DNA of 21,789 nucleotides. It comes from a virus. Position numbers and translations under genes: made by a program. Location of the stretch: UHGV virus genome UHGV-1607642. The stretch is one strand, 5' to 3'. Positions 1 to 21,789 of the stretch are shown piece after piece (positions within the stretch are counted from its first letter, which is position 1; each line of letters begins with the position of its first letter). The notes under the pieces were generated by a model. It was not told where the DNA came from. It worked only from the letters and a program-made list of their open reading frames with translations, and did not search any database.

Positions 1-184
1 AATCAAGAGTTTTTTTGTTCGGGAATGAAAAATTTTATTCAATAAAAATCAAAGTCTTAGAAATAAAATGCATTTTCTCGAAGGTGTTGCCTAAATAAAT
101 TCTCTATTCAGCCAATCACCCTTATATATTTAAATTGGAATCGAGTTTGTGGGAAATAAATATAACGGGAAGTGACGAATAAAA

Positions 185-210
185 TAATAACCGGACTTAG
201 CCGGTTATTA
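185..210 (-). terminator. Putative intrinsic terminator closing the leftward operon
   Basis: Inverted repeat TAATAACCGG / CCGGTTATTA (10-bp stem, 6-nt loop) 11 nt downstream of the stop at 222; on the minus strand it is followed by TTTTATT. Confidence 0.5.
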
Positions 211-221
211 CCCTTATAGAT

Positions 222-749
222 TTAAAACGGTAAAATCCGTTCGACCCAATCGAACATGGCGACTGTCTTCCTACCGTCCCCCATGTTGAGTGTGACCTGA
301 CAAGCGTCAACGCCTGAAGACACCCCCTCAATTTCACGGCCATCCGCCATGTAGACCCTTATAGACTTCTGCATCTCATGGGCCTGGCGACAAATTTTGA
401 AGAAATCACGGCGAGATGGCCGATTGTCCACATAGTCTGGGTGTATCGTTGTCCGACCCGTGAAGTCGTGTGCAATGCCTTCTGTCACACCTGATTCAAT
501 CGTGCTGATTCGCTCAAGTGGGAGCCTTATACGATTATCTTTGTCGAACGGGGCAGGGCAAAGGTCGACCTTGTTGCGTGACGACATGAGACCCTGAACA
601 TACATGCAGAACACCTGACCATCTTCCATCGTGACCCTTACAGGAATAAGAGACTTGCGCCAGAACATCAGCGCTTTCTCCACGTTGGTGTAATCGCGCG
701 GCCAGACTTCTGCAGGAATCCCGTAGGTGATGTCAGTAATATTCGTCAT
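222..749 (-). CDS. Hypothetical protein with a triplicated h-x-h-x-M-x-D-G motif (about 175 aa)
   Basis: Long ORF in the six-frame track (222..791). Start placed at ATG 749 (MTNITD...), 5 nt from the lipoprotein stop, rather than ATG 791; neither has a clear SD, so the start is uncertain. No recognisable catalytic motif. Confidence 0.45.
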   Translation of the reverse strand: MTNITDITYGIPAEVWPRDYTNVEKALMFWRKSLIPVRVTMEDGQVFCMYVQGLMSSRNKVDLCPAPFDKDNRIRLPLERISTIESGVTEGIAHDFTGRTTIHPDYVDNRPSRRDFFKICRQAHEMQKSIRVYMADGREIEGVSSGVDACQVTLNMGDGRKTVAMFDWVERILPF

Positions 750-753
750 ATCG

Positions 754-1176
754 TCACAGTGTCGTTGGTAAGATATCGATGTCACCAGCATTACTGGTGA
801 ACACCCGGAAGACTTTCGTCTCGCCAGCTTTGGTAATCGTCTCGCGTTCCTGACGAGCAGGATTCAGTGCGCACAGCCCAGCGTCTTCGAGTGAGGCGCC
901 AACAATCCATTCTCCGGCATCCAGATGAAAAGTGACTTTTTCACCTGTTTCCAGTTTTGCAACGGTTTCGCCATTGATGAAGATCGATGCGTCGCAACCG
1001 GCGCCCACCATGCTTTTATCTCTCATAACCACCAGCGTCGATGCCGCCGGAGATTGGTATTTGAATATTCTGGTCTGCGGTGCTGGCTTTGCCTCAGAGA
1101 CAGGAATAGGACGAGATTGACATGCAGTGATAAGTAACGCGGAGGCAGCAACCAGAGGAAGTAATACGTGTTTCAT
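754..1176 (-). CDS. Putative lipoprotein (signal peptide plus lipobox), function unknown
   Basis: Start chosen at MKHVLLPLVAASALLITAC: short positive n-region, hydrophobic h-region and lipobox I-T-A-C. The track's longer N-terminal extension (to 1212) is probably not translated. Confidence 0.6.
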   Translation of the reverse strand: MKHVLLPLVAASALLITACQSRPIPVSEAKPAPQTRIFKYQSPAASTLVVMRDKSMVGAGCDASIFINGETVAKLETGEKVTFHLDAGEWIVGASLEDAGLCALNPARQERETITKAGETKVFRVFTSNAGDIDILPTTL

Positions 1177-1210
1177 TGTGCCGAACAAAATCCTTATCTT
1201 TACGAAAATC

Positions 1211-1230
1211 ATGGCGCCTCAAGGCGCCAT
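1211..1230 (-). terminator. Hairpin (possible attenuator or internal terminator) between the 92-aa gene and the lipoprotein gene
   Basis: ATGGCGCC tcaa GGCGCCAT, GC-rich 8-bp stem; on the minus strand it is followed by GATTTTCG (short U-tract). Confidence 0.35.
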
Positions 1231-1235
1231 AATGC

Positions 1236-1514
1236 TCAATCGAGGCGTTTTAGAATATCGGCCAGATCTTCTTTGGTCATACCCGAGTTTTCGTAAATCT
1301 TCATGACCTTTTCACGAGCCTTTGCAGTAGTCTCTAATGACGTAGCTATCTTATCAAAATCACCCATCGTCATATTGGACAGCACCAGATTGATGATGTC
1401 TGCCTTTGACAGTTTTATGCTGCGTTCACGCAGTCGATTCTGAAAGGTCTCTAGTTTATCGTTTGCTTTTTCGGTTAACTTAACCTGGCAGTTAATAGCG
1501 CGTTTCTCGCTCAT
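1236..1514 (-). CDS. Small hypothetical protein (92 aa), possibly a DNA-binding (RHH-like) regulator
   Basis: ORF starts 2 nt after the helicase stop (translational coupling). N-terminal strand-helix-helix-like pattern; assignment is weak. Confidence 0.45.
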   Translation of the reverse strand: MSEKRAINCQVKLTEKANDKLETFQNRLRERSIKLSKADIINLVLSNMTMGDFDKIATSLETTAKAREKVMKIYENSGMTKEDLADILKRLD

Positions 1515-1516
1515 GC

Positions 1517-3076
1517 TTACTCTCTATCCAAAACAGTGAAATCGAATGTGCTGCCAACCGGCAAGACCCCCTCGGCAAACCCAGGCGTCGTGTCGATAAT
1601 GTGTTTCCGCTCATATGAATGCGACATGAGGTATTTGTTGCTCACGTCGATGAAGTCGGTAATAAAGCACACGTTAGCCTGATTTTTCTTGGCTCGTAAG
1701 CCACGACCGACACGCTGTCTCATTTCAACTTCTGCTTTCCCGCCACCACCCAGAATCACCGCGCCTACGCTTGGAACGTCGACACCAACATCCAGAATGG
1801 TTGAACCAATGAGAACATCTATCTTGCCTGCCGCCAGACTATTAAGTTTTGCTTGTCGGGTAGTCTGGTTTGATTCTCCGTAGATGAAATCGACCTTGAG
1901 GCCACTCTCTTTCATCATTTCCATCAAGATCTGACCATGACGCTTCAGACGAACCAATGTCATACAGTTCAGACCGTGACTCTTGTACATTAGCGCTTCA
2001 CGCACAATAGCTTCGTTGCGGCCCAGATTATAGACGATGCCTAACTGATAGGCTTTCTGGTAAGCCGTGCTCATTCCAACCCGAAAATTCAGGTGTTTTG
2101 AAGCAAGTTCGGCTCTAATCCGCGCCTCATCTGGAGTGTACGCGATTTTATGATATAAAAAGTATGGTTTCGCTAAAATACCTCTGTCGATCAAATATTT
2201 CTCCGTTACTTTTATCTCGATGCGACCCGCAACGGCCATGAGACGCATATTTGCTTCAGTCGAGTCCTTCATGAACGGCGTAGCTGTCAGCGCCAGACGG
2301 TAGTCGGCATTGATGCACAACCGGGCGATGTCGTAGAAGTTAGAACCAGATGATTCGTGTGCCTCTTCCAGAATCAGCAGAGAAACGCTGGACAGGAAGC
2401 GTTTAACCAGTTCCCGGCGCTTCAGGTGGTACTGTTTTTTCTCCGGTGATGCGTCGCGCGGTGGCTCTTCGAGAAAACTGGCCAGGGTCTGCACCGTGGC
2501 AACGTTGATATGGCGCGAGACCTGGAACTCACCCGATCCAATCACCCCAACTCTCTGACCTTTCAGCCACGGCTCGCCATTCTCCGCGCGGTAGTCGATG
2601 GATTTCTGGAAGTTCTCTGCCATCTGGAACATCAGAACCGATCGCGTGGTTAAAAACAGCGTCATACGACCAATGCGAGCAGCAGCCTTACACGCTACGT
2701 TCGATTTACCGCCACCCGTCGCAATCTGGGCAATCATCATCCCTTCGCGCACCAGTGTTTCCACTGTCTGATCCTGATACGCATAGTCCGGGTTATACGG
2801 GAATGGGTTAACTACCGGGTTCGGCTTGCCCAGCGCGGGAGCTTTTTCCTTGCGCACATGCACGCATTTGATGCCAGCTTTCAGAAGGTTGGCTGCAACT
2901 GGCTTCGCAAACCCAGCCGGGAACGCGTTTTTGCTCCAGTTGAACATCGTGCTGGTTCCTTTCCAGTCCCCAGCCTCCACTTCATAGCTCAACATCTCCT
3001 GAACGAGCCGCTTCACGTTGTCATCAGCGCTAGAAATCAGCGCATTGACTGCATTCGATACAATCCGAACTGTCAT
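1517..3076 (-). CDS. SF2 DExH-box helicase family protein (519 aa)
   Basis: Motif I ATGGGKS (Walker A), motif II LILEEAHESSG (DExH), motif III LTATP, motif VI QRVGRGLR, all read directly from the translation. SD AGGAAAGAGG upstream of ATG 3076. Confidence 0.85.
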   Translation of the reverse strand: MTVRIVSNAVNALISSADDNVKRLVQEMLSYEVEAGDWKGTSTMFNWSKNAFPAGFAKPVAANLLKAGIKCVHVRKEKAPALGKPNPVVNPFPYNPDYAYQDQTVETLVREGMMIAQIATGGGKSNVACKAAARIGRMTLFLTTRSVLMFQMAENFQKSIDYRAENGEPWLKGQRVGVIGSGEFQVSRHINVATVQTLASFLEEPPRDASPEKKQYHLKRRELVKRFLSSVSLLILEEAHESSGSNFYDIARLCINADYRLALTATPFMKDSTEANMRLMAVAGRIEIKVTEKYLIDRGILAKPYFLYHKIAYTPDEARIRAELASKHLNFRVGMSTAYQKAYQLGIVYNLGRNEAIVREALMYKSHGLNCMTLVRLKRHGQILMEMMKESGLKVDFIYGESNQTTRQAKLNSLAAGKIDVLIGSTILDVGVDVPSVGAVILGGGGKAEVEMRQRVGRGLRAKKNQANVCFITDFIDVSNKYLMSHSYERKHIIDTTPGFAEGVLPVGSTFDFTVLDRE

Positions 3077-3122
3077 AAACCTCTTTCCTTCGTGCCTTTT
3101 GTATGGTAATTGGCTATTATGG

Positions 3123-3140
3123 TAAGTAAGTACTTATACA
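3123..3140. repeat. Degenerate copy of the TAAGTA-N6-TACTTA element (contains perfect 10-bp palindrome TAAGTACTTA, 3127-3136)
   Basis: TAAGTAAGTACTTATACA sits in the 64-bp divergent intergenic region and abuts ATG 3141. Confidence 0.5.
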
Positions 3141-3839
3141 ATGGATTGTATCAGAATTATGGGTGTGAAAATTACGATTCTGCAGGTGGAAGTCGCGAAC
3201 CTGCGTCCGAATCCCTGGAATACCAACTCCGTTGGGGCGCAAAACTTCGAAAAACTGAAAGGCTCTATCGAAAAATTGGGCTTTTTTAAGCCAATTCTGG
3301 CGCGGGAGTTGGACGGGGGCATTTTTGAGATCCTCGGTGGTGAACACCGCTGGCGTGCCGCGATGGAGCAGGGCATTTCAACGGTTCCCGTCATCTCCGT
3401 GGGCAAAATTAACGATCTGGTGGCCAAACAGATTTCCCTCGTCGACAACGAGCGCTACGGCGAAGACGATCAGGTCGCTTTGCAGCGCTTAATCGAAGAA
3501 ATCCAGTCTGAAATCGACTACCGGTTGTCCGATATCGCCCCGTATGACGACGAAATGGCGGCAACACTCGCCAAAGCGTCCGTTACCGATCTTGAAGCGC
3601 TGGAAGCGCTCTCCCGTGGCGATGACGAGCCGGTCGATGAGGACAAACGCGAGAAAACCGAGCGAGTCGGCGCTGAACACCAGACGATGCGCTTCAAGGT
3701 GACGTTTGATGCGTCAGATCGCGTCGCCGACACCATCAAAACCATCATCAAAGAGCAGGGAATCAATACCGGTAACGAAATGGAGAACGCCGGGGAAGCC
3801 CTGGTGTGGCTGGTCGACTACTACAAGGAGCGTATGTAA
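3141..3839 (+). CDS. ParB/Srx-like N-terminal domain protein 1 (232 aa)
   Basis: ParB-type motif FEILGGEHRWRAAMEQG followed by an acidic C-terminal half. No clear SD; start could also be ATG 3159. Confidence 0.7.
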   Translation: MDCIRIMGVKITILQVEVANLRPNPWNTNSVGAQNFEKLKGSIEKLGFFKPILARELDGGIFEILGGEHRWRAAMEQGISTVPVISVGKINDLVAKQISLVDNERYGEDDQVALQRLIEEIQSEIDYRLSDIAPYDDEMAATLAKASVTDLEALEALSRGDDEPVDEDKREKTERVGAEHQTMRFKVTFDASDRVADTIKTIIKEQGINTGNEMENAGEALVWLVDYYKERM

Positions 3840-4507
3840 TGACCAAAAACTTTGAAATCGTCTATCGAAACCCGGCAGAACTCATCCCGTATGAGATGAA
3901 CGCCAAAAAACATGACGAACAGCAGATCCGCGATCTGGCGGCCGCCATCAAAAAGCGCGGTTTTGACCAGCCGATCACGGTCGACAAGCACGACGTCATC
4001 ATTACTGGCCACGGTCGTCGCGAGGCGGCTCTTCTGGCTGGTCTGGAGCGTGTGCCGGTCATTGTTCGCGACGATCTGAGCGAAGAAGAAGTGAAGGCTA
4101 AGCGTCTGGAAGACAACCGCCTGGCCAGTATTGACTACGACGCCATCAAATTGCAGCAGGAACTGGAATCCCTGGTGCTGGGCGATGTCGAGGTCTTCGG
4201 TTTTGAAGAGCGCGAGCTGAACGTGCTTGTCGGCAGCATGACCGAAGAGATGGAAACCGGCTCTCTGGTGCTCGATCTGGGCGAAGAGACGGAGCGCCAG
4301 AAGGAAGAGCACACCGAGATCAGTCGCGAAGTGGCCTCTGAAGAAGTCCGCGTCATCGACGTATTGGGCTTTAAAACGCTCCCTGCTGGCTCTGCCATTG
4401 TGGTTGGGGATTTGCTTGCCCACATGGAAGAAATCACGGGAGAGAGCGGGGTAGACGCTTTCGTGGCGTATGCGGAGAAAGTTTCTTCTGGGGAGCTGGC
4501 CGCATGA
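3839..4507 (+). CDS. ParB/Srx-like N-terminal domain protein 2 (222 aa)
   Basis: ParB-type motif VIITGHGRREAALLAG with acidic C-terminal half. ATG overlaps the upstream TAA by 1 nt (ATGTAATGA); the track ORF begins further upstream at a non-ATG codon. Confidence 0.7.
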   Translation: MTKNFEIVYRNPAELIPYEMNAKKHDEQQIRDLAAAIKKRGFDQPITVDKHDVIITGHGRREAALLAGLERVPVIVRDDLSEEEVKAKRLEDNRLASIDYDAIKLQQELESLVLGDVEVFGFEERELNVLVGSMTEEMETGSLVLDLGEETERQKEEHTEISREVASEEVRVIDVLGFKTLPAGSAIVVGDLLAHMEEITGESGVDAFVAYAEKVSSGELAA

Positions 4508-5142
4508 GCAAATACACCATCAACGTATCGTTTCAGACCCGCGTGAACAAAACCACGCGCACGCTGGAGATTGCCGAATCGTTCGGTCTTGGCCTGGACG
4601 AAAAAGAGTGGACGCTTTACGACAATCTGGAGCTGGAAGTGAAGCAGGGCGATGTGGTGTACATCACCGGCCAATCCGGTTCCGGTAAATCCGTTGTGCT
4701 GCGCGAGCTGCAACGCCAGATGAAGGATGAAGGGCTTTCTGTAGCCTCCATCGATGACTTTGCCTTCGACAATGAGGTTAACGTCATTGACCAGCTGGGC
4801 AAAACCACCAGCGAAGCGCTGGGGCTGCTGTCTATGGCCGGATTGAATGACGCCTATCTCTTTGTGCGTAAGCCATCCGAGATGTCTGACGGCCAGAAAT
4901 ACCGTCTCAAGATCGCCAAGCTGATCGAGTCCGGCGCGAAAGTCTGGGCTGCCGACGAATTTGGCGCTGTTCTCGACCGTGTAACCGCCCAGGTTGTGGC
5001 GTCGAACCTCCAGCGTGCCGCCCGTAAGGTTGGTGCGACGGTAATGGTGGCGACGACCCACGAAGACCTGAAGAACGCGCTGCGCCCGGATATGCAGATC
5101 ACCAAGCACTACAAAGAACGCGTGAAGGTGGAATATGCCTGA
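4504..5142 (+). CDS. Minimal ABC-type ATPase (212 aa, nucleotide-binding domain only)
   Basis: Walker A GQSGSGKS, signature-like SDGQKYR, Walker B VWAADEF, D-loop GAVLD, H-loop ATTHED. Start overlaps the upstream stop (ATGA); SD GGGAG upstream. No transmembrane partner gene. Confidence 0.75.
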   Translation: MSKYTINVSFQTRVNKTTRTLEIAESFGLGLDEKEWTLYDNLELEVKQGDVVYITGQSGSGKSVVLRELQRQMKDEGLSVASIDDFAFDNEVNVIDQLGKTTSEALGLLSMAGLNDAYLFVRKPSEMSDGQKYRLKIAKLIESGAKVWAADEFGAVLDRVTAQVVASNLQRAARKVGATVMVATTHEDLKNALRPDMQITKHYKERVKVEYA

Positions 5143-5389
5143 TTTGAAGATCGTAGAGCTGAAGCCATCGAAAGAGGCTGACAACAACAACGTTGAAGTC
5201 ATCCGCCTGCTGGAAGAAGCACTCCAGTACGCCAGAGAAGGCAAAAGCCAGAGCCTGGCACTGCTGATGATCAACAACGACGGCAGTGTGCTGGATTGCT
5301 GGCATAACGGTGGGCGTCCATACGTCATGGTTGGGGCGATGGAATCGCTTCGCCTGGACTTCATCAATGCCAATATCGAGCGTAGGTGA
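5135..5389 (+). CDS. Small hypothetical protein (84 aa)
   Basis: ORF overlaps the ATPase stop by 8 nt; SD AAGGTGG upstream. No recognisable motif. Confidence 0.5.
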   Translation: MPDLKIVELKPSKEADNNNVEVIRLLEEALQYAREGKSQSLALLMINNDGSVLDCWHNGGRPYVMVGAMESLRLDFINANIERR

Positions 5390-5394
5390 TCGAC

Positions 5395-6285
5395 ATGACA
5401 GGCATCATCATCAAACGCTACCGCCCGGAAGAGTTCCCGCGTCATCTGGACTTTCTGGAGCGTATGACCGTTACCAAAGGCACGGTTGAAGACTGGCACG
5501 CGCTGAAGTCGCTGCACTACAAGACGGATGGTAAGCCGTTCGCGCCAACGTATTATCGCTGCGAACTGGACGACCGGCTGGTGGGCGTCGTGGTTATGGC
5601 TTACCCGAAACTGCTGCTGGCGCCTCGCCATCGCATGTTTCCTAAGCTGAAGCCAACCACCAATACCACCGTGGCCAACCAGTATTGGGGCCGGTACGTG
5701 AACAACAACTTTGCCGTGATCAGCCGTTCCGTTGTTGACACTCAGTACCGCGGTGTCGGCGTCTCCTATCGAATGATTAACCTGGTTAGCAGGATGCACG
5801 ACCGGCCAATCATCGAGATCCAGTCGTCGATGAGCAAATACAACCCGTTCGCCATGAAAGCAGGGTTCCAGTTCATCCGTCAGGAGCGTCCGAAGAGCTA
5901 TGAGAGTGCGTTGCGCGTCTTCCAGCGTCATTTCCGTTCCGACCCTGGCGACAACGAAGCGATCGTCAAAGAGCTGTTTGCCATGAGTGAGTCTCGCCGT
6001 CGTCGTGCGCTGCGTGATCTGGTCGCTGACTACCACAAGAACAGTTCCCTGGCCAAAGCCGGGCGTAATCGTGGCACGACGATTCAGGACATTGCCGACA
6101 GCCTGGTGGACGAGGCCAGCATCGTGAAGCTGCTCAAGGACATTCACAACCTGAGCTTCACGTCTCCGCTGTATGGCGTGTACCGAAACCCGGACTTTGG
6201 TCGTCAGCTGCCGGACACGCTGCCACTGCTGGCATTCGACAAACAGCCTTTGAATAAACCTCTTGAAATTGCATTACCGGCATAA
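5395..6285 (+). CDS. Hypothetical protein with a GNAT-like acetyltransferase motif (about 296 aa)
   Basis: Start at ATG 5395 with SD AGGTGA 6 nt upstream. Segment AVISRSVVDTQYRGVGVSYRMINL fits the GNAT motif A (R/Q-x-x-G-x-G/A), read by eye; the ~130-aa C-terminal extension is unassigned. Confidence 0.5.
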   Translation: MTGIIIKRYRPEEFPRHLDFLERMTVTKGTVEDWHALKSLHYKTDGKPFAPTYYRCELDDRLVGVVVMAYPKLLLAPRHRMFPKLKPTTNTTVANQYWGRYVNNNFAVISRSVVDTQYRGVGVSYRMINLVSRMHDRPIIEIQSSMSKYNPFAMKAGFQFIRQERPKSYESALRVFQRHFRSDPGDNEAIVKELFAMSESRRRRALRDLVADYHKNSSLAKAGRNRGTTIQDIADSLVDEASIVKLLKDIHNLSFTSPLYGVYRNPDFGRQLPDTLPLLAFDKQPLNKPLEIALPA

Positions 6286-6294
6286 GGATTTGCC

Positions 6295-6561
6295 ATGACG
6301 TTGACCGACAAACAAAAAGACATCATCAAAACCATCAATTTAGGCCATGAGCGTGGGCATCTGCTCGATCTGGACGAGCTGCTTGAAGTGCTGCCGTACA
6401 AAACGACCAAACAGAGTATGCAGTTCTCTATCCGCGCACTGGTGAAAAAGGGGCTGGTGGAGAAAGGAATGTGCCGCCAGCGCGGTGATTCCGGCTACCA
6501 CCGTCGCACGCTGGGACTGACCACGTTAGGTCGTGCCAGAGCCAAATTACTGGTGATGTAA
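6295..6561 (+). CDS. Small winged-helix-like DNA-binding protein (88 aa)
   Basis: ORF with SD AAGGA. Size and basic C-terminal half suggest an HTH/wH regulator; the fold assignment is an inference. Confidence 0.45.
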   Translation: MTLTDKQKDIIKTINLGHERGHLLDLDELLEVLPYKTTKQSMQFSIRALVKKGLVEKGMCRQRGDSGYHRRTLGLTTLGRARAKLLVM

Positions 6562-6586
6562 GTCGGTCTGGGAGCCAGTTTGAGAG

Positions 6587-6641
6587 CCTGCTTCCGTATA
6601 TATAAATACTAAGTGACTTATTAAATATATACGGAAGCAGG
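6587..6641. promoter_or_regulatory. Large perfect inverted repeat (17-bp arms, 21-nt spacer) with a nested TAAGTgACTTA palindrome
   Basis: CCTGCTTCCGTATATAT ... ATATATACGGAAGCAGG. The spacer contains TAAGTGACTTA (6610-6620). No flanking T-tract, so it is not a typical intrinsic terminator. Confidence 0.6.
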
Positions 6642-6756
6642 TTCTGAATACTCCCCAGCCCGGTTTTAAACACCCAGAAAACAAATTGGTTAGGCACTGA
6701 ATTAAACAAGTTGTTTAGGAGCGCAAGGATGCGCTCTGAGTGTTTTAGAGGGATCT

Positions 6757-7398
6757 ATGACTGTAGAAAAAGACGAGAGCAAAACTCGCCTGACACCAGC
6801 TGAGTGGGCAGAAGCCGAAGCGAAGTGGACTTCCGGCGAATACACACTCTCCAGGCTGGAGGAAGAGTACGGCATTCGTCGTGAAACGCTCTCCAGACAT
6901 TTCAAAAAGCGTGGATTAGAGAAAGGCGCGGACTCCGTTGGGAAGATGGTGCGCGAGTCGCTCAAATCCGACGCAGAGCTGCGTGCGAAGGCGCGTGCAG
7001 AGAAAATCGAAGAGCGCCGGACTCGTTACGACGATTGGGCGTTCGCACTCGGTCGTATGGTGATGCATGAGGTGGCCACAGCCAAGAAGGACGGCAGGCC
7101 ACTGGCAGCCATCGAAGATGACCTGAAGAGTCTCCAGCGTGCCAGCGGCACACTCGCTAAGTGCTTCGAAATATCGTCGAAAGCGCTCGGTATGGATCGC
7201 GTGGAGAACGAGGACGACGAAATCCCGAACCTGGTATTTGGCGAACTTACGCCTTCCCAGGTGGCGCAGCTGCGTAAGGAAGATGATGAGCCGGATCTGA
7301 TTGATGACGATCTGCTTGAGTCACTCGAAGAGGAAGCACTGAGCGAAGCTGAGGGCGATTCTGAAGCGTCTGGTGATGAAAGTGATGGGAGCGTCTGA
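6757..7398 (+). CDS. Terminase small subunit (213 aa)
   Basis: Sits immediately upstream of the large terminase. N-terminal HTH-like segment YTLSRLEEEYGIRRETLSRHF and strongly acidic C-terminus. SD AGAGGGA upstream. Confidence 0.7.
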   Translation: MTVEKDESKTRLTPAEWAEAEAKWTSGEYTLSRLEEEYGIRRETLSRHFKKRGLEKGADSVGKMVRESLKSDAELRAKARAEKIEERRTRYDDWAFALGRMVMHEVATAKKDGRPLAAIEDDLKSLQRASGTLAKCFEISSKALGMDRVENEDDEIPNLVFGELTPSQVAQLRKEDDEPDLIDDDLLESLEEEALSEAEGDSEASGDESDGSV

Positions 7399-7400
7399 CT

Positions 7401-8657
7401 ATGGCCATCCCGTCGTCTCTGAGTCTCGTACAGCTGCATTCTGGGCAGATGCAAGTCTTCCAGTCGCCACATCGTTTCAAAGTGGTGTGTGCGGGTCGAC
7501 GCTGGGGTAAATCCCGGTTGTCGATCTCCACCATCATCCGCGCGGCAGCCAAAGAGAAGAAGCAACGTGTCTGGTATGTCGCACCGACTTACCAGATGGC
7601 TCGCCAGATCTTGTGGGATGACCTGCAGGAAGTTCTGCCGCGCAAATGGGTTCGTAAGAAAAACGACACCACGATGACCATCGTGCTGAAGAACGGCTCT
7701 GAAATCGCGCTGAAAGGTGCGGATAAGCCCGATACGCTTCGTGGTGTGGCACTGCACTTTGTGGTGCTCGATGAATTTCAGGATATGAAGCCTGACACCT
7801 GGTACAAGGTACTGCGTCCGACACTGTCCTCCACCCGTGGCGGTGCGCTGATCATCGGTACGCCAAAAGGCTTCTCCGAGTTCCACAAGCTGTGGACTAT
7901 CGGTCAGAACAAAGATTTGCAACGCAAGGGGCAGTGGAAGAGCTGGCAGTTCGTTACGGCCGATTCTCCGTTCGTACCGAGCGCGGAAATCGAAGCAGCG
8001 AAGAACGATATGGACCCTAAATCGTTCGCACAGGAATACCTGGCCAGCTTCGAAAACATGTCCGGACGCGTTTACTACCCGTTCGACCGCAATGTGCATG
8101 TGAAGCCACTCCAGTTCAATCCGAAACTGCCGATCTGGGTTGGTCAGGACTTCAACATCGACCCTATGTCATCGGTCATCCTGCAACCGCAGCCAAATGG
8201 TGAACTGTGGGCTGTGGACGAATTGGTGTTGTTCTCTTCTAACACGGCTGAAGTGTGTGACGAGCTGGAGCGTCGATACTGGCGCTGGAAATCTCAGGTC
8301 ACTATCTTTCCTGACCCGGCAGGTGCGTATCGCCAGCACGCACGCGGCGAATCTGACGTCGACATCTTCAAAGAGAAAGGTTTCCTTCGAGTCGACTATC
8401 CGAAGAAACACCCACCGATCGCAGACCGTGTGAACGCCGTGAACCGCATGTTAATGAGCGCCTCGGGCGAAACACGGTTGTACGTCGATCCGAAGTGCAA
8501 ACACTTAATCGACTCACTGGGGAAGGTGATCTACAAGCCAGGCTCACGCGATATGGATAAGACAGGCGGCGTCGAGCACAGTGCGGATGCGTTGGGGTAT
8601 CCGGTTCATCGTAGGTATCCAGTGAAAAATCGTGTTATTCTTGGTGGATCCAGATAA
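7401..8657 (+). CDS. Terminase large subunit (418 aa)
   Basis: Walker A VVCAGRRWGKS and Walker B HFVVLDEF in the N-terminal ATPase; C-terminal nuclease-like acidic motifs (WVGQDFN, IFPDPAG, HSADALG). SD GGGAG upstream. Confidence 0.9.
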   Translation: MAIPSSLSLVQLHSGQMQVFQSPHRFKVVCAGRRWGKSRLSISTIIRAAAKEKKQRVWYVAPTYQMARQILWDDLQEVLPRKWVRKKNDTTMTIVLKNGSEIALKGADKPDTLRGVALHFVVLDEFQDMKPDTWYKVLRPTLSSTRGGALIIGTPKGFSEFHKLWTIGQNKDLQRKGQWKSWQFVTADSPFVPSAEIEAAKNDMDPKSFAQEYLASFENMSGRVYYPFDRNVHVKPLQFNPKLPIWVGQDFNIDPMSSVILQPQPNGELWAVDELVLFSSNTAEVCDELERRYWRWKSQVTIFPDPAGAYRQHARGESDVDIFKEKGFLRVDYPKKHPPIADRVNAVNRMLMSASGETRLYVDPKCKHLIDSLGKVIYKPGSRDMDKTGGVEHSADALGYPVHRRYPVKNRVILGGSR

Positions 8658-8672
8658 GTAAGTACTTACTTA
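8655..8672. repeat. Perfect 18-bp palindrome TAAGTAAGTACTTACTTA (TAAGTA-N6-TACTTA element)
   Basis: Self-complementary over all 18 nt; it contains the TerL stop codon and lies just upstream of the portal start. Confidence 0.8.
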
Positions 8673-8674
8673 AC

Positions 8675-10264
8675 ATGGAAGAAAGGCAAATGGAATTGAC
8701 TGATAAGCAAATCAAAGACCTTGTGGCACGACGCCACCCTGAATATGAGAAGAAAAAAGAACATTGGGACTTCCTCGCCAGCACCTACGCTGGCGGGCGT
8801 GCCTGGTTCAACGACAATATCTTCCGTTACTTCAAAGAGGGCGATCAGGAGTTCAAAGAGCGCCTGGAACGCGCTTATCGCTTCAACCATACGCGCGAAG
8901 TGGTAAACCTCATCAACAAATACCTCTTCAAAGAGGTCATTCACCGCAACACTGATGAAGCACCGGAGCAGATCCGCAATTTCTGGAAGCGAGCCACGCG
9001 CCAGAACGCCTCCATCGATGCGTTTATGGCGGCTATCGATCTGCAATCATCCATTTATGGCCGTATTTGGGTTGTCGTGGATAGCACGATGAACGTCGAT
9101 GTTGAGTCTGTTGCAGACGAGAAGAAAAATGATGCGCGTGCCTACGCTTACTGGATTTCGCCACAGCAGCTGCTTGATGTTGCCTGGGATGAAGATGGCA
9201 ATATGTTGTGGGCGTTGATTGTTGAAATCGCGCGCGACGACGAAGATCCGTTCACATCAACCGGGCAGGAATACCAGCGTTACCGTCTGTGGACGCAAAA
9301 CGAGTGGTATCTGTTCCGTGAAGAAGTGAAGAAAGGTTCAGGGAATAGTGGTCGTCGTCAGGCCAAAGTCGTTCTGGAGGATAGTGGCAATCATAATCTT
9401 GGGGTGGTGCCGGTGTTTCCGGTGGATTGCATTGGTGAAAGCGATTCTCCGTATTTTAGCCCGTCGTTAATTGACGATATCGCCTATCTTGACCGCGCCG
9501 TGGCCAACTACCTGTCGAACCTTGACGCGATTATTCAGGATCAGACATTCAGCCAGTTAGCGATTCCGGTTCAGTCCTTGCTGCCGGGCGATGAAAACCA
9601 CACCAAAGTGCTCGAAATGGGGACAAAACGTGTCTTCACCTTCGATTCTGAGAGCGGTAATCAGCCATTCTATCTGTCTCCAGACCCGAAACAGGCTCAG
9701 ATGATCATCACCACGATTAAGACGGTGATTAATGAGATCTACCATTCCGTTGGTGTGGCTGGTGAGCGAACCAAGCAGGATAACGCGCAGGGTATCGACA
9801 ACTCTTCGGGGGCAGCGAAGATGTACGACTTCCAACGTATTAACAGTCTGTTGGTGACAAAAGCAGAGCGCCTCGAAAGGGCAGAACGCCAAATGATGGA
9901 GTTGGCTGCGAAATGGATGGGCATCGAATTGGATGAAGACCACTCTCTGATCGCTTACCCGGAGAGTTTCGATATTCGTGGTCTGACTGACGAATTTGCC
10001 GTCGCTGAGAAATTGTCGCTGTTACAGGCGCCTGATTCTGTACGTCGTCATCAGATGGAAATGCTCATAGAAAAGATCTTCCCGAATATTTCCGAAGCGA
10101 TGCAAAAGGAATTTAAAAAAGATCTCTTGAAATTTCCTCTAAAAAATGCTCCTGGCGCCCTTGAAAATAAGTCAGTACTTACTTATGATCGAGATACAGT
10201 CCAAGAAAGCGGACAAGATCAACCCCGAGGGAATGGGGACTCATCTACTCAAGAGACCGAGTGA
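8675..10264 (+). CDS. Portal protein (about 525-529 aa)
   Basis: Large ORF directly after TerL and before the scaffold and capsid genes; assigned by position and size. Start ambiguous: ATG 8675 has no SD, ATG 8690 has AAAGG 3 nt upstream. Confidence 0.7.
   Translation: MEERQMELTDKQIKDLVARRHPEYEKKKEHWDFLASTYAGGRAWFNDNIFRYFKEGDQEFKERLERAYRFNHTREVVNLINKYLFKEVIHRNTDEAPEQIRNFWKRATRQNASIDAFMAAIDLQSSIYGRIWVVVDSTMNVDVESVADEKKNDARAYAYWISPQQLLDVAWDEDGNMLWALIVEIARDDEDPFTSTGQEYQRYRLWTQNEWYLFREEVKKGSGNSGRRQAKVVLEDSGNHNLGVVPVFPVDCIGESDSPYFSPSLIDDIAYLDRAVANYLSNLDAIIQDQTFSQLAIPVQSLLPGDENHTKVLEMGTKRVFTFDSESGNQPFYLSPDPKQAQMIITTIKTVINEIYHSVGVAGERTKQDNAQGIDNSSGAAKMYDFQRINSLLVTKAERLERAERQMMELAAKWMGIELDEDHSLIAYPESFDIRGLTDEFAVAEKLSLLQAPDSVRRHQMEMLIEKIFPNISEAMQKEFKKDLLKFPLKNAPGALENKSVLTYDRDTVQESGQDQPRGNGDSSTQETE
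10168..10185. repeat. TAAGTC-AGTACT-TACTTA element copy (1 mismatch) inside the 3' end of the portal ORF
   Basis: TAAGTCAGTACTTACTTA lies 79 nt upstream of the portal stop codon. Confidence 0.6.
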
Positions 10265-10286
10265 TAAGTAACGAAAAGGTATTTCT

Positions 10287-11183
10287 ATGAATCTGTGGCA
10301 AATGCTTATGGCCCGTCGTGGCCTGATGGATGTAGCCGAAGCGCATGAGCGCGGCGGCGCTGGTGGCGGTGCTCCTGCTGGAGACAATGAGCAGAGCATT
10401 CAAGACCCAGGCAAACAGGGCGAGCAAAAAGAGCAACCGAAGGGTGACGACGACGAGTATGCCGGTATGACTCAGGAAGAGTTGCTGGCAGAACTGCGTA
10501 AGTCTAAGAAAGCCGGTGCTGATCTGTTGAAAGAGAACATGAAGCGTAAGGAGAAAGAGCGCACATTGGCCGATCAGCTGGCTCAGTACGGTGATATTGA
10601 CCCGACGCGTGCTCGTCAGCTTCTCGAAGCTGAACAAGCCGCAGAAACCGCACGTCGGGAGGCGGAGCAGGCTGAACTGGAACGTCGTGGTGAGTTCGAT
10701 GCTGTGAAAAAGCAGATGATCGAAGCACACCAGACTGAACTGGCACAGCGCGACGAACGCTACTCCGCTCTGGAGAGCGAGAACGCCGCATTGAAGGCTC
10801 AACTGGTCGAAATGACTGTTGGTGTTTCCTTCAGCAGTTCTGCTTTCCTGCGTGACAAAGTTCTGATGACTCCGGCTAAGGCACGCGTTATCTACGGCTC
10901 TCATTTCGAAGTGGGTGAAGACGGTAGTGTTGTGGGCTTTGATAAGCCAGCCGGTCAGAAAGAACGTGCAGTTCTGGTTGACGGTGAAGGCAAGCCGTTA
11001 CCGTTCGAATCCGCGATTGAGCGCATTCTGCGTGCAGATCCGGAAGCTGACGCACTGTTGCGTAGCGAAGCCAAGCAGGGTGCTGGTTCCAATAGCAAAC
11101 CGACCCACAAAGTAAGCCAGCCGAAGAGCAAGTCGACTATGGATAAGTTGACCTCCGGTCTGGGAAAAATCGGACTCAAGTAA
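10287..11183 (+). CDS. Scaffolding protein (298 aa)
   Basis: Sits between portal and major capsid genes. Charged, Ala/Glu/Gln/Arg-rich helical sequence typical of scaffolds. SD AAAAGG upstream. Confidence 0.65.
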   Translation: MNLWQMLMARRGLMDVAEAHERGGAGGGAPAGDNEQSIQDPGKQGEQKEQPKGDDDEYAGMTQEELLAELRKSKKAGADLLKENMKRKEKERTLADQLAQYGDIDPTRARQLLEAEQAAETARREAEQAELERRGEFDAVKKQMIEAHQTELAQRDERYSALESENAALKAQLVEMTVGVSFSSSAFLRDKVLMTPAKARVIYGSHFEVGEDGSVVGFDKPAGQKERAVLVDGEGKPLPFESAIERILRADPEADALLRSEAKQGAGSNSKPTHKVSQPKSKSTMDKLTSGLGKIGLK

Positions 11184-11209
11184 CATCTTAAATCATAGGG
11201 AAATGAAAG

Positions 11210-12085
11210 ATGCCATTACTGCGTGATGAAGCTGAAAAGCTGTCTAATAACGAACTTGAGCAGGGTGTGATCGAGACCATCATCGATCGCGATGACCTGT
11301 TCGCTATTCTGCCTTTCATGAAGATTAATTCTAAGGCATACCTTTACAACCGCGAAGCTACCCTGAGCGAAGCTACCTTCATTGATGTGAACGACACCAT
11401 CACTGAAGGCGCAGCAACCTTCAGCGAACACGTTGCGAAGCTACGTATCCTGGCAGGCGACGTAGACGTCGACAAATTCCTGGCGACCACTATGTCCGAC
11501 ACCAACAACCAGCTGGCAATCCAGGTTCGTCAGAAGGTGAAAGGTCTGGCTCGCGCATTCCGCCGCAACCTGATTCTGGGCGACTCCAGCACCAACACCA
11601 AAGCGTTCGACGGTATTCCGAAACTGATGCACGACGATCAGAAGATCGACATCGAAGGCGCTTCCATGACCTTCTCCATGTTCGACGAACTGGTCGACGC
11701 GGTGAAAGATCTGGGTGCGGACTGCATCATGATGCGCTCCGAGCATCTGCGTGCTTATCGCGCTCTGCTGCGTACCGTTAATATCGGCCCGTCCGAAATT
11801 ATGATGGAAAACTTCGGTCGACCGATGTTGTGCCACAACGGTGTACCTTTCATCGTGAACGACTTCATCCCGACTGACGCGGGCAAAGCAAGCATCTATT
11901 GTCTGCACCTGTCCGAAGAGAACGGTGTGACCGGTCTGTATGGCGGTGAAAACGCTGGTATCGTTGTTGAGAACATCGGTACTGTTCAGAACAAAGACGC
12001 AACCCGTACCCGCGTTAAGTGGTACTGCTCTCTGGCGAACAAGCACGACAAAGCTATCGCCGCGCTGACCAATGTAAAAATTTGA
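11210..12085 (+). CDS. Major capsid protein (291 aa)
   Basis: Assigned by position after the scaffold, by size, and by the strong intrinsic terminator that follows. SD GGGAAATGAAAG upstream. Confidence 0.7.
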   Translation: MPLLRDEAEKLSNNELEQGVIETIIDRDDLFAILPFMKINSKAYLYNREATLSEATFIDVNDTITEGAATFSEHVAKLRILAGDVDVDKFLATTMSDTNNQLAIQVRQKVKGLARAFRRNLILGDSSTNTKAFDGIPKLMHDDQKIDIEGASMTFSMFDELVDAVKDLGADCIMMRSEHLRAYRALLRTVNIGPSEIMMENFGRPMLCHNGVPFIVNDFIPTDAGKASIYCLHLSEENGVTGLYGGENAGIVVENIGTVQNKDATRTRVKWYCSLANKHDKAIAALTNVKI

Positions 12086-12098
12086 TCAGAATACTAGG

Positions 12099-12116
12099 TA
12101 AGTAGTTATCTACTTA
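12099..12116. repeat. TAAGTA-GTTATC-TACTTA element copy
   Basis: Arms TAAGTA and TACTTA with 6-nt spacer, between the capsid stop and the terminator. Confidence 0.7.
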
Positions 12117-12120
12117 ATAT

Positions 12121-12146
12121 GGGTGGGCTATACGCCCACCTTTTTT
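12121..12146 (+). terminator. Intrinsic terminator after the major capsid gene
   Basis: GGGTGGGC tatac GCCCACC followed by TTTTTT. Confidence 0.75.
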
Positions 12147-12159
12147 GTAGGAGCGATAA

Positions 12160-12588
12160 ATGCCAGAACAAAAGATGAAAATCATGGAGGAGACGTTTGC
12201 GGATTTCACAGGGCATATGTGCCGTGCCGGATTCACCAACTCCGTCTCCAACGAGCCTCTGAGCGAGCGCCAGCAGAACCATCTTGCGGCTTGCTTCCGG
12301 ACAGTTCCGTTCACGCAGTCTGTCAGCGTGGAGTCTGTTGCTCTGACTCCTGATTCTGTCTCTGTTGAGAAGGGGAAGTCAGTCAAATTGCGAGTTGATG
12401 TGCAACCGTCAAACGCAACCAATCAAAAAGTCACCTGGACTTCTCAAAATAGCGACAAAGCGACCGTGGATCAGAACGGTAACGTAGTTGGCGTAGCCGT
12501 TGGTACGGCAACCATTGAAGTGGCTTCACATGATGGCAGTCACAAAGCGACTGCGACCGTTGAAGTGACCGCAGCACCGGCTGCGTAA
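12160..12588 (+). CDS. Big_2 (bacterial Ig-like) domain protein, likely capsid decoration protein (142 aa)
   Basis: C-terminal ~85 aa show the Big_2 pattern (KVTWTSQNSDKATVDQNGNVVGVAVGTATIEV). SD AGGAG 8 nt upstream of the ATG. Confidence 0.65.
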   Translation: MPEQKMKIMEETFADFTGHMCRAGFTNSVSNEPLSERQQNHLAACFRTVPFTQSVSVESVALTPDSVSVEKGKSVKLRVDVQPSNATNQKVTWTSQNSDKATVDQNGNVVGVAVGTATIEVASHDGSHKATATVEVTAAPAA

Positions 12589-12631
12589 CCAACATATGGG
12601 CAGCATAGCTGTCCATTAAGTGAGAAGAAAA

Positions 12632-13066
12632 ATGAAACCAGCAAAAATTCGTTTATTGGAGCCTCAATTTTTGGGGTACACGGGGATTCTCTGCGGTATC
12701 AAGTTTGTAGACGGTATCTCAGTTGCTGAACTGCCATTCGTCGATCAGCAGCGGATTTGTGCTTCCATGCGTGCGACTACCGTTGAAGGTAAAAATGTAT
12801 CTCCTTCTGCCGCGTACAGTAGCCGCAATAACTTGACTGCGGAAGACATTGTCGAGACGCCAGCCCCGGATATTGTGCCAATGAAACGTGGTGCGGCTGA
12901 AACAAAGCCCAAACCGGTACAGCGCTTTACTCGTGAAGAACTGGAGTCGATTGCGGACTGTGAAGGTATTGCGGGTCTTCGTCAGATCGGCAACCAAATT
13001 GGCGTGAAAGCCAAAGGCATCGTTGAAATGATCGAGGGTATCCTGAAAGCACAGGGCGGTGAGTAA
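12632..13066 (+). CDS. Hypothetical structural protein (144 aa), possible head-tail connector component
   Basis: ORF in the head-to-tail junction region. ATG 12632 chosen over the upstream non-ATG start of the track. Function assigned by position only. Confidence 0.45.
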   Translation: MKPAKIRLLEPQFLGYTGILCGIKFVDGISVAELPFVDQQRICASMRATTVEGKNVSPSAAYSSRNNLTAEDIVETPAPDIVPMKRGAAETKPKPVQRFTREELESIADCEGIAGLRQIGNQIGVKAKGIVEMIEGILKAQGGE

Positions 13067-13899
13067 TGGCACAGATCGACACGTACCGTAGCGGGGAAGC
13101 CGTTTCCCTGTCGTTTGCATTTAACGTTCTGGATATTGAGTCGGCAACGTATACCGTCAGAGATGGCGCGGGTTCGATCATCGTTGATAACGAACCTCTC
13201 GATATTACTGAGGGGCAGATGTCCATTCCGGTTGTCGTGTCGGCCGAACACAACCTGCTTGCCGACAAAGAGCGCGATCTGCGTTACGTCCTCGTCAAAG
13301 CGGTGGCATCCGGTCTGACGCATGAAGAGCGCAAGATGTACGTTCTGCTAAATAGCTTCGAGCTGTCTATCCCAGGCCAGTCATTCGCAACGGTCGCAGA
13401 CGCCCAGATGCAAGCCATCGACATGCTGAACGGCGACACTCTGTTGGCTGATGGTGACGGGCTGATGCGCAAACGTCTCATTGAGGCCACCAGACGCGTC
13501 AAAACGCTGCCGTTTTCAATCCGCAAAGTCCTTCGTATCGATTTCGATCGGTACGACCGTCCACAAAACATGCTGAACGTATATGACGTACCGTGGGGTG
13601 CTGACGGGGCATATCGTCACGATCTGATTGATTGGGAGAAGATGACGCAGGATAAATTCGACGAATTCCCTGACTACTTCAAACAGACATTAATGCTGGC
13701 CGTGGTTAATGAAGCCTGCGAAATCGCTAACGGCAATGACGTAGCGGCAGCTCGCGAGGACGGCATCCTGTCTGAATCCATTGGTGAAACGACAAATATG
13801 TACCGCACCGGCAAAGCGGCAAATTTACATGTGGCTCGCAGTACCTGGAGACTGCTGGTCAGCTACATCAACAACCGCATGATTGTTCGCCGTGCGTAA
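13066..13899 (+). CDS. Hypothetical structural protein (277 aa), possible head completion/adaptor protein
   Basis: ATG overlaps the upstream stop (TAATG); SD GGTGAG. Function assigned by position only. Confidence 0.5.
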   Translation: MAQIDTYRSGEAVSLSFAFNVLDIESATYTVRDGAGSIIVDNEPLDITEGQMSIPVVVSAEHNLLADKERDLRYVLVKAVASGLTHEERKMYVLLNSFELSIPGQSFATVADAQMQAIDMLNGDTLLADGDGLMRKRLIEATRRVKTLPFSIRKVLRIDFDRYDRPQNMLNVYDVPWGADGAYRHDLIDWEKMTQDKFDEFPDYFKQTLMLAVVNEACEIANGNDVAAAREDGILSESIGETTNMYRTGKAANLHVARSTWRLLVSYINNRMIVRRA

Positions 13900-13996
13900 C
13901 GCCAGTCGCATTATTTACTTCTGGTCGAAAGGCTCAAGACGCACAATCGCGCCTTCGCCTGGTAATGCGTGCGGATGCCAACCACAGGGAGAGTGC

Positions 13997-14341
13997 ATGA
14001 ACATTTCATGGCAAGCAGAGATGGCGATTTACCGTCTGGGTTCGAAGAATGTCTACGGTGAAGCGCAATTGCAGTTCGTCAGGAAGACGAACGTCGGTGT
14101 CGTTAAGTTTGAACAAAGTAATGAGAAGTCATCGGTACGTGCGGACAGCTCCGGCAGTCGCGGAAAAGCCAATATGGAATTGTTCGATGTCGTTCTGGTG
14201 GTCCCACTTGAGGCCGCAGTGCAACTTGATGACGTTCTTATTCTGGAGGGGCTAAAGCTGAAGGTATCCAGTGTGCATCGTCGTTGGGGGTTACGTGGAC
14301 GCCCTGGTCATCTGGAAGTAGGGGCAAACATATGGGCCTGA
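13997..14341 (+). CDS. Hypothetical structural protein (114 aa)
   Basis: Internal ATG 13997 with SD GGGAGAG chosen over the track start at 13883. Overlaps the next gene by 10 nt. Confidence 0.4.
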   Translation: MNISWQAEMAIYRLGSKNVYGEAQLQFVRKTNVGVVKFEQSNEKSSVRADSSGSRGKANMELFDVVLVVPLEAAVQLDDVLILEGLKLKVSSVHRRWGLRGRPGHLEVGANIWA

Positions 14342-14805
14342 AGTATGACTCGCATCAGTTTAAGCGTGCTGGCGACAGACTCAATAACAGCCAGAAAGCC
14401 TTTAAGCGTTATCTCATTCGTGACATGGAGAAGCTGGCGCGTCTGGTTGAGCGTCTGGCGCGGGCAATGGCTCCGCTGGAGACTGGCTCACTCGAAAGCG
14501 CGATTTTCGCGAGAGTTGTCAAAGAGGGCTATACGGGGCTGCGTATTGAGTTATCGGTGTCTGGGGCTAAACCGCGCGAAGGGAACCCTGGTGTTGAGGT
14601 TGGCGATTATGCGGAGTACATGGAGTTGGGCAAGTATCGTCTCGGCTATCTCTCCCGCATGAAGAGCGTCACCAACCCGCCAGTTGCTGGTGTGAAGCCA
14701 CGCGTTGGGCCTTTGTTCCTTGAAAGAGCGGCACAGGTCAGTGAGAAACAGTTCGCTCAGACGATAGCTGAAGCAGCAAGGAAAGCAGGTTTTACGAGAG
14801 GTTGA
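14332..14805 (+). CDS. HK97 gp10-like tail completion / head-tail joining protein (157 aa)
   Basis: Motif LARAMAPLETGSLESAI matches the recalled gp10-family signature A-x-x-A-P-x-x-T-G-x-L-x-x-S-I. Start at ATG 14332. Confidence 0.55.
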   Translation: MGLKYDSHQFKRAGDRLNNSQKAFKRYLIRDMEKLARLVERLARAMAPLETGSLESAIFARVVKEGYTGLRIELSVSGAKPREGNPGVEVGDYAEYMELGKYRLGYLSRMKSVTNPPVAGVKPRVGPLFLERAAQVSEKQFAQTIAEAARKAGFTRG

Positions 14806-14806
14806 T

Positions 14807-15190
14807 GTGTTTATTGAAGCATTTGCGAGCCTGATGCAGAAGGCGAAGATCGGCACACTCGGCACTGACATTTTCTGTCACTACATGCCAGCCAATGTGA
14901 AGTCCGGCATCCTGTTGGTTACTCCCAATACGGGGATCGCCATTGACCATGAGTTAAAAGGTTTTTATCACGACTCTTTTACCGTCATCGTGCGTAATGC
15001 GACGATCACAAAGGCGGTGGCGAAAGCCAATAAGATCATGGACATGTTTCCGGTCGAGGAAACCGTGTCAGATGGCGTTTACTTCCGGTTGGTACGACCA
15101 ATGTCGATGCCGATAACTTATCCAAAAAACGAAGGCTCGTTGATTGAAGCGGGCATCCCGATTGAATTTGCGGGCTATTTGTTGAATTAA
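14807..15190 (+). CDS. Putative tail terminator-like protein (127 aa), by position (gpU-like slot)
   Basis: GTG start overlapping the upstream TGA (TGATGTG), SD GAGAGG. Immediately precedes the major tail gene. Confidence 0.4.
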   Translation: MFIEAFASLMQKAKIGTLGTDIFCHYMPANVKSGILLVTPNTGIAIDHELKGFYHDSFTVIVRNATITKAVAKANKIMDMFPVEETVSDGVYFRLVRPMSMPITYPKNEGSLIEAGIPIEFAGYLLN

Positions 15191-15194
15191 CAAA

Positions 15195-15212
15195 ATAAGT
15201 AAATATATACTT
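15195..15212. repeat. TAAGTA-AATATA-TACTTA element copy
   Basis: Arms TAAGTA/TACTTA with 6-nt AT spacer in the intergenic region upstream of the major tail gene. Confidence 0.7.
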
Positions 15213-15264
15213 ACTATTGGCGCCATGAAGGTGCTGATTTAACGGAAAAAGGAGTTTTCCAACA

Positions 15265-16011
15265 ATGTCCAATACCCATGTAAAAAACATCAAACTTGGC
15301 GCCTGCAAAGTGTCGTTTGGTGGTGTTGATCTGGGTTACACCAAAGGCGGTGTTCAGGTTGAGGTTGCGACCGAAACTCTGAAAGTTACCGTAGACCAGC
15401 TAGGGCAAACCACCATCTCCGAGCTGGTACAGGGCCGTAACATCACTATCACTGCGCCGCTGGCCGAGTCTGTGTTGCAGAATATGGTCGATCTGATGCC
15501 GGGTTCTACCCTGAGTGAAGAAGATAACTCTGTGACCATCACTTCCGCACAGGGCGTCAACCTGATCGACGTAGCTAAAGAGCTGGTTCTGACCCCGCAG
15601 GATACCACCGACTACGTTCTGACCATCCCGAAAGCTGCGACCGCAGGTAACTTCACCATGACCTACCAGTCTGATGATGTTCGCGTGTTCTCGGTTCAGT
15701 TCACCGCTTACCCGGATGACGACGGTATTCTGGGGAAAATGAGCGGCCCAAAGCCGGTTAAATCCGTCTCTATCTCTCCGGATTCTCCGGAAGTTAAAGC
15801 CGGTGAGAGCGTGCAGCTGGCAGCCCAGATCACACCTGCAGATGCCGGCGACAAAACCGGTGTGTGGGAGTCCGACAATCAGGAGAAGGCTACCGTTGAT
15901 CAGACTGGTCTGGTTCGCGGAGTAGCTGAAGGTTCGGCAAATATCTCCTTCACCAGCAATAGCGGCGGCAAGAAAGCGACCAAAGCTGTAACGGTTAATT
16001 CTGCCGAATAA
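15265..16011 (+). CDS. Major tail protein with C-terminal Big_2 Ig-like domain (248 aa), lambda gpV-like architecture
   Basis: Strong SD AAAAAGGAG. C-terminal ~85 aa have the Big_2 pattern (TGVWESDNQEKATVDQTGLVRGVAEGSANISF). Position upstream of the chaperone and tape measure genes. Confidence 0.8.
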   Translation: MSNTHVKNIKLGACKVSFGGVDLGYTKGGVQVEVATETLKVTVDQLGQTTISELVQGRNITITAPLAESVLQNMVDLMPGSTLSEEDNSVTITSAQGVNLIDVAKELVLTPQDTTDYVLTIPKAATAGNFTMTYQSDDVRVFSVQFTAYPDDDGILGKMSGPKPVKSVSISPDSPEVKAGESVQLAAQITPADAGDKTGVWESDNQEKATVDQTGLVRGVAEGSANISFTSNSGGKKATKAVTVNSAE

Positions 16012-16028
16012 TCGTGACGTGACTAAGC

Positions 16029-16054
16029 AGAGGCTCAGGAAGAGCCTCTCTTTT
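16029..16054 (+). terminator. Putative intrinsic terminator after the major tail gene
   Basis: AGAGGCTC aggaa GAGCCTCT followed by CTTTT. Confidence 0.5.
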
Positions 16055-16070
16055 AAAAGGATTTTAACCA

Positions 16071-16388
16071 ATGACCAAATTACTCGATCTCGACTCCATT
16101 CTACCTCCGAAGAAAAGTATCAAGTTCGGCGGTCAGGAATACCCCATCGTTGAAATGACAGTTGGTCTGTTCGTCTCCATCAAGCAGATGGAAGGCAAAG
16201 ATCTTCAGAACATGTCTCCTGTAGAGCAGGTTACTGCTTACGCCGACCTGGTTCGCAAGGTCATCCCATCCGTGCCGGACGCTGTACTGGAAAAACTGAC
16301 TGTTCCGCAGCTTCAGCAAATCTTCACCTTCGCTATGGAAGTGATTGATGAAGAGAACGAAAAAGCGGCTGGTGAAGGGGCAAAGTAA
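16071..16388 (+). CDS. Tail assembly chaperone (gpG-like, 105 aa)
   Basis: Short acidic ORF between the major tail and tape measure genes, with an overlapping downstream ORF in the -1 frame. Confidence 0.7.
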   Translation: MTKLLDLDSILPPKKSIKFGGQEYPIVEMTVGLFVSIKQMEGKDLQNMSPVEQVTAYADLVRKVIPSVPDAVLEKLTVPQLQQIFTFAMEVIDEENEKAAGEGAK

Positions 16389-16738
16389 TTTCCCGCGATG
16401 AATCCGGGGTAAAGACCGTATCGATAGATCTCGGATTCTATTTCAGTCGTGTAGTTGCTCACTACGCCGTGTCGCCATTAGAGCTGCTGGGCGTCCCTCT
16501 AACGATGTTCTGGATGCTCAGTCGCAACATCGACCGTCTACGTGCGGAAGAGGATGTCCGCAACCTGCAAGTCGCTCGCGCTGCCCAGGCAGATGGCGAG
16601 GGCGTGAAGGCGTTCATGGAGGGTTTGCAACTCAGGATTGGAAGACCAGTCGTAACCGATAAAGTCTACGATCCGCGCAAGGATAAGGCAGACCCTGACG
16701 CCAAAGAGCAACTGATGCAAATTTTTGGCAGAGGATGA
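16071..16738 (+). CDS. Tail assembly chaperone G-T fusion via probable -1 ribosomal frameshift near 16382-16385
   Basis: The -1 frame is open from 16376 to 16738 and ends 8 nt before the tape measure ATG; the frame-0 ORF ends at TAA 16386-16388. The only shared window contains A-AAG directly before the stop, where tRNA-Lys could slip from AAG to AAA. No canonical X-XXY-YYZ heptamer. Confidence 0.45.
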
Positions 16739-16745
16739 CAAGGGA

Positions 16746-19700
16746 ATGTCACAAAACGTAGAGTTTGTCCTGTCGCTGGAAGACAAGCAGTTTACAGCGT
16801 CAATCGACCGGGCGGGTAAGCTACTTACCAGATTCGGGGAGCAGGCCACAAAACCAGCTCAGAAAATTAACAATCTGGAACGCTCGTTGGGTTCGGTCTC
16901 CCGCATCATCGGCGTTCTGGAGTCCAAGCTCGATGCCACGGCAGACAAACTACAGGATGTAGCTGCCGGCTTCGAACTTGTGTCTGATGTTTCGCGCAAG
17001 ACGCGAGGCAACATTACCAGCCTCAATTCAGGTCTCAAAACCCTGATTGAGCGCGTCGACACAACCACCTCTTCCGTTAATAAGCTCACCACATCGTTGC
17101 GCAAGGTTCAGTCTGAACTCAATGAGTTTTCCGATTGGGCAACGTTCGCTGGTAAGAGCGCCAGCCGCTTCGGTACGGAGGTAAAAGAAGCCTCTACATC
17201 TGTGAGTGGTATGAATACGCGCCTTAACACCACGACGAAGCGTCTCAGTAATTGGGGTGTCACAACGAACCAGGCTGCCGAGGGGCTGAAGAAAGTCCGC
17301 GATCAGATGGATGCGGTGATTGGCCGCCAGCAGCTGATCAGCAAGCCGGTGCGTGTGCGCACCAGCGGCTACGGTGAGGGCGGTGGTAATGGCGGTGGCG
17401 GTCGACACAGCGGTTCCTATGGCCACGGCGGGCGCGGTGCTGAAAATGGCGTGTTCTCTGGTCTGCGCGGCAATATTTTCCTGCTGGGCGAGATTGGTGA
17501 TGCGGCAAGAACGGTAACTGACATCCTGTTCGGCTGGCAGAAGCCAATCGTCGAAGCTGCCTCCAAAATGGAGCGTATGCGCGTCATGTTGCGCGGGCTG
17601 AACAAGGACAAGGCCAACCCTGGCAAAGCAGCCGCAGAGGATATGCAGTACATCGTGGATATGGCGCAAAACGCCCCGTTTGCGATGCAGGCGCTGACCG
17701 ATTCCTTCGTTAAATTCCGCTCGGCAGGTCTCGATCCTACTGACGGATCGCTGAAAGCATTGGTGGACTCCGTTGCACGCTTCGGCGGCGATAGCGAGCT
17801 GCTAAAACGCGCAGCCGTGGCCGTCCAGCAGATGTCCGGTAAGGGCGTCGTGTCGATGGAAGAACTGCGTCAGCAATTAGGTGAAGCCGTTCCTAACGCG
17901 ATGAAAGCGATGGCAGACGCTGCCGGCATTACTATGGGGGAACTGACCAAAGCAGTCTCCAGCGGTACTGTGGAAGCGAAACAGGCGTTATCGCTGATGT
18001 TCGTTGGTCTGCGTGCAGAGAACGAAAACGCCGCCAAAGACATGATGCAAACCTACACCGGTGCGCTGGCGCAACTACAAACCTCCTTTACGTTGTTCGC
18101 CGATCGTGTCGGTCAGACGGGCTATCTGGATTCTCTCTCTAAGGGAATGAAAGAACTAGCCTCCATCATGAATAGCGCAGAAGGGATTTCGTTTGCTAAT
18201 TCTTTAGGTTCGGGGTTAACGACGGCAATCGATGGGTTGCGTCAGCTTGCTCAATGGTTAGCAAAGAACCAAGAGCTGGTAATTAATCTTGGTAAGGTCG
18301 TGGCCGCGATGGTTGCGTTCAAACTGATGCGAGCAGGGATCATGGGGGTAGTTGGCGCTGGGAGCCAGATGGTTAGCACCTTTGCCACGATGGCGACCGC
18401 CATACAGACTCCATTTAACCTCGGCGCTACAGCAGTAACTCGATTCAATCGTGCGGCACGTATGGGGCTGGCTCCGATCCCCTCTCTTATTTTCGCCATC
18501 CGTGGGGCGATTACGGGGCTTAAAGGCGCTTTTGCTGGATTAACGGCGTTCATTGCAGCAAATCCAATTGGCGCTGCGTTTACCGTGGCAACCGTGGCCG
18601 TGGCCGGGCTGATCACGTATATGACCATGCTTCGCAGCGAAACGTCAAAAGTCGTTGACGAAATTAGGAAAATACCAGAGGCGATGACGGCGGCCAAACG
18701 TGCACAAATGGCGGAGTATAAAGCGCGTCTTGAGCAACAAATCACGCAAAAGGAACAAGAGTTAAAATCTGACGAAAAGGTGGTTTATGGGCCGGGTATG
18801 GCCGGAACTACAGTAAAGATTAATCAGGATGAACGTAAGCGTATAGAAAATGAGCTAAATGACCTTCGTGAGAAACGCGATAAAACTACTGGGGCAATTG
18901 AACGCGGAGACACTGCTGTAGCCAAACGTCTTGCAAAAGATGCGGCAGAATCACAGATAGAGAAAATACGGGAAGAGAATAGAGACTTTGCGGCAACATT
19001 CGCTAAAGCTCGTCAAGAGGCTCTGGAGAAGATCCAAAAAATCAATGATGACGATTCACTTTCTGATGACGAAAAGAACAAACTATTGGCACCGTTACGT
19101 GAAACGGTAAACAAAAGCTATCTGGAGCCTGCGCAAAAACTGGTTGATTCACTTTCTTCTCGTAAGAATGCGACCGAGAAGCAAATCGCGACTCTTAATG
19201 ATCAGCTTGAAAAAGCCAAAAAAGATGGCAATACCGAGCAGATCCAGAAACTGCAAGGCAGTATTCGTGGTTATCAGGAGCATTTGGAAGCCGTTGCTCA
19301 GGAGCTGACTCAGGCAGAGTTCGAGAGAGATAATGCGGCCAAAACTGGTAAGGGCGTAATGTCAAACCAGGGGACTGTTCTTGGGTTAGGTACAACTGAT
19401 AAAGCTGCTCAGAAGGCGCTGGCGCAATATATGCGAAACCAGATGGATTCTGCGACTTATCAGCGTACTTTGCCTGACGGCACTCCGATGATGGACTTCG
19501 AAGGTAAGCCGATTATTGGGCCTAAACAACTCAAGACGCAGCTTAATTTGCAGAAAGCATCCAGTGCCAGCTCTCTGGAGAAAATGAGCGATGCGGAACG
19601 CGCCGCAACCATTGCAGCGCTGACCAAAGCGCGCGAACAGGATGCCGCAGCAGCGGAAAAAGCCGGGCGACGTACAGCCAATGCTTCTCAGCGTGCGGCC

Positions 19701-21317
19701 AAGAAAGAACAGGCAGCGCAACAGAAACTGGCGGCCGGATATCAGAAGGCTCTGGATAAAGCCGATCAGCTTATGGGGCAAATGGGTGAAAGCTCTAAGG
19801 CTACGGTATCGTTTGATCAGTCTCTTCGCGATACAACGAAATCGCTGACTGATTTGGCTAATGCGGTTCCTAACGAGTTCATCACTCAAGAGATGATCGA
19901 CAAGGCGAAAAAACGTCTTGAAGACCTCAAAAATGCGACACCTGAATATCGCGAGATGTTTAATCGCCGCAATGTTGAGCAGATGATCTCCACTTGGGCA
20001 CCGGAGTCGGATTCCATTATTAGTGCTGGCTATACGCCGTCTCGTGAAGAAAAAGTTGCTGATTTCGAAGACACCTACAACCGCAATCTCAAAGCGTTGA
20101 TAGAACTTCGTGATAAGGCGTCTGATCCTAAAGTTGTGGCGCTTTATACAAAGAAAATCAATCAACTGATTGCTGCTGGCAATACCGCGCTTATTAAAGA
20201 GACGGGGACTGCGACGCAGAAGTTGGCACTGGAATACGAAAACCTGGCAGAGCAGATCGAAAGCACCTGGACTGATTTGTTTAGTGGCTTAACGGATGTC
20301 CTGACTGATTTCGTTATTAACGGGAAGATGAGCTTCTCCAGCCTGTCTCAGTCCATTTTGAAAGATATCACCAATATGGTCGTGAAGTCGCAGATCACGC
20401 TGCCTCTAATGAACATGTTGGGGATGGGAACCACCGCAGCTGGTAGTTCACAGAGTGGTAATTTGCTCACCGGGGTTGCTTCCGCAGTTGCCAATCAAGG
20501 TGTGCGCATAAGCAACACTGTTAATGGCGACAAGTCGGTAGGAGAAGCCACGAAGGAGACGTCCAGTTCGGTAACTGGATTGGGGCAAACGACACAGCAG
20601 ACCACCAGCGCAATTGGCACAGCAACAAATGCGATTGGTAGCTGGGTATCAGGGCTATTTGATAGCACCGAAGCCAAAGATGCTGAGACAAAAGCAGTGA
20701 AGGATTCCATCTTCTCGATGCAGAACCTCAGCTCTGTTACCGGTGCTCTGTCTGCCGCGTTCGCAATGCTTGGAGCTAATGCTTCCGGCTCTGGTAATAA
20801 GTGGTTGAATTTCGGCGCGACAGTTGCATCTGGGTTGGTTTCAGTATGGGCAGGTGGTGGTTTCGACAGCGCGACATCAAACTCTGCTAAAACCGCAACC
20901 AGCAGTGTGGCTGACGGAACTAAAGGCATTCCTGCAATCCCGAAGTTTGCAAATGGAGGAATATTCGGAAAAGACGGCGTGATCCCGCTCCGGGCATACC
21001 AGAAAGGCGGTATTGCTAACTCGCCTCAATTAGCGTTGTTTGGGGAAGGTTCTATGAATGAGGCGTATGTTCCATTGCCTGATGGTCGAACAATCCCTGT
21101 AACGCTCAGTACCGATGGTATGAGTGGAGGAGGAAATGTTCTTTCTCCGGTATCAATTGAGATCAACGTCCATAGTGACGGTAGCACAACTGAATCCGGC
21201 GATACAGAAAGCATATGGAACAATGCCGCTCAACGGATGAAAGCAATCGCGCTTGAGACTATCGCTCAAGAGAAACGCCCTGGCGGATCACTCAACCCAA
21301 ACACTCAACGTAACTAA
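16746..21317 (+). CDS. Tail tape measure protein (1523 aa)
   Basis: Very long ORF after the G/GT pair; largely helical, low-complexity composition with a Gly-rich segment. ATG 16746 with SD AAGGGA preferred over the track's TTG at 16725. Confidence 0.9.
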   Translation: MSQNVEFVLSLEDKQFTASIDRAGKLLTRFGEQATKPAQKINNLERSLGSVSRIIGVLESKLDATADKLQDVAAGFELVSDVSRKTRGNITSLNSGLKTLIERVDTTTSSVNKLTTSLRKVQSELNEFSDWATFAGKSASRFGTEVKEASTSVSGMNTRLNTTTKRLSNWGVTTNQAAEGLKKVRDQMDAVIGRQQLISKPVRVRTSGYGEGGGNGGGGRHSGSYGHGGRGAENGVFSGLRGNIFLLGEIGDAARTVTDILFGWQKPIVEAASKMERMRVMLRGLNKDKANPGKAAAEDMQYIVDMAQNAPFAMQALTDSFVKFRSAGLDPTDGSLKALVDSVARFGGDSELLKRAAVAVQQMSGKGVVSMEELRQQLGEAVPNAMKAMADAAGITMGELTKAVSSGTVEAKQALSLMFVGLRAENENAAKDMMQTYTGALAQLQTSFTLFADRVGQTGYLDSLSKGMKELASIMNSAEGISFANSLGSGLTTAIDGLRQLAQWLAKNQELVINLGKVVAAMVAFKLMRAGIMGVVGAGSQMVSTFATMATAIQTPFNLGATAVTRFNRAARMGLAPIPSLIFAIRGAITGLKGAFAGLTAFIAANPIGAAFTVATVAVAGLITYMTMLRSETSKVVDEIRKIPEAMTAAKRAQMAEYKARLEQQITQKEQELKSDEKVVYGPGMAGTTVKINQDERKRIENELNDLREKRDKTTGAIERGDTAVAKRLAKDAAESQIEKIREENRDFAATFAKARQEALEKIQKINDDDSLSDDEKNKLLAPLRETVNKSYLEPAQKLVDSLSSRKNATEKQIATLNDQLEKAKKDGNTEQIQKLQGSIRGYQEHLEAVAQELTQAEFERDNAAKTGKGVMSNQGTVLGLGTTDKAAQKALAQYMRNQMDSATYQRTLPDGTPMMDFEGKPIIGPKQLKTQLNLQKASSASSLEKMSDAERAATIAALTKAREQDAAAAEKAGRRTANASQRAAKKEQAAQQKLAAGYQKALDKADQLMGQMGESSKATVSFDQSLRDTTKSLTDLANAVPNEFITQEMIDKAKKRLEDLKNATPEYREMFNRRNVEQMISTWAPESDSIISAGYTPSREEKVADFEDTYNRNLKALIELRDKASDPKVVALYTKKINQLIAAGNTALIKETGTATQKLALEYENLAEQIESTWTDLFSGLTDVLTDFVINGKMSFSSLSQSILKDITNMVVKSQITLPLMNMLGMGTTAAGSSQSGNLLTGVASAVANQGVRISNTVNGDKSVGEATKETSSSVTGLGQTTQQTTSAIGTATNAIGSWVSGLFDSTEAKDAETKAVKDSIFSMQNLSSVTGALSAAFAMLGANASGSGNKWLNFGATVASGLVSVWAGGGFDSATSNSAKTATSSVADGTKGIPAIPKFANGGIFGKDGVIPLRAYQKGGIANSPQLALFGEGSMNEAYVPLPDGRTIPVTLSTDGMSGGGNVLSPVSIEINVHSDGSTTESGDTESIWNNAAQRMKAIALETIAQEKRPGGSLNPNTQRN

Positions 21318-21359
21318 CTATCGACTGCCCCGACCGGGGCAGTCTCACAAGGATGTGAG

Positions 21360-21641
21360 ATGGAAAGACAAACGTTTAATTGGTATCCAGATTACGAATC
21401 TGAAAAAAGCGTAAAACCGAATGTAACGGTACTTAATTTTGGTGATGACTACGAGCAGCGACAGGCTCAAGGTCTTAATCGTATTAAAGAAGAATGGTCG
21501 TTAACCTTTACCAGATCATACAACGAAATTAATGCAATCGATGACTTCCTGACTGAGCGATCAGGCGTTGAATCGTTCTATTGGGTTAATCCAAGAGGCA
21601 AGCAGATTGTAGTTGTATGTGACAGTCATACGGTCAAGCGA
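21360..21641 (+). pseudogene. Minor tail protein, lambda gpM-like, truncated by IS insertion
   Basis: TFNW...VLNFGDDYEQRQAQGLN...ESFYW...QIVVVCD follows the recalled lambda gpM pattern (TFRW...FGDGYSQRAPAGLN...SFLW...QIKVTC). Reading frame runs into IS sequence after codon R (21639-21641); the track ORF tail to 21728 is IS-derived. Confidence 0.7.
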
Positions 21642-21789
21642 TGGATTTGCCCCTATATTTCCAGACACCTGTTATCACTTAACCCATTACTGGCCTGCTG
21701 CCGCAGATATTCCCGTGGCGAGCGATAACCCAGTGCACTATGCGGATGCCATTCGTTATAATGCTCGAACGCCTCTGCAAGGTTCTTTG
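21642..21789 (-). mobile_element. Right end of an IS2-like insertion sequence (IS3 family), inverted orientation, continuing past the window edge
   Basis: TGGATTTGCCCCTATATTTCCAGACA... is the reverse complement of the IS2 right terminal repeat as I recall it, with a few substitutions relative to that recalled sequence. Confidence 0.75.
21653..21789 (-). CDS. IS3-family transposase (OrfB / InsD-like), C-terminal fragment, partial at window edge
   Basis: Minus-strand translation gives ...[48 protein letters not shown], the conserved C-terminal signature of IS3-family integrase-core transposases. Stop TAG at 21653-21655. Confidence 0.7.

Follow-up and report, generated by a model that had tools for sequence, protein, structure and literature searches.

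Genes and features of the locus

The stretch of DNA analysed, here called the window (21,789 nucleotides of UHGV-1607642), comes from an SSU5-like phage-plasmid and is 100% identical to E. coli pEC21Z137-115K, the whole element being 115,200 bp. All genes of the locus are on the minus strand, and its two focal genes, which are co-directional and encode a lipoprotein and an FljA-like protein, are the tail of the string of genes led by the helicase gene of the phage-plasmid. The features are as follows.

1..177, minus strand: A+T-rich conserved regulatory region (30% G+C; 0.299), upstream of the next gene
178..214 (10-bp stem 185-210), minus strand: intrinsic-terminator-like hairpin and UUUUAUU, 8 nt past the stop codon of the FljA-like gene
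222..749, minus strand: orphan FljA-family protein, 175 aa (PF03614, PHROG 1444, AlphaFold2 model)
754..1176, minus strand: predicted outer-membrane lipoprotein, 140 aa (ORF list, lipobox rule, PHROG 890)
1208..1233 (core 1211-1230), minus strand: G+C-rich hairpin and short U-tract, at the left edge of the cargo slot
1236..1514, minus strand: 92-aa gene upstream of the cargo slot (PHROG 1466; weak match to repressor PHROG 4268)
1517..3076, minus strand: DEAD/DEAH-box helicase, 519 aa (Pfam DEAD, ResIII, Helicase_C), first gene of the leftward gene string

The Cyrano counterpart of the helicase is annotated as UvsW helicase, and in the distant phage-plasmid pCAVP366-109 the helicase is 71.5% identical and the gene order is the same. 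CYRAN_117, the Cyrano homologue of the 92-aa gene, is expressed in lysogens, 12-fold above background in LF82. At the other end of the locus, the gene that follows the 1..177 region encodes a 216-aa protein and has its start outside the window; the region has sequence blocks conserved across 14 loci, it alone is about 80% identical in Klebsiella phages, and a promoter-like pair, TTGATT-N17-GATAAT, lies beside it just past the window edge. An Rfam search of the window gave no match, and neither did NCBIfam and PADLOC searches with the lipoprotein and the FljA-like protein.

An FljA-family protein with no flagellin partner

What is the protein encoded last in this string? The sequence-only reading had it as an anonymous repeat protein, but by profile and alignment it is a full-length member of the FljA family. 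PF03614 (FljA / Flag1_repress) matches at E 1.5e-95, with 318.3 bits against a 24-bit cut-off, and the alignment takes residues 6-172 to profile positions 1-170 of 170. With Salmonella FljA there is collinear 33% identity over 169 aa (BLASTP, E 1e-33), the lengths being 175 and 179 aa, and the blocks DITYGxxAExWPRDY, PSRRDFF, IRVYMxDG and FDWVxRI, common to it and canonical FljA, are invariant or nearly so; among 20 family members 12 columns are invariant. Matches to P0101 and P0106-P0108 in a representative search (E 1e-4 to 1e-7) were judged spurious, driven by their own repeats. The family assignment itself is already old: the SSU5 GenBank record has ‘putative repressor of phase 1 flagellin’ and the pHCM2 copy is termed ‘repressor of fliC’, while the RefSeq/NCBI name of the protein is ‘transcriptional regulator’. 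Orthologues occupy the same position in SSU5 (SSU5_121, 97.7%), pMT1 (96%), Cyrano/pLF82 (CYRAN_114, 77%) and pHCM2 of S. Typhi CT18 (63%), and the window protein is one more member beside them, from which nothing essential differs.

In Salmonella enterica, FljA, a product of the fljBA operon, is the post-transcriptional repressor of the phase-1 flagellin FliC. Its mechanism is given here as background and via Baker et al. 2007. Unlike its Salmonella counterpart, the window gene has no partner flagellin, invertible promoter or Hin recombinase nearby, is on a phage-plasmid backbone beside helicase and ParB-like genes, and is of a type found in elements of non-flagellated hosts. Its neighbours are the helicase, the 92-aa gene, the cargo and the 216-aa gene, and no recombinase or inverted-repeat switch is annotated beside it in SSU5, pEC21Z137-115K or Cyrano. 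A tblastn search of the whole 115,200-bp element with E. coli FliC revealed no flagellin (best E 8.8) and none is annotated: the FljA homologue is an orphan, on a phage-plasmid that has no flagellin gene.

Mobile-element-borne relatives have been characterised. FljA(z66) of the linear plasmid pBSSB1 of S. Typhi and FlkB of the E. coli flk genomic islet silence chromosomal fliC (PMC2652032, PMC3378880); unlike the window gene, each is transcribed together with the gene for a substitute flagellin, fljB z66 or flkA, and both are in the canonical clade whereas the window protein is in a separate deep one. FljA(z66), which is 67% identical to LT2 FljA, acts after transcription, and a strain with fljA but without the partner flagellin gene lacks both flagellin and motility; plasmid pBSSB2 turns motile E. 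coli non-motile (PMC2652032). Such loss of motility in the absence of a partner flagellin is the phenotype to be expected of an orphan FljA.

Predicted fold and the repeated motif

The AlphaFold2 model of the FljA-like protein (pLDDT 85.4, pTM 0.83) has two modules, each of a helix plus five strands, in the arrangement that distinguishes the Sm/Hfq-like fold, an N-terminal helix and then five strongly bent beta-strands, and its top fold matches are Hfq. A conserved extra segment of 20 residues at the N-terminus is modelled with low confidence. There was no match to Pfam LSM/Hfq, and a PDB profile search gave only archaeal Hfq-like proteins, over residues 125-161 and at a non-significant E of 0.68-0.77. 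From the model, and by analogy with the characterised FljA proteins, we predict an RNA-binding protein with tandem Sm/Hfq-like modules that represses post-transcriptionally. It would share a part in such control with Hfq and Sm/LSm proteins, from which it differs in having two modules in one chain, the additional N-terminal segment, and no significant sequence similarity (best PDB profile E 0.68). A full-text literature search found nothing in which FljA was linked to a tandem Hfq-like fold.

A motif, h-x-h-x-M-x-D-G, had been noted in three copies and taken to mark a repeated small beta-rich module. Structure prediction by AlphaFold2 bears out the beta-rich module, and all three copies are present, VRVTMEDG at residue 37, IRVYMADG at 130 and VTLNMGDG at 152, a number reached in 0 of 200,000 residue shuffles. 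Threefold repetition, on the other hand, does not describe the family. Only copies 1 and 2 are conserved across it, each at the first strand of a tandem module, and copy 3 is lineage-specific, with VTLSVGDG, VTMRVGEQ or VGVRKSNG at the same place in other members, and so the arrangement is a two-module tandem rather than a three-copy repeat. A true internal sequence repeat was rejected as well: when module 1 was compared with module 2 by hhalign, no more than 19 columns could be aligned, with a probability of 13.6%, and the duplication is visible in the fold, and in sequence at the first strand only.

An exchangeable lipoprotein in a variable slot

The earlier identification of the other protein of the pair as a lipoprotein with a lipobox signal peptide holds. 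Its N-terminus is MKHVLLPLVAASALLITA/C, with the lipobox LLITA/C in VAASALLITA/C, and it is recognised by the PROSITE-type rule, with Cys19 as the lipobox cysteine: the n-region contains Lys2, the hydrophobic region is free of charged residues, and position +2 is Gln. Cys19, Cys61 and Cys102 are invariant in 14 homologues, and the protein is probably disulfide-bonded, to judge from its sequence. It would be exported and end up in the outer membrane, with its lipid on Cys19. PHROG 890, ‘lipoprotein’, matches at E 1.8e-52; DUF2846 (PF11008) scores 19.9 bits, below its 34.3-bit gathering cut-off, and is found at E 0.01 or better in only 3 of the 14 homologues. The AlphaFold2 model (pLDDT 71.6) is all-beta, the body of the mature form (~121 aa) being a generic, transthyretin-like beta-sandwich.

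Likening this lipoprotein to Cor (phi80, N15), Llp (T5) and Bor (lambda), as had been done, is apt insofar as these too are small phage-encoded accessory lipoproteins, with an outer-membrane location predicted, but it goes no further. The window lipoprotein is larger, none of these families was found for it in Pfam, PHROGs or PADLOC, and a fold search in BFVD gave nothing at E 0.001 or better, with Cor, Llp and Bor not listed, so that resemblance in sequence, predicted fold and defence model is lacking.

The lipoprotein is accessory cargo in a variable slot. PLSDB has 418 plasmids with it but 831 with the neighbouring FljA-like gene, and what fills the slot differs among related elements, with at least five alternatives (gaps of 370, 490, 653, 786 and ~1900 nt); in Cyrano, unlike the window, the slot holds two other genes, one of them for an unrelated 266-aa lipoprotein on the opposite strand. 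At synonymous sites the lipoprotein gene is 3-5x as divergent as its flanking genes, a sign of allele exchange. Its dN/dS, 0.11-0.16 in every comparison with enough differences (~0.12), indicates purifying selection, and rules out the positive selection that would be the signature of an arms race.

A backbone gene

The 831 plasmids with the FljA-like gene include pHCM2 (S. Typhi), pMT1 (Y. pestis) and pLF82 (adherent-invasive E. coli). Genus by genus it is counted as often as the capsid gene, for instance in ~340 plasmids of Klebsiella and 62 of Yersinia, and it is a conserved backbone gene of this phage-plasmid group, kept by every member; Acinetobacter relatives of these phage-plasmids are without it. 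The order helicase, small gene, optional cargo, FljA-like gene is kept down to 34-45% identity, the figure for a second deep phage-plasmid clade. Phage-plasmids carry two of the FljA family's three deep branches, and the window protein is in a deep clade apart from canonical FljA. Selection is purifying (dN/dS 0.08-0.12), also within the Klebsiella-type clade, where 21 polymorphic codons are synonymous and 10 non-synonymous. Flagella are lacking in K. pneumoniae, and motility in Y. pestis.

The proposal of a moron-like unit is partly right, as the lipoprotein does vary but the FljA-like gene tracks the capsid gene, and a movable two-gene unit is contradicted by the latter being backbone. Nor does base composition hint at a foreign origin: G+C is 0.51 for the lipoprotein gene, for the FljA-like gene and for the window as a whole. 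No promoter was detected for the pair.

Hairpins and expression of the pair

That hairpins bracket the pair was correctly seen, both being where they had been placed. The stem of the one at 1208-1233 begins 1 base past the stop codon of the upstream 92-aa gene; it is, as had been described, G+C-rich with a short U-tract, being followed by UUUUCG, and its folding energy of -20.4 kcal/mol (z = -4.1) is matched by 1 of 200 shuffles. Every lipoprotein-cassette allele has a hairpin in this place, different in sequence each time, and the one in the window is a probable partial terminator or attenuator. In Cyrano RNA-seq the signal drops ~16-fold past the homologous 92-aa gene, though a comparable hairpin is absent there. 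For the other, proposed as a strong terminator, the hairpin and its UUUUAUU are real (a 56-nt stretch folds at -15.3 kcal/mol, z = -3.7) and kept in most related loci (L008, L010, L023, L036, L037, L039, L003 and Cyrano), but a simple terminator scan listed neither it nor the hairpin at 1211-1230, and for both we infer terminator function from shape and position.

How then is the FljA-like gene expressed? Only 4 nt separate the lipoprotein stop from its start, so that in this lineage the two genes are probably expressed together. No sigma-70-like promoter was detected from the upstream hairpin to the start codon of the lipoprotein gene. Since, besides this tight spacing, the FljA-like gene of this lineage lacks both a promoter and a ribosome-binding site of its own, its expression probably relies on transcripts that pass the upstream hairpin and on coupling of its translation to that of the lipoprotein. 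In loci of the Cyrano type, a TATAAT box and a ribosome-binding site precede the FljA-like gene in a separate upstream region.

Public RNA-seq of E. coli LF82 lysogens, which carry Cyrano and so a different element from that of the window, puts CYRAN_114 at a log2(FPKM+5) of 4.2 for stationary LB, against 6.9-7.4 for DMEM and 8.0-8.1 for macrophages, an induction of ~8- to 16-fold in cell-culture medium and macrophages, while structural genes of Cyrano stay near log2 3-4. CYRAN_114 is transcribed in lysogeny alongside replication and partition genes. The different lipoprotein of the Cyrano slot is at log2 7.9-9.4; in stationary LB both it and CYRAN_114 are under the 5-fold cut-off of the RNA-seq authors. 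Expression of the FljA-like gene would accordingly seem to be conditional rather than constitutive. The levels of fliC mRNA in the LF82 data set were set aside, as the column order is unclear and FljA acts post-transcriptionally.

Flagellin or another RNA?

The interpretation preferred here, for which the scales are about level, is that the locus encodes an exchangeable outer-membrane lipoprotein and an orphan FljA-type repressor that binds an mRNA leader, probably that of host fliC. By its predicted fold and by what is known of FljA, the protein would bind an mRNA leader and block translation; by homology the most likely target is host flagellin mRNA, and a plasmid-prophage expressing it would lower host flagellin with no replacement flagellin gained. 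The full-length family match at 318 bits, the collinearity and invariant blocks shared with Salmonella FljA, and the behaviour of FljA(z66) and pBSSB2 (PMC2652032) argue for this, as do orphan status on a 115-kb element, expression of CYRAN_114 in lysogeny, the dN/dS and the 4-nt coupling. The confident model of twice a helix plus five strands, with Hfq-like proteins as the sole, though non-significant, PDB matches, is in keeping with it. However, identity to the tested FljA proteins is just 33%, and LF82, which transcribes CYRAN_114, bears long FliC filaments and outswims K-12 in LB soft agar (PMC10809763), the conditions of that study being other than those of the RNA-seq. A literature search found no publication with binding or motility results for any phage-plasmid FljA copy. 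S. Tennessee carriers were considered as evidence of flagellin expression and rejected, serotyping in the study concerned having been molecular.

Also against a flagellin target are the intact gene in ~340 Klebsiella and 62 Yersinia plasmids and its continued purifying selection in the Klebsiella-type clade, and such retention in Klebsiella favours the foremost alternative, a serious contender that nevertheless convinces us less. There the protein would be a housekeeping riboregulator of the phage-plasmid whose main RNA target is an element or host transcript, for instance in maintenance, replication or the lysis-lysogeny choice, flagellin repression being absent or incidental. Core status in step with the capsid gene even in non-flagellated Klebsiella, a locus position kept in the second deep phage-plasmid clade, transcription in lysogeny with replication and partition genes, and the motility of the LF82 lysogen all fit. 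Countering it, the most conserved surface motifs of the main phage-plasmid clade are common with canonical FljA, which suggests the same ligand, the gene is absent from the Acinetobacter relatives, and neither a fliC-leader-like sequence nor another candidate operator was found on the element. The upstream region of E. coli K-12 fliC gave only 10-15 nt chance matches to the 115-kb phage-plasmid (blastn-short), none near the locus, and when the fliC leader was locally aligned to 120 translation-initiation regions the gene downstream of the FljA-like gene ranked 8th, with 233 of 2000 shuffles scoring as well; a fliC-leader-like operator on the element was therefore rejected.

Because two of the three deep branches are phage-plasmid-borne and purifying selection acts in Klebsiella elements, a more far-reaching version may be entertained, though we think it rather unlikely: the FljA family would at root be a phage-plasmid riboregulator, with the chromosomal fljA and flkB of flagellar phase variation a domesticated offshoot. 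Equally tentative is its corollary that the tandem Hfq-like protein of every enterobacterial SSU5-like phage-plasmid controls an RNA besides, or instead of, flagellin mRNA. The RNA in question would be the element's own transcript or a host transcript common to flagellated and non-flagellated hosts.

Could both proteins instead form one envelope moron, with the lipoprotein blocking a phage receptor in the manner of Cor and Llp or giving serum resistance in that of Bor? The lipoprotein is real, with its export signal and probable disulfides, it is variable cargo under purifying selection, another lipoprotein occupies the same slot of Cyrano and is expressed in lysogeny, and the spacing of the two genes is tight. 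Even so this is improbable: the genes are not co-inherited, the base composition of both is ordinary, the lipoprotein, a generic beta-sandwich, has no likeness to Cor, Llp, Bor or PADLOC models in sequence or fold, and the second protein is cytoplasmic, with a predicted RNA-binding fold. Should the pair be a host-fitness factor, control of flagellin by the FljA homologue is more likely than receptor blocking by the lipoprotein. A role of the FljA-like protein as transcriptional regulator, DNA-binding or ligand-sensing, in line with its present RefSeq annotation and in place of RNA binding, is very hard to credit, as Pfam and the model show no helix-turn-helix or other DNA-binding domain, Hfq is the best fold match, and tested FljA homologues act post-transcriptionally, with fliC mRNA present and the protein absent (PMC2652032).

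Significance

SSU5-like phage-plasmids are common in clinical Enterobacterales. If their orphan FljA silences flagellin, carriage would alter motility and H-antigen expression, as well as how susceptible the bacterium is to flagellum-dependent phages and how TLR5 and NLRC4 recognise it, and the cell-culture medium and macrophages in which CYRAN_114 is induced are conditions where hidden flagellin would help the host bacterium. If flagellin is not the target, the FljA family has a second RNA target, which would best be sought in Klebsiella lysogens. Whichever target holds, the predicted tandem Hfq-like fold offers a structural rationale for mRNA binding by FljA.

The element and its leftward gene string

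Judged by its sequence, the window is a portion of an SSU5-like phage-plasmid, since positions 1-3200 are 100% identical to pEC21Z137-115K (NZ_CP101235.1, an IncFIB, non-mobilizable E. coli plasmid), Salmonella phage SSU5 matches positions 1-1600 at 93.9% identity, and the remainder encodes terminase, portal, capsid and tail genes. The two genes considered here, for a lipoprotein and a 175-aa FljA-like protein, end a leftward gene string that is divergent from ParB-like genes.

Genes and hairpins of the leftward string
3076..1517 (-), DEAD-box helicase
1514..1236 (-), 92-aa gene
1233..1208 (-), hairpin
1176..754 (-), lipoprotein
749..222 (-), 175-aa protein (FljA-like)
214..178 (-), terminator-like hairpin

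Every element named in the sequence-only reading, i.e., lipoprotein, hairpins and repeated motif, is present. The bracketing hairpins, upstream and downstream, have folding energies of -20.4 and -15.3 kcal/mol and z-scores of -4.1 and -3.7; a simple terminator scan detected neither.

The 92-aa gene (1236-1514, -) is PHROG 1466, weakly matches the repressor family PHROG 4268 (E 0.0012) and could be a small regulator. Its homologue CYRAN_117, in phage Cyrano (OV696614, 108,379 bp), which is pLF82 of adherent-invasive E. coli LF82, is among published lysogeny-expressed genes, at 12-fold above background. The helicase (1517-3076, -) matches PADLOC PbeA models (best E 1.8e-22), is annotated as UvsW helicase in Cyrano, and in LF82 lysogens reads log2 7.2-8.4 outside stationary LB.

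A small family and a predicted tandem fold

What is the protein that was picked out for its repeats? It matches the full length of the PF03614 profile (Flag1_repress, "repressor of phase-1 flagellin") with E 1.5e-95, and is 33% identical over 169 residues (E 1e-33) to Salmonella FljA, which blocks translation of flagellin (fliC) mRNA. This assignment, though invisible from the sequence alone, is already known, as the SSU5 orthologue is a "putative repressor of phase 1 flagellin" in its GenBank record and that of pHCM2 is named "repressor of fliC". With 26 representatives among 1.84 billion proteins clustered at 50%, the family is very small.

The motif h-x-h-x-M-x-D-G does occur three times, at residues 37, 130 and 152 (0 of 200,000 shuffles reach three), and copies 1 and 2 are kept across the FljA family, while copy 3 is lineage-specific. 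The proposal of a repeated small beta-rich module was right in spirit, the AlphaFold2 model (20-sequence alignment; pLDDT 85.4, pTM 0.83) being a tandem of two modules, each a helix plus five strands (helix 21-32 with strands within 37-86; helix 117-125 with strands within 129-174). In the model, motif copy 1 provides the first strand and turn of the first module and copy 2 those of the second, and when the modules are compared by hhalign just the 19 columns of those copies align. A profile search of PDB sequences gave archaeal Hfq-like proteins as sole matches, both non-significant and aligned to residues 125-161, and our literature search found no link of FljA with the Sm or Hfq fold.

The window protein shares 34-45% identity with a second deep clade of FljA-like proteins from phage-plasmids (related loci L049, K. 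pneumoniae pCAVP366-109, 5001-5537, and L048, 3378-3917), in which the C-terminal module motifs are retained and AESERNLAS or VEKERDLDK stands in place of the N-terminal EVWPRDY block that is common to the main clade and canonical FljA. The block may mark a function common to the main clade and chromosomal FljA alone.

An orphan that belongs to the backbone

The FljA-like gene is an orphan, with no flagellin partner, and part of the backbone of SSU5-like phage-plasmids. A tblastn search of the complete 115-kb element with FliC found no flagellin gene, and no recombinase switch adjoins the FljA-like gene. It is on 831 PLSDB plasmids (tblastn), with counts per genus approximating those of the phage-plasmid major capsid gene.

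PLSDB plasmids per genus with the FljA-like gene and with the capsid gene
Klebsiella: FljA-like 341, capsid 340
Escherichia: FljA-like 229, capsid 200
Enterobacter: FljA-like 92, capsid 91
Yersinia: FljA-like 62, capsid 62
Salmonella: FljA-like 60, capsid 49
Citrobacter: FljA-like 27, capsid 25

Acinetobacter relatives have the capsid gene and lack the FljA-like one. In pCAVP366-109, a distant Klebsiella phage-plasmid whose helicase is 71.5% identical to that of the window, there is a FljA-like copy (34% identity, tblastn) in the same position, as there is on the contig encoding P0088, a FljA-family homologue. Two of the three deep clades of the unrooted family tree are phage-plasmid-borne. 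Between E. coli, SSU5 and Klebsiella copies dN/dS is 0.08-0.12, and among loci matching the K. pneumoniae plasmid p205880-4 in architecture and sequence, polymorphic codons number 21 with synonymous changes alone and 10 with amino-acid changes. Flagella are absent from K. pneumoniae, and Y. pestis lacks motility. A flagellin-only role does not explain why the gene is kept there.

Outside the window, pEC21Z137-115K (3254-12300 and 35557-40366) has a four-gene island (SNF2-related protein, DUF4391 protein, DNA methyltransferase, DEAD/DEAH helicase), which looks like a restriction or defence system, and, as further cargo, a yehD-type chaperone-usher fimbrial operon. Fimbrial cargo and a putative flagellin repressor on one element recall, by analogy, reciprocal control of adhesion and motility.

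The lipoprotein and its slot

The lipoprotein is real and sits in a cargo hotspot. Its precursor, MKHVLLPLVAASALLITA followed by the cysteine, satisfies a PROSITE-type lipobox rule, in line with the lipobox that had been claimed, and has Gln at +2; Cys19 and two other cysteines are invariant in 14 homologues; lipobox and cysteines together fit an exported, disulfide-bonded lipoprotein. It is PHROG 890 ("lipoprotein") with a sub-threshold DUF2846 match; NCBIfam and PADLOC gave no match, and among PDB sequences it has no relative. Searched against viral structures it had no match at E <= 0.001, and Cor, Llp and Bor did not appear.

It is accessory, being on 418 PLSDB plasmids; 52 Klebsiella matches sampled are ~51% identical, their plasmids being roughly 53-73 kb in size. 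The slot between the 92-aa and FljA-like genes has, in 41 related loci, at least five forms (370, 490, 653, 786 and ~1800-1900 nt), homology among which stops exactly at the FljA-like start codon. Cyrano has two other genes there. One, CYRAN_115 (L047, the Cyrano locus, 4101-4901), encodes on the opposite strand an unrelated 266-aa 'putative membrane lipoprotein', expressed in lysogeny, whose RNA-seq signal is log2 4.7-5.0 in stationary LB and higher, at 7.9-9.4, in DMEM and macrophages.

The lipoprotein of the window shows purifying selection (dN/dS ~0.12), and its G+C equals that of the backbone. Its dS, 0.74-0.86, is 3-5x that of flanking genes (0.13-0.35; helicase and FljA-like 0.13-0.28). 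Compared with five related loci (L010, L012, L016, L019, L020), its alleles differ at ~17% of amino acids and the flanking helicase and FljA-like genes are 96-99% identical. With dS so far above the flanks and the upstream hairpin sequence varying along with the allele, these results indicate allele exchange by cassette-like recombination.

A second variable slot lies directly downstream of the FljA-like gene (L002 4535-4834; just past the stop codon in L024, L022, L034 and L045). In several lineages, Klebsiella-type loci included, it holds an extra ORF of ~100 aa with a signal-peptide-like N-terminus, e.g., MKIVAALTFLTFIFSSSAFS, doubling the intergenic distance from ~320 to ~630 nt. The conserved FljA-like regulator thus has a slot with putative exported proteins on either side.

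Transcription of the pair

In the window lineage the FljA-like start codon is 4 nt past the lipoprotein stop codon (TGACGATATG) and has no ribosome-binding site, so translation of the two genes is probably coupled. A scan from the upstream hairpin to the lipoprotein start codon found no promoter-like site, and the hairpin after the 92-aa gene recurs with a different sequence per cassette allele. In Cyrano the helicase and 92-aa transcript is active in lysogeny, and RNA-seq signal drops ~16-fold past the homologous 92-aa gene (PMC9928086 data). The pair in the window is probably fed by attenuated read-through from the corresponding helicase and 92-aa transcript. The FljA-like gene of Cyrano-type loci is preceded by an upstream region of its own that includes a TATAAT box and the ribosome-binding site AAGGTAG.

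Downstream of the FljA-like terminator is an A+T-rich region (30% G+C; window 1-177, -, continuing past the edge; L008 3529-3850) with blocks strongly conserved across all phage-plasmid clades, including AATATATAAGG, ATTTATTTAGGSAACACCTTCGA and TTTTATTTCTAAGACTTTGA, followed by a TTGATT-N17-GATAAT promoter-like pair, a ~75-nt leader and a conserved 216-aa gene. It resembles an operator and promoter region, with no significant similarity to the fliC leader.

What might be repressed?

Silencing of chromosomal fliC by FljA, by FljA(z66) of pBSSB1 and by FlkB of the E. coli flk islet is post-transcriptional, fliC mRNA being present and protein absent, and the gene for each shares its transcript with a replacement flagellin gene (PMC2652032; PMC3378880), a partner that the window gene, in contrast, does not have. 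Where fljA(z66) is kept and fljB(z66) missing the strain is without flagellin and non-motile, and plasmid pBSSB2 turns motile E. coli non-motile (PMC2652032). By analogy, non-motility should be the phenotype of an orphan FljA.

CYRAN_114 of Cyrano is 77% identical to the window protein. In reanalysed RNA-seq data (S1 Table of PMC9928086; stationary LB, DMEM, THP1 macrophages at 1 and 6 h) its log2(FPKM+5) is 4.16/4.19 in LB, 6.9-7.4 in DMEM and 8.0-8.1 in macrophages. RepA reads 7.4-8.3, while terminase, capsid and tail genes are at ~3-4 in LB, DMEM and macrophages at 1 h, a few of them being up at 6 h (e.g., the capsid gene, 7.4-7.8). Only in stationary LB is CYRAN_114 below the authors' 5-fold moron cut-off (PMC9928086). 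Given the difference between LB and the DMEM and macrophage values, it is transcribed from the plasmid-prophage in a condition-dependent manner. LF82 bears long FliC filaments and in LB soft agar outswims K-12 (PMC10809763); either CYRAN_114 leaves E. coli fliC unsilenced or its silencing is confined to conditions that induce it, e.g., DMEM or macrophages, the motility and RNA-seq studies having used different conditions.

We give an even chance to the FljA-like protein acting as a post-transcriptional repressor, mainly of host flagellin mRNA. A different RNA target, element-intrinsic or general, is a less likely alternative, for which retention in hosts without flagella speaks. An envelope moron, as first proposed for the pair, or a DNA-binding protein is improbable, the two sharing what little likelihood is left.

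The interval, then, holds a lipoprotein in a cargo hotspot and, beside it, a new FljA-family member, an orphan that SSU5-like phage-plasmids carry in their backbone. The family assignment was known already. Worth follow-up is the question posed by carriage in Klebsiella, the motile LF82 lysogen and the tandem Hfq-like fold that is predicted.

What the first reader, a model, noticed from the sequence alone, without database searches (positions are those of the whole stretch)
1236..3076. Divergently transcribed SF2 DExH helicase co-translated with a 92-aa protein
A 519-aa helicase with a ~110-aa unassigned N-terminal region is translationally coupled to a small, possibly RHH-like protein and points away from the packaging genes across a 64-bp divergent control region. 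Helicase-plus-small-partner units are a recurring architecture in phage defence and in phage replication or anti-defence modules. The location next to the morphogenesis block rather than within an obvious replication module is atypical.
Basis: partly seen in the sequence, partly recalled or inferred. Interest (0 to 1): 0.6.

Follow-up and report, generated by a model that had tools for sequence, protein, structure and literature searches.

The report
UvsW-type helicase with small DNA-binding partner
The two genes are real and form a small operon in an SSU5-like phage-plasmid: a T4 UvsW-type DNA branch-processing helicase followed by a small ribbon-helix-helix DNA-binding protein, a conserved core pair rather than a defence system, so the finding is largely ordinary with one modestly new detail.

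Summary
A 519-aa SF2 helicase (1517-3076, minus strand) is followed after TAA-gc-ATG by a 92-aa ORF (1236-1514). A strong hairpin follows, and 64 bp separate the helicase from a divergent ParB-like gene.

The window is an SSU5-like phage-plasmid, 97% identical to Salmonella phage SSU5 and 99.9% to an E. coli plasmid.

The helicase belongs to the T4 UvsW family. The "unassigned" N-terminal ~100 aa is the UvsW_N domain.

The 92-aa protein has an N-terminal ribbon-helix-helix domain (CopG-like) plus a conserved C-terminal helix. It is not homologous to T4 UvsW.1, but it sits in the same place.

The position next to the packaging genes is not atypical. In 110 of 111 related loci from alpha-, beta- and gammaproteobacterial elements, the helicase lies divergent from the same ParB-ParB-ABC-p299-TerS-TerL block. 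In 88 of 118 loci, an RHH homologue lies downstream on the helicase strand.

Published RNA-seq of the relative Cyrano shows the pair transcribed in the lysogen while the packaging operon is silent.

Best reading: a core recombination and fork-processing helicase plus an RHH regulator or targeting factor. The defence reading is poorly supported.

Novelty: a new member of a known kind. Interest: about 0.3.

The parts
1517..3076 (-). UvsW-family SF2 DNA helicase, 519 aa (= SSU5_124; CYRAN_118 'UvsW helicase'). Residues ~1-95 form the UvsW_N domain, followed by two RecA-like lobes.
1236..1514 (-). 92-aa protein (= SSU5_123, CYRAN_117, phrog_1466). It has an N-terminal ribbon-helix-helix DNA-binding domain (about residues 5-47) and a C-terminal helical tail ending in a conserved 'MTKEDLxxILKRL' helix.
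   Evidence: hhalign against independent positional orthologues gives prob 96%, E 2e-9. The expanded profile hits CopG 1b01/2cpg at E 3.7e-6.
1515..1519 (-). Gene junction: helicase stop TAA (1519-1517), then 2 nt, then the ATG of the 92-aa gene (1514-1512).
1210..1233 (-). Hairpin (11-bp stem, UUGA loop) immediately after the 92-aa stop codon, followed by GAUUUUCG. It is a likely terminator or 3' stabiliser of the two-gene operon.
   Evidence: -21.2 kcal/mol, z -3.9, 0 of 200 shuffles fold as well.
3077..3140 (.). 64-bp divergent control region between the helicase and the ParB-like gene. It holds a conserved -10-like element (CATAAT / TATAAT) for the helicase direction and a direct repeat TATGGTAA-N8-TATGGTAA (3102-3109, 3118-3125).
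   Evidence: median gap 64 nt in 110 related loci. No canonical sigma-70 promoter was found by the simple scan.
3141..8657 (+). Conserved divergent neighbour block: ParB_N protein (3141-3839), ParB_N protein (3806-4507), ABC-type ATPase (4504-5142), 84-aa ORF, 299-aa protein of unknown fold (5386-6285), TerS-like (6757-7398) and TerL (7401-8657). This is context, not shown to act with the helicase.

Best explanation
The element is an SSU5-like phage-plasmid. Genes 1517-3076 and 1236-1514 form a two-gene leftward operon that is a fixed core feature of this phage lineage.

The first product is a UvsW-type SF2 helicase. By homology to T4 UvsW and T5 D10, it should translocate on branched DNA. Expected activities are branch migration of Holliday junctions and D-loops, regression and restart of stalled forks, and possibly unwinding of R-loops. 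It would work with the element's own T4-like recombination set: a gp32-like SSB, a RecA/UvsX-like recombinase, an Mre11/Rad50-like nuclease and RNase H.

The second product is a dimeric ribbon-helix-helix DNA-binding protein with a C-terminal helical tail. I take it to be mainly a transcription regulator acting at the 64-bp divergent control region. There it would autoregulate the helicase operon and/or hold the divergent ParB-to-terminase packaging operon off in the plasmid-prophage state. A second possibility is that it is a DNA-targeting partner of the helicase, the positional analogue of T4 UvsW.1.

Shown: gene structure, family membership, fold of both N-terminal domains, conserved synteny, and transcription in a lysogen of a relative.

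Inferred: the biochemical activity, the in vivo role, the DNA target of the RHH protein, and any physical contact between the two proteins.
For: Identity of the element: 96.9% to SSU5 over 6.4 kb. There are 269 E. coli places, all on plasmids.

Helicase:
- The profile of 42 homologues hits T4 UvsW 2oca best (E 8e-27), aligned from UvsW residue 15 to 464. The N-domain motif 'GxWDGR' is included.
- Full-length homologues at 47-50% identity pass Pfam UvsW_N above its gathering score. 25 of 42 family members match it.
- Relatives are already annotated 'UvsW helicase' in phage Cyrano and in Rhizobium phage RHph_Y2_11.
- UvsW and T5 D10 biochemistry is described in PMC5180179 and PMC6337909.
- SSU5 encodes a gp32-like SSB (E 9e-72), a RecA-family protein (E 1e-42), Mre11/Rad50-like proteins and a 5'-3' exonuclease.

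Core status:
- 110/111 related loci have the ParB gene divergent, with a median gap of 64 nt.
- 83/83 keep ParB2 and ABC, 81/83 keep p299 and 77/83 keep TerL.
- Hosts span alpha-, beta- and gammaproteobacteria.

Small protein:
- An iterative profile search over all 9370 ORFs of these loci converged on 88 hits. Every hit lies on the helicase strand and downstream of the helicase; none lies elsewhere.
- hhalign of the window's family against 52 independent positional orthologues gives prob 96.2% and E 2.2e-9 over 92 columns.
- The expanded profile hits CopG (E 3.7e-6, whole protein), Reg576 (1.3e-4) and TTHA0139 (3e-4). Members hit Pfam RHH_1, ParG, RHH_3 and RHH_10.

Expression (PMC9928086, S1 Table), in LF82 carrying Cyrano:
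- The 92-aa orthologue reads 114, 12x the local background and comparable to the master repressor at 96.
- The helicase reads 46.
- The divergent ParB gene reads 5, and terminase and capsid genes read 7-8.

T4 parallel: uvsW, then the small uvsW.1, then a terminator, is conserved in T4-like phages (PMC1524935). UvsW.1 has been called a 'potential DNA-binding partner' (PMC7824862).
Against: - No biochemistry exists for this protein. XPB/Rad25 scores as well as UvsW on the helicase core, so the core alone does not fix the substrate.
- T4 UvsW is a late protein (my recollection), whereas this operon is on in the lysogen. The in vivo role may therefore differ from T4, for example plasmid-state fork repair.
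- The window's helicase itself does not reach Pfam UvsW_N. The assignment rests on profile, structure and homologues.
- The RHH link of the window's own family to CopG is weak when tested directly (hhalign E 0.02, prob 2.4%). It depends on the transitive step through positional orthologues.
- The AF2 monomer of the 92-aa protein is only moderately confident (pLDDT 69), and fold searches were uninformative.
- 30 of 118 loci lack a detectable RHH homologue. In many others a small membrane protein lies between helicase and RHH, or the RHH gene is 1-3.7 kb away. The pair is therefore not obligate.
- No operator has been demonstrated, and the simple scan found no canonical promoter in the 64-bp region.
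Confidence: 0.72

Rival explanations
1. The RHH protein is mainly a helicase accessory subunit rather than a transcription factor. Its RHH dimer would bind a specific DNA site or structure, and its conserved C-terminal helix would dock on the helicase. The helicase would thereby be loaded at a defined place, such as an origin R-loop, the pac region or a recombination hotspot. This would be a non-homologous replacement of T4 UvsW.1.
For: - Same-strand, downstream linkage persists down to 39-50% helicase identity.
- Spacing is tight or overlapping in many lineages: 2 nt here, and -4 or -1 in L134, L187, L194, L195 and L198.
- The C-terminal helix 'L(S/T)xE(Q/D)LxxLL' is conserved and distinct from the DNA-binding domain.
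- There is a T4 precedent of uvsW followed by uvsW.1 (PMC1524935, PMC7824862).
Against: - There is no sequence similarity to UvsW.1 (hhalign prob 0.2%).
- In many loci another gene intervenes, or the RHH gene is kilobases away, and 30 of 118 loci lack it.
- In the Cyrano lysogen its mRNA is 2.5-fold above the helicase and at master-repressor level, which fits a regulator better.
- RHH proteins are overwhelmingly repressors (general knowledge).
Confidence: 0.3
2. The helicase works with the divergent ParB-ParB-ABC-p299 block as part of one packaging-linked DNA-processing machine. It might clear branches or prepare the pac/cos region for terminase, rather than acting in general recombination-dependent replication.
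For: The adjacency to ParB, ParB, ABC, p299, TerS and TerL is near-invariant in about 110 loci across three proteobacterial classes, with a conserved ~64-nt divergent junction. T4 uvsW also lies among late morphogenesis genes.
Against: In the Cyrano lysogen the two sides are regulated in opposite ways: helicase operon on, ParB and terminase off. No known system combines these families (PADLOC and NCBIfam gave only generic hits). Synteny alone may reflect an ancient fixed genome order.
Confidence: 0.2
3. One reading: the pair is a prophage-encoded defence or anti-defence module expressed in the lysogen.
For: Both genes are transcribed in the lysogenic state, and the small gene was listed as a 'moron' in Cyrano (PMC9928086). 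The helicase core gives PADLOC hits to PbeA (E 2e-22) and type IV restriction helicases.
Against: - The PADLOC and NCBIfam matches cover only the generic SF2 core and fall far below family cut-offs, for example dnd_restrict_1 at 57 bits against a cut-off of 600.
- There is no nuclease or other effector domain.
- The N-domain is UvsW_N.
- The gene is a fixed-position core gene in about 110 related elements, not a variable hotspot gene.
- The small protein has no PADLOC hit.
Confidence: 0.05

Closest known systems
Bacteriophage T4 UvsW helicase (PDB 2OCA, 1RIF; Pfam UvsW_N + SF2 core) with its downstream partner gene uvsW.1
   Different: Identity to UvsW is only about 17% in the structural alignment. 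The downstream protein is an RHH protein unrelated to the helical UvsW.1. The operon is transcribed in the lysogen of a temperate phage-plasmid, whereas T4 UvsW is a late lytic protein (from memory).
Bacteriophage T5 D10 branch-migration helicase and archaeal/eukaryotic XPB (Rad25)
   Same: Same SF2 subgroup. XPBII and Rad25 are the next-best sequence and fold matches. D10 is a demonstrated branch-migration enzyme related to UvsW and XPB (PMC5180179).
   Different: XPB has a damage-recognition N-domain and a thumb motif rather than UvsW_N. No small RHH partner is described for D10 or XPB.
CopG / Arc / Mnt / ParG class of ribbon-helix-helix repressors
   Same: The N-terminal ~45 residues of the small-protein family align with the whole of CopG (E 3.7e-6). 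Members reach Pfam RHH_1 and ParG. It is small and encoded in the operon it may regulate, next to a divergent promoter region, as with P22 mnt/arc (from memory).
   Different: It has a ~45-residue C-terminal helical extension with its own conserved motif. It is not ParG-like in architecture, because ParG has its RHH at the C-terminus. SSU5 has a separate ParA plus small-protein partition cassette elsewhere. The operator is unknown.

Membership tests
UvsW-family SF2 helicase | SF2 core with motifs I, II (DExH-type), III and VI intact | tested here: met
   ATGGGKS, EEAH, TATP and QRVGRGLR are invariant in 42 homologues. Pfam DEAD, ResIII and Helicase_C score above their cut-offs.
UvsW-family SF2 helicase | N-terminal UvsW_N domain (Pfam PF21241) | tested here: met
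UvsW-family SF2 helicase | UvsW is the closest solved relative over the full length | tested here: met
UvsW-family SF2 helicase | ATP-dependent branch migration, fork regression or R-loop unwinding | not testable with these tools
   Needs purified protein and branched DNA substrates.
T4 UvsW.1 family (small partner) | Sequence or profile similarity to UvsW.1 | tested here: not met
   hhalign A1 vs UvsW.1 gives prob 0.2%. UvsW.1 is not among the PDB sequence or fold hits.
Ribbon-helix-helix (CopG/Arc/MetJ) superfamily | Beta-strand, helix, helix motif detectable by profile against solved RHH proteins | tested here: met
   Profile A5 hits CopG at E 3.7e-6, Reg576 at 1.3e-4 and ParG at 0.056. The window family is linked to those members at hhalign prob 96%. 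The direct A3-CopG comparison is weak but in register. The AF2 monomer shows helices 15-30 and 37-45 after an unstructured N-terminal strand region.
Ribbon-helix-helix (CopG/Arc/MetJ) superfamily | Dimerisation through the ribbon and sequence-specific operator binding | not testable with these tools
   No multimer prediction was available. EMSA or footprinting is needed.
Known anti-phage defence systems (PADLOC: Pbe, Dnd restriction, type IV REase, Druantia, DISARM, BREX helicases) | Match to a system-specific model over its length, plus the system's partner genes nearby | tested here: not met
   Only partial helicase-core matches were found (PbeA E 2e-22; others above 1e-9). NCBIfam dnd_restrict_1 scores 57 bits against a cut-off of 600. 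No partner genes are present, and the small protein has no hit.

The most novel reading that the evidence does not exclude
A conserved two-part device in which a sequence-specific RHH protein directs or gates a UvsW-type branch-migration helicase at a defined site of a phage-plasmid. The device would control the switch between plasmid-mode (Rep3 initiator) replication in the lysogen and recombination-dependent concatemer synthesis for packaging. It would sit at the divergent junction with the packaging operon for that reason.
Probability: 0.12. Interest if true: 0.6.

Novelty: new member of a known kind. Interest (0 to 1): 0.3.

Why it matters
SSU5-like phage-plasmids are common in clinical E. 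coli, Klebsiella, Salmonella and Yersinia.

This analysis removes a 'hypothetical' and a 'moron of unknown function' label. The helicase is a UvsW-type recombination/fork-processing enzyme. The small protein, transcribed in the Cyrano lysogen, is an RHH DNA-binding protein conserved with it across three proteobacterial classes.

The analysis also gives two concrete, cheap experiments: an EMSA on a 64-bp region and a Walker A mutant. These bear on how such elements regulate the border between a lysogen-expressed operon and the silent packaging operon.

It does not reveal a new kind of system.

Tried and rejected
- Direct Pfam, NCBIfam and PADLOC scans of the 92-aa protein found nothing.
- phmmer and hmmsearch of the close family (A1, A3) against PDB sequences gave only chance hits.
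- Homology to T4 UvsW.1 is rejected.
- The ParG-type partition centromere-binding role is rejected. The architecture is reversed, and SSU5 and the Rhizobium phage have separate ParA plus small-protein cassettes.
- The search for related loci with the divergent small-protein alignment failed, and the search with P0159 found nothing in viral contigs. I therefore went through the helicase instead.
- The simple sigma-70 scan found no promoter in the 64-bp region or upstream of the 92-aa gene.
- The 299-aa neighbour gave no Pfam or PDB sequence hit.
- The paper of Kerr et al. 2007 on UvsW and UvsW.1 was not available. Statements about the UvsW.1 fold are therefore from memory or from PMC7824862.
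Full report
**What is in the sequence.** The mechanical ORF list contains a 519-aa ORF at 1517-3076 and a 92-aa ORF at 1236-1514, both on the minus strand. The junction reads GAGAG-TAA-gc-ATG, so the two reading frames are 2 nt apart. Directly after the 92-aa stop codon there is an 11-bp-stem hairpin followed by GAUUUUCG (-21.2 kcal/mol, z = -3.9). Upstream of the helicase, 64 nt (3077-3140) separate it from a divergent ParB_N gene. Further along the plus strand lie a second ParB_N protein, an ABC-type ATPase, an 84-aa ORF, a 299-aa protein without any family match, a TerS-like protein, TerL, and head and tail genes. The one refinement is that the unit looks like a closed two-gene operon.

**Where the window comes from.** The first 6.4 kb are 96.9% identical to Salmonella phage SSU5, where the two genes are SSU5_124 and SSU5_123. 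They are 99.9% identical to an E. coli plasmid. 251 of 5426 complete E. coli genomes carry the locus, always on a plasmid. The window is thus part of an SSU5/pHCM2-type phage-plasmid. This group is described by Pfeifer et al. (PMC7969092) as the largest phage-plasmid supercommunity.

**The helicase.**
- Pfam sees only the generic SF2 core from residue 99 onward and nothing in residues 1-112 on their own.
- The protein has 1842 homologues. Several at 47-50% identity carry Pfam UvsW_N above its gathering score. 25 of the 42 members of my alignment match that domain.
- A profile of the 42 sequences finds T4 UvsW (2oca) as the best solved relative (E 8e-27). The alignment runs from UvsW residue 15 to 464 and includes the N-domain motif GxWDGR.
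- The AlphaFold model is confident (pLDDT 90.6).
- All helicase motifs are invariant. Motif II is EEAH.
- The gene is already called 'UvsW helicase' in phage Cyrano and in Rhizobium phage RHph_Y2_11.

The 'unassigned N-terminal region' is therefore the UvsW N-terminal domain. T4 UvsW and its T5 relative D10 are branch-migration and fork-regression enzymes acting in recombination-dependent replication and repair (PMC5180179, PMC6337909). SSU5 encodes the rest of a T4-style set: a gp32-like SSB, a RecA-family recombinase, Mre11/Rad50-like proteins, a 5'-3' exonuclease, a ligase, and DnaB-like helicase and primase. It also has a Rep3-type plasmid initiator.

**The 92-aa protein.**
- It matches phrog_1466 end to end and has close homologues only in enterobacterial SSU5-like elements.
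- An exhaustive profile search of 1.8 billion representatives found just 25 relatives.
- Direct searches against Pfam and PDB sequences were empty.
- The monomer model was mediocre, and the fold searches on it were uninformative.

Because those direct searches failed, I turned to genome context to reach more distant relatives. I fetched 119 loci around distant helicase homologues from viral and genome collections. An iterative profile search, started from the window's family, was run over all 9370 ORFs of these loci. It converged on 88 hits. Every hit lies on the helicase strand downstream of the helicase, and none lies anywhere else. An independent alignment of the 52 non-enterobacterial positional orthologues matches the window's family over 92 columns (hhalign probability 96.2%, E 2.2e-9).

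The expanded profile hits the whole of CopG (E 3.7e-6), Reg576 (1.3e-4) and TTHA0139 (3e-4). Single members reach Pfam RHH_1, ParG, RHH_3 and RHH_10. The protein is therefore an N-terminal ribbon-helix-helix domain (about residues 5-47) followed by a charged linker and a conserved terminal helix (MTKEDLADILKRL here, L-S/T-x-E-Q-L-x-x-L-L in the wider family).

It is not related to T4 UvsW.1. It is also not a ParG-type partition protein, because the architecture is reversed and separate ParA cassettes exist.

**Conservation of the neighbourhood.**
- Among 111 related loci with enough upstream sequence, 110 have the ParB gene divergent from the helicase, with a median gap of 64 nt.
- Among 83 loci with 7 kb of flank, 83 keep the second ParB gene and the ABC ATPase, 81 keep the 299-aa protein and 77 keep TerL.
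- Hosts include Magnetospirillum, Paracoccus, Sphingomonas, Paraburkholderia, Massilia, Acinetobacter, Halomonas/Vreelandella, Photobacterium, Xenorhabdus and Yersinia pestis. Many of the contigs are 90-118 kb long.

The position beside the packaging genes is therefore the rule, not an oddity. T4 uvsW is likewise embedded among head and baseplate genes.

The RHH gene is less fixed:
- It is immediately adjacent in many lineages.
- It is separated from the helicase by a ~63-aa membrane protein in others.
- It is 1-3.7 kb away in a few.
- It is undetected in 30 of 118 loci, mostly alphaproteobacterial, which carry an unrelated ~60-aa coiled-coil gene instead.

Counts are of loci, not of independent lineages. 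The hits comprise 78 distinct small-protein sequences in 56 clusters at about 60% identity.

**Expression.** Published RNA-seq covers E. coli LF82, which carries the SSU5-like phage-plasmid Cyrano (about 83% nucleotide identity to this region). It lists CYRAN_117, the orthologue of the 92-aa gene, among prophage genes expressed in overnight LB culture, at 12-fold above local background. The normalised values are:
- 92-aa orthologue (CYRAN_117): 114
- helicase CYRAN_118: 46
- putative master repressor: 96
- divergent ParB gene: 5
- terminase and capsid genes: 7-8

These come from PMC9928086, Table 1 and S1 Table. The operon is thus active in the plasmid-prophage state while the packaging operon 64 bp away is silent. 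The distal small gene is the more abundant transcript. This fits a regulator and differs from the late expression of T4 UvsW (the T4 timing is from my own knowledge).

**The control region.** The simple consensus scan finds no sigma-70 promoter there. An alignment of relatives shows a conserved -10-like hexamer (CATAAT or TATAAT, TAnnnT down to 58% helicase identity) about 35-40 nt before the helicase start. It also shows a direct repeat, TTAnnATA-N8-TTAnCATA in the helicase orientation (TATGGTAA twice on the plus strand, 3102 and 3118), which overlaps that hexamer. This is a candidate operator, no more.

**Interpretation.**
- I am confident (about 0.9) that the helicase is a UvsW-family enzyme.
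- I am confident (about 0.85) that the small protein is an RHH DNA-binding protein.
- I am confident that the pair is a core operon of this phage lineage rather than an accessory defence module.
- The in vivo role is inferred by homology: processing of branched DNA, with the element's own recombination proteins, in fork repair and recombination-dependent replication.
- For the RHH protein I favour a transcription regulator acting at the divergent junction (about 0.55) over a helicase-targeting partner analogous to UvsW.1 (about 0.3).
- A packaging-linked role of the helicase with the ParB/ABC block cannot be excluded (about 0.2).
- The defence reading is unlikely (about 0.05). It has only generic helicase-core matches, no effector, a fixed core position and no hit for the partner.

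**Novelty.** The helicase is a new member of a known kind and is already annotated as such in some records. The modestly new points are three. First, the lysogen-expressed 'moron' CYRAN_117/SSU5_123 is an RHH protein. Second, this RHH family travels with UvsW-type helicases across three proteobacterial classes, in the place where T4 has the unrelated UvsW.1. Third, the helicase|ParB divergent junction is almost invariant. I found no paper that links UvsW with SSU5 or with an RHH protein.

Noticed in passing
window 3141-6285 (+), and the same block in L004, L006, L088-L205 and L215: A near-invariant gene block lies directly upstream of the terminase genes: two ParB_N proteins, a soluble ABC-type ATPase and a ~300-aa protein with no Pfam or PDB sequence match. 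The ~300-aa protein is annotated in some records as the acetyltransferase part of COG2401/MK0520. Its function is unknown. It is silent in the Cyrano lysogen. It may be more interesting than the helicase.
   Followed up: partly
L004 2437-2727, L005 2437-2760 (minus strand of locus); L215 3971-4273: In distant relatives a Tad2-like/DUF2829 gene (a family that includes an anti-Thoeris protein) is inserted between the ABC ATPase and the ~300-aa protein. The window has an unrelated 84-aa ORF there (5135-5389). This may be a small variable slot inside the conserved block.
   Followed up: no
window 222-791 (-): A full-length FljA-like protein (Pfam Flag1_repress, E 1.9e-95), the repressor of phase-1 flagellin, is carried by the phage-plasmid. 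A DUF2846-like lipoprotein gene lies next to it (754-1212). Both are annotated in SSU5 as SSU5_121 and SSU5_122.
   Followed up: no
window 3057-3066 and 3143-3152; also 3133-3154: A perfect 10-nt inverted repeat, GATACAATCC / GGATTGTATC, lies in the first codons of the helicase and of the divergent ParB gene and brackets the 64-bp region. A palindrome, TACAAT-gg-ATTGTA, overlaps the ParB start codon. It is conserved only in the closer relatives, so it may be coincidental.
   Followed up: partly
L092-L110 and many other loci, the ORF immediately downstream of the helicase: In many non-enterobacterial relatives a ~61-68-aa predicted membrane protein with an acidic tail ending in 'IGF' lies between the helicase and the RHH gene. 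Alphaproteobacterial relatives instead have a ~60-aa 'RLVDPVHFF...' coiled-coil protein and no detectable RHH homologue.
   Followed up: partly
L215 9961-10874 (Rhizobium phage RHph_Y2_11): A small ParA plus a ParG-like (C-terminal RHH) pair lies 1.4 kb downstream of the UvsW-type helicase. This suggests the isolated Rhizobium phage is also a phage-plasmid of the same deep lineage.
   Followed up: partly
L003 7678-9441 (T4 RefSeq NC_000866): The RefSeq T4 record still annotates uvsW as one 587-aa ORF. Its last 76 residues are UvsW.1 according to the literature (PMC1524935).
   Followed up: no

Follow-up and report, generated by a model that had tools for sequence, protein, structure and literature searches.

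What reads the palindrome that recurs at the gene junctions of this viral DNA: a protein bound to the DNA, or the RNA copied from it? An earlier note on this stretch of 21,789 nucleotides (the window) described a TAAGTA-N6-TACTTA inverted repeat and suggested that it is a regulatory signature specific to the phage, arranged like an operator for a dimeric helix-turn-helix (HTH) protein, or else an RNA-processing signal, for the morphogenesis operon. The window derives from an SSU5-type phage-plasmid and is 98.8% identical to E. coli plasmid pTB212. For comparison we used the enterobacterial elements pTB212, SSU5, Cyrano and pJN2-26, the Acinetobacter baumannii phage-plasmids pABTJ2 and p107, and the virulent Pseudomonas phage nickie.

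Occurrence and conservation of the palindrome

The recurrence is real. Exact TAAGTA-N6-TACTTA occurs three times in the window (8655-8672, 12099-12116 and 15196-15213) against 0.00 expected in 100 dinucleotide shuffles, far above same-composition expectation, and six matches with up to 2 mismatches compare with 0.18 expected. In total, the window holds five sites (Table 1). Their consensus is a continuous 18-bp palindrome, TA(A/G)GTAAGTACTTAC(C/T)TA, i.e., (TAAG)2-TA-(CTTA)2, centred on a conserved pyrimidine-purine step. Besides the two 6-bp arms first described, the centre between them (given as N6) is conserved. Three copies are as originally reported: the perfect palindrome containing the TerL stop (TAA at 8655-8657), the copy with one mismatch within the 3' end of the portal gene, and the copy with a degenerate right arm in the divergent control region (helicase/ParB-like region). 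The copy at the capsid junction is present but reads best in another register than 12099-12116, and the one upstream of the major tail gene had been placed one base off, at 15195-15212. The sequence reported in the spacer of a large palindrome is located there, and it resembles the palindrome core with one extra central base; its half-sites are spaced differently, and we therefore regard it as a related sequence, not a canonical copy. The surrounding inverted repeat is probably a separate element in which a degenerate site may be embedded. SSU5 carries two further copies of it, and site 77601 of pABTJ2 is enclosed by an analogous long inverted repeat.

Table 1. Palindrome copies and associated features in the window, with the corresponding sites in related genomes.
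Feature	Position	Strand	Sequence and context	Sites in relatives
Copy 1, family A palindrome	3119..3140	.	TAAGTAAGTACTTATACA at 3123-3140; inner 10-bp palindrome TAAGTACTTA at 3127-3136; left arm good, right arm degenerate; between helicase operon (1517-3076, minus) and first ParB_N gene (3141-3839, plus)	Same divergent region: SSU5 99799, Cyrano 105108, pJN2-26 34780, pTB212, pABTJ2 72751, p107 69364
Copy 2, family A palindrome	8655..8672	.	Perfect 18-mer TAAGTAAGTACTTACTTA; ends 2 nt 5' of the portal ORF's first ATG and 20 nt 5' of the SSU5-annotated start ATG	TerL/portal junction: SSU5 2032, Cyrano 2021, pJN2-26 40581, pTB212, pABTJ2 80083, p107 76006 (pABTJ2 and p107 each with the plasmid's own variant)
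Copy 3, family A palindrome	10168..10185	.	TAAGTCAGTACTTACTTA; 101 nt upstream of scaffold gene (10287)	Identical in 5/5 enterobacterial genomes examined
Copy 4, family A palindrome	12095..12116	.	Best register TAGGTAAGTAGTTATCTA at 12095-12112; between major-capsid stop (12085) and intrinsic-terminator-like hairpin (12121-12141 plus T run)	Position, followed by hairpin, kept in SSU5, Cyrano, pJN2-26, pABTJ2 (83759), p107 (79716)
Copy 5, family A palindrome	15196..15213	.	TAAGTAAATATATACTTA; between stop of gene 14807-15190 and major tail gene (15265)	SSU5 9068, Cyrano 9019, pJN2-26 47137, pABTJ2 87123, p107 82827
Long inverted repeat	6580..6648	.	24-nt arms at 6580-6603 and 6625-6648; 21-nt loop with TAAGTGACTTA at 6610-6620	
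Sigma70-like promoter	10161..10189	+	TTGAAA-N17-TATGAT; best match in 13.6 kb, 10/12	
Sigma70-like promoter	15182..15211	+	TTGAAT-N18-TATACT; overlaps copy 5	

The window's sites belong to a set of about 25 copies around the phage-plasmid. Complete enterobacterial relatives carry 18-24 non-overlapping copies each (up to 3 mismatches); at this threshold SSU5 has 23 raw sites against 0.15 expected in shuffles, or 22 once overlapping registers are merged. While only 11.4% of the SSU5 genome is intergenic, 19 of the 22 site centres are (p about 1e-15), and nearly all copies in related genomes likewise fall between genes, with replication, nucleotide-metabolism and structural genes downstream. Copies extend beyond 3123-15212, and the majority in complete relatives precede replication, recombination, nucleotide-metabolism and lysis genes; the palindrome is therefore not a signature of the morphogenesis operon.

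In pTB212, SSU5, Cyrano and pJN2-26 a site is present at every one of the five window junctions, and in the distant pABTJ2 and p107 at four of them; in these two plasmids a site at the scaffold/capsid junction replaces that at the portal/scaffold junction. Relatives at 80-95% nucleotide identity all keep the sites; absence from orthologous junctions in close relatives was not seen. Junction sites are common to E. coli, Salmonella, Klebsiella and Acinetobacter relatives. This distribution bears on a reading without regulation, in which a miniature mobile or recombination-prone sequence has spread to gaps, or micro-homology serves module exchange. Recombination would be easier with short identical stretches at many module boundaries, and gene exchange is frequent among phage-plasmids of the SSU5-like group (PMC11652158). 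Yet the occupation of orthologous junctions from Escherichia through Acinetobacter points to inheritance, not repeated insertion, and no terminal repeats or target duplications were seen. Moreover, the conserved promoter of a repressor gene contains one copy, and the concerted change of all copies at the same positions (see below) requires that recognition by a trans-acting factor be under selection. We consider such a non-regulatory repeat very improbable.

Independent variation of the two arms

The RNA reading takes the palindromes for short AU-rich hairpins in polycistronic transcripts, acting in RNase III or RNase E processing, stability or translational control. The sites, at gene junctions, are transcribed together with the flanking genes and can fold, and GC-rich hairpins follow many of them. 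However, no base-pair covariation between the arms was found in five genomes, mismatches being uncompensated, whereas the hairpin adjoining copy 5 does show compensatory changes. Complementarity between arms was no higher than with right arms shuffled among sites (five genomes; p 0.19-0.84). Such independent change of the arms favours a dimeric protein that binds DNA over a hairpin in RNA. The hairpins that the copies are predicted to form have little stability (-3.2 to -8.8 kcal/mol; z-scores -0.1 to -2.4), and Rfam gave no match. One copy lies upstream of a divergently transcribed pair of genes and another in the repressor promoter, places without a common transcript orientation. Different genera keep the primary sequence, and when it switches, all copies do so together with a DNA-binding protein. 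The RNA-processing half of the original proposal is not borne out, and we give it very little credence.

Concerted change of the palindromes and an XRE-type protein

The 18-mer is specific to the lineage, and versions from other lineages are essentially absent: TARGTAAGTACTTACYTA in the enterobacterial genomes (18-24 sites, up to 3 mismatches), TTAGTAAGYRCTTACTAA in pABTJ2 (29 sites) and TCAGTCAGTACTGACTGA in p107 (24 sites). The two A. baumannii phage-plasmids differ at shared junctions (TTAGTAAGCGCTTACTAA versus TCAGTCAGTACTGACTGA) and, since they share a host species, a host factor is ruled out. Outside the window, adjoining the site-specific integrase, lies the gene for an XRE/Cro-C1-type HTH protein of about 129 aa (15725-16114 in pTB212; CYRAN_45 in Cyrano). 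Between pABTJ2 and p107 the integrases are 98.5% identical and the adjoining XRE proteins only 29%. Co-variation of palindrome and repressor comprises three specificity classes only, among which the putative recognition helices (YKNxNNLSLIKSG, INQNMVSFIVRG and FKRPNVLSMIKSG) change in step. The pABTJ2 protein matches HTH_3; the enterobacterial protein matches nothing in Pfam at E <= 0.01 and is assigned as HTH because it is homologous to the pABTJ2 protein. The XRE gene was found in 865 plasmids and the capsid gene in 964, with nearly equal genus distribution among Enterobacterales. Published work names CYRAN_45 as putative master repressor; in the LF82 lysogen its expression is 10-fold above local background, and ciprofloxacin induces Cyrano 39-fold (PMC9928086).

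The lineage-specific palindrome is also found in the XRE promoter region in every lineage. Cyrano, pTB212 and pJN2-26 have one site 26-47 nt upstream of the XRE start codon, within a conserved promoter island (TTTACA-N16-TAATAT, then the putative operator, on the repressor strand); pABTJ2 has two sites and p107 three. Independent conservation of the arms, variants tracking an XRE-type repressor and copies at the repressor promoter uphold the proposed phage-specific regulatory signature with dimeric HTH operator geometry. In the syntenic virulent phage nickie, the XRE gene and dispersed palindromes are both absent. SSU5 keeps all sites and lacks the XRE gene; we assume that it has lost the repressor by deletion, much as D29 has among cluster A mycobacteriophages (PMC5712189).

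Other DNA-binding candidates diverge between pABTJ2 and p107 as well (27% identity for a sigma-like protein, 36% for the 88-aa family and 56-65% for the ParB_N proteins), so that co-variation by itself does not identify the XRE protein as the binder. The palindromes might instead bind another dimeric regulator encoded by the phage, one that switches on lytic transcription or sets its timing, the sites being promoter elements rather than repressor operators, on the model of P1 Lpa late promoters (a -10 hexamer plus an inverted repeat near -22) or of KorB-type global control. The 88-aa protein (6295-6561), either ParB_N protein (3141-4507) or a further factor would be candidates. The divergence of the 88-aa family and ParB_N proteins fits such a regulator, as do the retention of sites in SSU5 without the XRE gene and the position of copy 1, directly 5' of the ParB_N genes in every lineage. 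But nickie, without dispersed palindromes, has both ParB_N homologues and a clear homologue of the 88-aa protein (gp154) in the same position, and the conserved helix of the 88-aa family (TKQS.QFSIR.L) is almost unchanged between the enterobacterial lineage and p107 despite differing palindromes; this winged-helix protein, for which the earlier note proposed a binding assay, is a less likely binder. Furthermore, immunity regions would be expected to switch specificity between close relatives in just this way, next to an integrase that is 98.5% identical.

Overlap with promoter-like sequences

Promoter architecture bears on the same question. Copy 3 fills the spacer and the first two bases of the -10 hexamer of the sigma70-like promoter at 10161-10189, and three of four aligned genomes keep the -35 hexamer of the one at copy 5, while pJN2-26 has TTGAAC. 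Sigma70-like matches of at least 9/12 whose spacer holds the palindrome are more often on the gene-sense strand, by 17 versus 6 in three independent lineages and by 30 versus 8 in five genomes; recognisable promoter overlap concerns only about a quarter of the sites. Considered alone, -10-like hexamers show no strand bias in enterobacterial genomes. Most sites have no -35 hexamer, yet the palindrome end is a -10-like TAnnnT, and the right arm in pABTJ2 and p107 is often altered to TATAAT or TATACT on the gene-sense side, as activated promoters might be. On the other hand, in the clearest promoters (TTGAAA-N17-TATGAT/TATCAT) the spacer is already optimal and the -35 good, which means that a spacer-bound protein should block transcription, not help it, and several sites are too near the next start codon, or 5' of a terminator, to be that gene's promoter. 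An activator or timer of lytic transcription thus appears to us unlikely, if well short of negligible.

A proposed model of dispersed repressor operators

The reading we prefer, with a probability of roughly 0.6, is that the palindromes are dispersed operators of the phage-plasmid's own XRE immunity repressor. From the genome comparisons we infer both that the XRE protein binds and that binding represses; through it, the palindrome set most likely keeps the virus silent during plasmid life. A repressor dimer would occupy each 18-bp site, with one monomer per (TAAG)2 half-site. Where a site fills the spacer and -10 of a gene-sense promoter (the quarter that includes 10161-10189 and 15182-15211 in the window), RNA polymerase would be occluded. 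At the remaining sites, in short intergenic gaps, bound repressor may act much as at stoperators, as a roadblock to read-through transcription or a silencer of it. Some of these gap sites lie between stop codon and terminator hairpin and others near a start codon; repressor action at copy 4 (stop/terminator) and copy 2 (2-20 nt from the portal start) is conjecture. Jointly, about 25 sites would hold replication, nucleotide-metabolism, structural and lysis genes off during plasmid replication, the copy just 3' of the repressor promoter's -10 would provide negative autoregulation, and DNA damage, by inducing the element, would relieve every site of repression at the same time.

Comparison with known systems

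No description of these dispersed palindromes was found in the searchable literature. Among the closest known systems are the CIR operators of Streptomyces phage phiC31, reportedly palindromes of about 17-18 bp that were first seen at the autoregulated repressor gene; many highly conserved intergenic copies are said to exist and, when repressor-bound, to shut down lytic genes. Both systems have a palindromic operator of similar length that recurs intergenically and at the repressor gene. They differ in host phylum, repressor family and sequence, and binding is proven in phiC31 and putative for the SSU5-like sites. CIRs are concentrated in the early region, whereas SSU5-like sites also precede portal, scaffold, capsid-accessory, tail, tail-fibre and holin genes.

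Phage-plasmid P1 reportedly uses one immunity repressor, C1, at many widely dispersed operators, which are said to be asymmetric 17-mers at a smaller set of early promoters, late genes being controlled indirectly via the activator Lpa. P1 is likewise a plasmid prophage of similar size with dispersed operators rather than a single immunity region, but has no sequence or protein similarity to the SSU5-like system. The KorB OB operators of IncP plasmid RK2 and the SopB sites of phage-plasmid N15 are scattered palindromes of a global silencer bound by ParB-family proteins. Sites are similarly scattered here, and two ParB_N-domain genes adjoin copy 1 in the window; unlike the palindromes, however, these genes also occur in nickie. 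The partition ParA operon carries another palindrome family (B), not family A.

The stoperators of cluster A mycobacteriophages (L5 gp71) comprise about 20-30 repressor sites genome-wide, most of them in small gaps between genes; site sequences evolve together with repressor alleles, and the two delimit immunity groups, and the lytic derivative D29 keeps the sites without the repressor (PMC9283540, PMC6550527, PMC5712189). They are 13-14 bp, asymmetric and orientation-biased, and a monomeric two-domain repressor stops elongating polymerase there (PMC9283540, PMC6550527, PMC5712189). The SSU5-like sites resemble them as dispersed, allele-matched gap sites, and SSU5, which appears to lack the repressor while keeping the sites, parallels D29. 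Unlike stoperators, they are 18-bp palindromes that imply a dimer and have no intrinsic orientation, and a block to elongation would be a putative property of theirs.

Family A palindromes are abundant and conserved at gene junctions

An earlier note had singled out a recurring element of the form TAAGTA-N6-TACTTA (here called family A), and every copy that it named is present in the sequence. Exact matches begin at 8655, 12099 and 15196 (three against 0.00 expected from shuffles); up to two mismatches give six matches in the window against 0.18 expected, and up to three give five family A sites (copies 1 to 5, numbered by position), four of them intergenic and the remaining one inside the portal gene, in its final 100 nt. 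The copy at 8655-8672 is indeed a perfect 18-bp palindrome with the TerL stop codon inside it. The major-tail copy had been placed one base off, at 15195-15212 instead of 15196-15213, and the exact match at 12099-12116, at the capsid junction, has its best register at 12095-12112; registers offset by 4 also score because of the 4-bp periodicity. When all copies from complete relatives were aligned, the consensus was TA(A/G)GTAAGTACTTAC(C/T)TA, that is, (TAAG)2-TA-(CTTA)2. The six central bases of the 6-N6-6 form described earlier are not free: the outer arms are best conserved (1.3-2.1 bits per position), the centre holds about 1 bit per position, and every copy has a pyrimidine-purine step (TA, TG, CA or CG), a flexible kind of step, at its middle.

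The window (21.8 kb, 51% G+C) belongs to an SSU5-like phage-plasmid. It is 98.8% identical to the E. coli plasmid pTB212 (NZ_CP033252.1) over 21.6 kb and 95% identical to Salmonella phage SSU5, and its structural genes are about 80% identical to those of E. coli phage Cyrano and of Klebsiella phage-plasmids. The last ~147 bases (21643-21789), unlike the preceding 21.6 kb, do not align to pTB212; a mosaic break may lie there, past the minor tail gene. Coordinates of the features are collected in the table. The 670-aa reading frame at 4135-6147 on the minus strand lies antisense to four well-supported plus-strand genes (for a ParB_N protein, an ABC ATPase, an 84-aa protein and an ATPase/acetyltransferase-like protein) and is probably spurious, of the sort generated by long plus-strand coding regions.

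Features of the window and of its relatives
Feature	Genome	Position	Remark
FljA-like gene	window	222-791 (-)	ends minus-strand operon
Helicase gene	window	1517-3076 (-)	heads minus-strand operon
Family A copy 1	window	3123-3140	
ParB_N genes	window	3141-3839; 3806-4507	adjoin copy 1
Two ABC-type ATPase genes	window		downstream of ParB_N genes
88-aa protein gene	window	6295-6561	follows the ATPase genes
Family B copy	window	6702-6718	core 6705-6715
TerS-like gene	window	6757	
TerL	window	7401-8657	
Family A copy 2	window	8655-8672	
Portal	window	8675-10264	
Family A copy 3	window	10168-10185	
Scaffold	window	10287	
Major capsid	window	11210-12085	
Family A copy 4	window	12095-12112	
Hairpin after copy 4	window	12121-12141	terminator-like
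Ig-like protein and head-tail genes	window		between major capsid and major tail
Family A copy 5	window	15196-15213	
Hairpin after copy 5	window	15219-15235	
Major tail	window	15265	
Tape measure	window	16725-21317	
XRE gene	Cyrano		CYRAN_45
XRE gene	pTB212	15725-16114	
XRE gene	pJN2-26		pJN226_0108
XRE gene	pABTJ2	13542-13961	
XRE gene	p107	13278-13742	
Palindrome at XRE promoter	Cyrano	42604	
Palindrome at XRE promoter	pTB212	15678	
Palindrome at XRE promoter	pJN2-26	90500	
Integrase and XRE segment	pABTJ2	12618-13961	mosaic comparison
Integrase and XRE segment	p107	12326-13742	mosaic comparison
LexA boxes	pTB212	17243; 80701	
LexA boxes	Cyrano	41046; 89277	
LexA box	SSU5	88011	
LexA boxes	pJN2-26	88948; 23732	

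The whole SSU5 genome (103 kb) carries 22 non-overlapping sites at up to three mismatches (raw count 23 against 0.15 expected), and at the same threshold there are 24 in pTB212, 18 in Cyrano and 23 in the enterobacterial element pJN2-26. Across five relatives the counts run from 18 to 29 per genome against 0.15-0.45 expected, so that the frequency lies far above that of shuffled sequence in the window and in its relatives alike; these shuffles rule out chance and AT-rich composition as the origin of the motif. All five junctions that carry a site in the window also carry one in SSU5, pTB212, Cyrano and pJN2-26, and the palindrome stands out as a conserved block when the major-tail and capsid junctions are aligned. 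In SSU5, 19 of the 22 site centres are intergenic, although intergenic DNA makes up 11.4% of the genome (p about 1e-15). The genes behind these sites include structural and lysis genes (portal, scaffold, Ig-like, major tail, minor tail, tail fibre and holin) as well as those for SSB, NrdA, ThyA, a methylase, RNase H, a metallophosphoesterase and the ParB_N operon, and several unknowns near the DnaB/primase/ligase cluster. The element is therefore spread genome-wide, replication and nucleotide metabolism included, and is not specific to the morphogenesis operon as had been suggested. The small-gene region of SSU5 (~84-99 kb) holds no family A site.

The palindrome as a probable DNA site

A 6-bp hairpin with a role in RNA processing had been proposed as one reading of the palindrome; an RNase III site or an intrinsic terminator would be of the same kind. 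Watson-Crick complementarity of mirrored positions was compared in each of five genomes with 2000 permutations of the right arms among sites, and it equalled expectation throughout (p = 0.36, 0.72, 0.19, 0.84 and 0.26). The two arms, which are equally conserved in these symmetric 18-bp palindromes, fit a common consensus independently, and mismatches are uncompensated. An apparent covariation of positions 3 and 16 in SSU5 (14 against 9.8 expected) is not sustained in pJN2-26 (5 against 9.0). The predicted RNA hairpins do form but are weak (-3.2 to -8.8 kcal/mol), with AU-rich stems and no U tract of the palindrome's own, and an Rfam search of the palindromes gave no match. The major-tail junction provides an internal contrast: the hairpin directly downstream of copy 5 compensates its changes among four aligned genomes (GCACC/GGTGC, GCGCA/TGCGT, GTGTC/GACAC), so that the hairpin keeps structure and the palindrome keeps sequence. 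Permutation test, folding energies and Rfam all speak against an RNA element. Because the arms are independent, the hairpins weak, Rfam empty and the centre pyrimidine-purine, the sequence points to a site for a dimeric protein on duplex DNA. What survives of the earlier interpretation is a regulatory signature with the geometry of a dimeric HTH operator; the RNA-processing and morphogenesis-specific parts do not.

Motif and XRE protein change together between lineages

The capsid gene was found in 964 plasmids, 142 of which are from Acinetobacter, at about 60% amino-acid identity. In the A. baumannii element pABTJ2 (42% G+C) a related palindrome, TTAGTAAG(C/T)(G/A)CTTACTAA, occurs at 29 intergenic sites, against 0.45 expected. 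A second A. baumannii phage-plasmid, p107.0Kbp (NZ_CP035046.1; p107), lacks the pABTJ2-type motif and has 24 sites of TCAGTCAGTACTGACTGA, which is the enterobacterial motif changed symmetrically at positions 2, 6, 13 and 17, (TAAG)2 becoming (TCAG)2. Both plasmids have sites at, among others, the helicase/ParB, TerL/portal, capsid-downstream and major-tail junctions. In a cross-table each lineage showed a single motif, with virtually no sites of the other types. A host protein as the reader of the palindrome is excluded because two motifs occur in one host species. The virulent Pseudomonas phage nickie, which is syntenic and has a capsid 53% identical, shows no dispersed palindrome.

A small XRE/Cro-C1-type protein, a putative repressor, adjoins the site-specific integrase. 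The XRE proteins are homologous across lineages (Cyrano against pABTJ2, E = 2e-10), that of pABTJ2 matches Pfam HTH_3, and the gene occurs in 865 plasmids with a genus distribution in Enterobacterales nearly that of the capsid gene; neither nickie nor phage SSU5 has it. CYRAN_45 is listed as putative master repressor and its expression stands 10-fold over local background in an LF82 lysogen, and ciprofloxacin induces Cyrano 39-fold (PMC9928086). We also observed consensus LexA boxes (CTGT-N8-ACAG, with AT-rich spacers) upstream of the integrase beside the XRE repressor and upstream of either an S24-peptidase gene or a small gene; they fit the ciprofloxacin induction and suggest an anti-repressor route that would be under SOS control.

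In every lineage the lineage's own palindrome lies just upstream of the XRE gene, a copy seen in relatives only because the gene falls outside the window. The three enterobacterial lineages have one copy there, inside a conserved island amid diverged flanks that reads, on the repressor strand, TTTACA-N16-TAATAT and then at once the operator; pABTJ2 has two copies and p107 three. The putative recognition helix (Y/F)(K/E)N(A/P)N(N/I)(L/I)SLIK(S/K)G pairs with TA(A/G)GTAAG, INQNMVSFIVRG with TTAGTAAG, and FKRPNVLSMIKSG with TCAGTCAG. Three motif classes thus correspond to three recognition-helix classes, with motifs mutually exclusive between genomes, in a sample of three classes. The integrases of pABTJ2 and p107 share 98.5% identity and the adjoining XRE proteins only 29%, a sharp mosaic boundary consistent with a swap of an immunity cassette.

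Other binders were weighed against the same genomes. The 88-aa winged-helix protein, named earlier as a candidate, fits less well: the enterobacterial lineage and p107, despite their different palindromes, have almost the same conserved helix in this protein, and a homologue, gp154, sits at the same position in palindrome-less nickie. The ParB_N proteins would resemble systems such as ParB/KorB parS or OB sites, in which a palindrome is bound by the element's own ParB-family protein, and their genes adjoin copy 1; nickie has both homologues and no palindromes, which disfavours them as well. These two rivals are weakened rather than eliminated, because the 88-aa and ParB_N proteins also diverge between pABTJ2 and p107. 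For neither the XRE nor the 88-aa protein did a PDB sequence search give a hit. A phage sigma-factor promoter could be imagined from a gene annotated as sigma-70-family in pABTJ2; this reading was set aside: Pfam gives the product a sub-threshold Sigma70_r2 hit (E 0.0026), tblastn found no homologue in SSU5 or Cyrano, and the motif is symmetric.

We therefore favour, at a probability of roughly 60%, the reading that family A sites are dispersed operators of the phage-plasmid's own XRE immunity repressor, both binding and repression being deduced from sequence. The operator half of the earlier interpretation is supported, its 88-aa candidate is not, and the observation behind it is confirmed and considerably enlarged.

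Relation of the sites to promoters and hairpins

Sigma70-like hexamers spaced 16-18 bp on the gene-sense strand overlap two of the five window sites. The best match in 13.6 kb of the window, TTGAAA-N17-TATGAT (10161-10189, 10/12), contains copy 3, which fills the spacer and runs into the beginning of the -10, and TTGAAT-N18-TATACT (15182-15211, 9/12) overlaps copy 5. A protein bound at 10161-10189 or 15182-15211 would exclude RNA polymerase. Family-wide, about a quarter of the sites overlap a sigma70-like promoter and the rest have no recognisable -35. Matches of at least 9/12 whose spacer holds the palindrome are commoner on the gene-sense than on the antisense strand, 17:6 in three independent lineages and 30:8 in five genomes, and one "antisense" match actually serves the divergent helicase operon of pABTJ2 as its promoter. 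Changes in the right arm, frequent in pABTJ2 and p107, create TATAAT or TATACT on the gene-sense side. A -10-like hexamer as a universal feature of the sites was rejected, and we do not claim every site as a promoter, because such hexamers alone show no strand bias in enterobacterial genomes. Copy 2 lies 2-20 nt from the portal start, and copy 4 between the capsid stop and a strong terminator-like hairpin. At promoter-less sites we conjecture, from the stoperator analogy, that the protein would serve as a roadblock or silencer.

Family A sites in the window, SSU5, pABTJ2 and p107 often have a GC-rich hairpin 2-12 nt downstream, in some cases with a T run. Should the sites be promoters, transcription would begin at or within these hairpins, which would then act as a 5' stabilising stem or in terminator escape.

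Other repeats and a second palindrome

The element TAAGTGACTTA at 6610-6620, described as a variant of the palindrome, is present but is not a canonical copy; because of one extra central base we handle it as related but separate. It lies in the 21-nt loop of a long inverted repeat (6580-6648; 24-nt arms, 92% complementary) that separates the 88-aa gene from the TerS-like gene. Two further copies of this repeat occur in SSU5 (~33450-33520 and 78300-78350), its loop is where the deposited genomes of SSU5 and Cyrano start, and pABTJ2 has an analogous repeat around the site at 77601. Possible roles of the repeat are in packaging, replication or termination.

A second palindrome, distinct from family A and here called family B (agaAAACAAnTTGTTTaa; also written AAACAAnTTGTTT), occurs once in the window, just upstream of the TerS-like gene. 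SSU5 has 13 copies, Cyrano 12, pJN2-26 11 and pABTJ2 essentially none. The copies lie ~14 nt downstream of sigma70-like -10 hexamers (e.g. TTGGAC-N16-GATAAT), immediately before the Shine-Dalgarno sequence, and cluster in the small-gene region that lacks family A (~84-99 kb in SSU5); the two families have no intergenic gap in common. Family B looks like an operator or 5'-UTR element of a second regulatory class. The product of the FljA-like gene (189 aa) matches Pfam Flag1_repress (E = 1.9e-95), the family of FljA, the phase-1 flagellin repressor, which represses fliC expression. On a phage-plasmid it could control host motility or be a factor acting at family B.

Scope and implications

A broader proposal, to which we give somewhat less than even odds, is that the SSU5 supercluster is kept in the plasmid state by one XRE repressor through ~25 palindromes at almost every sizeable lytic-gene junction, late ones included, with operators and repressor switching in concert. 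Its scope takes in pHCM2 (Salmonella Typhi), pMT1 (Yersinia pestis) and elements from Klebsiella, E. coli, Enterobacter and Acinetobacter, with resistance genes on several of them; clinical Enterobacterales and Acinetobacter commonly harbour phage-plasmids of the SSU5 type. In a 2024 review of phage-plasmids the SSU5 group is given no regulatory mechanism (PMC11652158), and the searchable literature, whose incomplete coverage makes an earlier mention possible, held no description of the motif or of regulation in the SSU5/pHCM2/pMT1 group. If the proposal is true, the master repressor and its full regulon could be read from sequence, the system would work beside family B on sigma70-type promoters, and the concerted switch, e.g. 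(TAAG)2 to (TCAG)2, would define immunity groups readable from sequence, with the 18-mer predicting immunity or exclusion. Repressor-less "lytic" isolates such as SSU5 would be recognisable as temperate derivatives, a matter of relevance to biocontrol and therapy. Some 25 sites and a repressor shifting specificity together make a testable case, and the result is a testable regulatory map for a clinically widespread, little-studied group.

Comparison with known systems

The phiC31 CIR operators are dispersed repressor sites and, with the dispersed C1 operators of P1 and the stoperators of mycobacteriophages (PMC9283540, PMC6550527), are the closest analogues of family A. As in dispersed-operator systems in the broad sense, the sites are numerous and mostly intergenic, the repressor promoter has one of its own, and motif and repressor co-vary. 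The Lpa late promoters of P1, which combine a -10 hexamer with an inverted repeat near -22, have a similar geometry, the family A palindrome centre lying ~20 bp upstream of the putative start; they serve late genes only, through an Lpa-like activator, whereas family A is not limited to late genes and falls outside that class. The persistence of sites in SSU5 without a repressor is read, by analogy, as a probable recent loss of the integrase/XRE segment, for which D29 among the cluster A mycobacteriophages offers a parallel (PMC5712189). Stoperators in the strict sense, those of cluster A mycobacteriophages, are asymmetric, orientation-biased and bound by a monomeric repressor, whereas family A sites are symmetric with equally conserved arms and for that reason are not to be filed as stoperators. 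Stoperator-like action may nevertheless occur at the promoter-less sites, and, if the broader proposal is true, family A would represent a dimer-based equivalent of the mycobacteriophage stoperators in Gram-negative hosts.

What the first reader, a model, noticed from the sequence alone, without database searches (positions are those of the whole stretch)
3141..4507. Tandem ParB/Srx-like paralogues with acidic C-terminal tails
Two adjacent proteins each carry the ParB N-terminal signature (GGEHRWRAA in the first, TGHGRREAA in the second) followed by a Glu/Asp-rich C-terminal half, with no fused methyltransferase or HTH domain. ParB-fold domains are known as CTP-dependent DNA clamps and as nickases; a tandem pair next to an ATPase suggests a heteromeric DNA-handling complex. 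The acidic tails could be DNA mimics or protein-interaction regions.
Basis: partly seen in the sequence, partly recalled or inferred. Interest (0 to 1): 0.6.

Follow-up and report, generated by a model that had tools for sequence, protein, structure and literature searches.

The report
Paired ParB proteins of phage DNA-modification module
Two adjacent ParB-like genes in an SSU5-type phage-plasmid are real, separate and conserved. They are not plasmid-partition proteins: they head an operon that also encodes an ATPase plus acyltransferase, sits next to the DNA-packaging genes, and belongs to a kind of phage system already predicted, but never tested, to modify phage DNA chemically.

Summary
Window 3141-3839 and 3839-4507 encode two ParB-fold proteins carrying the quoted motifs, each with an acidic second half. 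They are old paralogues, not a split gene.

The "tails" are structured: a helix pair, a disordered acidic linker and a small folded C-terminal domain. This is the domain layout reported for ParB proteins that activate phage thymine dioxygenases.

The window is 98.6% identical to Salmonella phage SSU5. The pair opens a translationally coupled operon: ParB1, ParB2, ABC ATPase, an 84-aa protein and a GNAT acyltransferase. It lies directly upstream of the small and large terminase genes.

This order is kept in every relative examined, including ~110 kb phages not described as plasmids. SSU5 has a separate ParA locus about 30 kb away.

The ATPase and acyltransferase are a split form of fused ABC-GNAT proteins. 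Some relatives add a ParB-like domain or a DNA polymerase. At least 42 of 80 viral loci place the fusion right after the large terminase gene.

Iyer et al. (2013) already predicted that ABC-GNAT acylates a DNA base, and that ParB-terminase loci modify DNA at packaging.

Most likely the pair is the nucleotide-gated DNA-targeting or activating part of that untested system. It is a new member of a known kind, of moderate interest.

The parts
3141..3839 (+). ParB1, 232 aa. ParB-CTPase-fold domain (about residues 10-106), helix pair 111-158, disordered acidic linker 160-177, C-terminal strand-helix-helix domain 181-232.
   Evidence: Pfam ParB_N 51.1 bits. phrog_723 E 1.4e-85. AF2 model pLDDT 82, with above 90 in the N-domain and 84-96 in the C-domain. 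Foldseek best hits are Noc, ParB-CTPgammaS, PadC and KorB. Pocket residues N27, N29, S42, G47, G66-G67, H69, R70, D102, N103 and R105 are invariant in the family.
3839..4507 (+). ParB2, 222 aa. A paralogue with the same architecture. Its ParB domain is closest to the ParB domains fused to phage DNA methyltransferases.
   Evidence: Pfam ParB_N 35.5 bits. phrog_930 E 4e-115 and phrog_498 (ParB-methyltransferase fusions) E 7.7e-33. PADLOC MTase_II N-terminal part E 6.5e-18. hhalign to the ParB1 family 99% over 213 columns. Shine-Dalgarno AAGGAG at 3827-3832 and TAATG overlap.
4504..5142 (+). Soluble ABC-type ATPase, 212 aa. Intact Walker A, Q-loop, LSDGQ signature, Walker B D-E and H-loop. Start overlaps the ParB2 stop (ATGA).
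   Evidence: Pfam ABC_tran E 4.9e-13. Invariant catalytic motifs across relatives. Its profile matches the ABC part of fused ABC-GNAT proteins at E 1e-79 to 1e-50 over the full length.
5135..5389 (+). 84-aa protein of unknown function (phrog_796). This is a variable slot: absent in phage Cyrano and replaced by other small genes in relatives.
5386..6285 (+). GNAT-fold acyltransferase, 299 aa, basic (pI 9.8). No Pfam family. Conserved acyl-CoA loop R122-G123-x-G125.
6295..6561 (+). 88-aa basic protein (phrog_900, pI 10.1), conserved in this position in all relatives. Only a non-significant resemblance to a LexA-type winged helix.
6580..6648 (.). 24-nt inverted repeat with a 21-nt AT-rich spacer, between the operon and the small-terminase-like gene. 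The deposited linear ends of SSU5 and Cyrano fall at 6623/6624. Candidate packaging site or terminator; its link to the ParB proteins is untested.
   Evidence: Coordinates derived.
6757..7398 (+). Small-terminase-like DNA-binding protein (phrog_867), acidic.
7401..8657 (+). Terminase large subunit.
   Evidence: Pfam Terminase_6N E 2e-9. Annotated as such in SSU5.
1517..3076 (-). DEAD/DEAH-box SF2 helicase, transcribed divergently from ParB1. It keeps this position in every relative of this phage lineage, but not beside the fused ABC-GNAT genes of other lineages. Membership in the module is uncertain.

Best explanation
ParB1 and ParB2 are two paralogous ParB-CTPase-fold proteins without an HTH domain. 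Each has a nucleotide-binding N-domain, a helix pair, an acidic disordered linker and a small C-terminal domain that is probably a dimerisation domain. They are the first two genes of a translationally coupled operon that sits directly upstream of the terminase genes.

The enzymatic core of the operon is a split ABC-ATPase plus GNAT acyltransferase. I infer that the ParB pair, as a heterodimer or as two homodimers, is the nucleotide-gated DNA-loading or activating component. It would bring or switch on the ATP-driven acyltransferase on replicated phage DNA around the time of packaging, so that the packaged genome carries an acyl modification on a base.

Shown here: the folds, the conserved nucleotide-pocket and catalytic motifs, the operon structure, strict co-conservation, domain fusions of a ParB-like domain with ABC and GNAT, and the recurrent terminase (and occasional DNA polymerase) linkage of ABC-GNAT.

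Inferred only: nucleotide binding, DNA loading, complex formation, the substrate (DNA rather than protein, RNA or a small molecule) and the chemistry.
For: 1. Both proteins are ParB fold. The most conserved positions in both families are the nucleotide-pocket motifs.

2. The five genes overlap start to stop: TAATG, ATGA, an 8-nt overlap and a 4-nt overlap.

3. The order helicase<->ParB1-ParB2-ABC-(variable)-GNAT-88aa-TerS-TerL-portal is kept in SSU5-like, Pseudomonas nickie, Rhizobium RHEph10, Stenotrophomonas BUCTxx99 and two metagenomic or genomic relatives. All four core genes are intact in 77 of 77 complete viral loci. dN/dS is 0.06-0.2.

4. The ABC ATPase and the GNAT are full-length orthologues of the two halves of fused ABC-GNAT proteins.

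5. Four representatives carry an N-terminal ParB-like domain, a zinc ribbon, ABC and GNAT in one chain. One of them sits directly upstream of terminase and portal genes in an unrelated phage.

6. Fused ABC-GNAT genes follow a Terminase_6N gene in at least 42 of 80 viral loci, often with a 4-nt overlap. PolB-ABC-GNAT fusions exist.

7. ParB2 is closest to the ParB domains of phage ParB-methyltransferase fusions.

8. The GNAT is basic (pI 9.8) and the ParBs are acidic.

9. Literature. GNAT coupled to an ABC ATPase was predicted to make an uncharacterised acyl modification of a DNA base (PMC7824862, citing Iyer et al. 2013). ParB-terminase loci were predicted to modify DNA as part of packaging (PMC4738411). 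ParB-like proteins with the same four-part architecture and no DNA-binding domain are required activators of phage thymine dioxygenases (PMC13229309). DpdB is a ParB-like ATPase needed for DpdA base exchange (PMC12839542).
Against: - No modification of SSU5-type DNA is documented in anything I could search.
- 80 viral loci with fused ABC-GNAT have no ParB1/2-type gene within 5 kb, so ParB is not obligatory for this enzyme.
- Within the SSU5-like lineage the gene linkage may be partly plain vertical inheritance.
- The nucleotide pockets deviate from CTPase ParB: the catalytic Gln is Asn, the P-motif 1 Arg is Asn or Lys, and GERR is GEHR or GHGR.
- In the one tested precedent, pocket mutations did not impair the activator function (PMC13229309).
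- No DNA-binding domain is identified. The C-terminal domain gave no significant match to ribbon-helix-helix or other families.
Confidence: 0.5

Rival explanations
1. Packaging-site factors. The ParB pair binds at or near the packaging site, perhaps the inverted repeat at 6580-6648, and builds a nucleoprotein complex that recruits or regulates terminase. The ABC-GNAT would then act on a protein of the packaging machinery or on a counter-ion rather than on DNA bases.
For: - The module lies immediately next to TerS/TerL in three unrelated phage lineages.
- The deposited SSU5 and Cyrano genome ends lie 62 bp downstream of the operon, inside an inverted repeat.
- Equivalent large inverted repeats occur in RHEph10 and in L007.
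- Canonical ParB proteins load at palindromic sites.
- Structural neighbours of the GNAT include polyamine and protein N-acetyltransferases.
Against: - No DNA-binding domain was found in either ParB.
- Nickie and BUCTxx99 show no comparable repeat.
- The shared record ends may reflect curators co-linearising genomes rather than physical ends.
- PolB-ABC-GNAT fusions and neighbourhoods with replication or methyltransferase genes point to DNA itself rather than to the packaging motor.
- A dedicated TerS-like protein already exists.
Confidence: 0.2
2. Plasmid partition proteins, as the database names say: centromere-binding ParB proteins that segregate the phage-plasmid prophage.
For: - The host element is a phage-plasmid.
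- Records name both proteins "ParB-like partition protein" or "ParB/RepB/Spo0J family".
- Noc and Spo0J are the best sequence and structure matches for the N-domain.
Against: - No HTH domain is present. Scores of 38.9 and 46.9 bits fall below the TIGR00180 cut-off of 58.45.
- No ParA gene is adjacent; the neighbouring ATPase is ABC-type.
- SSU5 has a separate ParA-like gene with a small downstream ORF about 30 kb away.
- The same pair is kept in the same place in ~105-120 kb phages not described as plasmids (nickie, RHEph10, BUCTxx99).
- I saw no N-terminal LG(K/R)GL ParA-activating motif on reading the sequences.
Confidence: 0.05
3. CTP-switch transcription regulators, like KorB: the pair clamps DNA and controls late-operon or helicase expression from the divergent 64-bp promoter region.
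For: - KorB is among the structural matches.
- The pair is transcribed divergently from a conserved helicase across a short shared intergenic region.
- DndB is a ParB-like repressor of a modification operon (PMC12839542, PMC12704722).
Against: - No DNA-binding domain was found.
- Fusion of a ParB-like domain to ABC-GNAT in one chain argues for a role inside the enzyme complex.
- No sigma-70-like promoter or operator-like repeat was found there.
Confidence: 0.08
4. ParB-type nucleases or nickases, for cutting at the genome ends or degrading host DNA.
For: - Some ParB/Srx members nick DNA (Osa and RK2 ParB, cited in PMC12839542).
- Records call the proteins "ParB-like nuclease domain".
- Accessory nucleases often sit next to terminases.
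Against: - TerL already carries its own nuclease domain family.
- The closest structures are clamp-type CTP binders, not nucleases.
- Nothing here tests catalysis.
Confidence: 0.07
5. Anti-defence decoys: the acidic linkers mimic DNA and block host restriction or other DNA-binding defence proteins.
For: - Both families are strongly and consistently acidic (pI 4.1-5.2; linkers about 30% D/E).
- ParB-fold proteins on mobile elements have been suggested to act in anti-defence (PMC12704722).
Against: - The acidic parts are the fastest-evolving and are predicted to be disordered. The folded pocket and the C-domain are what is conserved.
- The genes lie immediately upstream of the terminase and structural genes, not in an early-gene region.
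- The PADLOC scan (a library of defence-system proteins; no anti-defence library was available) gave only ParB-methyltransferase N-terminal matches.
Confidence: 0.05

Closest known systems
ParB-terminase large subunit (ParB-Tls) loci and the GNAT + ABC-ATPase predicted DNA-base acylation system (Iyer, Zhang, Burroughs, Aravind 2013; summarised in PMC4738411 and PMC7824862)
   Same: ParB gene(s), an ABC ATPase and a GNAT sit beside the terminase large subunit in a phage. The same inferred logic applies: modification of phage DNA linked to packaging.
   Different: Here the ABC and GNAT parts are separate genes and there are two ParB paralogues in tandem. The host is a phage-plasmid lineage. I could not read the 2013 paper, so I cannot say whether this exact arrangement was already listed there. 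The system remains experimentally untested everywhere.
ParB-like activators of phage thymine dioxygenases (5mYOX-associated ParB; PMC13229309)
   Same: The domain plan matches the ParB1 model: nucleotide-binding domain, helix-helix, unstructured region and C-terminal dimerisation domain, with no DNA-binding domain. They are phage-encoded partners of a DNA-modifying enzyme and often lie near terminases.
   Different: The partner enzyme is an Fe/2-oxoglutarate dioxygenase, not ABC-GNAT. There is a single ParB rather than a paralogous pair. No TET/JBP gene is in this operon.
Phage ParB-DNA methyltransferase fusions (phrog_498; PF02195+PF01555)
   Same: The N-domain plus helical region of ParB2 matches the ParB part of these fusions at E 7.7e-33. 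They are also typical of prophages.
   Different: No methyltransferase domain is fused or adjacent here. The catalytic partner is an acyltransferase.
Canonical ParB/Noc/KorB CTP-dependent DNA clamps
   Same: The N-domain fold is the same. Conserved features are the GxxR loop, the (D/E)N motif and, in ParB1, the cytosine-contacting Ser and Gly positions (S42, G47).
   Different: There is no HTH domain, no ParA partner and no parS. The catalytic Gln is Asn, the P-motif 1 Arg is Asn (ParB1) or Lys (ParB2), and GERR is GEHR or GHGR. Scores fall below the TIGR00180 cut-off.
DpdB, the ParB-like ATPase of the Dpd 7-deazaguanine DNA modification system
   Same: It is a ParB-fold NTPase acting as an accessory factor that enables a DNA-base-modifying enzyme.
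   Different: The partner (DpdA transglycosylase), the chemistry and the host-defence context all differ. No specific sequence relationship was tested here.
Phage Mu Mom and TmcA/NAT10
   Same: These are GNAT-fold enzymes that acylate nucleic-acid bases. TmcA/NAT10 couple the GNAT to an ATPase, as ABC-GNAT does. Both appear among the structural hits.

Membership tests
ParB/Srx (ParB-CTPase fold) superfamily, PF02195 | Profile match above the curated threshold | tested here: met
   51.1 and 35.5 bits against a cut-off of 26.3.
ParB/Srx (ParB-CTPase fold) superfamily, PF02195 | Three-dimensional fold of the N-domain | tested here: met
   The ParB1 model has pLDDT above 90 over residues 10-106. 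Foldseek E 2e-8 to 1e-7 to Noc and ParB-CTPgammaS, and further hits to PadC, KorB and sulfiredoxin. ParB2 is covered only by homology (hhalign 99%).
ParB/Srx (ParB-CTPase fold) superfamily, PF02195 | GxxR phosphate loop and (D/E)N motif | tested here: met
   G67-E-H-R70 and D102-N103 in ParB1; G57-H-G-R60 and D92-N93 in ParB2. These are invariant in each family.
Canonical partition ParB (ParABS; TIGR00180) | Helix-turn-helix parS-binding domain | tested here: not met
   No HTH_ParB or other HTH hit. The model shows only a helix pair at that position.
Canonical partition ParB (ParABS; TIGR00180) | Score above the family cut-off | tested here: not met
   38.9 and 46.9 bits against a cut-off of 58.45.
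Canonical partition ParB (ParABS; TIGR00180) | Adjacent ParA ATPase and an N-terminal ParA-activating LG(K/R)GL motif | tested here: not met
   The neighbouring ATPase is ABC-type. SSU5's ParA-like gene lies at 30.5 kb. I found no such motif on reading either sequence.
Canonical partition ParB (ParABS; TIGR00180) | Full set of CTP-binding and hydrolysis residues (Q, R of P-motif 1; GERR; ENxxR; Ser/Gly C-motif) | tested here: inconclusive
   In ParB1, Q is N27, R is N29 and GERR is GEHR, while S42 and G47 are kept. In ParB2, Q is N21, R is K23, GERR is GHGR and Ser is Ala. Mapping uses the alignments and the residues named in PMC8367383. Nucleotide binding itself was not measured.
ParB-terminase locus / ABC-GNAT predicted DNA acyl-modification system | ParB gene(s) in the same gene string as the terminase large subunit | tested here: met
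   ParB1 and ParB2 at 3141-4507; TerL at 7401-8657 on the same strand. The arrangement is conserved in relatives.
ParB-terminase locus / ABC-GNAT predicted DNA acyl-modification system | ABC ATPase coupled to a GNAT-superfamily domain | tested here: met
   The split genes at 4504-5142 and 5386-6285 are orthologous over their full length to fused ABC-GNAT proteins. The GNAT fold is confirmed.
ParB-terminase locus / ABC-GNAT predicted DNA acyl-modification system | An acyl-modified base in the phage DNA | not testable with these tools
   This needs nucleoside mass spectrometry or sequencing-kinetics data.
5mYOX-associated ParB activators | Nucleotide-binding domain + helix-helix + unstructured region + C-terminal domain, with no DNA-binding domain | tested here: met
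   The ParB1 model compared with the description in PMC13229309.
5mYOX-associated ParB activators | Cognate TET/JBP-type dioxygenase encoded nearby | tested here: not met
   None of the operon genes or flanking genes scanned is a dioxygenase.
Sulfiredoxin | Catalytic Cys in the (F/S)GGCHR motif | tested here: not met
   The motifs read GGEHR and TGHGR, with no cysteine.

The most novel reading that the evidence does not exclude
The SSU5-type operon encodes a working, packaging-coupled DNA acylation machine. An asymmetric ParB1-ParB2 heterodimeric nucleotide-gated clamp would load the ATP-driven ABC-GNAT enzyme onto replicated phage DNA, producing a base modification not yet described chemically (an acyl or acetyl base other than Mom's). 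This would protect the genomes of a widespread family of enterobacterial phage-plasmids and ~110 kb phages. The same enzyme would do this, with or without ParB, next to the terminase in many other phages.
Probability: 0.25. Interest if true: 0.8.

Novelty: new member of a known kind. Interest (0 to 1): 0.45.

Why it matters
These genes are annotated across hundreds of Klebsiella, E. coli and Salmonella phage-plasmids as "partition proteins" and "ABC transporter". Both names are misleading.

If the module really acylates DNA, it would be only the second kind of acyl DNA modification after Mu Mom. It would also add to the few documented cases of a ParB-fold protein serving a DNA-modifying enzyme (after the 5mYOX activators, DpdB and the ParB-methyltransferase fusions). 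SSU5-like elements grow in standard laboratory hosts, so the 2013 computational prediction becomes directly testable.

It also bears on how clinically relevant phage-plasmids, some carrying resistance genes, might evade restriction when they move between hosts.

Tried and rejected
1. Heterodimer prediction. I built a linker-joined ParB1+ParB2 alignment (A9). MAFFT placed the single-family sequences wrongly (1308 columns), so I did not submit it. The last structure job went to ParB1 with a combined-family alignment instead.

2. Ribbon-helix-helix idea for the C-terminal domain. The topology fits (extended strand plus two helices). But a profile search of PDB sequences gave only repeat-protein noise, and Pfam gave one weak RHH_10 hit among 20 members (E 0.15). 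I therefore call it a probable dimerisation domain only.

4. Sequence-only searches for the 299-aa protein against Pfam, NCBIfam, PADLOC and PDB gave nothing.

5. A literature search for "COG2401", and several term combinations, gave nothing or irrelevant papers. Iyer et al. 2013 is not held.

6. The 88-aa gene upstream of the ParB-ABC-GNAT fusion in L016 is not similar to the window's 88-aa protein.

7. No sigma-70-like promoter lies in 2950-6800, and terminator-like hits are at background level.

8. No ParB1/2-type gene lies near the 80 fused ABC-GNAT viral loci. The idea that ParB always accompanies ABC-GNAT is rejected.

9. dS is saturated (above 1) in all usable pairs, so the dN/dS values are only rough.
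Full report
**What is there.** The window is a close relative of Salmonella phage-plasmid SSU5: 98.6% identity over 3000-6600, with further relatives in Klebsiella and E. coli at 84-86%. The finding's coordinates hold two ORFs on the + strand.

ParB1 (3141-3839, 232 aa) carries GGEHRWRAA at residues 66-74. ParB2 carries TGHGRREAA at residues 56-64. ParB2 most likely starts at ATG 3839 rather than at the mechanical GTG 3806. An AAGGAG lies 7 nt upstream of the ATG, and the ATG overlaps the ParB1 stop as TAATG.

Both proteins pass Pfam's ParB_N threshold: 51.1 and 35.5 bits against 26.3. Each matches its own phage protein family end to end: phrog_723 at E 1.4e-85 and phrog_930 at E 4e-115.

**Two genes, not one broken gene.** The proteins are 31% identical over 104 residues. 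Family profiles built from diverse relatives align over 213 columns, essentially full length, at 99% probability and E 8e-18. In a mixed search, 120 hits divided cleanly into a ParB1-type and a ParB2-type family (40 and 80, with score gaps of more than 200 bits).

Both genes are intact in all 77 SSU5-like viral contigs with enough upstream sequence. They are also intact in phages Cyrano, nickie, RHEph10 and BUCTxx99, in an Ectothiorhodospira contig and in a metagenomic contig. dN/dS is 0.06-0.2, although dS is saturated. The ParBs change two to three times faster than the neighbouring enzymes, fastest in the linker.

**Anatomy.** An AlphaFold2 model of ParB1 was built from 101 sequences of both families (mean pLDDT 82). 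It has four parts:
- a confident ParB N-domain (about 10-106, pLDDT above 90);
- two long helices (111-132 and 137-158);
- a disordered acidic stretch (160-177, pLDDT below 50);
- a confident C-terminal unit of an extended segment and two helices (181-232, pLDDT 84-96).

The best structural matches of the model are Noc, ParB bound to CTPgammaS or CDP, PadC and KorB. Sulfiredoxin and serine kinase rank lower. So the "acidic tails" are a helix pair, a flexible acidic linker and a folded C-domain.

The acidity is a family trait. Linkers are about 30% D/E and 6-7% K/R. Whole-protein pI is 4.1-5.2 in both families. The C-domain has a ribbon-helix-helix-like topology, but I could not confirm that by sequence. 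The safer reading is a dimerisation domain.

This four-part plan, without a DNA-binding domain, matches what was reported for the ParB proteins that activate phage thymine dioxygenases (PMC13229309).

**The nucleotide pocket.** I used the alignments to Thermus and Caulobacter ParB and the residues named by Jalal et al. (PMC8367383).

| Canonical ParB position | ParB1 | ParB2 |
|---|---|---|
| Cytosine-contacting Ser | S42 (kept) | Ala |
| Cytosine-contacting Gly | G47 (kept) | G41 (kept) |
| Glu/Arg of GERR | G-E68-H-R70 | G-H58-G-R60 |
| (E/D)-N of P-motif 3 | D102-N103 | D92-N93 |
| Catalytic Gln | N27 | N21 |
| P-motif 1 Arg | N29 | K23 |

These positions are the invariant ones in each family, so the pocket is under selection. 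Which nucleotide it binds cannot be read from sequence. ParB folds bind CTP, ATP or GTP, and a ParB-acetyltransferase fusion was GTP-specific (PMC12704722).

**Context.** ParB1, ParB2, an ABC-type ATPase (4504-5142), an 84-aa protein (5135-5389) and a 299-aa protein (5386-6285) overlap start to stop. An 88-aa basic protein follows, then a 195-bp gap, a small-terminase-like gene, the large terminase and the portal. A DEAD-box helicase is transcribed divergently from ParB1.

**The ATPase and GNAT are one enzyme, split.** A profile search of 1.84 billion cluster representatives found 829 relatives of the GNAT protein. Beyond the close family, many are 440-900-aa proteins with the GNAT part at the C-terminus. 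Pfam shows ABC_tran in front of it. The profile of the phage's own ABC ATPase matches that N-terminal part over its full length at E 1e-79 to 1e-50. The conserved motifs of both halves line up.

**ParB belongs to that enzyme.** Four representatives (P0439, P0452, P0421, P0510; 666-699 aa) carry four parts in one chain: an N-terminal ParB-like domain (NPN...DGEQR...NK motifs; ParB1/2 profile E 1e-12 to 1e-7), a zinc ribbon, the ABC domain and the GNAT domain. Such a fusion is strong evidence that the separate ParB proteins work physically with ABC-GNAT.

ParB is not obligatory, however. None of 80 viral loci with plain ABC-GNAT fusions has a ParB1/2-type gene within 5 kb.

**Link to terminase and to DNA.** The ParB-ABC-GNAT fusion P0439 lies directly upstream of terminase, portal and Mu-F genes of an unrelated phage, with a second, HTH-bearing ParB nearby. 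The fusion P0409 overlaps the end of a large terminase gene at the edge of a different prophage.

In 80 IMG/VR loci, at least 42 have a Terminase_6N gene immediately upstream, often with a 4-nt overlap. Thirty of the fusion genes lie within 400 bp of the contig end. Other relatives are fused to a family-B DNA polymerase (P0433; loci L054, L057, L093), sit next to one, or sit among DNA methyltransferases.

The GNAT protein is basic (pI 9.8; family 8.9-9.8), complementary to the acidic ParBs.

**What it is not.** The "partition protein" label fails its own tests:
- no HTH domain;
- scores below the TIGR00180 cut-off;
- no adjacent ParA;
- a separate ParA-like gene with a small partner ORF about 30 kb away in SSU5;
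- the same pair in the same place in ~105-120 kb phages not described as plasmids.

It is also not sulfiredoxin, because the motif lacks the cysteine.

[quoted passage not shown] They also stated that they had previously identified a GNAT coupled to an ABC ATPase, predicted to make an uncharacterised acyl modification of a DNA base (PMC7824862, citing Iyer et al. 2013).

My independent analysis arrives at the same reading, so the kind is already known as a computational prediction. I found no experimental test of it in the searched corpus. I could not read the 2013 paper, so I cannot say whether the tandem-ParB, split version in SSU5-like elements was already listed.

Experimental precedents for ParB-fold proteins serving DNA-modifying enzymes now exist: the 5mYOX activators (PMC13229309) and DpdB (via PMC12839542).

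**Most likely mechanism.** Shown: the folds, motifs, operon structure, co-conservation, fusions and terminase linkage. Inferred: ParB1 and ParB2 dimerise through their N- and C-domains in a nucleotide-dependent way, possibly as a heterodimer with two non-equivalent sites. They associate with DNA and with the basic ABC-GNAT enzyme. They thereby target or switch on ATP-dependent acyl transfer to phage DNA before or during packaging.

I put this at about 0.5 overall, and the specific claim of DNA-base acylation at about 0.3. The main rival (0.2) is a role at the packaging site itself. Partition, transcription control, nuclease and DNA-mimic roles are each below 0.1.

**Verdict.** The functional framing should shift from a "ParB pair next to an ATPase" to "ParB subunits of a terminase-linked ABC-GNAT module". 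It is a new member, perhaps a variant, of a predicted but untested kind. Interest is moderate (0.45), with a clear and cheap experimental route in a tractable host.

Noticed in passing
window 6580-6603 and 6625-6648: A 24-nt inverted repeat (92% complementary, 21-nt AT-rich spacer) lies in the gap between the 88-aa gene and the small-terminase-like gene. The deposited linear records of SSU5 and of phage Cyrano both break at window 6623/6624, inside this element. The arms (CCTGCTTCC...GGAAGCAGG) persist with drift in SSU5-like relatives. RHEph10 (L003 7118-7198) and L007 (12512-12626) have other large inverted repeats in the same gap; nickie and BUCTxx99 do not. It may be the packaging/cos site or a terminator.
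   Followed up: partly
window 222-791 (- strand): A 189-aa ORF matches Pfam Flag1_repress (FljA, repressor of phase-1 flagellin) at E 1.9e-95. A phage-plasmid-borne FljA homologue could alter host flagellin expression.
   Followed up: no
loci L054, L057, L093 and protein P0433: Single ORFs of 1260-1310 aa fuse a family-B DNA polymerase (exonuclease + polymerase domains) to the ABC-GNAT enzyme in viral contigs of 26-73 kb. This is a direct physical link between the enzyme and DNA replication.
   Followed up: partly
loci L019-L098 (IMG/VR contigs): Fused ABC-GNAT genes are very often the last gene before the contig end (30 of 80 within 400 bp), immediately after the large terminase gene. This suggests a position at the physical genome end or the prophage edge.
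   Followed up: partly
protein P0431 (847 aa): This ABC-GNAT fusion is interrupted by an intein with a LAGLIDADG homing endonuclease inside the ABC domain.
   Followed up: no
window 5135-5389, and the equivalent slot in L001-L004, L007, L008: The slot between the ABC ATPase and GNAT genes is variable. It holds an 84-aa protein here, nothing in Cyrano, and other small genes elsewhere (DUF2829/Phage_gp49_66- and RyR-domain proteins). This looks like a hotspot for small-gene insertion inside an otherwise fixed operon.
   Followed up: no
locus L016 6502-7875 (- strand): The unrelated phage carrying the ParB-ABC-GNAT fusion also encodes a second, separate ParB with an HTH_ParB domain, divergently oriented. 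So two ParB-domain proteins again accompany one ABC-GNAT next to the terminase.
   Followed up: no

Follow-up and report, generated by a model that had tools for sequence, protein, structure and literature searches.

Background

Proteins that combine an ABC-type ATPase with a GNAT-family acyltransferase have been predicted by Aravind's group to form a phage system for the acylation of DNA bases, according to the passage of PMC7824862 in which Iyer et al. 2013 is cited. Tenacibaculum phage pT24 is named in the same article for a predicted ABC-GNAT system (PMC7824862). In the fused COG2401 or MK0520 type (PHROG 293/886/11143), both halves are encoded by one gene, in phage context and linked to a ParB gene. 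A literature search on COG2401-type fusions, SSU5, Nickievirus and RHEph10 yielded neither functional results nor data on DNA modification, and no literature report was found of a modified base in SSU5-type phages or in any member of the ABC-GNAT family.

Other described GNAT enzymes act on nucleic acids by different routes. Mom is a GNAT-fold enzyme that modifies DNA adenine and acts alone; its cofactor site has been reported as diverged. TmcA and NAT10 make N4-acetylcytidine in RNA, with tRNA or rRNA as the substrate, and in these enzymes the GNAT needs an attached NTPase in order to reach a base-paired exocyclic amine. Toxins of the TacT, AtaT and KacT type consist of a single GNAT of about 160-180 aa, encoded next to an RHH-type antitoxin. 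Experiments have shown, in turn, that a phage DNA-base dioxygenase is activated on double-stranded DNA by ParB-like proteins; in this system (5mYOX + ParB) a ParB/Srx protein without an obvious DNA-binding domain adjoins the DNA-modifying enzyme and is required by it (PMC13229309). A ParB-acetyltransferase fusion has been described to bind GTP (bioRxiv 10.1101/2025.10.10.680097).

Results

Organization of the locus

The 21.8-kb window (the whole stretch of DNA analyzed, 21,789 nucleotides) is 98.6% identical to Salmonella phage SSU5, within the coverage of the SSU5 record, and its source is assigned, by this comparison, to an SSU5-type phage-plasmid. The features of the region around the gene under study, a predicted GNAT-fold acyltransferase, are reported in Table 1.

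Table 1. Features of the region, in window coordinates; E-values refer to the family named in the same cell.
Feature	Position	Strand	Support or remark
Helicase	1517-3076		divergent from the cassette
ParB1, ParB/Srx NTP-binding fold, 232 aa	3141..3839	+	Pfam ParB_N E 1.5e-13; PHROG 723 E 1.4e-85
ParB2, second ParB/Srx-fold protein, 222 aa from ATG 3839	3839..4507	+	
ABC-type ATPase, 212 aa, without membrane domain	4504..5142	+	Pfam ABC_tran E 4.9e-13
84-aa ORF	5135..5389	+	PHROG 796 E 1.2e-46
Predicted GNAT-fold acyltransferase, 296 aa, pI 9.8	5395..6285	+	PHROG 886 E 6.6e-165
GNAT motif A, YRGVGVSYRMINL, β4-α3 loop, aa 118-130	5746..5784	+	
88-aa basic protein, pI 10.1	6295..6561	+	PHROG 900 E 4.9e-49
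Inverted repeat, 24 nt (17 nt perfect, 21-nt spacer)	6580..6648	unstranded	repeat search
TerS-like gene	6757-7398	+	
TerL	7401-8657	+	
Portal	8675-10264	+	

Between 3141 and 6561 adjacent genes overlap by 4 and 8 nt, share one base (3839), or are separated by gaps of 5 and 9 nt, and neither sigma-70-like promoter matches nor plus-strand terminator matches were found within the interval. Because the genes overlap or abut and no such internal match is present, the interval is taken as one operon; its six genes are translationally coupled and lie directly 5' of the terminase genes. The position of the cassette is late and adjacent to packaging functions. The ParB-like proteins that the earlier note had described as co-operonic with the GNAT-like protein are indeed two ParB-fold genes of the same operon. 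The ABC ATPase gene, located between them and the GNAT gene, had been missed in that note.

The 88-aa protein is a conserved downstream neighbour of the GNAT gene across the phage supergroup, and is kept in loci L082 (E 2.5e-18) and L083 (E 3.9e-9). It gives weak matches to LexA_DNA_bind, Lrs14 and CARF-wHTH, and is probably a winged helix. The inverted repeat lies between the last gene of the cassette and the small-terminase gene. Folded as RNA, it reaches -43.3 kcal/mol (z -7.9), and the exact repeat was found in 20 related loci. Two GenBank records, those of SSU5 and Cyrano, have their ends at window position ~6623, within the repeat, which could serve as terminator, operator or packaging site.

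The predicted acyltransferase: gene, fold and motifs

The open reading frame postulated at 5395-6285 was borne out: it runs from the ATG at 5395 to a stop codon ending at 6285, and is preceded by a ribosome binding site, AGGTGA, at 5384-5389, 5 nt before the ATG. Database orthologues are also 296 aa long, so the start is well supported. At E<=1e-3, 487 homologues were found in a set of 5.8 billion proteins, and a profile search of 1.84 billion representatives placed the family in 973 representative clusters. The protein matches 471 IMG/VR loci, near-identical ones only, and occurs on 767 plasmids of PLSDB, roughly 1% of its entries, among them Klebsiella, Escherichia, Enterobacter, Yersinia and Salmonella records. 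On the basis of these matches, together with that to PHROG 886, the gene is considered real and conserved. The diversity of the family, as described below, was drawn from exact-protein look-ups and from tblastn of a phage collection, not from the IMG/VR scan.

A GNAT call from sequence alone is not justified. The protein has no significant match in Pfam, NCBIfam or PADLOC, and no curated GNAT model scores above threshold (Acetyltransf_10 gives 13 bits against a cut-off of 23.6, E 0.1); sequence and profile searches of the PDB returned chance matches only, AlkD and a myosin chimera. Several relatives do pass: P0155 scores 21.5 on Acetyltransf_1 (cut-off 20.7), while Pmp13_0048 and Nonlabens gp24 score 27.4 and 37.4 on GNAT models. 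Since the protein itself stays below the curated cut-off and its relatives exceed it, membership rests on fold and on transitive homology.

The predicted structure is a mixed alpha/beta GNAT fold with an intact motif A, in agreement with the GNAT likeness proposed earlier; by this model, the protein has the GNAT fold and acyl-CoA-type motifs, and acyl transfer is its predicted activity. In GNAT enzymes motif A, Q/R-x-x-G-x-G/A, occupies the β4-α3 loop and binds the CoA pyrophosphate. The segment YRGVGVSYRMINL, assigned to this motif in the earlier note, is found where it is expected, with a strand at 106-114, the loop, and a helix at 123-134 in the model. It reads R119-G-V-G122-V-S124, where R119 and G122 are invariant among 43 aligned homologues and the last position is S, A or G across the family; the family pattern is R-[GA]-x-G-[VIL]-[SAG], and the fused homologues carry the canonical RGIGLG. 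A motif-B equivalent, NPFAxKAGF, follows the strand at 139-144. With a net charge of +15, the protein is the most basic enzyme of the cassette.

The C-terminal region of about 130 aa is real, and in this respect the former description stands; model and alignments do not support its reading as an unassigned appended extension. Residues ~165-255 are a helical insert, with helices at ~169-254 in the model, and are missing from short members of the family. They are followed by a strand at 259-264, with Y260, G261, N265 and P266 invariant. The corresponding motif, Y-x-[YW]-x-N-P (residues ~258-266), also ends the fused homologues, when these are aligned over their whole length. Fused members of about 365 aa have neither these helices nor a further insert, at aa ~70-100, and still end in an aromatic-x-aromatic strand. 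According to the model, then, the tail resolves into a clade-specific helical insert and a conserved terminal strand, which would complete the GNAT sheet.

A split ABC-GNAT enzyme

Most of the protein's distant relatives are 450-500 aa long, with an ABC ATPase preceding the region similar to it, and hundreds of fused proteins of ~450-500 aa were recovered by profile search. The ATPase encoded at 4504-5142 aligns over its full length with residues 2-214 of one of them, P0186 (49% identity, E 3e-67), and the GNAT-fold protein aligns over its full length with residues 213-473 (26% identity; BLASTP E 9e-15). The motifs HY[KR] and Y-x-[YW]-x-N-P are common to the latter and to the GNAT halves of the fused proteins, and PHROG 11143 spans both halves. 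Because the two window proteins align to the two halves of a single one, the GNAT-fold protein is identified, by homology, as the detached C-terminal half of the fused ABC-ATPase + GNAT (COG2401-type) family, and the ATPase as the detached N-terminal half and its partner.

The ATPase has its ABC motifs intact, namely Walker A (GQSGSGKS), Walker B (VWAADE), the signature (SDGQ), the D-loop (AVLD) and the H-switch. With these in place, it should dimerise on ATP, by analogy with other ABC ATPases.

The distance between the two genes was compared in 83 related loci. The gap is ~30 bp in 20 of them, ~250 bp in 39, where it holds the 84-aa ORF, and ~540-550 bp in 22; the remaining 2 fall outside the three size classes. 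A 183-aa ORF occupies the long gap in L001, the sole locus of this class examined. No homologue of the 84-aa ORF was found at the ABC|GNAT junction of the distant syntenic loci L082 and L083. The 84-aa ORF was considered as a carrier or adaptor subunit, and this was rejected, as it is absent or replaced in about half of the close relatives and also in L082 and L083. What occupies the ABC|GNAT junction is variable, and the ORF is an insert there, not a core part.

Both halves of the fused COG2401-type proteins are homologous to the window's pair, and the link to ParB and the phage context are common to the two arrangements. The window's version differs in being encoded by two genes with a variable insertion site between them, in having two ParB paralogues instead of one, in the GNAT inserts at aa ~70-100 and ~165-255, absent from the ~365-aa fused forms, and in the final residue of motif A, Ser instead of Gly or Ala. 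What is new here is thus a split, two-ParB version of an already predicted ABC-GNAT kind.

The ParB partners

Box II is GGEHRWRAA in ParB1, at aa 67, and GHGRREAA in ParB2. ParB1 shows homology to the N-terminal ParB domain of ParB-ABC-GNAT triple fusions (E 9e-10); these make up five of the cluster representatives and tie ParB to the ABC-GNAT pair by a Rosetta-stone link. By tblastn with the fused protein, a ParB gene was found directly upstream of the family gene in Pasteurella Pmp13, Leptospira LE3, Arthrobacter EastWest, Gordonia Jace, AnClar and Mariokart, and Streptococcus phiNIH1.1/Javan. These upstream ParBs, from unrelated phages, are related to one another and to ParB2 and ParB1 of the window. 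Tenacibaculum pT24 was matched by the same query; here, as in Nonlabens P12024S and in most archaeal loci, ParB is not adjacent.

The window ParBs also match the ParB modules of phage DNA methyltransferases (PHROG 498, E 7.7e-33; PADLOC MTase_II, E 7e-18). The catalytic partner is a dioxygenase or a methyltransferase in the known ParB-dependent or ParB-fused systems, whereas in the window it is, by prediction, a GNAT with an ABC ATPase. The designation of the two proteins as DNA binders is not established: the model of ParB2 has a helical C-terminal half, in which no recognisable or confident DNA-binding HTH was found. A role in plasmid partition was rejected for both ParBs, as no ParA is present and the cassette is kept in integrated prophages and in virulent phages.

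Synteny with packaging genes

The order helicase, ParB, ParB, ABC, variable ORFs, GNAT, small basic protein, TerS, TerL, portal is kept at 40-45% identity of the GNAT-fold protein, in two proteobacterial prophages, in Pseudomonas phage nickie and in Rhizobium phages. The GNAT gene is a syntenic core gene of both lytic and temperate phages. The shorter order ParB, ABC-GNAT, terminase recurs in unrelated phages from six bacterial phyla, with examples infecting Pasteurella, Leptospira, Gordonia and Streptococcus. Archaeal proviruses (Bathyarchaeia, Nitrososphaerota and relatives) have the fused gene directly 3' of TerL, which it often overlaps; at the archaeal loci, 15 out of 27 large upstream neighbours match Terminase_6N. 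The link to terminase is missing in Nonlabens P12024S, where the gene is part of a replication module; the arrangement is different in Tenacibaculum pT24 and Arthrobacter EastWest as well.

Genes adjoining the fused members

Aspartate decarboxylase makes beta-alanine. In Gordonia phage Jace, the fused gene is adjoined by an Asp_decarbox gene (PanD, E 2e-33) and by CoA_transf_3, a family III CoA-transferase (E 2e-8). A PurN-like Formyl_trans_N domain is encoded alongside it in Gordonia AnClar and Mariokart and in a Porphyromonas phage (E 5e-10, 2e-8 and 4e-11, respectively), Amidoligase_2 and GGACT in a Heliorestis prophage, and an ASCH domain in Streptococcus phiNIH1.1. The SSU5 cassette contains no donor-synthesis or tailoring gene. 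The pattern of neighbours fits phage-specific acyl-CoA donors (acetyl, beta-alanyl, perhaps glycyl) whose amine adducts would later be capped, and this combination of donor and capping recalls the manner in which phages hypermodify their DNA.

The genome of the Porphyromonas phage is laid out like that of Mu: repressor and transposase are found at its left end, and ABC-GNAT and formyltransferase are the last two genes at its right end. Mu carries com and mom at its right end.

Comparison with Mom and TmcA

A kinship with Mom, suggested in the earlier note, is found at fold level only. The protein has no sequence similarity to phage Mu Mom (PDB 8bv8), which ranks 6th among its PDB matches, no better than generic GNATs, and no specific likeness to Mom was found beyond the generic GNAT fold. 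When viral structure models are compared, a Mom homologue ranks 3rd and Mom-type proteins belong to the nearest matches; the top matches also include long Myoviridae proteins annotated 'Endonuclease-like', some of which may be Mom-nuclease fusions. Unlike Mom, the window's GNAT keeps a canonical CoA-type motif A, and is accompanied by an ABC ATPase and ParB.

With TmcA and NAT10 the system would share the logic of a GNAT served by an NTPase. No TmcA-type Pfam match (NAT10_TcmA_helicase) was found in the GNAT-fold protein or in the ATPase. The ATPase of TmcA is of helicase type, whereas that of the window is of ABC type; ParB is not involved in TmcA, and the two systems are not homologous beyond the GNAT fold.

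Discussion

Acyl transfer to DNA is the reading that the context supports best, and it is from this context that the acceptor is deduced. The GNAT-fold protein would be a late-expressed acyl-CoA transferase, gated by ATP and by ParB, that marks phage DNA before packaging; we give this a probability of about 0.45, that is, slightly short of even odds. Late in infection, NTP-gated ParB dimers and an ATP-gated ABC dimer would hold the basic GNAT on replicated phage DNA. The ParB/ABC/GNAT assembly would expose a base, much as the NTPase of TmcA serves its GNAT on tRNA, and the GNAT would then move an acyl group from acyl-CoA onto the exocyclic amine of the base, before packaging. Because SSU5 has no donor genes, its donor would most simply be host acetyl-CoA; other phages might use a phage-made donor, for example beta-alanyl-CoA. 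The mark might protect the DNA from host nucleases at the next infection, or flag it for packaging.

A broader proposal can be made more tentatively, namely that SSU5-type phage-plasmids and many tailed viruses of bacteria and archaea write an undescribed N-acyl mark on their DNA just before packaging, by means of a writer gated by ABC-ATP and ParB-CTP/GTP. SSU5 might use acetyl as the mark, and other phages a beta-alanyl, glycyl or formyl-aminoacyl group; N4-acylcytosine or N6-acyladenine would be possible products, and the linked ASCH-type proteins might act as readers or erasers. On this broader proposal, the cassette would represent the first acyl-CoA-dependent system for DNA base acylation and a new class of phage DNA hypermodification.

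Several observations run against DNA acylation. The strictly syntenic terminase neighbour would also fit a role in packaging or a role directed at proteins, and the likeness to Mom is no better than that to GNATs acetylating proteins or small molecules. The missing donor and tailoring genes of the SSU5 cassette, the loci in which ParB is not adjacent and the lack of a clear DNA-binding domain in the ParB2 model also count against it, as does the literature search, which found no modified base. The enzyme might instead have a protein as its substrate, one bound to DNA or involved in packaging (terminase, portal, capsid or host nucleoid protein), and tune packaging or host takeover in the way of other phage GNATs. 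Its closest PDB structures are mostly protein N-terminal or lysine acetyltransferases (Naa10, Ard1, RimI, Gcn5); its gene is core and syntenic, not accessory, and tightly linked to terminase in bacteria and archaea alike; and acetylation of host RNA polymerase by phage GNATs has been described (PMC7824862). We consider a protein substrate unlikely, though a serious contender. Somewhat more doubtful is that ParB, ABC and GNAT together aid terminase at a pac- or cos-proximal site, with the GNAT having a local or structural function. The module does adjoin TerS/TerL on their 5' side in many phages, and TerL on its 3' side in archaeal proviruses, often with overlapping genes; the strong 24-nt inverted repeat, to which GenBank record ends map, lies between cassette and TerS; and in Gordonia AnClar the annotation of the ParB-like gene, which spans the record ends, mentions virion cohesive ends. 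A packaging accessory is harder to reconcile with the members located away from terminase or differing in this respect (Nonlabens P12024S; pT24 and EastWest), and the conserved catalytic-type motifs argue for an active enzyme; the linked donor and tailoring enzymes are hard to square with a purely structural role. An explanation outside all those considered here is given slightly less weight again.

An RNA target is very improbable, whether the protein is pictured as a TmcA-like tRNA cytidine acetyltransferase or as a toxin of the TacT/AtaT type acting on aminoacyl-tRNA, as had also been suggested. The ATPase is of ABC type and not of the TmcA helicase type, no tRNA-binding domain was found, and the ParB fusions point to DNA. 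As for a toxin, 296 aa is well above the size of GNAT toxins, and the gene belongs to the syntenic core of both lytic and temperate phages, virulent ones included. No antitoxin-like partner lies upstream: the gene belongs to a six-gene operon, where its neighbours are the ABC ATPase or the 84-aa insert upstream and the wHTH-like 88-aa protein downstream. The toxin structure 7byy is only 44th in the PDB comparison. The toxin idea thus found no support. A subunit of an ABC transporter, finally, is what database names would imply, and has practically no probability left. The names ('ABC transporter ATP-binding subunit', in PHROG 886 and in GenBank/RefSeq) are inherited from fused relatives whose other half is the ATPase; the protein has no ABC motif and folds, in the model, as a GNAT, and the cassette has no permease or membrane gene. 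Fold and domain analysis refute this assignment.

The idea of DNA acylation by ABC-GNAT proteins has already been published, as a computational prediction for the family, as far as the relevant passage of PMC7824862 indicates. The database names 'ABC transporter ATP-binding subunit' and 'DNA methyltransferase' are wrong for the genes of the cassette. If the preferred reading, acyl transfer to phage DNA, is true, N-acyl bases derived from acyl-CoA would join the known modifications of phage DNA as a new chemical class, and ParB-fold proteins and ABC ATPases would prove to be gatekeepers of an enzyme that modifies DNA. Within the family, SSU5 offers the easiest access, as its version does without special donor genes and its hosts are E. 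coli, Salmonella and Klebsiella. SSU5-type phage-plasmids spread resistance genes, and a restriction-evading mark, if true, would bear on their host range.

The ATPase-GNAT junction

The interval separating the ABC ATPase gene from the GNAT gene, each of which encodes one half of the split enzyme, was compared across 83 related loci. The junction is empty in 20 of them and carries the 84-aa ORF of family PHROG 796 in 39; a gap of about 540-550 bp is found in a further 22, and the arrangement is different again in the remaining 2. In L001, the one locus examined among those with the ~540-550-bp gap, the junction holds an unrelated 183-aa ORF. In distant relatives the genes found at this position are gp49-like, RyR-domain or DUF2829 genes. 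This junction is an insertion hot spot for small ORFs.

The minus strand holds a long open reading frame that spans the ATPase gene together with the 84-aa ORF and covers most of the GNAT gene in antisense. Nothing was seen to suggest that it is a gene; it seems to be a side effect of coding-strand composition.

Coordinates of the features discussed
Feature	Location	Strand	Details
Antisense ORF	window 4135-6147	minus	670 aa
ATPase-GNAT junction	window 5135-5389		
GNAT gene	window 5395-6285		
Inverted repeat	window 6580-6648		24 nt, 17 nt perfect, spacer 21 nt
Region of the ABC-GNAT gene, phiNIH1.1	L171 5660-6113		ABC gene ends early
Motif A ORF, phiNIH1.1	L171 5783-6052		89 aa, unannotated
ParB2 orthologue, nickie	L169 4298-4990		gp158
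Jace gp87-gp88	L178 5092-6203		PanD (aspartate decarboxylase, E 2e-33) and family III CoA-transferase fragment

The inverted repeat preceding the TerS-like gene

An inverted repeat lies in the 195 bp that separate the cassette from the TerS-like gene. It is exactly conserved in 20 close relatives, and its folding energy as RNA is -43.3 kcal/mol (z -7.9). In GenBank, the SSU5 and Cyrano records start and finish at about window position 6623, within the loop of the repeat. Candidate roles for the repeat are a terminator lacking a T-run, an operator bound by the 88-aa wHTH protein, and a site for ParB loading or for packaging.

Distribution, annotation and variant architectures

The GNAT gene was matched in 767 PLSDB plasmid records, 738 of which are typed as non-mobilizable; they include Klebsiella, Escherichia, Enterobacter and Salmonella records as well as 62 from Yersinia. 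The name "ABC transporter ATP-binding subunit", given to its product by PHROG 886 and RefSeq, was rejected as a wrong propagated name, as was the RefSeq label "DNA methyltransferase" for the ParB2 orthologue of Pseudomonas phage nickie. The 172-aa ParB adjoining the streptococcal ABC-GNAT is annotated as "DNA modification methylase".

In the streptococcal prophages phiNIH1.1 and Javan523 (L174) the ABC-GNAT gene seems to be broken or frameshifted, since the ABC gene ends early in both and, in phiNIH1.1, GNAT motif A (YQGVGLG) lies in a separate ORF. Unusual architectures were observed among distant family members (P0160, P0175, P0190 and P0155): an intein with a LAGLIDADG domain within the ABC ATPase, a TFIIB repeat fused C-terminally to an archaeal ABC-GNAT, and a family-B DNA polymerase fused upstream, the last of which may be a gene-calling artefact. 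In Gordonia phage Jace, ParB and ABC-GNAT are immediately followed by PanD and the CoA-transferase fragment, which together look like a self-contained beta-alanyl-CoA route.

Follow-up and report, generated by a model that had tools for sequence, protein, structure and literature searches.

A palindrome ahead of the small terminase gene of an SSU5-like phage-plasmid is one of three copies of a hairpin element and probably an RNA-level boundary element rather than a unique packaging site

The window, by which we mean the whole stretch of 21,789 nt of viral DNA analysed here (UHGV-1607642), is part of an SSU5-like phage-plasmid. This follows from the identity of segment 6295-7400 to plasmids and to SSU5: several E. 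coli plasmids of 106-115 kb matched it at 100% identity and Salmonella phage SSU5 at 99.5%, and the places in E. coli that matched it were all on plasmids (244/244). On the + strand, genes for two ParB_N-domain proteins, an ABC-type ATPase, an 84-aa protein, a second ATPase-like protein (phrog_886) and an 88-aa protein are followed, after a gap of 195 bp, by those for a 213-aa protein, TerL and the portal. The palindrome lies in this gap and will be called copy 1. The features of the gap and of the adjoining genes are the following.

6295..6561, + strand: 88-aa gene (phrog_900), last of the ParB-ParB-ABC-x-ABC block, with its stop codon at 6559-6561
6565..6574, + strand: outer-left box GGTCTGGGAG, 4 nt past the 88-aa stop codon, conserved in relatives
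6587..6603, + strand: left arm CCTGCTTCCGTATATAT, perfect complement of 6625-6641; relatives differ at positions 6 and 9
6604..6624, + strand: AT-rich centre AAATAC-TAAGTGACTTA-TTAA, near-invariant in relatives and common to both paralogous copies
6625..6641, + strand: right arm ATATATACGGAAGCAGG, which varies least within the intergenic region in 33-41 distinct relatives
6642..6650, + strand: 3' flank of the hairpin, TTCTGAATA, without a U-tract
6651..6660, + strand: outer-right box CTCCCCAGCC, imperfect complement of the outer-left box
6679-6693 and 6704-6718, + strand: box M sites AAACAAATTGGTTAG and AAACAAGTTGTTTAG, each partly palindromic and conserved in relatives
6718..6747, + strand: terminator-like hairpin GGAGCGCAAGGATGCGCTCT then GAGTGTTTTA, 1 nt before the TerS ribosome-binding site
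6748-6753, + strand: TerS ribosome-binding site GAGGGA
6757..7398, + strand: small terminase candidate (phrog_867, annotated as 'DNA binding domain'; TerS in the Cyrano record)
7401..8657, + strand: large terminase TerL (Pfam Terminase_6N and Terminase_3)

The closest solved structures to TerL were the P74-26 TerL ATPase domain and T4 gp17, and a weak match to TIGR01547 (PBSX) was also found. Lytic phages of Pseudomonas (nickie), Rhizobium (RHEph10) and Stenotrophomonas have this gene order as well, with TerL ~57% identical. In these ~110 kb phages (L085, L086, L087) the block at 3141-8657 of the window is syntenic and comprises a ParB-like gene, a second ParB-like gene (or a methyltransferase), an ABC ATPase, a small protein, an ATPase-like protein, a small DNA-binding protein, TerS, TerL and the portal. 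Since the block is syntenic in lytic phages, the ParB/ABC genes probably serve phage DNA handling rather than plasmid partition. Two further records are of note. In a metagenome-assembled genome labelled 'Bacillota bacterium' (L006, JAEWTL010000044.1), TerS was 99% identical to that of this enterobacterial phage-plasmid, and the Bacillota binning is probably a mis-binning. Yersinia pestis NCTC5923 (L007) had a 108-kb contig with the locus at 97% identity.

An earlier note, written from the letters of the window, had placed the palindrome just after a winged-helix gene and about 115 bp upstream of the small terminase. The location was correct: the left arm starts 26 nt past the stop of the 88-aa gene and the right arm ends 116 nt before the TerS ATG (6757). 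The winged-helix label did not stand in the same way, as its sole basis is a sub-threshold match of the 88-aa protein to LexA_DNA_bind (E = 0.14); the protein is possibly of this type. Complementarity of the 17-bp arms (6587-6603 and 6625-6641) was perfect, and they are indeed beyond chance: they form the longest spaced perfect inverted repeat of the window, and 300 dinucleotide shuffles gave a maximum of 13 bp. Fold z-scores for the palindrome were −9.4 as RNA and −8.0 as DNA. The description as a 55-bp perfect palindrome had to be abandoned, since within the 21-nt interior pairing is limited to TAAGT/ACTTA. This core (6610-6620, centred on 6615) is moreover 1 bp off the axis of the arms (6614) because the spacers on its two sides are unequal, AAATAC (6 nt) on the left and TTAA (4 nt) on the right. 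The symmetry extends outward, with 92% complementarity over 24 nt (6580-6603 / 6625-6648) and then the outer boxes; the outer-right box of relatives, CCCAGACC, is the exact complement of GGTCTGGG. The full element of copy 1 thus covers ~6563-6663, about 100 bp.

In the predicted RNA fold, the 21-nt interior of copy 1 forms an internal loop and a 4-bp mini-stem, and the fold lacked the short loop of 3-8 nt typical of an intrinsic terminator. The predicted duplex, with more than 20 bp and an internal loop, has the geometry of an RNase III substrate. Of the attributes of intrinsic terminators, copy 1 has a stable GC-containing hairpin at a gene end and lacks the U run: its 3' flank is TTCTGAAT, which bears out the absence of a T-tract reported earlier, and it was not called by a consensus terminator scan. 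A consensus scan for sigma-70-like promoters returned none in 6200-6900. The only candidate seen by manual inspection was TTGAGA-N15-TATAAA, and its −35-like hexamer is not conserved in relatives. Against Rfam 15, no family's gathering score was reached; the hits, which we regard as spurious, were generic long-hairpin (miRNA precursor) matches of only 17-27 bits, far below the gathering thresholds.

The earlier note had named absence from syntenic relatives as a refutation. The palindrome was present at the site in all 41 distinct upstream sequences, drawn from viral and genome contigs with TerS 87-100% identical. Including its unpaired centre, it is the best conserved stretch of the gap, with free variation immediately to its right. 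Conservation of pairing was tested over 24 arm pairs, of which 13 were invariant. At one pair (arm position 9) the series C-G, T·G, T-A was found, and at three pairs, in the outer extension, both sides had changed. Several arm changes break pairing in some lineages (A·A, G·A, C·A), and the covariation score was only modestly above that of shuffled controls. The TA run beside each arm gains or loses TA units, so that its length varies by 2-4 bp among relatives. The tails of copy 1 in relatives (TTCTGAAT, CTTAGTAAG, CTCTCAAAC) were T-poor in 41/41.

Copy 1 is not alone. The SSU5 genome holds three copies with shared arms and a closely similar centre, located as follows.

Copy 1, at the junction of the SSU5 record: the element upstream of TerS
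Copy 2, SSU5 33458-33513: between SSU5_037 and SSU5_038, with the helicase, primase and polymerase genes downstream
Copy 3, SSU5 78304-78360: after the SSU5_088 methyltransferase; the next block starts with SSU5_089

All of 12 SSU5-like phage records gave 3-6 BLAST places, and the E. coli genomes with a match (n = 260) gave a median of 6, which corresponds to about three copies, each counted once per strand. Plasmids held 1335/1339 of the places and E. coli chromosomes 4/1339. All three sites were occupied in the relatives examined, among which neither empty sites nor extra insertions were seen. A REP-, ERIC- or MITE-type repeat of the host was rejected on these grounds, 1335/1339 places being on SSU5-like plasmids with all three sites occupied. 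An arm-like match at SSU5 43712 lies in coding sequence without a partner arm and was not counted as a copy. With the diverged arms of one distant relative (L233), a gapped-pattern search of viral contigs recovered the known copy only, and a 14-mer was non-specific.

The three copies are built and placed alike. In each, the outer-left box begins 1-6 nt past the upstream stop codon, the left arm starts ~22 nt past the start of that box, and the asymmetric centre points the same way along the + strand. The next start codon follows the right arm at a distance of 116 nt in copy 1, ~117 nt in copy 2 and 119 nt in copy 3 (window 6641-6757; SSU5 33513-33631 and 78360-78479); at copy 1 a deletion of 25 nt was seen in one clade. 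The outer-left box reads AGTCTGGGAG in copy 3 and TCTGG(G) in copy 2 in most left-flank contexts within the displayed part of the alignment, and the outer boxes of copy 3 pair in the predicted fold. Past the outer-right box, copies 1 and 3 share ~30 nt (CCCAG.CCG.TTTTA.ACACC.CCAGAA). From the element rightwards copy 2 is conserved, including a promoter-like TTCCAA-N17-TATGAT. To its left lies a hyperplastic region (33380-33460 in L088; loci L090-L169). Records L135 and L152 start, at their position 1, inside copy 2, and NC_018843 starts at position 1 inside copy 1.

The copies do differ at their 3' ends. The tail of copy 2 is TCTTTTTC in SSU5 and T-rich, TCTTTT(T/A), across 60 distinct relatives, and that of copy 3 is CTTTTTAA in SSU5 and T-rich, CTTTTT or CTGTTTT, across 44. 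Predicted RNA hairpins were stable for all three, at −35.3 (z = −10.7), −24.6 and −22.8 kcal/mol for copies 1, 2 and 3, with z-scores from −7 to −11. Mismatches in the arm haplotypes, read on the + strand, comprised 23 G·T, as against 9 A·C and 8 others, although these haplotypes are not phylogenetically independent. In L178 the arm pair CCTGCGTCTG/CAGACGCAGG was fully compensated, and in the distant relatives L233 and L235 the arms differ yet stay complementary. The arms exist as two alleles, A (CCTGCTTCCG/CGGAAGCAGG) and B (CCTGCGTCTG/CAGACGCAGG), and all four combinations of left and right arm occur.

Between copy 1 and TerS lie the two box M sites, one of which is lost from one clade through a deletion of 25 bp. 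Pseudomonas phage nickie also has their ACAAGTTGTTAAG in its palindrome upstream of TerS, and the core ACAAGTTGTT-AG is common to the window and to that palindrome (L085 2513-2524 and 2541-2552). Judged from the sequence, box M is a candidate binding site for TerS or for the 88-aa protein. The terminator-like hairpin at 6718-6747 follows, whose stem shows a compensatory change in L028/L029 (GAGCACA...TGTGCTC). As there is no room for a promoter past this hairpin, expression of TerS must pass through it, which would imply that the late/packaging genes are reached via read-through or antitermination.

The layout in nickie is comparable: an imperfect palindrome without a T-tract, with GC-rich arms of similar sequence (GCCTTGCTTTCC / GGGACAAGCAG), then a clear terminator (L085 2698-2727) ~20 nt before the TerS ATG. 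At the corresponding site RHEph10 has a palindrome with 34-nt arms and an AT-rich centre. In these two lytic phages the palindrome is single-copy, lacks a T-tract and sits at the junction of the 88-aa gene and TerS.

The nested core had also been taken for an instance of a recurring junction motif. The motif is real, as TAAGT-N0-8-ACTTA matched 18 times in SSU5, where 0.26 matches were expected, and was found at five other places in the window (3123-3136, 8655-8672, 10168-10185, 12099-12116 and 15196-15213). The exact form with a 1-nt spacer, TAAGTNACTTA, was discarded as the recurring motif since it is unique in the window, and the motif was therefore relaxed to variable spacing. In SSU5 (L088/L089), motif sites lie at 3545, 9068, 15590, 21938, 38179, 41774, 45125, 55700, 67780, 72362 and 78714. 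In our own reading the full motif is a palindrome of ~20 bp with the consensus ATAAGTAAGT/ACTTACTTAT, usually starting 0-45 nt past a stop codon; the site at 8655 contains the TerL stop codon, and the repetition of TAAG puts stop codons into successive frames of either strand. Between the site at 12099 and the next gene lies a normal terminator, which makes a promoter role there unlikely. The core of the large palindrome, by contrast, shares only ~7 of 10 positions per half with the consensus (hand alignment) and resembles the motif in TAAGT/ACTTA and AT-richness alone. A link between them is plausible but weak.

Taken together, the element is probably an RNA-level boundary element rather than a unique DNA-packaging site. 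Our leading reading, held tentatively and at somewhat less than an even chance, is that the palindrome is copy 1 of a three-copy hairpin cassette of ~100 bp which bounds same-strand gene blocks and acts mainly at the RNA level. Action on RNA is favoured by the strand-specific T-tracts together with the excess of G·T over A·C. Once past the last stop codon of the ParB-ParB-ABC-x-ABC-88aa block, transcription would run at once into the element, and the + strand RNA would form a hairpin of 21-24 bp (~−35 kcal/mol). At copies 2 (past SSU5_037) and 3 (past the SSU5_088 methyltransferase), the hairpin and the conserved U-tract would lead to termination. Copy 1 is proposed to be a leaky barrier because it is without a U-tract, and might cause pausing, weak termination, 3'-end protection or RNase III-type processing. 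Transcripts that pass it would then encounter the canonical terminator hairpin at 6718-6747, a second barrier just ahead of the TerS ribosome-binding site, so that entry into the packaging/late genes would need read-through, which may be a point of control. Being a conserved repeat, the cassette would serve, in addition, as a crossover point between phage genomes, and it breaks assemblies.

Several known systems resemble the element in part. With intrinsic terminators it shares a stable hairpin with a GC-rich base right past a stop codon and, at copies 2 and 3, a T-tract that follows at once. It differs by a longer stem (17-24 bp) with a structured AT-rich top of 21 nt, by a sequence common to the copies, by outer inverted boxes beyond the T-tract and by the missing T-tract of copy 1. 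The PeSL of T4-type phages are composite promoter-terminator cassettes at mosaic junctions that are associated with modular exchange (PMC2839356, PMC4122927). Like them, the element is a conserved, repeated, terminator-like intergenic stem-loop at block edges that is tied to mosaic junctions; unlike them, it occurs in three copies only and in a siphovirus phage-plasmid lineage, no sigma-70 promoter consensus was found in its loop, and copy 1 lies between two conserved genes instead of in a hyperplastic region.

Between the genes of phage T7, several long intergenic hairpins with an internal loop are processed by RNase III in long same-strand transcripts. The geometry of the predicted fold is alike here, and the sequences are unrelated. 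We found no account of the hairpin element in the literature searched, with some subscription papers out of reach, and no description there of how the ~100 kb of same-strand genes are divided into transcription units.

Some observations weaken our preferred reading. Copy 1 is without the U-tract that defines a terminator, several arm changes break pairing, and simple termination would have no use for the conserved outer boxes that lie beyond the T-tract. Arm and loop sequences are conserved beyond pairing, which a plain terminator does not need and which implies a sequence-specific factor or gene conversion. The single palindrome without a T-tract in the lytic phages nickie and RHEph10 points to a function that is tied to this position and predates the extra copies. 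The sequence conservation, the outer boxes and the single-copy palindrome in lytic relatives are thus unexplained by a boundary hairpin acting on RNA, and they are why the other explanations are retained. The earlier note had proposed an operator, a terminase site or a cruciform, in each case as a single site linked to TerS. Non-randomness, conservation, absence of a T-tract and a likeness to the junction motif were all upheld; with three copies, uniqueness was not.

Of the explanations at the DNA level, an operator is the first to consider, and we regard it as unlikely. Here a phage protein would bind the duplex at three sites and control the three blocks downstream, namely late/packaging, replication and the block from SSU5_089; the putative winged-helix 88-aa protein, either ParB-like protein or a prophage repressor would be candidate binders. 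Such a protein would account for the sequence of arms and unpaired centre being conserved, between copies and between relatives, beyond the needs of pairing, and the position of each copy 116-119 nt upstream of the first gene of its block would suit an operator as well. The resemblance of the centre to the 20-bp palindromic junction motif at gene ends, the two-fold symmetry of the outer boxes and the GC-rich nickie arms of similar sequence point in the same direction. However, the half-sites would be ~38 bp apart and are not individually symmetric, and the TA run between arm and centre, with its variation of 2-4 bp among relatives, is poorly suited to a rigid binding site. Neither in nor beside copy 1 was a sigma-70-type promoter found, and the strand-specific T-tracts and the bias of G·T over A·C again point to RNA.

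A packaging site appears rather improbable to us, and a terminase recognition site is not supported by the data. Copy 1 would in that case be the cos/pac site cleaved and recognized by terminase, its symmetry being cosN-like and the box M sites being bound by TerS. The likeness to a lambda-type cos, with cosN and terminase-binding sites, is that a two-fold symmetric site lies upstream of the small terminase gene with short repeated sites in between; the differences are that the element is not unique in the genome and that TerL did not match the cos-type families. We keep this explanation mainly because distant lytic relatives conserve the position upstream of TerS: RHEph10 and nickie have palindromes of similar build, without a T-tract, at the same junction of 88-aa gene and TerS. 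Copy 1 itself is rotationally symmetric and just upstream of TerS-TerL, with the two conserved box M sites between it and TerS. A packaging site should nevertheless be unique, and the arms occur three times per genome.

Record ends were also considered. The linear, virion-derived SSU5 GenBank record (NC_018843) starts at window position 6624 and ends at 6623, inside the element, yet the unrelated draft contigs L135 and L152, from other assemblies, begin inside copy 2. Breaks at this repeat are therefore common, so the start of the SSU5 record needs no physical end and is weak evidence for cos. The Cyrano record, which starts one base later than SSU5, was rejected as independent support for cos, as it is a re-annotated plasmid oriented on SSU5 without mapping of ends; its virome coverage was at contamination/background level. 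As to the enzyme, TerL matched T4-type and PBSX-type families and not the lambda, P2 or HK97 cos families. The literature on Nickievirus relatives conflicts: a tree groups one Nickievirus TerL with 3'-cos phages (PMC8537276), in favor of a packaging site, whereas for the relative Nican01 a long DTR was called by PhageTerm (PMC11256456), which argues against it. No report on the genome ends of SSU5 was found in the literature searched.

The element could also persist chiefly as a conserved repeat for homologous, or possibly site-specific, exchange of blocks between phage-plasmids, in the manner of the PeSL cassettes or as a MITE-like insertion, which we find similarly improbable as a main function. 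The left flank of copy 2 speaks for exchange: its 60 nt fell into 19 unrelated clusters among 60 distinct sequences and the right side into one, though only the variability on the left is informative since the right side served as search anchor. The element is multi-copy with terminal inverted boxes, and its arm alleles are mixed, with A/A in the window, B-left/A-right at copy 1 in one clade, A-left/B-right in copy 3 of SSU5 and B/B in L178, as crossovers within the AT-rich centre would produce. A mobile cassette is less in line with three positions that are fixed in the relatives examined, with no empty site or extra insertion, with just 4/1339 BLAST places on E. coli chromosomes and with the conserved genes that flank copy 1 on both sides. 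Exchange at the element is in any case compatible with a boundary hairpin.

Least probable among the explanations that we retain, and in our view very unlikely, is an ancestral DNA site, a TerS-upstream palindrome recognized by its conserved neighbours, namely two ParB-like CTPase-fold proteins, two ABC-type ATPases, the small DNA-binding protein and TerS, to which the SSU5-like phage-plasmids would have added two loading sites. It is based on the combination of GC-rich arms, an AT-rich centre and no T-tract between the small 88-aa-type gene and TerS in SSU5-like, nickie-like and RHEph10-like phages. If true, the copies would make up a multi-site system for organising the genome or initiating packaging, instead of a set of terminators. 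A cruciform, finally, is disfavoured by the non-complementary centre of 21 nt.

In conclusion, the palindrome upstream of TerS belongs to a conserved three-copy element, and we favor, tentatively, a boundary hairpin at the RNA level. In Enterobacteriaceae, SSU5-like phage-plasmids are frequent vehicles of resistance and toxin genes, and one was present in 241-261 of 5426 complete E. coli genomes. Assemblies break at the element, and record starts there are best treated as breaks unless the ends have been mapped. The element marks places where gene blocks are exchanged between phage-plasmids, and a three-copy boundary element would provide landmarks for the operon structure of these genomes and for the control of entry into their late (packaging) genes.

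What the first reader, a model, noticed from the sequence alone, without database searches (positions are those of the whole stretch)
16371..16738. G/GT tail chaperone frameshift with a non-canonical slip site next to the stop codon
The -1 frame opens only 10 nt before the G-frame stop, so the shift must occur within GGGGCAAAG-TAA. There is no X-XXY-YYZ heptamer; the only plausible event is tRNA-Lys slipping from AAG to AAA with the A site on a stop codon. That would be an atypical, stop-codon-assisted programmed frameshift at a conserved phage recoding position.
Basis: partly seen in the sequence, partly recalled or inferred. Interest (0 to 1): 0.45.

Follow-up and report, generated by a model that had tools for sequence, protein, structure and literature searches.

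The report
Tail chaperone frameshift at A-AAG-stop
Two small genes between the tail-tube and tape-measure genes of this SSU5/pMT1-type phage-plasmid are almost certainly joined by a -1 ribosomal slip on the four bases A-AAG just before the stop codon; this is a known kind of event at an unusual, minimal, so far unannotated slip site.

Summary
G (16071-16388) ends GCA AAG TAA. The -1 frame is closed by TGA at 16373-16375 and open from 16376 to 16738. The 10-nt overlap holds no X_XXY_YYZ heptamer.

Comparison of 97 distinct homologous G/T junctions shows that the downstream frame is translated from the G stop onward:
- A conserved peptide, KV(I/V)(S/T)R...S/T-ID(L/F)GFYF(S/C)R, starts at the stop.
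- Substitutions fall mainly on the third codon position of the -1 frame.
- Indels are 3 nt long.
- 32 of 38 junctions in the window's clade have no start codon in the linker, and GTG 16469 is not conserved.

All 38 distinct junctions of the SSU5-like clade (T identity down to 50%, G down to 35%) keep (GCA|GTA) AAG TA(A|G). The GGG codon and neighbouring synonymous sites vary. More distant relatives carry canonical heptamers (G_GGA_AAG/C, C_CCA_AAG, A_AAA_AAG), which abut the stop in 18 of 55 cases.

So this is a lambda-type G/GT tail assembly chaperone frameshift made by tRNA-Lys slipping from AAG to AAA. Whether the stop codon sits in the A site at that moment is unresolved. A hairpin with covariation support (16400-16438) lies too far downstream to be a classical stimulator.

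It is a new variant of a known kind and of moderate interest.

The parts
15265..16011 (+). Major tail (tube) protein with C-terminal Ig-like domain; upstream neighbour that fixes the G/GT position
   Evidence: Pfam Big_2 2.8e-26; phrog_1280 and several 'major tail protein' PHROGs; annotated as Ig domain / tail protein in SSU5 and Cyrano
16071..16388 (+). G: 105-aa, 11.6-kDa acidic protein, the zero-frame tail assembly chaperone candidate
   Evidence: ORF; phrog_893 2.8e-49; AlphaFold model pLDDT 72 with best BFVD hit 'tail assembly chaperone', E 4.8e-4; weak Pfam Phage_TAC_19/TAC_7 hits in distant family members
16373..16375 (+). TGA in the -1 frame (inside GGT GAA) that closes the T frame upstream and limits the shift window to 16376-16385
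   Evidence: The TGA comes from the synonymous GGT codon. Relatives with GGC/GGA/GGG lack it and have longer overlaps of 25-94 nt.
16380..16388 (+). Shift cassette GCA AAG TAA: the tetramer A_AAG (16382-16385) directly followed by the G stop codon
   Evidence: Columns -4 to +1 (A AAG TA) are invariant in 38/38 distinct junctions of the clade, while neighbouring 4-fold sites show 3-4 different bases. GCA changes to GTA but keeps the third-position A.
16385..16738 (+). T part in the -1 frame: 117 codons from GTA 16385 to TGA 16736-16738, added to G to give a 222-aa, 24.7-kDa GT fusion
   Evidence: phrog_1131 1.8e-40; homologs in Pseudomonas and Rhizobium phages align from just after their G stop
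16385..16450 (+). Linker and conserved motif (VISRDESGVKTVS-IDLGFYFSR) lying upstream of any start codon; ID = 16424-16429
   Evidence: I14, D15 and R22 are invariant across distant homologs. Synonymous:nonsynonymous differences are 1529:1698 in the -1 frame against 349:2606 and 256:2638 in the other frames. Indels are 3 nt. 32/38 junctions have no ATG/GTG/TTG in the linker.
16400..16438 (+). Conserved RNA hairpin: 11-bp stem GAAUCCGGGGU / AUCUCGGAUUC with a 17-nt loop, starting 14 nt after AAG and 11 nt after the stop. Role unproven.
   Evidence: MFE -13.4 kcal/mol. 94.2% of cells are paired, 3 pairs carry compensatory double changes, and 0/500 shuffles reach the observed values. The fold z-score of the single sequence is not significant (-1.1).
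16746..21317 (+). Tape measure protein gene, the downstream neighbour; its ATG lies 8 nt after the T stop
   Evidence: AAGGGA Shine-Dalgarno sequence before ATG 16746; annotated as tape measure protein in SSU5, Cyrano and Klebsiella phages

Best explanation
G and T form a lambda-type G/GT tail assembly chaperone pair. Most ribosomes translate G and terminate at TAA 16386, giving the 11.6-kDa G protein. A minority slip back one base on A_AAG (16382-16385): the single enterobacterial tRNA-Lys (anticodon UUU) leaves AAG and re-pairs with AAA. The next codon read is then GTA 16385, and translation continues in the -1 frame to 16738, giving a 24.7-kDa GT fusion. By analogy with lambda, its T part would link the tape measure/G complex to the major tail protein.

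I slightly favour (about 55:45) the version in which the slip occurs after translocation, with AAG in the P site and the slowly decoded stop codon in the A site. The alternative is A-site slippage on the hexanucleotide GCA_AAG.

Shown here: the frame geometry, that the -1 frame is coding from the stop onward, and nucleotide-level conservation of (GCA|GTA) AAG TAR.

Inferred: the slip itself, which tRNA slips, when it slips, the efficiency, and the chaperone function.
For: 1. Geometry. The -1 frame is open only from 16376, and A_AAG is the only Z_ZZN site there.

2. T is translated from the stop onward. The motif ID(L/F)xFxF(S/A/C)R lies 1-13 codons after the G stop in nearly all of the 97 distinct junctions from SSU5-like, Pseudomonas Nickievirus, Rhizobium phage and metagenomic relatives; in a few it overlaps the end of G. 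It is always in the -1 frame. Within the clade the linker shows excess third-position variation, a TCC/AGC serine codon switch and 3-nt indels.

3. Start codons. 32/38 junctions have no start codon in the linker. GTG 16469 is not conserved and neither it nor ATG 16505 has a Shine-Dalgarno sequence.

4. Site conservation. (GCA|GTA) AAG TA(A|G) is present in all 38 distinct junctions with T identity >=50% (G identity down to 35%; hosts include Salmonella, Escherichia, Klebsiella, Yersinia, Photorhabdus and Moellerella). The preceding codon varies (GGG/GAG/GAA/GAC/GAT) and nearby 4-fold sites are unconstrained.

5. Natural mapping. The lineages with the -1-frame TGA at -13 exclude the upstream GAA AAA run as the site.

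6. Distant relatives. 55 of the 59 junctions outside the clade have canonical -1 heptamers at the equivalent place; 18 directly abut the stop and 15 are one codon away. The A_AAG-stop arrangement therefore looks like a reduced form of a family-wide cassette.

7. Literature. A_AAG is the most efficient -1 tetramer in E. coli (PMC4066793). NNA_AAG sites are used naturally by IS1222 and cdd, and their efficiency depends on the wobble properties of the tRNA reading the 5' codon (PMC5009743).

8. Context. The pair lies between the major tail protein and tape measure genes, and the G model matches tail assembly chaperones.
Against: No protein-level data exist; everything rests on comparative sequence analysis.

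In reporter assays A_AAG alone, without a stimulator, was barely above background (about 0.15% against 0.11%, PMC4066793). Lambda needs roughly a 30:1 G:GT ratio (PMC5009743). No classically placed stimulator was found here:
- The conserved hairpin starts 14 nt after AAG, compared with the usual 5-9 nt.
- The closer small hairpin (16391-16409) has no covariation support.
- The upstream GGNGA is not conserved as a Shine-Dalgarno-like sequence.

The base after the stop is T in 36/38 junctions. From my own knowledge, UAAU is an efficient termination context in E. coli, which does not suit a 'weak stop' model.

Proximity of the stop is also common in relatives with heptamers one codon away from it. 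It may therefore reflect something other than A-site vacancy.
Confidence: 0.8

Rival explanations
1. The site and product are the same, but the stop codon plays no part. tRNA-Lys slips while in the A site, with tRNA-Ala (GCA) or tRNA-Val (GUA) in the P site. This is the NNA_AAG hexanucleotide mechanism of IS1222, IS3 constructs and B. subtilis cdd. The stop lies adjacent only because the family keeps the G tail short.
For: The 5' codon is restricted to GCA or GTA in 38/38 junctions, and the third-position A is kept across an Ala-to-Val change. From my own knowledge, both codons are read in E. coli by cmo5U34 tRNAs with extended wobble, the class reported to favour NNA_AAG shifting (summarised in PMC5009743). 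Heptamer-bearing relatives often place the stop one codon away rather than adjacent (15 of 55), so a nearby stop does not in itself show that it acts from the A site.
Against: The stop is adjacent in 38/38 clade junctions even though G identity falls to 35% and indels occur elsewhere. With AAG in the A site the hairpin would be even further from the mRNA entry channel (+21 from the first P-site base). No stimulator with the spacing used in the IS/cdd cases was found.
Confidence: 0.35
2. There is no frameshift. T is made on its own from an internal start (GTG 16469 or ATG 16505, as current GenBank records annotate it), and the open frame upstream of it is incidental.
For: This is how SSU5 (ATG at the position equivalent to 16505), Cyrano and PhiR41_1 (GTG 16469) and 798 plasmid records annotate it. 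The phrog_1131 profile starts near there, but it was built from such annotations.
Against: GTG 16469 is GTA, GTC or ATT in relatives. The ATG 16505 position is not Met in Pseudomonas or Rhizobium homologs. Neither start has a Shine-Dalgarno sequence. The 28 codons upstream of GTG 16469 hold 3 of the 12 invariant residues of the family and evolve under purifying selection in the -1 frame only. In nearly all 97 junctions the -1 frame stays open across the G stop.
Confidence: 0.04
3. The shift occurs elsewhere or by another route: tRNA-Gly on GGG (A_GGG or a +2 move to GGC), the upstream GAA AAA run, RNA polymerase slippage, or a long hop to a downstream AAG.
For: GGGG and GAAAAAG runs are present in the window. 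An AAG lies in the -1 frame at 16412.
Against: GGG is replaced by GAG/GAA/GAC/GAT in the clade. The GAA AAA run lies upstream of the -1-frame TGA in the window, and it is GAA GCC in some lineages. Runs of 3-5 bases are too short for productive transcriptional slippage (established knowledge). AAG 16412 is not conserved, and the bases that a hop would skip encode a conserved peptide.
Confidence: 0.03

Closest known systems
Phage lambda G/GT (and HK97, P2 E/E', mycobacteriophage) tail assembly chaperone -1 frameshift (Levin 1993; Xu, Hendrix & Duda 2004, as cited in PMC5009743)
   Same: Gene order is major tail protein - G - T - tape measure. T has no start codon of its own and lies in the -1 frame. 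The shift is near the 3' end of G, and the shifting codon is lysine AAG. The G model resembles tail assembly chaperones.
   Different: Lambda uses the tandem-slippage heptamer G_GGA_AAG. Here the P-site half is missing (GCA or GTA instead of GGA), so only one tRNA can re-pair. The shift codon is the last sense codon of G. There is no sequence-level membership in any Pfam Phage_TAC family.
NNA_AAG / A_AAG single-tRNA -1 frameshift sites: IS1222 (G_CGA_AAG), B. subtilis cdd (A_CGA_AAG), IS3-derived constructs (Licznar 2003; Sharma 2014)
   Same: The same tetramer, the same tRNA-Lys AAG-to-AAA re-pairing, and a 5' NNA codon read by a wobble-prone tRNA. The hosts have a single tRNA-Lys(UUU).
   Different: Those sites depend on a downstream pseudoknot or hairpin at about 5-8 nt, or an upstream Shine-Dalgarno-like sequence at about 14 nt. 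Here the conserved hairpin starts 14 nt downstream, no conserved Shine-Dalgarno-like sequence exists, and a stop codon directly follows. The gene context is a phage tail chaperone, not a transposase or a housekeeping enzyme.
'Shifty stop' frameshifting (Weiss et al. 1987; prfB CUU_UGA +1; antizyme)
   Same: The slippery codon is immediately 5' of a stop codon, so termination and slippage could compete, with the shifting tRNA in the P site.
   Different: The direction is -1, not +1. There is no closely spaced upstream Shine-Dalgarno sequence. No evidence was obtained for dependence on release-factor level.
E. coli dnaX A_AAA_AAG -1 frameshift
   Same: Lys AAG is the key shifty codon in an enterobacterial host, and two products are made in a set ratio from one gene.
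   Different: dnaX has a full heptamer plus a Shine-Dalgarno-like sequence 10 nt upstream and a hairpin 6 nt downstream, and its shifted frame terminates almost at once.

Membership tests
Lambda-type G/GT tail assembly chaperone with programmed -1 frameshift | Located between the major tail (tube) protein gene and the tape measure gene | tested here: met
   15265-16011 is an Ig-domain major tail protein. The tape measure gene starts at 16746. The same order is found in all annotated relatives.
Lambda-type G/GT tail assembly chaperone with programmed -1 frameshift | The downstream ORF is in the -1 frame, overlaps the end of G, lacks its own start, and is coding from the overlap onward | tested here: met
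   238 of 242 loci compatible with -1 only; conserved peptide and purifying selection starting at the G stop; no start codon in 32/38 linkers
Lambda-type G/GT tail assembly chaperone with programmed -1 frameshift | X_XXY_YYZ slippery heptamer in the overlap | tested here: not met
   None in 16376-16385 and none in any of the 38 clade junctions. It is present in 55 of 59 more distant homologs.
Lambda-type G/GT tail assembly chaperone with programmed -1 frameshift | G has the tail assembly chaperone fold or sequence family | tested here: inconclusive
Lambda-type G/GT tail assembly chaperone with programmed -1 frameshift | A G-T fusion protein is made at a few percent of G and is needed for tail assembly | not testable with these tools
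   Needs Western blot or mass spectrometry and genetics.
A_AAG / NNA_AAG single-tRNA -1 frameshift sites (IS1222, cdd type) | A_AAG with AAG as a zero-frame codon and AAA available in the -1 frame | tested here: met
   16382-16385, invariant in 38/38 junctions
A_AAG / NNA_AAG single-tRNA -1 frameshift sites (IS1222, cdd type) | The 5' NNA codon is read by a tRNA with extended wobble | not testable with these tools
   The codon is GCA (34) or GTA (4). That both are read by cmo5U34 tRNAs is my own knowledge. The rule itself comes from PMC5009743.
A_AAG / NNA_AAG single-tRNA -1 frameshift sites (IS1222, cdd type) | A stimulator at canonical spacing (structure 5-9 nt downstream, or a Shine-Dalgarno-like sequence 10-14 nt upstream) | tested here: not met
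   The covariation-supported hairpin starts 14 nt downstream. The small hairpin at 5 nt has no covariation. The upstream GGNGA is variable and only 7 nt away. No Rfam frameshift element was found.
Shifty-stop (termination-competing) frameshifting | The stop codon is immediately 3' of the shift codon and this is conserved | tested here: met
   TAA (33) or TAG (5) directly after AAG in 38/38 junctions. 18 of 55 heptamer-bearing relatives also abut the stop.
Shifty-stop (termination-competing) frameshifting | The frameshift level depends on the stop codon or on release-factor activity | not testable with these tools
   Needs a reporter assay with stop-to-sense substitutions and RF1/RF2 titration.

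The most novel reading that the evidence does not exclude
The SSU5/pMT1 clade sets its G:GT ratio by a termination-competing -1 frameshift. tRNA-Lys slips in the P site while the ribosome waits on the stop codon. The conserved hairpin sits just at the leading edge of the terminating ribosome (base at +18 from the first P-site nucleotide) and slows or modulates termination. This would be a -1 counterpart of the prfB shifty stop, and it could make tail-chaperone stoichiometry sensitive to release-factor activity in the host.
Probability: 0.25. Interest if true: 0.6.

Novelty: new variant of a known kind. Interest (0 to 1): 0.42.

Why it matters
There are three reasons.

1. Annotation. The same G/T pair occurs in 798 PLSDB plasmids. 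Among them, Yersinia pestis CO92 pMT1 and Salmonella, Enterobacter and Citrobacter plasmids encode a GT identical to the window's, and many Klebsiella and E. coli phage-plasmids carry close relatives. In every record listed in the calls made here it appears as two 'hypothetical proteins' with inconsistent T start codons or has no annotation at all. The correct product is a joined 222-aa GT protein.

2. Recoding. It gives a natural, deeply conserved case in which a tail chaperone frameshift works from a tetranucleotide/hexanucleotide site abutting a stop codon. The family also contains canonical heptamer + stop + hairpin cassettes in sister lineages. That makes it a ready comparative system for asking how much slippery sequence and which stimulators are needed for a low, fixed frameshift ratio.

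3. Prediction tools. Tools that search for heptamers will miss this class.

Tried and rejected
- **Independent start at GTG 16469 or ATG 16505:** rejected. Neither is conserved, neither has a Shine-Dalgarno sequence, and conserved coding sequence lies upstream.
- **Shift on GGGG:** rejected, because the GGG codon varies within the clade.
- **Shift on the upstream GAAAAAG run:** rejected for the window because of the -1-frame TGA at 16373; the run is also absent in some lineages.
- **+1 frame:** it closes at 16401.
- **Small hairpin 16391-16409 at canonical spacing:** folds at -7 kcal/mol with z-score 0 and shows no covariation. There is no support for it as a stimulator.
- **Upstream Shine-Dalgarno-like stimulator:** GGNGA varies at N and is 7 nt from AAG. 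Not supported.
- **Rfam scan of 16250-16560:** only chance-level hits.
- **Promoter/terminator scan of 15900-16900:** nothing at the junction.
- **Pfam on G, T and GT:** no hits.
- **PDB sequence profile search with the G family:** nothing meaningful.
- **The search for homologous proteins with G:** only close, unnamed relatives.
- **Genome-contig scan with the alignment:** The single-protein scan gave 7 loci.
- **Licznar et al. 2003:** could not be read. Its content is cited only through the two reviews and papers that summarise it.
- **megablast of L106 and L107 against plasmids:** found no host.
- **Bypass or hop to AAG 16412:** considered and rejected.
Full report
**What the window is**

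The region 15200-17400 is 96.5% identical to Salmonella phage SSU5 and 82-85% identical to E. coli and Klebsiella SSU5-like phage-plasmids. The predicted G-T fusion protein is 100% identical to sequences in Yersinia pestis CO92 pMT1 and in Salmonella, Enterobacter and Citrobacter plasmids. tblastn finds it in 798 PLSDB plasmids; every listed record annotates it as two hypothetical proteins.

The local gene order is as follows:
- tail terminator, 14807-15190 (Pfam Phage_tail_terminator_6)
- Ig-domain major tail protein, 15265-16011
- a 105-aa ORF, 'G', 16071-16388 (phrog_893, unknown function)
- a second small ORF, 'T' (phrog_1131, unknown function)
- the tape measure gene, from ATG 16746

**Checking the observation**

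G ends GGT GAA GGG GCA AAG TAA, with the stop at 16386-16388. The -1 frame has a TGA at 16373-16375 and is then open to the TGA at 16736-16738. The two frames therefore overlap by only 10 nt, A GGG GCA AAG.

No X_XXY_YYZ heptamer fits in that stretch. The only Z_ZZN tetramer in phase is A_AAG at 16382-16385. The +1 frame closes at 16401. The first canonical start codon in the -1 frame is GTG 16469.

**Is the -1 frame translated from the junction?**

tblastn with the hypothetical fusion found distant homologs in Pseudomonas Nickievirus phages and in ~115-120-kb Rhizobium phages. These matches begin upstream of the position of GTG 16469.

In each of those genomes the same layout holds: major tail protein, G-like ORF, -1 ORF, tape measure gene. 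The -1 frame is open across the G stop. A six-sequence alignment of the T parts has 12 invariant residues. Three of them (I14, D15, R22 of the motif IDLGFYFSR, window 16424-16450) lie upstream of GTG 16469.

Three scans of IMG/VR with that alignment gave 240 loci. Of 246 motif occurrences, 242 have a long upstream ORF ending just before or slightly overlapping the motif; 238 of them fit a -1 relationship only, and the other 4 also fit +1. After removing duplicates and two spurious matches there are 97 distinct junctions.

Within the clade that contains the window (38 distinct junctions):
- The linker between the G stop and the ID motif is 39 or 42 nt, so its indels are multiples of three.
- Pairwise differences fall 1340/849/2426 on -1-frame codon positions 1/2/3.
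- The synonymous:nonsynonymous ratio is 1529:1698 in the -1 frame, against 349:2606 and 256:2638 in the other two frames.
- One serine changes between TCC and AGC.
- 32 of the 38 linkers contain no ATG, GTG or TTG.

GTG 16469 is GTA in the Klebsiella group and GTC or ATT elsewhere. Neither GTG 16469 nor ATG 16505 (the start chosen in the SSU5 record) has a Shine-Dalgarno sequence.

The peptide K-V-I/V-S/T-R... is conserved from the very first -1 codon after the slip. T is therefore made as an extension of G by a -1 change of frame. Independent initiation is effectively excluded.

**Where the shift occurs**

The clade provides a natural mutational map. All 38 distinct junctions whose T part is at least 50% identical to the window's end in (GCA or GTA) AAG TA(A or G). 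Their G identity falls to 35%, and their hosts include Salmonella, Escherichia, Klebsiella, Enterobacter, Yersinia, Kluyvera, Photorhabdus and Moellerella. All 59 junctions with T identity of 42% or less end differently.

Column by column, the seven bases A AAG TA are invariant. By contrast:
- The preceding codon is GGG, GAG, GAA, GAC or GAT.
- The 4-fold sites three, four and five codons upstream show three or four different bases.
- The Ala codon changes to Val (GCA to GTA) but keeps its third-position A.

That pattern indicates selection on the nucleotides, not on the amino acids. It rules out the GGGG run as the site.

Many lineages, including the window, also carry the -1-frame TGA created by the synonymous GGT codon. 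This rules out the upstream GAA AAA run, which in some lineages is replaced by GAA GCC anyway.

The only event consistent with all this is re-pairing of tRNA-Lys from AAG to AAA. The next codon read is then GTA.

**How this relates to the rest of the family**

Of the 59 junctions outside the clade, 55 have a canonical heptamer in phase near the end of G:

| Heptamer | Junctions |
|---|---|
| G_GGA_AAC | 16 |
| G_GGA_AAG | 14 |
| A_AAA_AAG | 10 |
| G_GGA_AAA | 5 |
| A_AAC_CCT | 4 |
| C_CCA_AAG | 3 |
| other | 3 |

The heptamer abuts the G stop in 18 junctions and is one codon away in 15.

In many of these relatives a strong stem-loop is predicted to begin 3-8 nt after the heptamer. Its 3' arm is made of the GGN TTC codons of the conserved ID-F-G-F motif. 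That is a textbook -1 cassette. The SSU5-like clade looks like a reduced form of it: the P-site half of the heptamer is gone, the stop is still adjacent, and the linker is longer (11-12 codons).

A few other lineages also lack a heptamer. They have G_GGA next to the stop or a conserved C_CCT (L118, L233, L102, L103). Minimal sites may therefore not be rare in this family.

**Possible stimulators**

RNAfold predicts an 11-bp hairpin at 16400-16438, GAAUCCGGGGU/AUCUCGGAUUC, at -13.4 kcal/mol. The z-score for the single sequence is unremarkable at -1.1.

On an alignment of 25 clade junctions:
- 94.2% of cells are paired (shuffles 88.3 ± 0.9).
- Three pairs show compensatory double changes. One pair has UA, AU, GC and UG, linking the first base of a Ser/Ala/Asp/Lys/Asn codon to the third base of a Gly codon.
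- No shuffle out of 500 reaches the observed values.
- Slid controls are far lower.

I take the hairpin as real. However, it begins 14 nt after AAG and 11 nt after the stop. That places it at about +18 from the first P-site base when AAG is in the P site, and +21 when AAG is in the A site. The classical position is about +12 to +15. Its role is therefore open.

A smaller hairpin at the canonical distance (16391-16409) has no covariation and no energetic significance. The upstream GGNGA is variable and poorly spaced. Rfam has no match.

**Mechanism**

According to the literature read here:
- A_AAG is the most efficient -1 tetramer in E. coli, reaching 5.6% with a strong pseudoknot. Without a stimulator it is barely above background (PMC4066793).
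- NNA_AAG sites are used naturally by IS1222 and occur in B. subtilis cdd.
- Their efficiency depends on the wobble behaviour of the tRNA that reads the NNA codon, because that tRNA must release the A (PMC5009743).

From my own knowledge, GCA and GUA are read by cmo5U34 tRNAs of the extended-wobble class, which fits. 'Shifty stops', meaning enhancement of slippage by an adjacent stop, are also established (Weiss 1987, cited in PMC5009743).

Two timings give the same protein:
1. Slippage of peptidyl-tRNA-Lys in the P site while the stop occupies the A site.
2. Slippage of aminoacyl-tRNA-Lys in the A site next to tRNA-Ala or tRNA-Val.

The absolute conservation of stop adjacency, and the somewhat better hairpin geometry, make me lean slightly to the first. 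Against it, the efficient UAAU context (T follows the stop in 36/38 junctions) and the heptamer relatives with a stop one codon away argue for caution. Sequence analysis cannot settle this.

**Is G a tail assembly chaperone?**

Position and recoding say yes. Sequence profiles do not:
- No Pfam hit for the window protein.
- Only sub-threshold Phage_TAC_19 and Phage_TAC_7 hits in three distant members.
- Nothing in a PDB sequence profile search.

**Verdict**

Its interpretation is right in the main: a G/GT -1 frameshift at A_AAG beside the stop. The claim that the stop codon must be in the A site is one of two live options.

The event belongs to a known kind (tail chaperone G/GT recoding) and uses a known minimal slip site (A_AAG / NNA_AAG). 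The combination was not found in the literature searches made here and is not annotated in the public records examined. That combination is a tail chaperone gene, the last sense codon, an adjacent stop, a long-spaced conserved hairpin, and conservation across an Enterobacterales-wide phage-plasmid clade that includes pMT1.

I rate it a new variant of a known kind, with interest about 0.4.

Noticed in passing
window 16029-16054: A perfect 8-bp GC-rich hairpin (AGAGGCTC-AGGAA-GAGCCTCT) followed by CTTTT lies in the 59-nt gap between the major tail protein stop and the G start. It looks like a (partial) intrinsic terminator that would lower expression of G, GT and the tape measure gene relative to the tube protein. 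The simple terminator scan missed it because the T-run has only 4 T's.
   Followed up: partly
window 16071-16738; NC_003134.1 18307-18971 and 797 other PLSDB plasmids: The G/T pair is annotated as two separate hypothetical proteins in every annotated record listed, including Y. pestis CO92 pMT1, whose GT is 100% identical. The chosen T starts are inconsistent: ATG at the position equivalent to 16505 in SSU5, Klebsiella phage ST13-OXA48phi12.3 and pJN2-26, and GTG 16469 in Cyrano and PhiR41_1. This is a systematic annotation gap.
   Followed up: yes
loci L117, L115, L144, L150, L160, L190, L208 and others (IMG/VR contigs), just 3' of their G stop: Distant family members carry a full cassette: a heptamer directly abutting the stop, then a two-tier stem-loop starting 3-6 nt downstream. 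Its inner 10-bp stem is formed by the codons GAG GAA ATC GAC TTC GGT TTC TTC, that is, by the conserved ID-F-G-F motif itself. The conserved peptide motif and the RNA stimulator are encoded by the same bases.
   Followed up: partly
loci L118, L123, L213 (GCG GGA TAA/TGA); L105, L123, L140, L213, L233 (AAC CCT or GAC CCT): Other lineages of the same family lack a good heptamer. They keep G_GGA next to the stop, or a conserved C_CCT tetramer 12-18 nt before it. This suggests that tetranucleotide sites arose more than once in this chaperone family.
   Followed up: no
window 16371-16375 and the equivalent position in relatives: The synonymous Gly codon polymorphism GGT/GGC/GGA/GGG switches a -1-frame TGA on and off. 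The G/T overlap is 10 nt in the SSU5/pMT1-type lineages and 25-94 nt in the others, with no other change at the junction. This acts as a natural deletion map of the shift window.
   Followed up: yes
loci L141, L119, L155 (IMG/VR): These junctions read GCA AAA AAG TAA/TAG and have a long linker (12-13 codons to the ID motif). They differ from the SSU5-clade GCA AAG TAA by exactly one AAA codon. That hints that the clade's site arose by loss of one codon from an A_AAA_AAG-stop cassette. However, these loci are not the closest outgroups by identity (T 33-36%), so this is only a lead.
   Followed up: no

Follow-up and report, generated by a model that had tools for sequence, protein, structure and literature searches.

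Evidence that IS2 recently entered the distal tail gene of a probably tail-defective but otherwise intact SSU5-like phage-plasmid

At the right-hand end of UHGV virus genome UHGV-1607642, a phage tail gene runs directly into an insertion sequence. The window, meaning the whole 21,789-bp stretch of DNA that was analyzed, is the complete metagenome scaffold LIJI17-1_SAMEA3951697_METAG-scaffold_616, and it terminates within IS2 at position 21789 because assembly broke at a repeat, the usual kind of break. This locus raises the question of whether the tail gene is genuinely interrupted, what the interruption would do to the virion, and whether it marks a decaying element or a recent event. The original prediction, made from the sequence alone, was of an IS2-like element inserted into the gpM-like minor tail gene of a domesticated or cryptic prophage. 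Our analysis supports a different, very likely history, in which IS2 recently entered a distal tail gene of an otherwise intact SSU5-like phage-plasmid, probably leaving it tail-defective.

We read positions 21360 to 21789 directly. The tail-gene frame opens at the ATG at 21360 and runs for 122 codons to a stop at 21726-21728, and TGGATTTGCCCCTATATTTCCAGACACCTGTTATCACTTAA, from 21642, is the 41-bp IS2 right inverted repeat (IRR), which begins at exactly the base given in the original prediction. IS2 ends are imperfect inverted repeats of 41 and 42 bp (PMC3299598). All 148 bp from 21642 to 21789 were identical to copies annotated as “IS3-like element IS2 family transposase,” and this IS2 end was matched in 4373 of 5426 complete E. 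coli genomes, at a median of 3 places per genome. Translation of the minus strand from 21787 to 21653 gave the IS2 transposase C-terminus, including the peptide that had first been attributed to an IS3-family transposase, and the element as a whole lies opposite to the tail operon. What had been called IS2-like can therefore be named as IS2 itself. The boundary carries a one-base ambiguity: T21642 equals the next native base too, and native identity thus ends at 21642/21643. We assigned this base to IS2 because of the target duplication in a sister contig, L002 (ENA contig ERZ27270190 k141_13427, 32.7 kb), which came from a different assembler, as its k141 naming indicates. The features of the locus are collected in Table 1.

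Table 1. Features at the interrupted tail gene, in window coordinates.
Feature	Position	Strand	Basis
Tape measure protein gene, full length, directly upstream of the gpM-like gene	16746..21317	+	1523 aa; Pfam TMP_3, Tape_meas_lam_C
Native 5′ part of lambda-gpM-like distal tail protein gene, codons 1-94 of 111	21360..21641	+	PF05939; identity to S56 plasmid B
Chimeric ORF, 122 aa (94 native and 28 IS2-encoded residues)	21360..21728	+	Frame read-through, then stop
Target site AGCGA, left copy of the 5-bp duplication	21637..21641	.	Right copy beyond window end; both on L002
IS2 right terminal inverted repeat (IRR, 41 bp)	21642..21682	.	Direct read; matching IRL on L002
Right-hand 148 bp of IS2, cut by scaffold end	21642..21789	-	100% identity to annotated IS2
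3′ end of IS2 orfB (InsD, DDE transposase part), last 44 codons and stop	21653..21789	-	Translation

The native portion of the chimeric frame matched, at 100% identity, the opening 282 nt of a complete 336-nt gene on E. coli S56 plasmid B; in E. coli plasmids of ~110 kb, this gene is annotated as “phage tail protein.” The chimeric ORF matched Pfam PF05939 (Phage_min_tail) at 107.1 bits against a cut-off of 39, with coverage of profile positions 1-92 of 108 only, compared with 1-108 for an intact relative, so that its domain is incomplete. The placement of the insertion within a gpM-like minor tail gene was thereby confirmed. The intact protein matched lambda gpM (PDB 8IYK) over residues 4-107. 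The two share a Pfam family, a position between the tape measure gene and gpL, and a similar length (111 versus 109 aa), but the relationship is distant (E=4.6e-10), and the window additionally exchanges the last 17 residues for 28 encoded by the IS. The order tape measure, M, L, K, I, J was found in S56 plasmid B and in plasmid pTB212, and L002 has the same order with IS2 in between. The tape measure protein itself aligned ungapped with its pTB212 counterpart, at 97.6% identity.

Two adjacent hairpins, at 21323-21359, lie in the 42-nt spacer that separates the stop codon of the tape measure gene from the start of M. One has a 9-bp GC-rich stem (GACTGCCCC/GGGGCAGTC). The other, with a short CTCACA/TGTGAG stem that is predicted to fold into 5 pairs, presents the Shine-Dalgarno sequence AGGA in its loop. 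The spacer had a predicted folding energy of -25.9 kcal/mol (z=-5.8), and the same sequence was present in intact relatives; these hairpins might act as a translational or processing signal.

To which kind of element does this tail module belong? Salmonella phage SSU5 aligned with 68% of the window at 91.7% identity, and for further SSU5-like phages, of Escherichia and Klebsiella, the identity was 80-84%. Among complete E. coli records, 252 matched, all of them plasmids, with 285 places on plasmids and 0 on chromosomes. The best of these matches were 98-99% identical over 99-100% of the window, reaching 99.3%. The matching plasmids measure ~100-115 kb, with pTB212 and the EC21Z-137 plasmid in a group of ~106-115 kb; the closest relative, pTB212, is 110 kb. 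Its genes run in the order regulator, helicase, ParB-type partition, terminase, portal, capsid, tail, tape measure, M, L, K, I, J, and fibre, and the order in the window (partition genes, terminase, portal, capsid, tail) is that of pTB212. ParB-type partition genes lie at 3136-4507 of the window; the scaffold is linear and incomplete, with the replicon outside it. The ParB/RepB/Spo0J-type gene at 3136-3839 is an open frame of 232-234 aa here, and is annotated as frameshifted in pTB212. Because the E. coli matches are exclusively to plasmids and the homology is to SSU5, we regard the host element as a phage-plasmid and not as an integrated prophage; by nucleotide homology, synteny, and gene order it is an SSU5/pHCM2-type phage-plasmid of Escherichia, from a gut metagenome. 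The earlier label of prophage is therefore set aside. The difference from other elements of this type is the presence of IS2 in the distal tail protein gene, a region that is uninterrupted in nearly all PLSDB relatives (see below).

Two further observations concern the spread and content of this region. In two close relatives at 98.9% identity, the plasmids of strains BL12 and GS04 (H83 and H84), the stretch corresponding to window positions 1-21641 contains an ISKpn26 transposase, which is IS5-like; this is a further case of an IS within the conserved phage half of such an element. At ~80% nucleotide identity, the junction region from the tape measure gene through M to L also occurs in 61 Yersinia plasmid records, and Yersinia pestis pMT1-type plasmids (H121-H123, H135-H140) are among those matches.

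Gene M is essential for tail assembly in lambda, the phage in which essentiality was tested. Lambda gpM is the distal tail protein, a beta-sandwich with a topology identical to that of the tube protein N-domain, and six subunits make up a ring by which the hub of gpL and gpJ is attached to the tail tube (PMC10721106). When 19 full-length homologs with 59-86% identity to the reference homolog P0014 were aligned, the residues lost to the insertion, 17 in all, accounted for 4 of 29 invariant columns, namely G97, R106, Q107, and E110, and included the motif FRQVFE. An AlphaFold2 model of an intact homolog, of medium confidence overall (mean pLDDT 75, pTM 0.65), places residues 98-110 in the longest strand; the mean pLDDT was 92 over positions 91-100 and 80 over positions 101-110. 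According to this model, the chimeric protein would lack strand 98-110 and the end of strand 91-95, and would gain 28 unrelated residues. Because a conserved C-terminal strand is lost and lambda gpM forms the distal tail ring, the copy carrying IS2 is likely to have a tail defect. The original prediction expected a block to tail assembly: the removal of the conserved C-terminus holds and makes a defect a reasonable expectation, while the defect itself is something we infer.

An alternative reading accepts the insertion and holds that it is tolerated, such that the 94-residue core, extended by 28 IS-encoded residues, can still be assembled, or the tail can do without the protein, and infectivity is kept. 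The chimera does keep 85% of the protein, and the downstream genes are intact. We nevertheless consider this unlikely, given that the missing segment includes invariant residues and the FRQVFE motif and supplies the longest predicted strand of the sandwich. The distribution of intact alleles argues in the same direction. A 700-bp probe spanning intact M and both neighbors was uninterrupted in 414 of 416 matching complete plasmids in PLSDB, and a survey of the SSU5 group reported that IS-borne resistance genes such as blaCTX-M-15 occupied many positions, “noticeably excluding” the region of the structural genes (bioRxiv 10.1101/2025.09.12.675607). Together, these two findings point to purifying selection, by which such insertions would normally be removed.

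Other damaged alleles exist in the family, and we examined how they relate to the IS2 allele. The complete plasmid pEC7518-111k (L005, NZ_CP085184.1; 111.7 kb) has no annotated tape measure gene and matches only the last third of M, with IS1203 adjoining the J region; judged by its sequence, it appears to be a phage-plasmid that persists as a plasmid with a defective tail. In human-gut contigs from ENA (L006-L009), M codon 77 is joined to an internal point of gene I by a deletion of 1.83 kb, with the loss of gpL and gpK. This M-to-I deletion, which is also reflected in protein P0020, occurs in several assemblies, some of which are re-assemblies of the same run. Both cases belong to the same family as the window and affect the same tail-tip gene block, but they are multi-gene deletions, whereas the window has a single clean insertion with no gene loss.

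Shortened forms of the protein are also on record. Twelve further truncated proteins, 81-100 aa long and from draft assemblies of Shigella sonnei and E. coli, belong to the 90% cluster of the chimeric protein; membership of the cluster is biased toward that length, and most members are contig-end partials. Several odd-length proteins found in a separate homolog search were frameshift products. Many of the S. sonnei and E. coli draft entries (P0003-P0010) are labeled “phage tail protein, partial” and end at codons 81-89, and some lie on contigs of 107-112 kb, that is, on a whole phage-plasmid broken at the M gene. One read-through form, P0008, an S. sonnei chimera, diverges after codon 86, and a tblastn search with P0008 returned no PLSDB record covering its divergent tail. 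These entries suggest insertion of a different repeat or IS in an S. sonnei lineage. The 94-aa cluster representative, P0002, was considered as a second truncation at codon 94 and was rejected as an adapter artifact. Its contig (L010, Logan SRR28254763_3151) has the Illumina adapter AGATCGGAAGAGCGTCGTGTAGG at 2996-3026, right after native GCGATA, and the false 94-aa length arises because the contig ends in that adapter.

Tail-tip lesions therefore do recur across the family, and independent ones fall in one stretch of a few hundred bases: the IS2 insertion at codon 94, the deletion from codon 77, the loss in pEC7518-111k, and the S. sonnei divergence after codon 86, along with the draft contigs of 107-112 kb that break off in M. 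It is conceivable on this basis, though in our view improbable, that the tail-tip block M-L-K-I is a recurrent inactivation site in gut Enterobacteriaceae and that the IS2 allele is a first step from phage-plasmid to plain plasmid. We did not adopt the idea of M as a strong hot spot, which is disfavored because the complete plasmids were nearly all uninterrupted at this site; many of the truncations are, moreover, contig-end partials or frameshifts.

The original prediction read the insertion as the mark of a domesticated or cryptic element with accessory cassettes retained for host benefit, IS2 being one sign of decay. Relatives with damaged tail modules do exist, as seen in pEC7518-111k, which is missing both the tape measure gene and two-thirds of M from its 5′ end, and in the gut contigs with the M-to-I deletion. 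The state of this element speaks strongly against that reading. When 31 pTB212 proteins were compared with the window and L002 by tblastn, all but M were full length, ungapped, and 97-100% identical, and the M-like protein alone was split around IS2, into residues 1-95 and 93-111. None of the window's 25 other genes is shortened, nor are L, K, I, and J on L002, and IS2 is the only lesion seen. In addition, the flank matches intact alleles at 100% identity, and this region yielded no evidence on accessory cassettes.

The allele is also very rare. Exact look-up of the chimeric 122-aa protein recovered it from only 3 ENA metagenome contigs, of which the window scaffold is one and L002 another. 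The IS2-M junction was absent from the 5426 complete E. coli genomes and from PLSDB plasmids, and scans for the exact junction gave no match in JGI metagenomes, IMG/VR, or GTDB representative genomes, so the same junction did not appear in unrelated hosts or lineages. This rarity, the fully identical flanks, and a perfect target duplication indicate a very recent, private event. With an IS2 copy that is moreover 100% identical to active copies, a long-domesticated cryptic element is a highly unlikely explanation, and the description of the element as domesticated or cryptic is not supported.

The structure of the complete insertion was provided by L002, which agrees with the window at each of the 10,430 positions that the two share. 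L002 crosses a complete IS2 of 1331 bp (10283-11613, ending ...GGGGGCCAGTCTA), with both ends present: an IRR of 41 bp (TGGATTTGCCCC...) and an IRL of 42 bp (TAGACTGGCCCC...). AGCGA flanks the element on both sides, at 10278-10282 and 11614-11618, as a perfect 5-bp duplication. Native ...TATCAGGGGTACTG... then resumes, followed by the last 17 codons of the M gene and by full-length gpL, gpK (C40/JAB), gpI, and gpJ homologs, and no flanking DNA was lost at the insertion. Within IS2, orfA encodes 121 aa with HTH_Tnp_1, orfB encodes 301 aa with HTH_21, rve, and rve_3, and the A6G motif for the -1 frameshift, where the two overlap, is at position 409. Over all 1331 bp, the element matched IS2 copies from E. 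coli chromosomes and plasmids exactly. Compared with E. coli IS2 (IS3 family, IS2 group), the element is no different in its ends, ORFs, frameshift site, rve DDE domain, or 5-bp duplication; only the insertion site is new, its junction being absent from all collections searched.

The precise duplication and the exact resumption of the gene mark transposition and not a mis-join, and we consider it highly probable that the insertion is real, simple, and recent. L002 is probably the same sample or cohort re-assembled by another pipeline, and is not an independent biological replicate; a shared cohort is suspected from the naming patterns of the two ENA assembly series (cf. L007, L008, and L009). 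The sample may hold a mixture of interrupted and intact alleles, which read-level data could reveal.

The picture of a simple insertion rests on L002, since the window itself stops inside IS2. One could thus suppose that IS2 in the window's own molecule marks a larger rearrangement, such as a deletion or inversion between IS2 copies, with the far side of the element hidden beyond the scaffold end and IS-flanked deletions known in relatives; L002, with the same sequence, shows a simple insertion, which makes a rearrangement very improbable. Least credible of all is an assembly chimera, in which a phage-plasmid contig with an intact tail gene was falsely joined to an IS2 copy from another source in the community: a scaffold that ends inside IS2, a high-copy repeat in E. 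coli, is a classic mis-join setting, but a contig from another assembler, identical to the window wherever they overlap, spans the element and re-enters the gene at the right base, and a mis-join would not produce a target-site duplication. The parts named in the original prediction as lying beyond the scaffold end, namely the remainder of IS2, the 5-bp duplication, and the 3′ remainder of the gene, were all recovered on L002, and the mis-assembled, intact tail gene that it named as the contrary outcome was not.

We then considered the expression of the genes downstream of the insertion. The chimeric frame stops 87 bases into IS2, and 1385 untranslated bases, antisense to the transposase genes, precede the gpL start, so Rho-dependent polarity is conceivable. 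Reduced expression of L-K-I-J through 1.39 kb of antisense IS2 is thus possible, and is not required for the predicted defect. A terminator-like hairpin with a T-run (-15.2 kcal/mol, z=-3.1) lies between the M stop and the gpL start, at 11710-11732 of L002, and is also present in L001 and in intact relatives. Since intact relatives have this hairpin, expression of L through J may need read-through, antitermination, or a separate promoter, and polarity could be absent if late transcription is antiterminated. In IS3-family elements, the outward -35 sits in the IRR (PMC9330008). The IRR here faces upstream, away from the downstream tail genes, and a hybrid IS2 promoter for L is therefore not expected. 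A scan of the IS region for consensus promoters and terminators returned no more sites than shuffled sequence, and a literature search on IS2 orientation and polarity found nothing.

In the mechanism that we propose, a transposition-competent IS2 (IS3 family, copy-out-paste-in) would have entered the 111-codon gpM-like gene at codon 94/95, antisense to the tail operon, so that the IRR adjoins the 5′ gene fragment and the IRL adjoins the 3′ remainder. If the insertion in the window's molecule is simple, the left end of IS2 would be joined to AGCGATATCAGGGG. The chimeric protein, without its last conserved beta-strand, would fail to form the hexameric ring that joins the tail tip (the L/J hub) to the tube. 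This copy would then replicate and partition as a plasmid, and would give no infectious tailed particles unless it recombined with, or was complemented by, an intact relative.

The insertion is an ordinary IS2 event, already known in kind, and involves no new type of system, nor is it a sign of domestication. Its significance beyond annotation is small, and it explains the break point of the scaffold. For annotation, the scaffold should be labeled as a fragment of an SSU5-like phage-plasmid with an IS2-interrupted distal tail gene, and not as a decayed chromosomal prophage. More generally, truncated “partial” tail proteins in databases have varied causes, including IS insertion, deletion, frameshift, and adapter contamination. 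For phage-plasmids, the landing of one IS in a small essential tail gene may plausibly begin the conversion to a non-transmissible plasmid.
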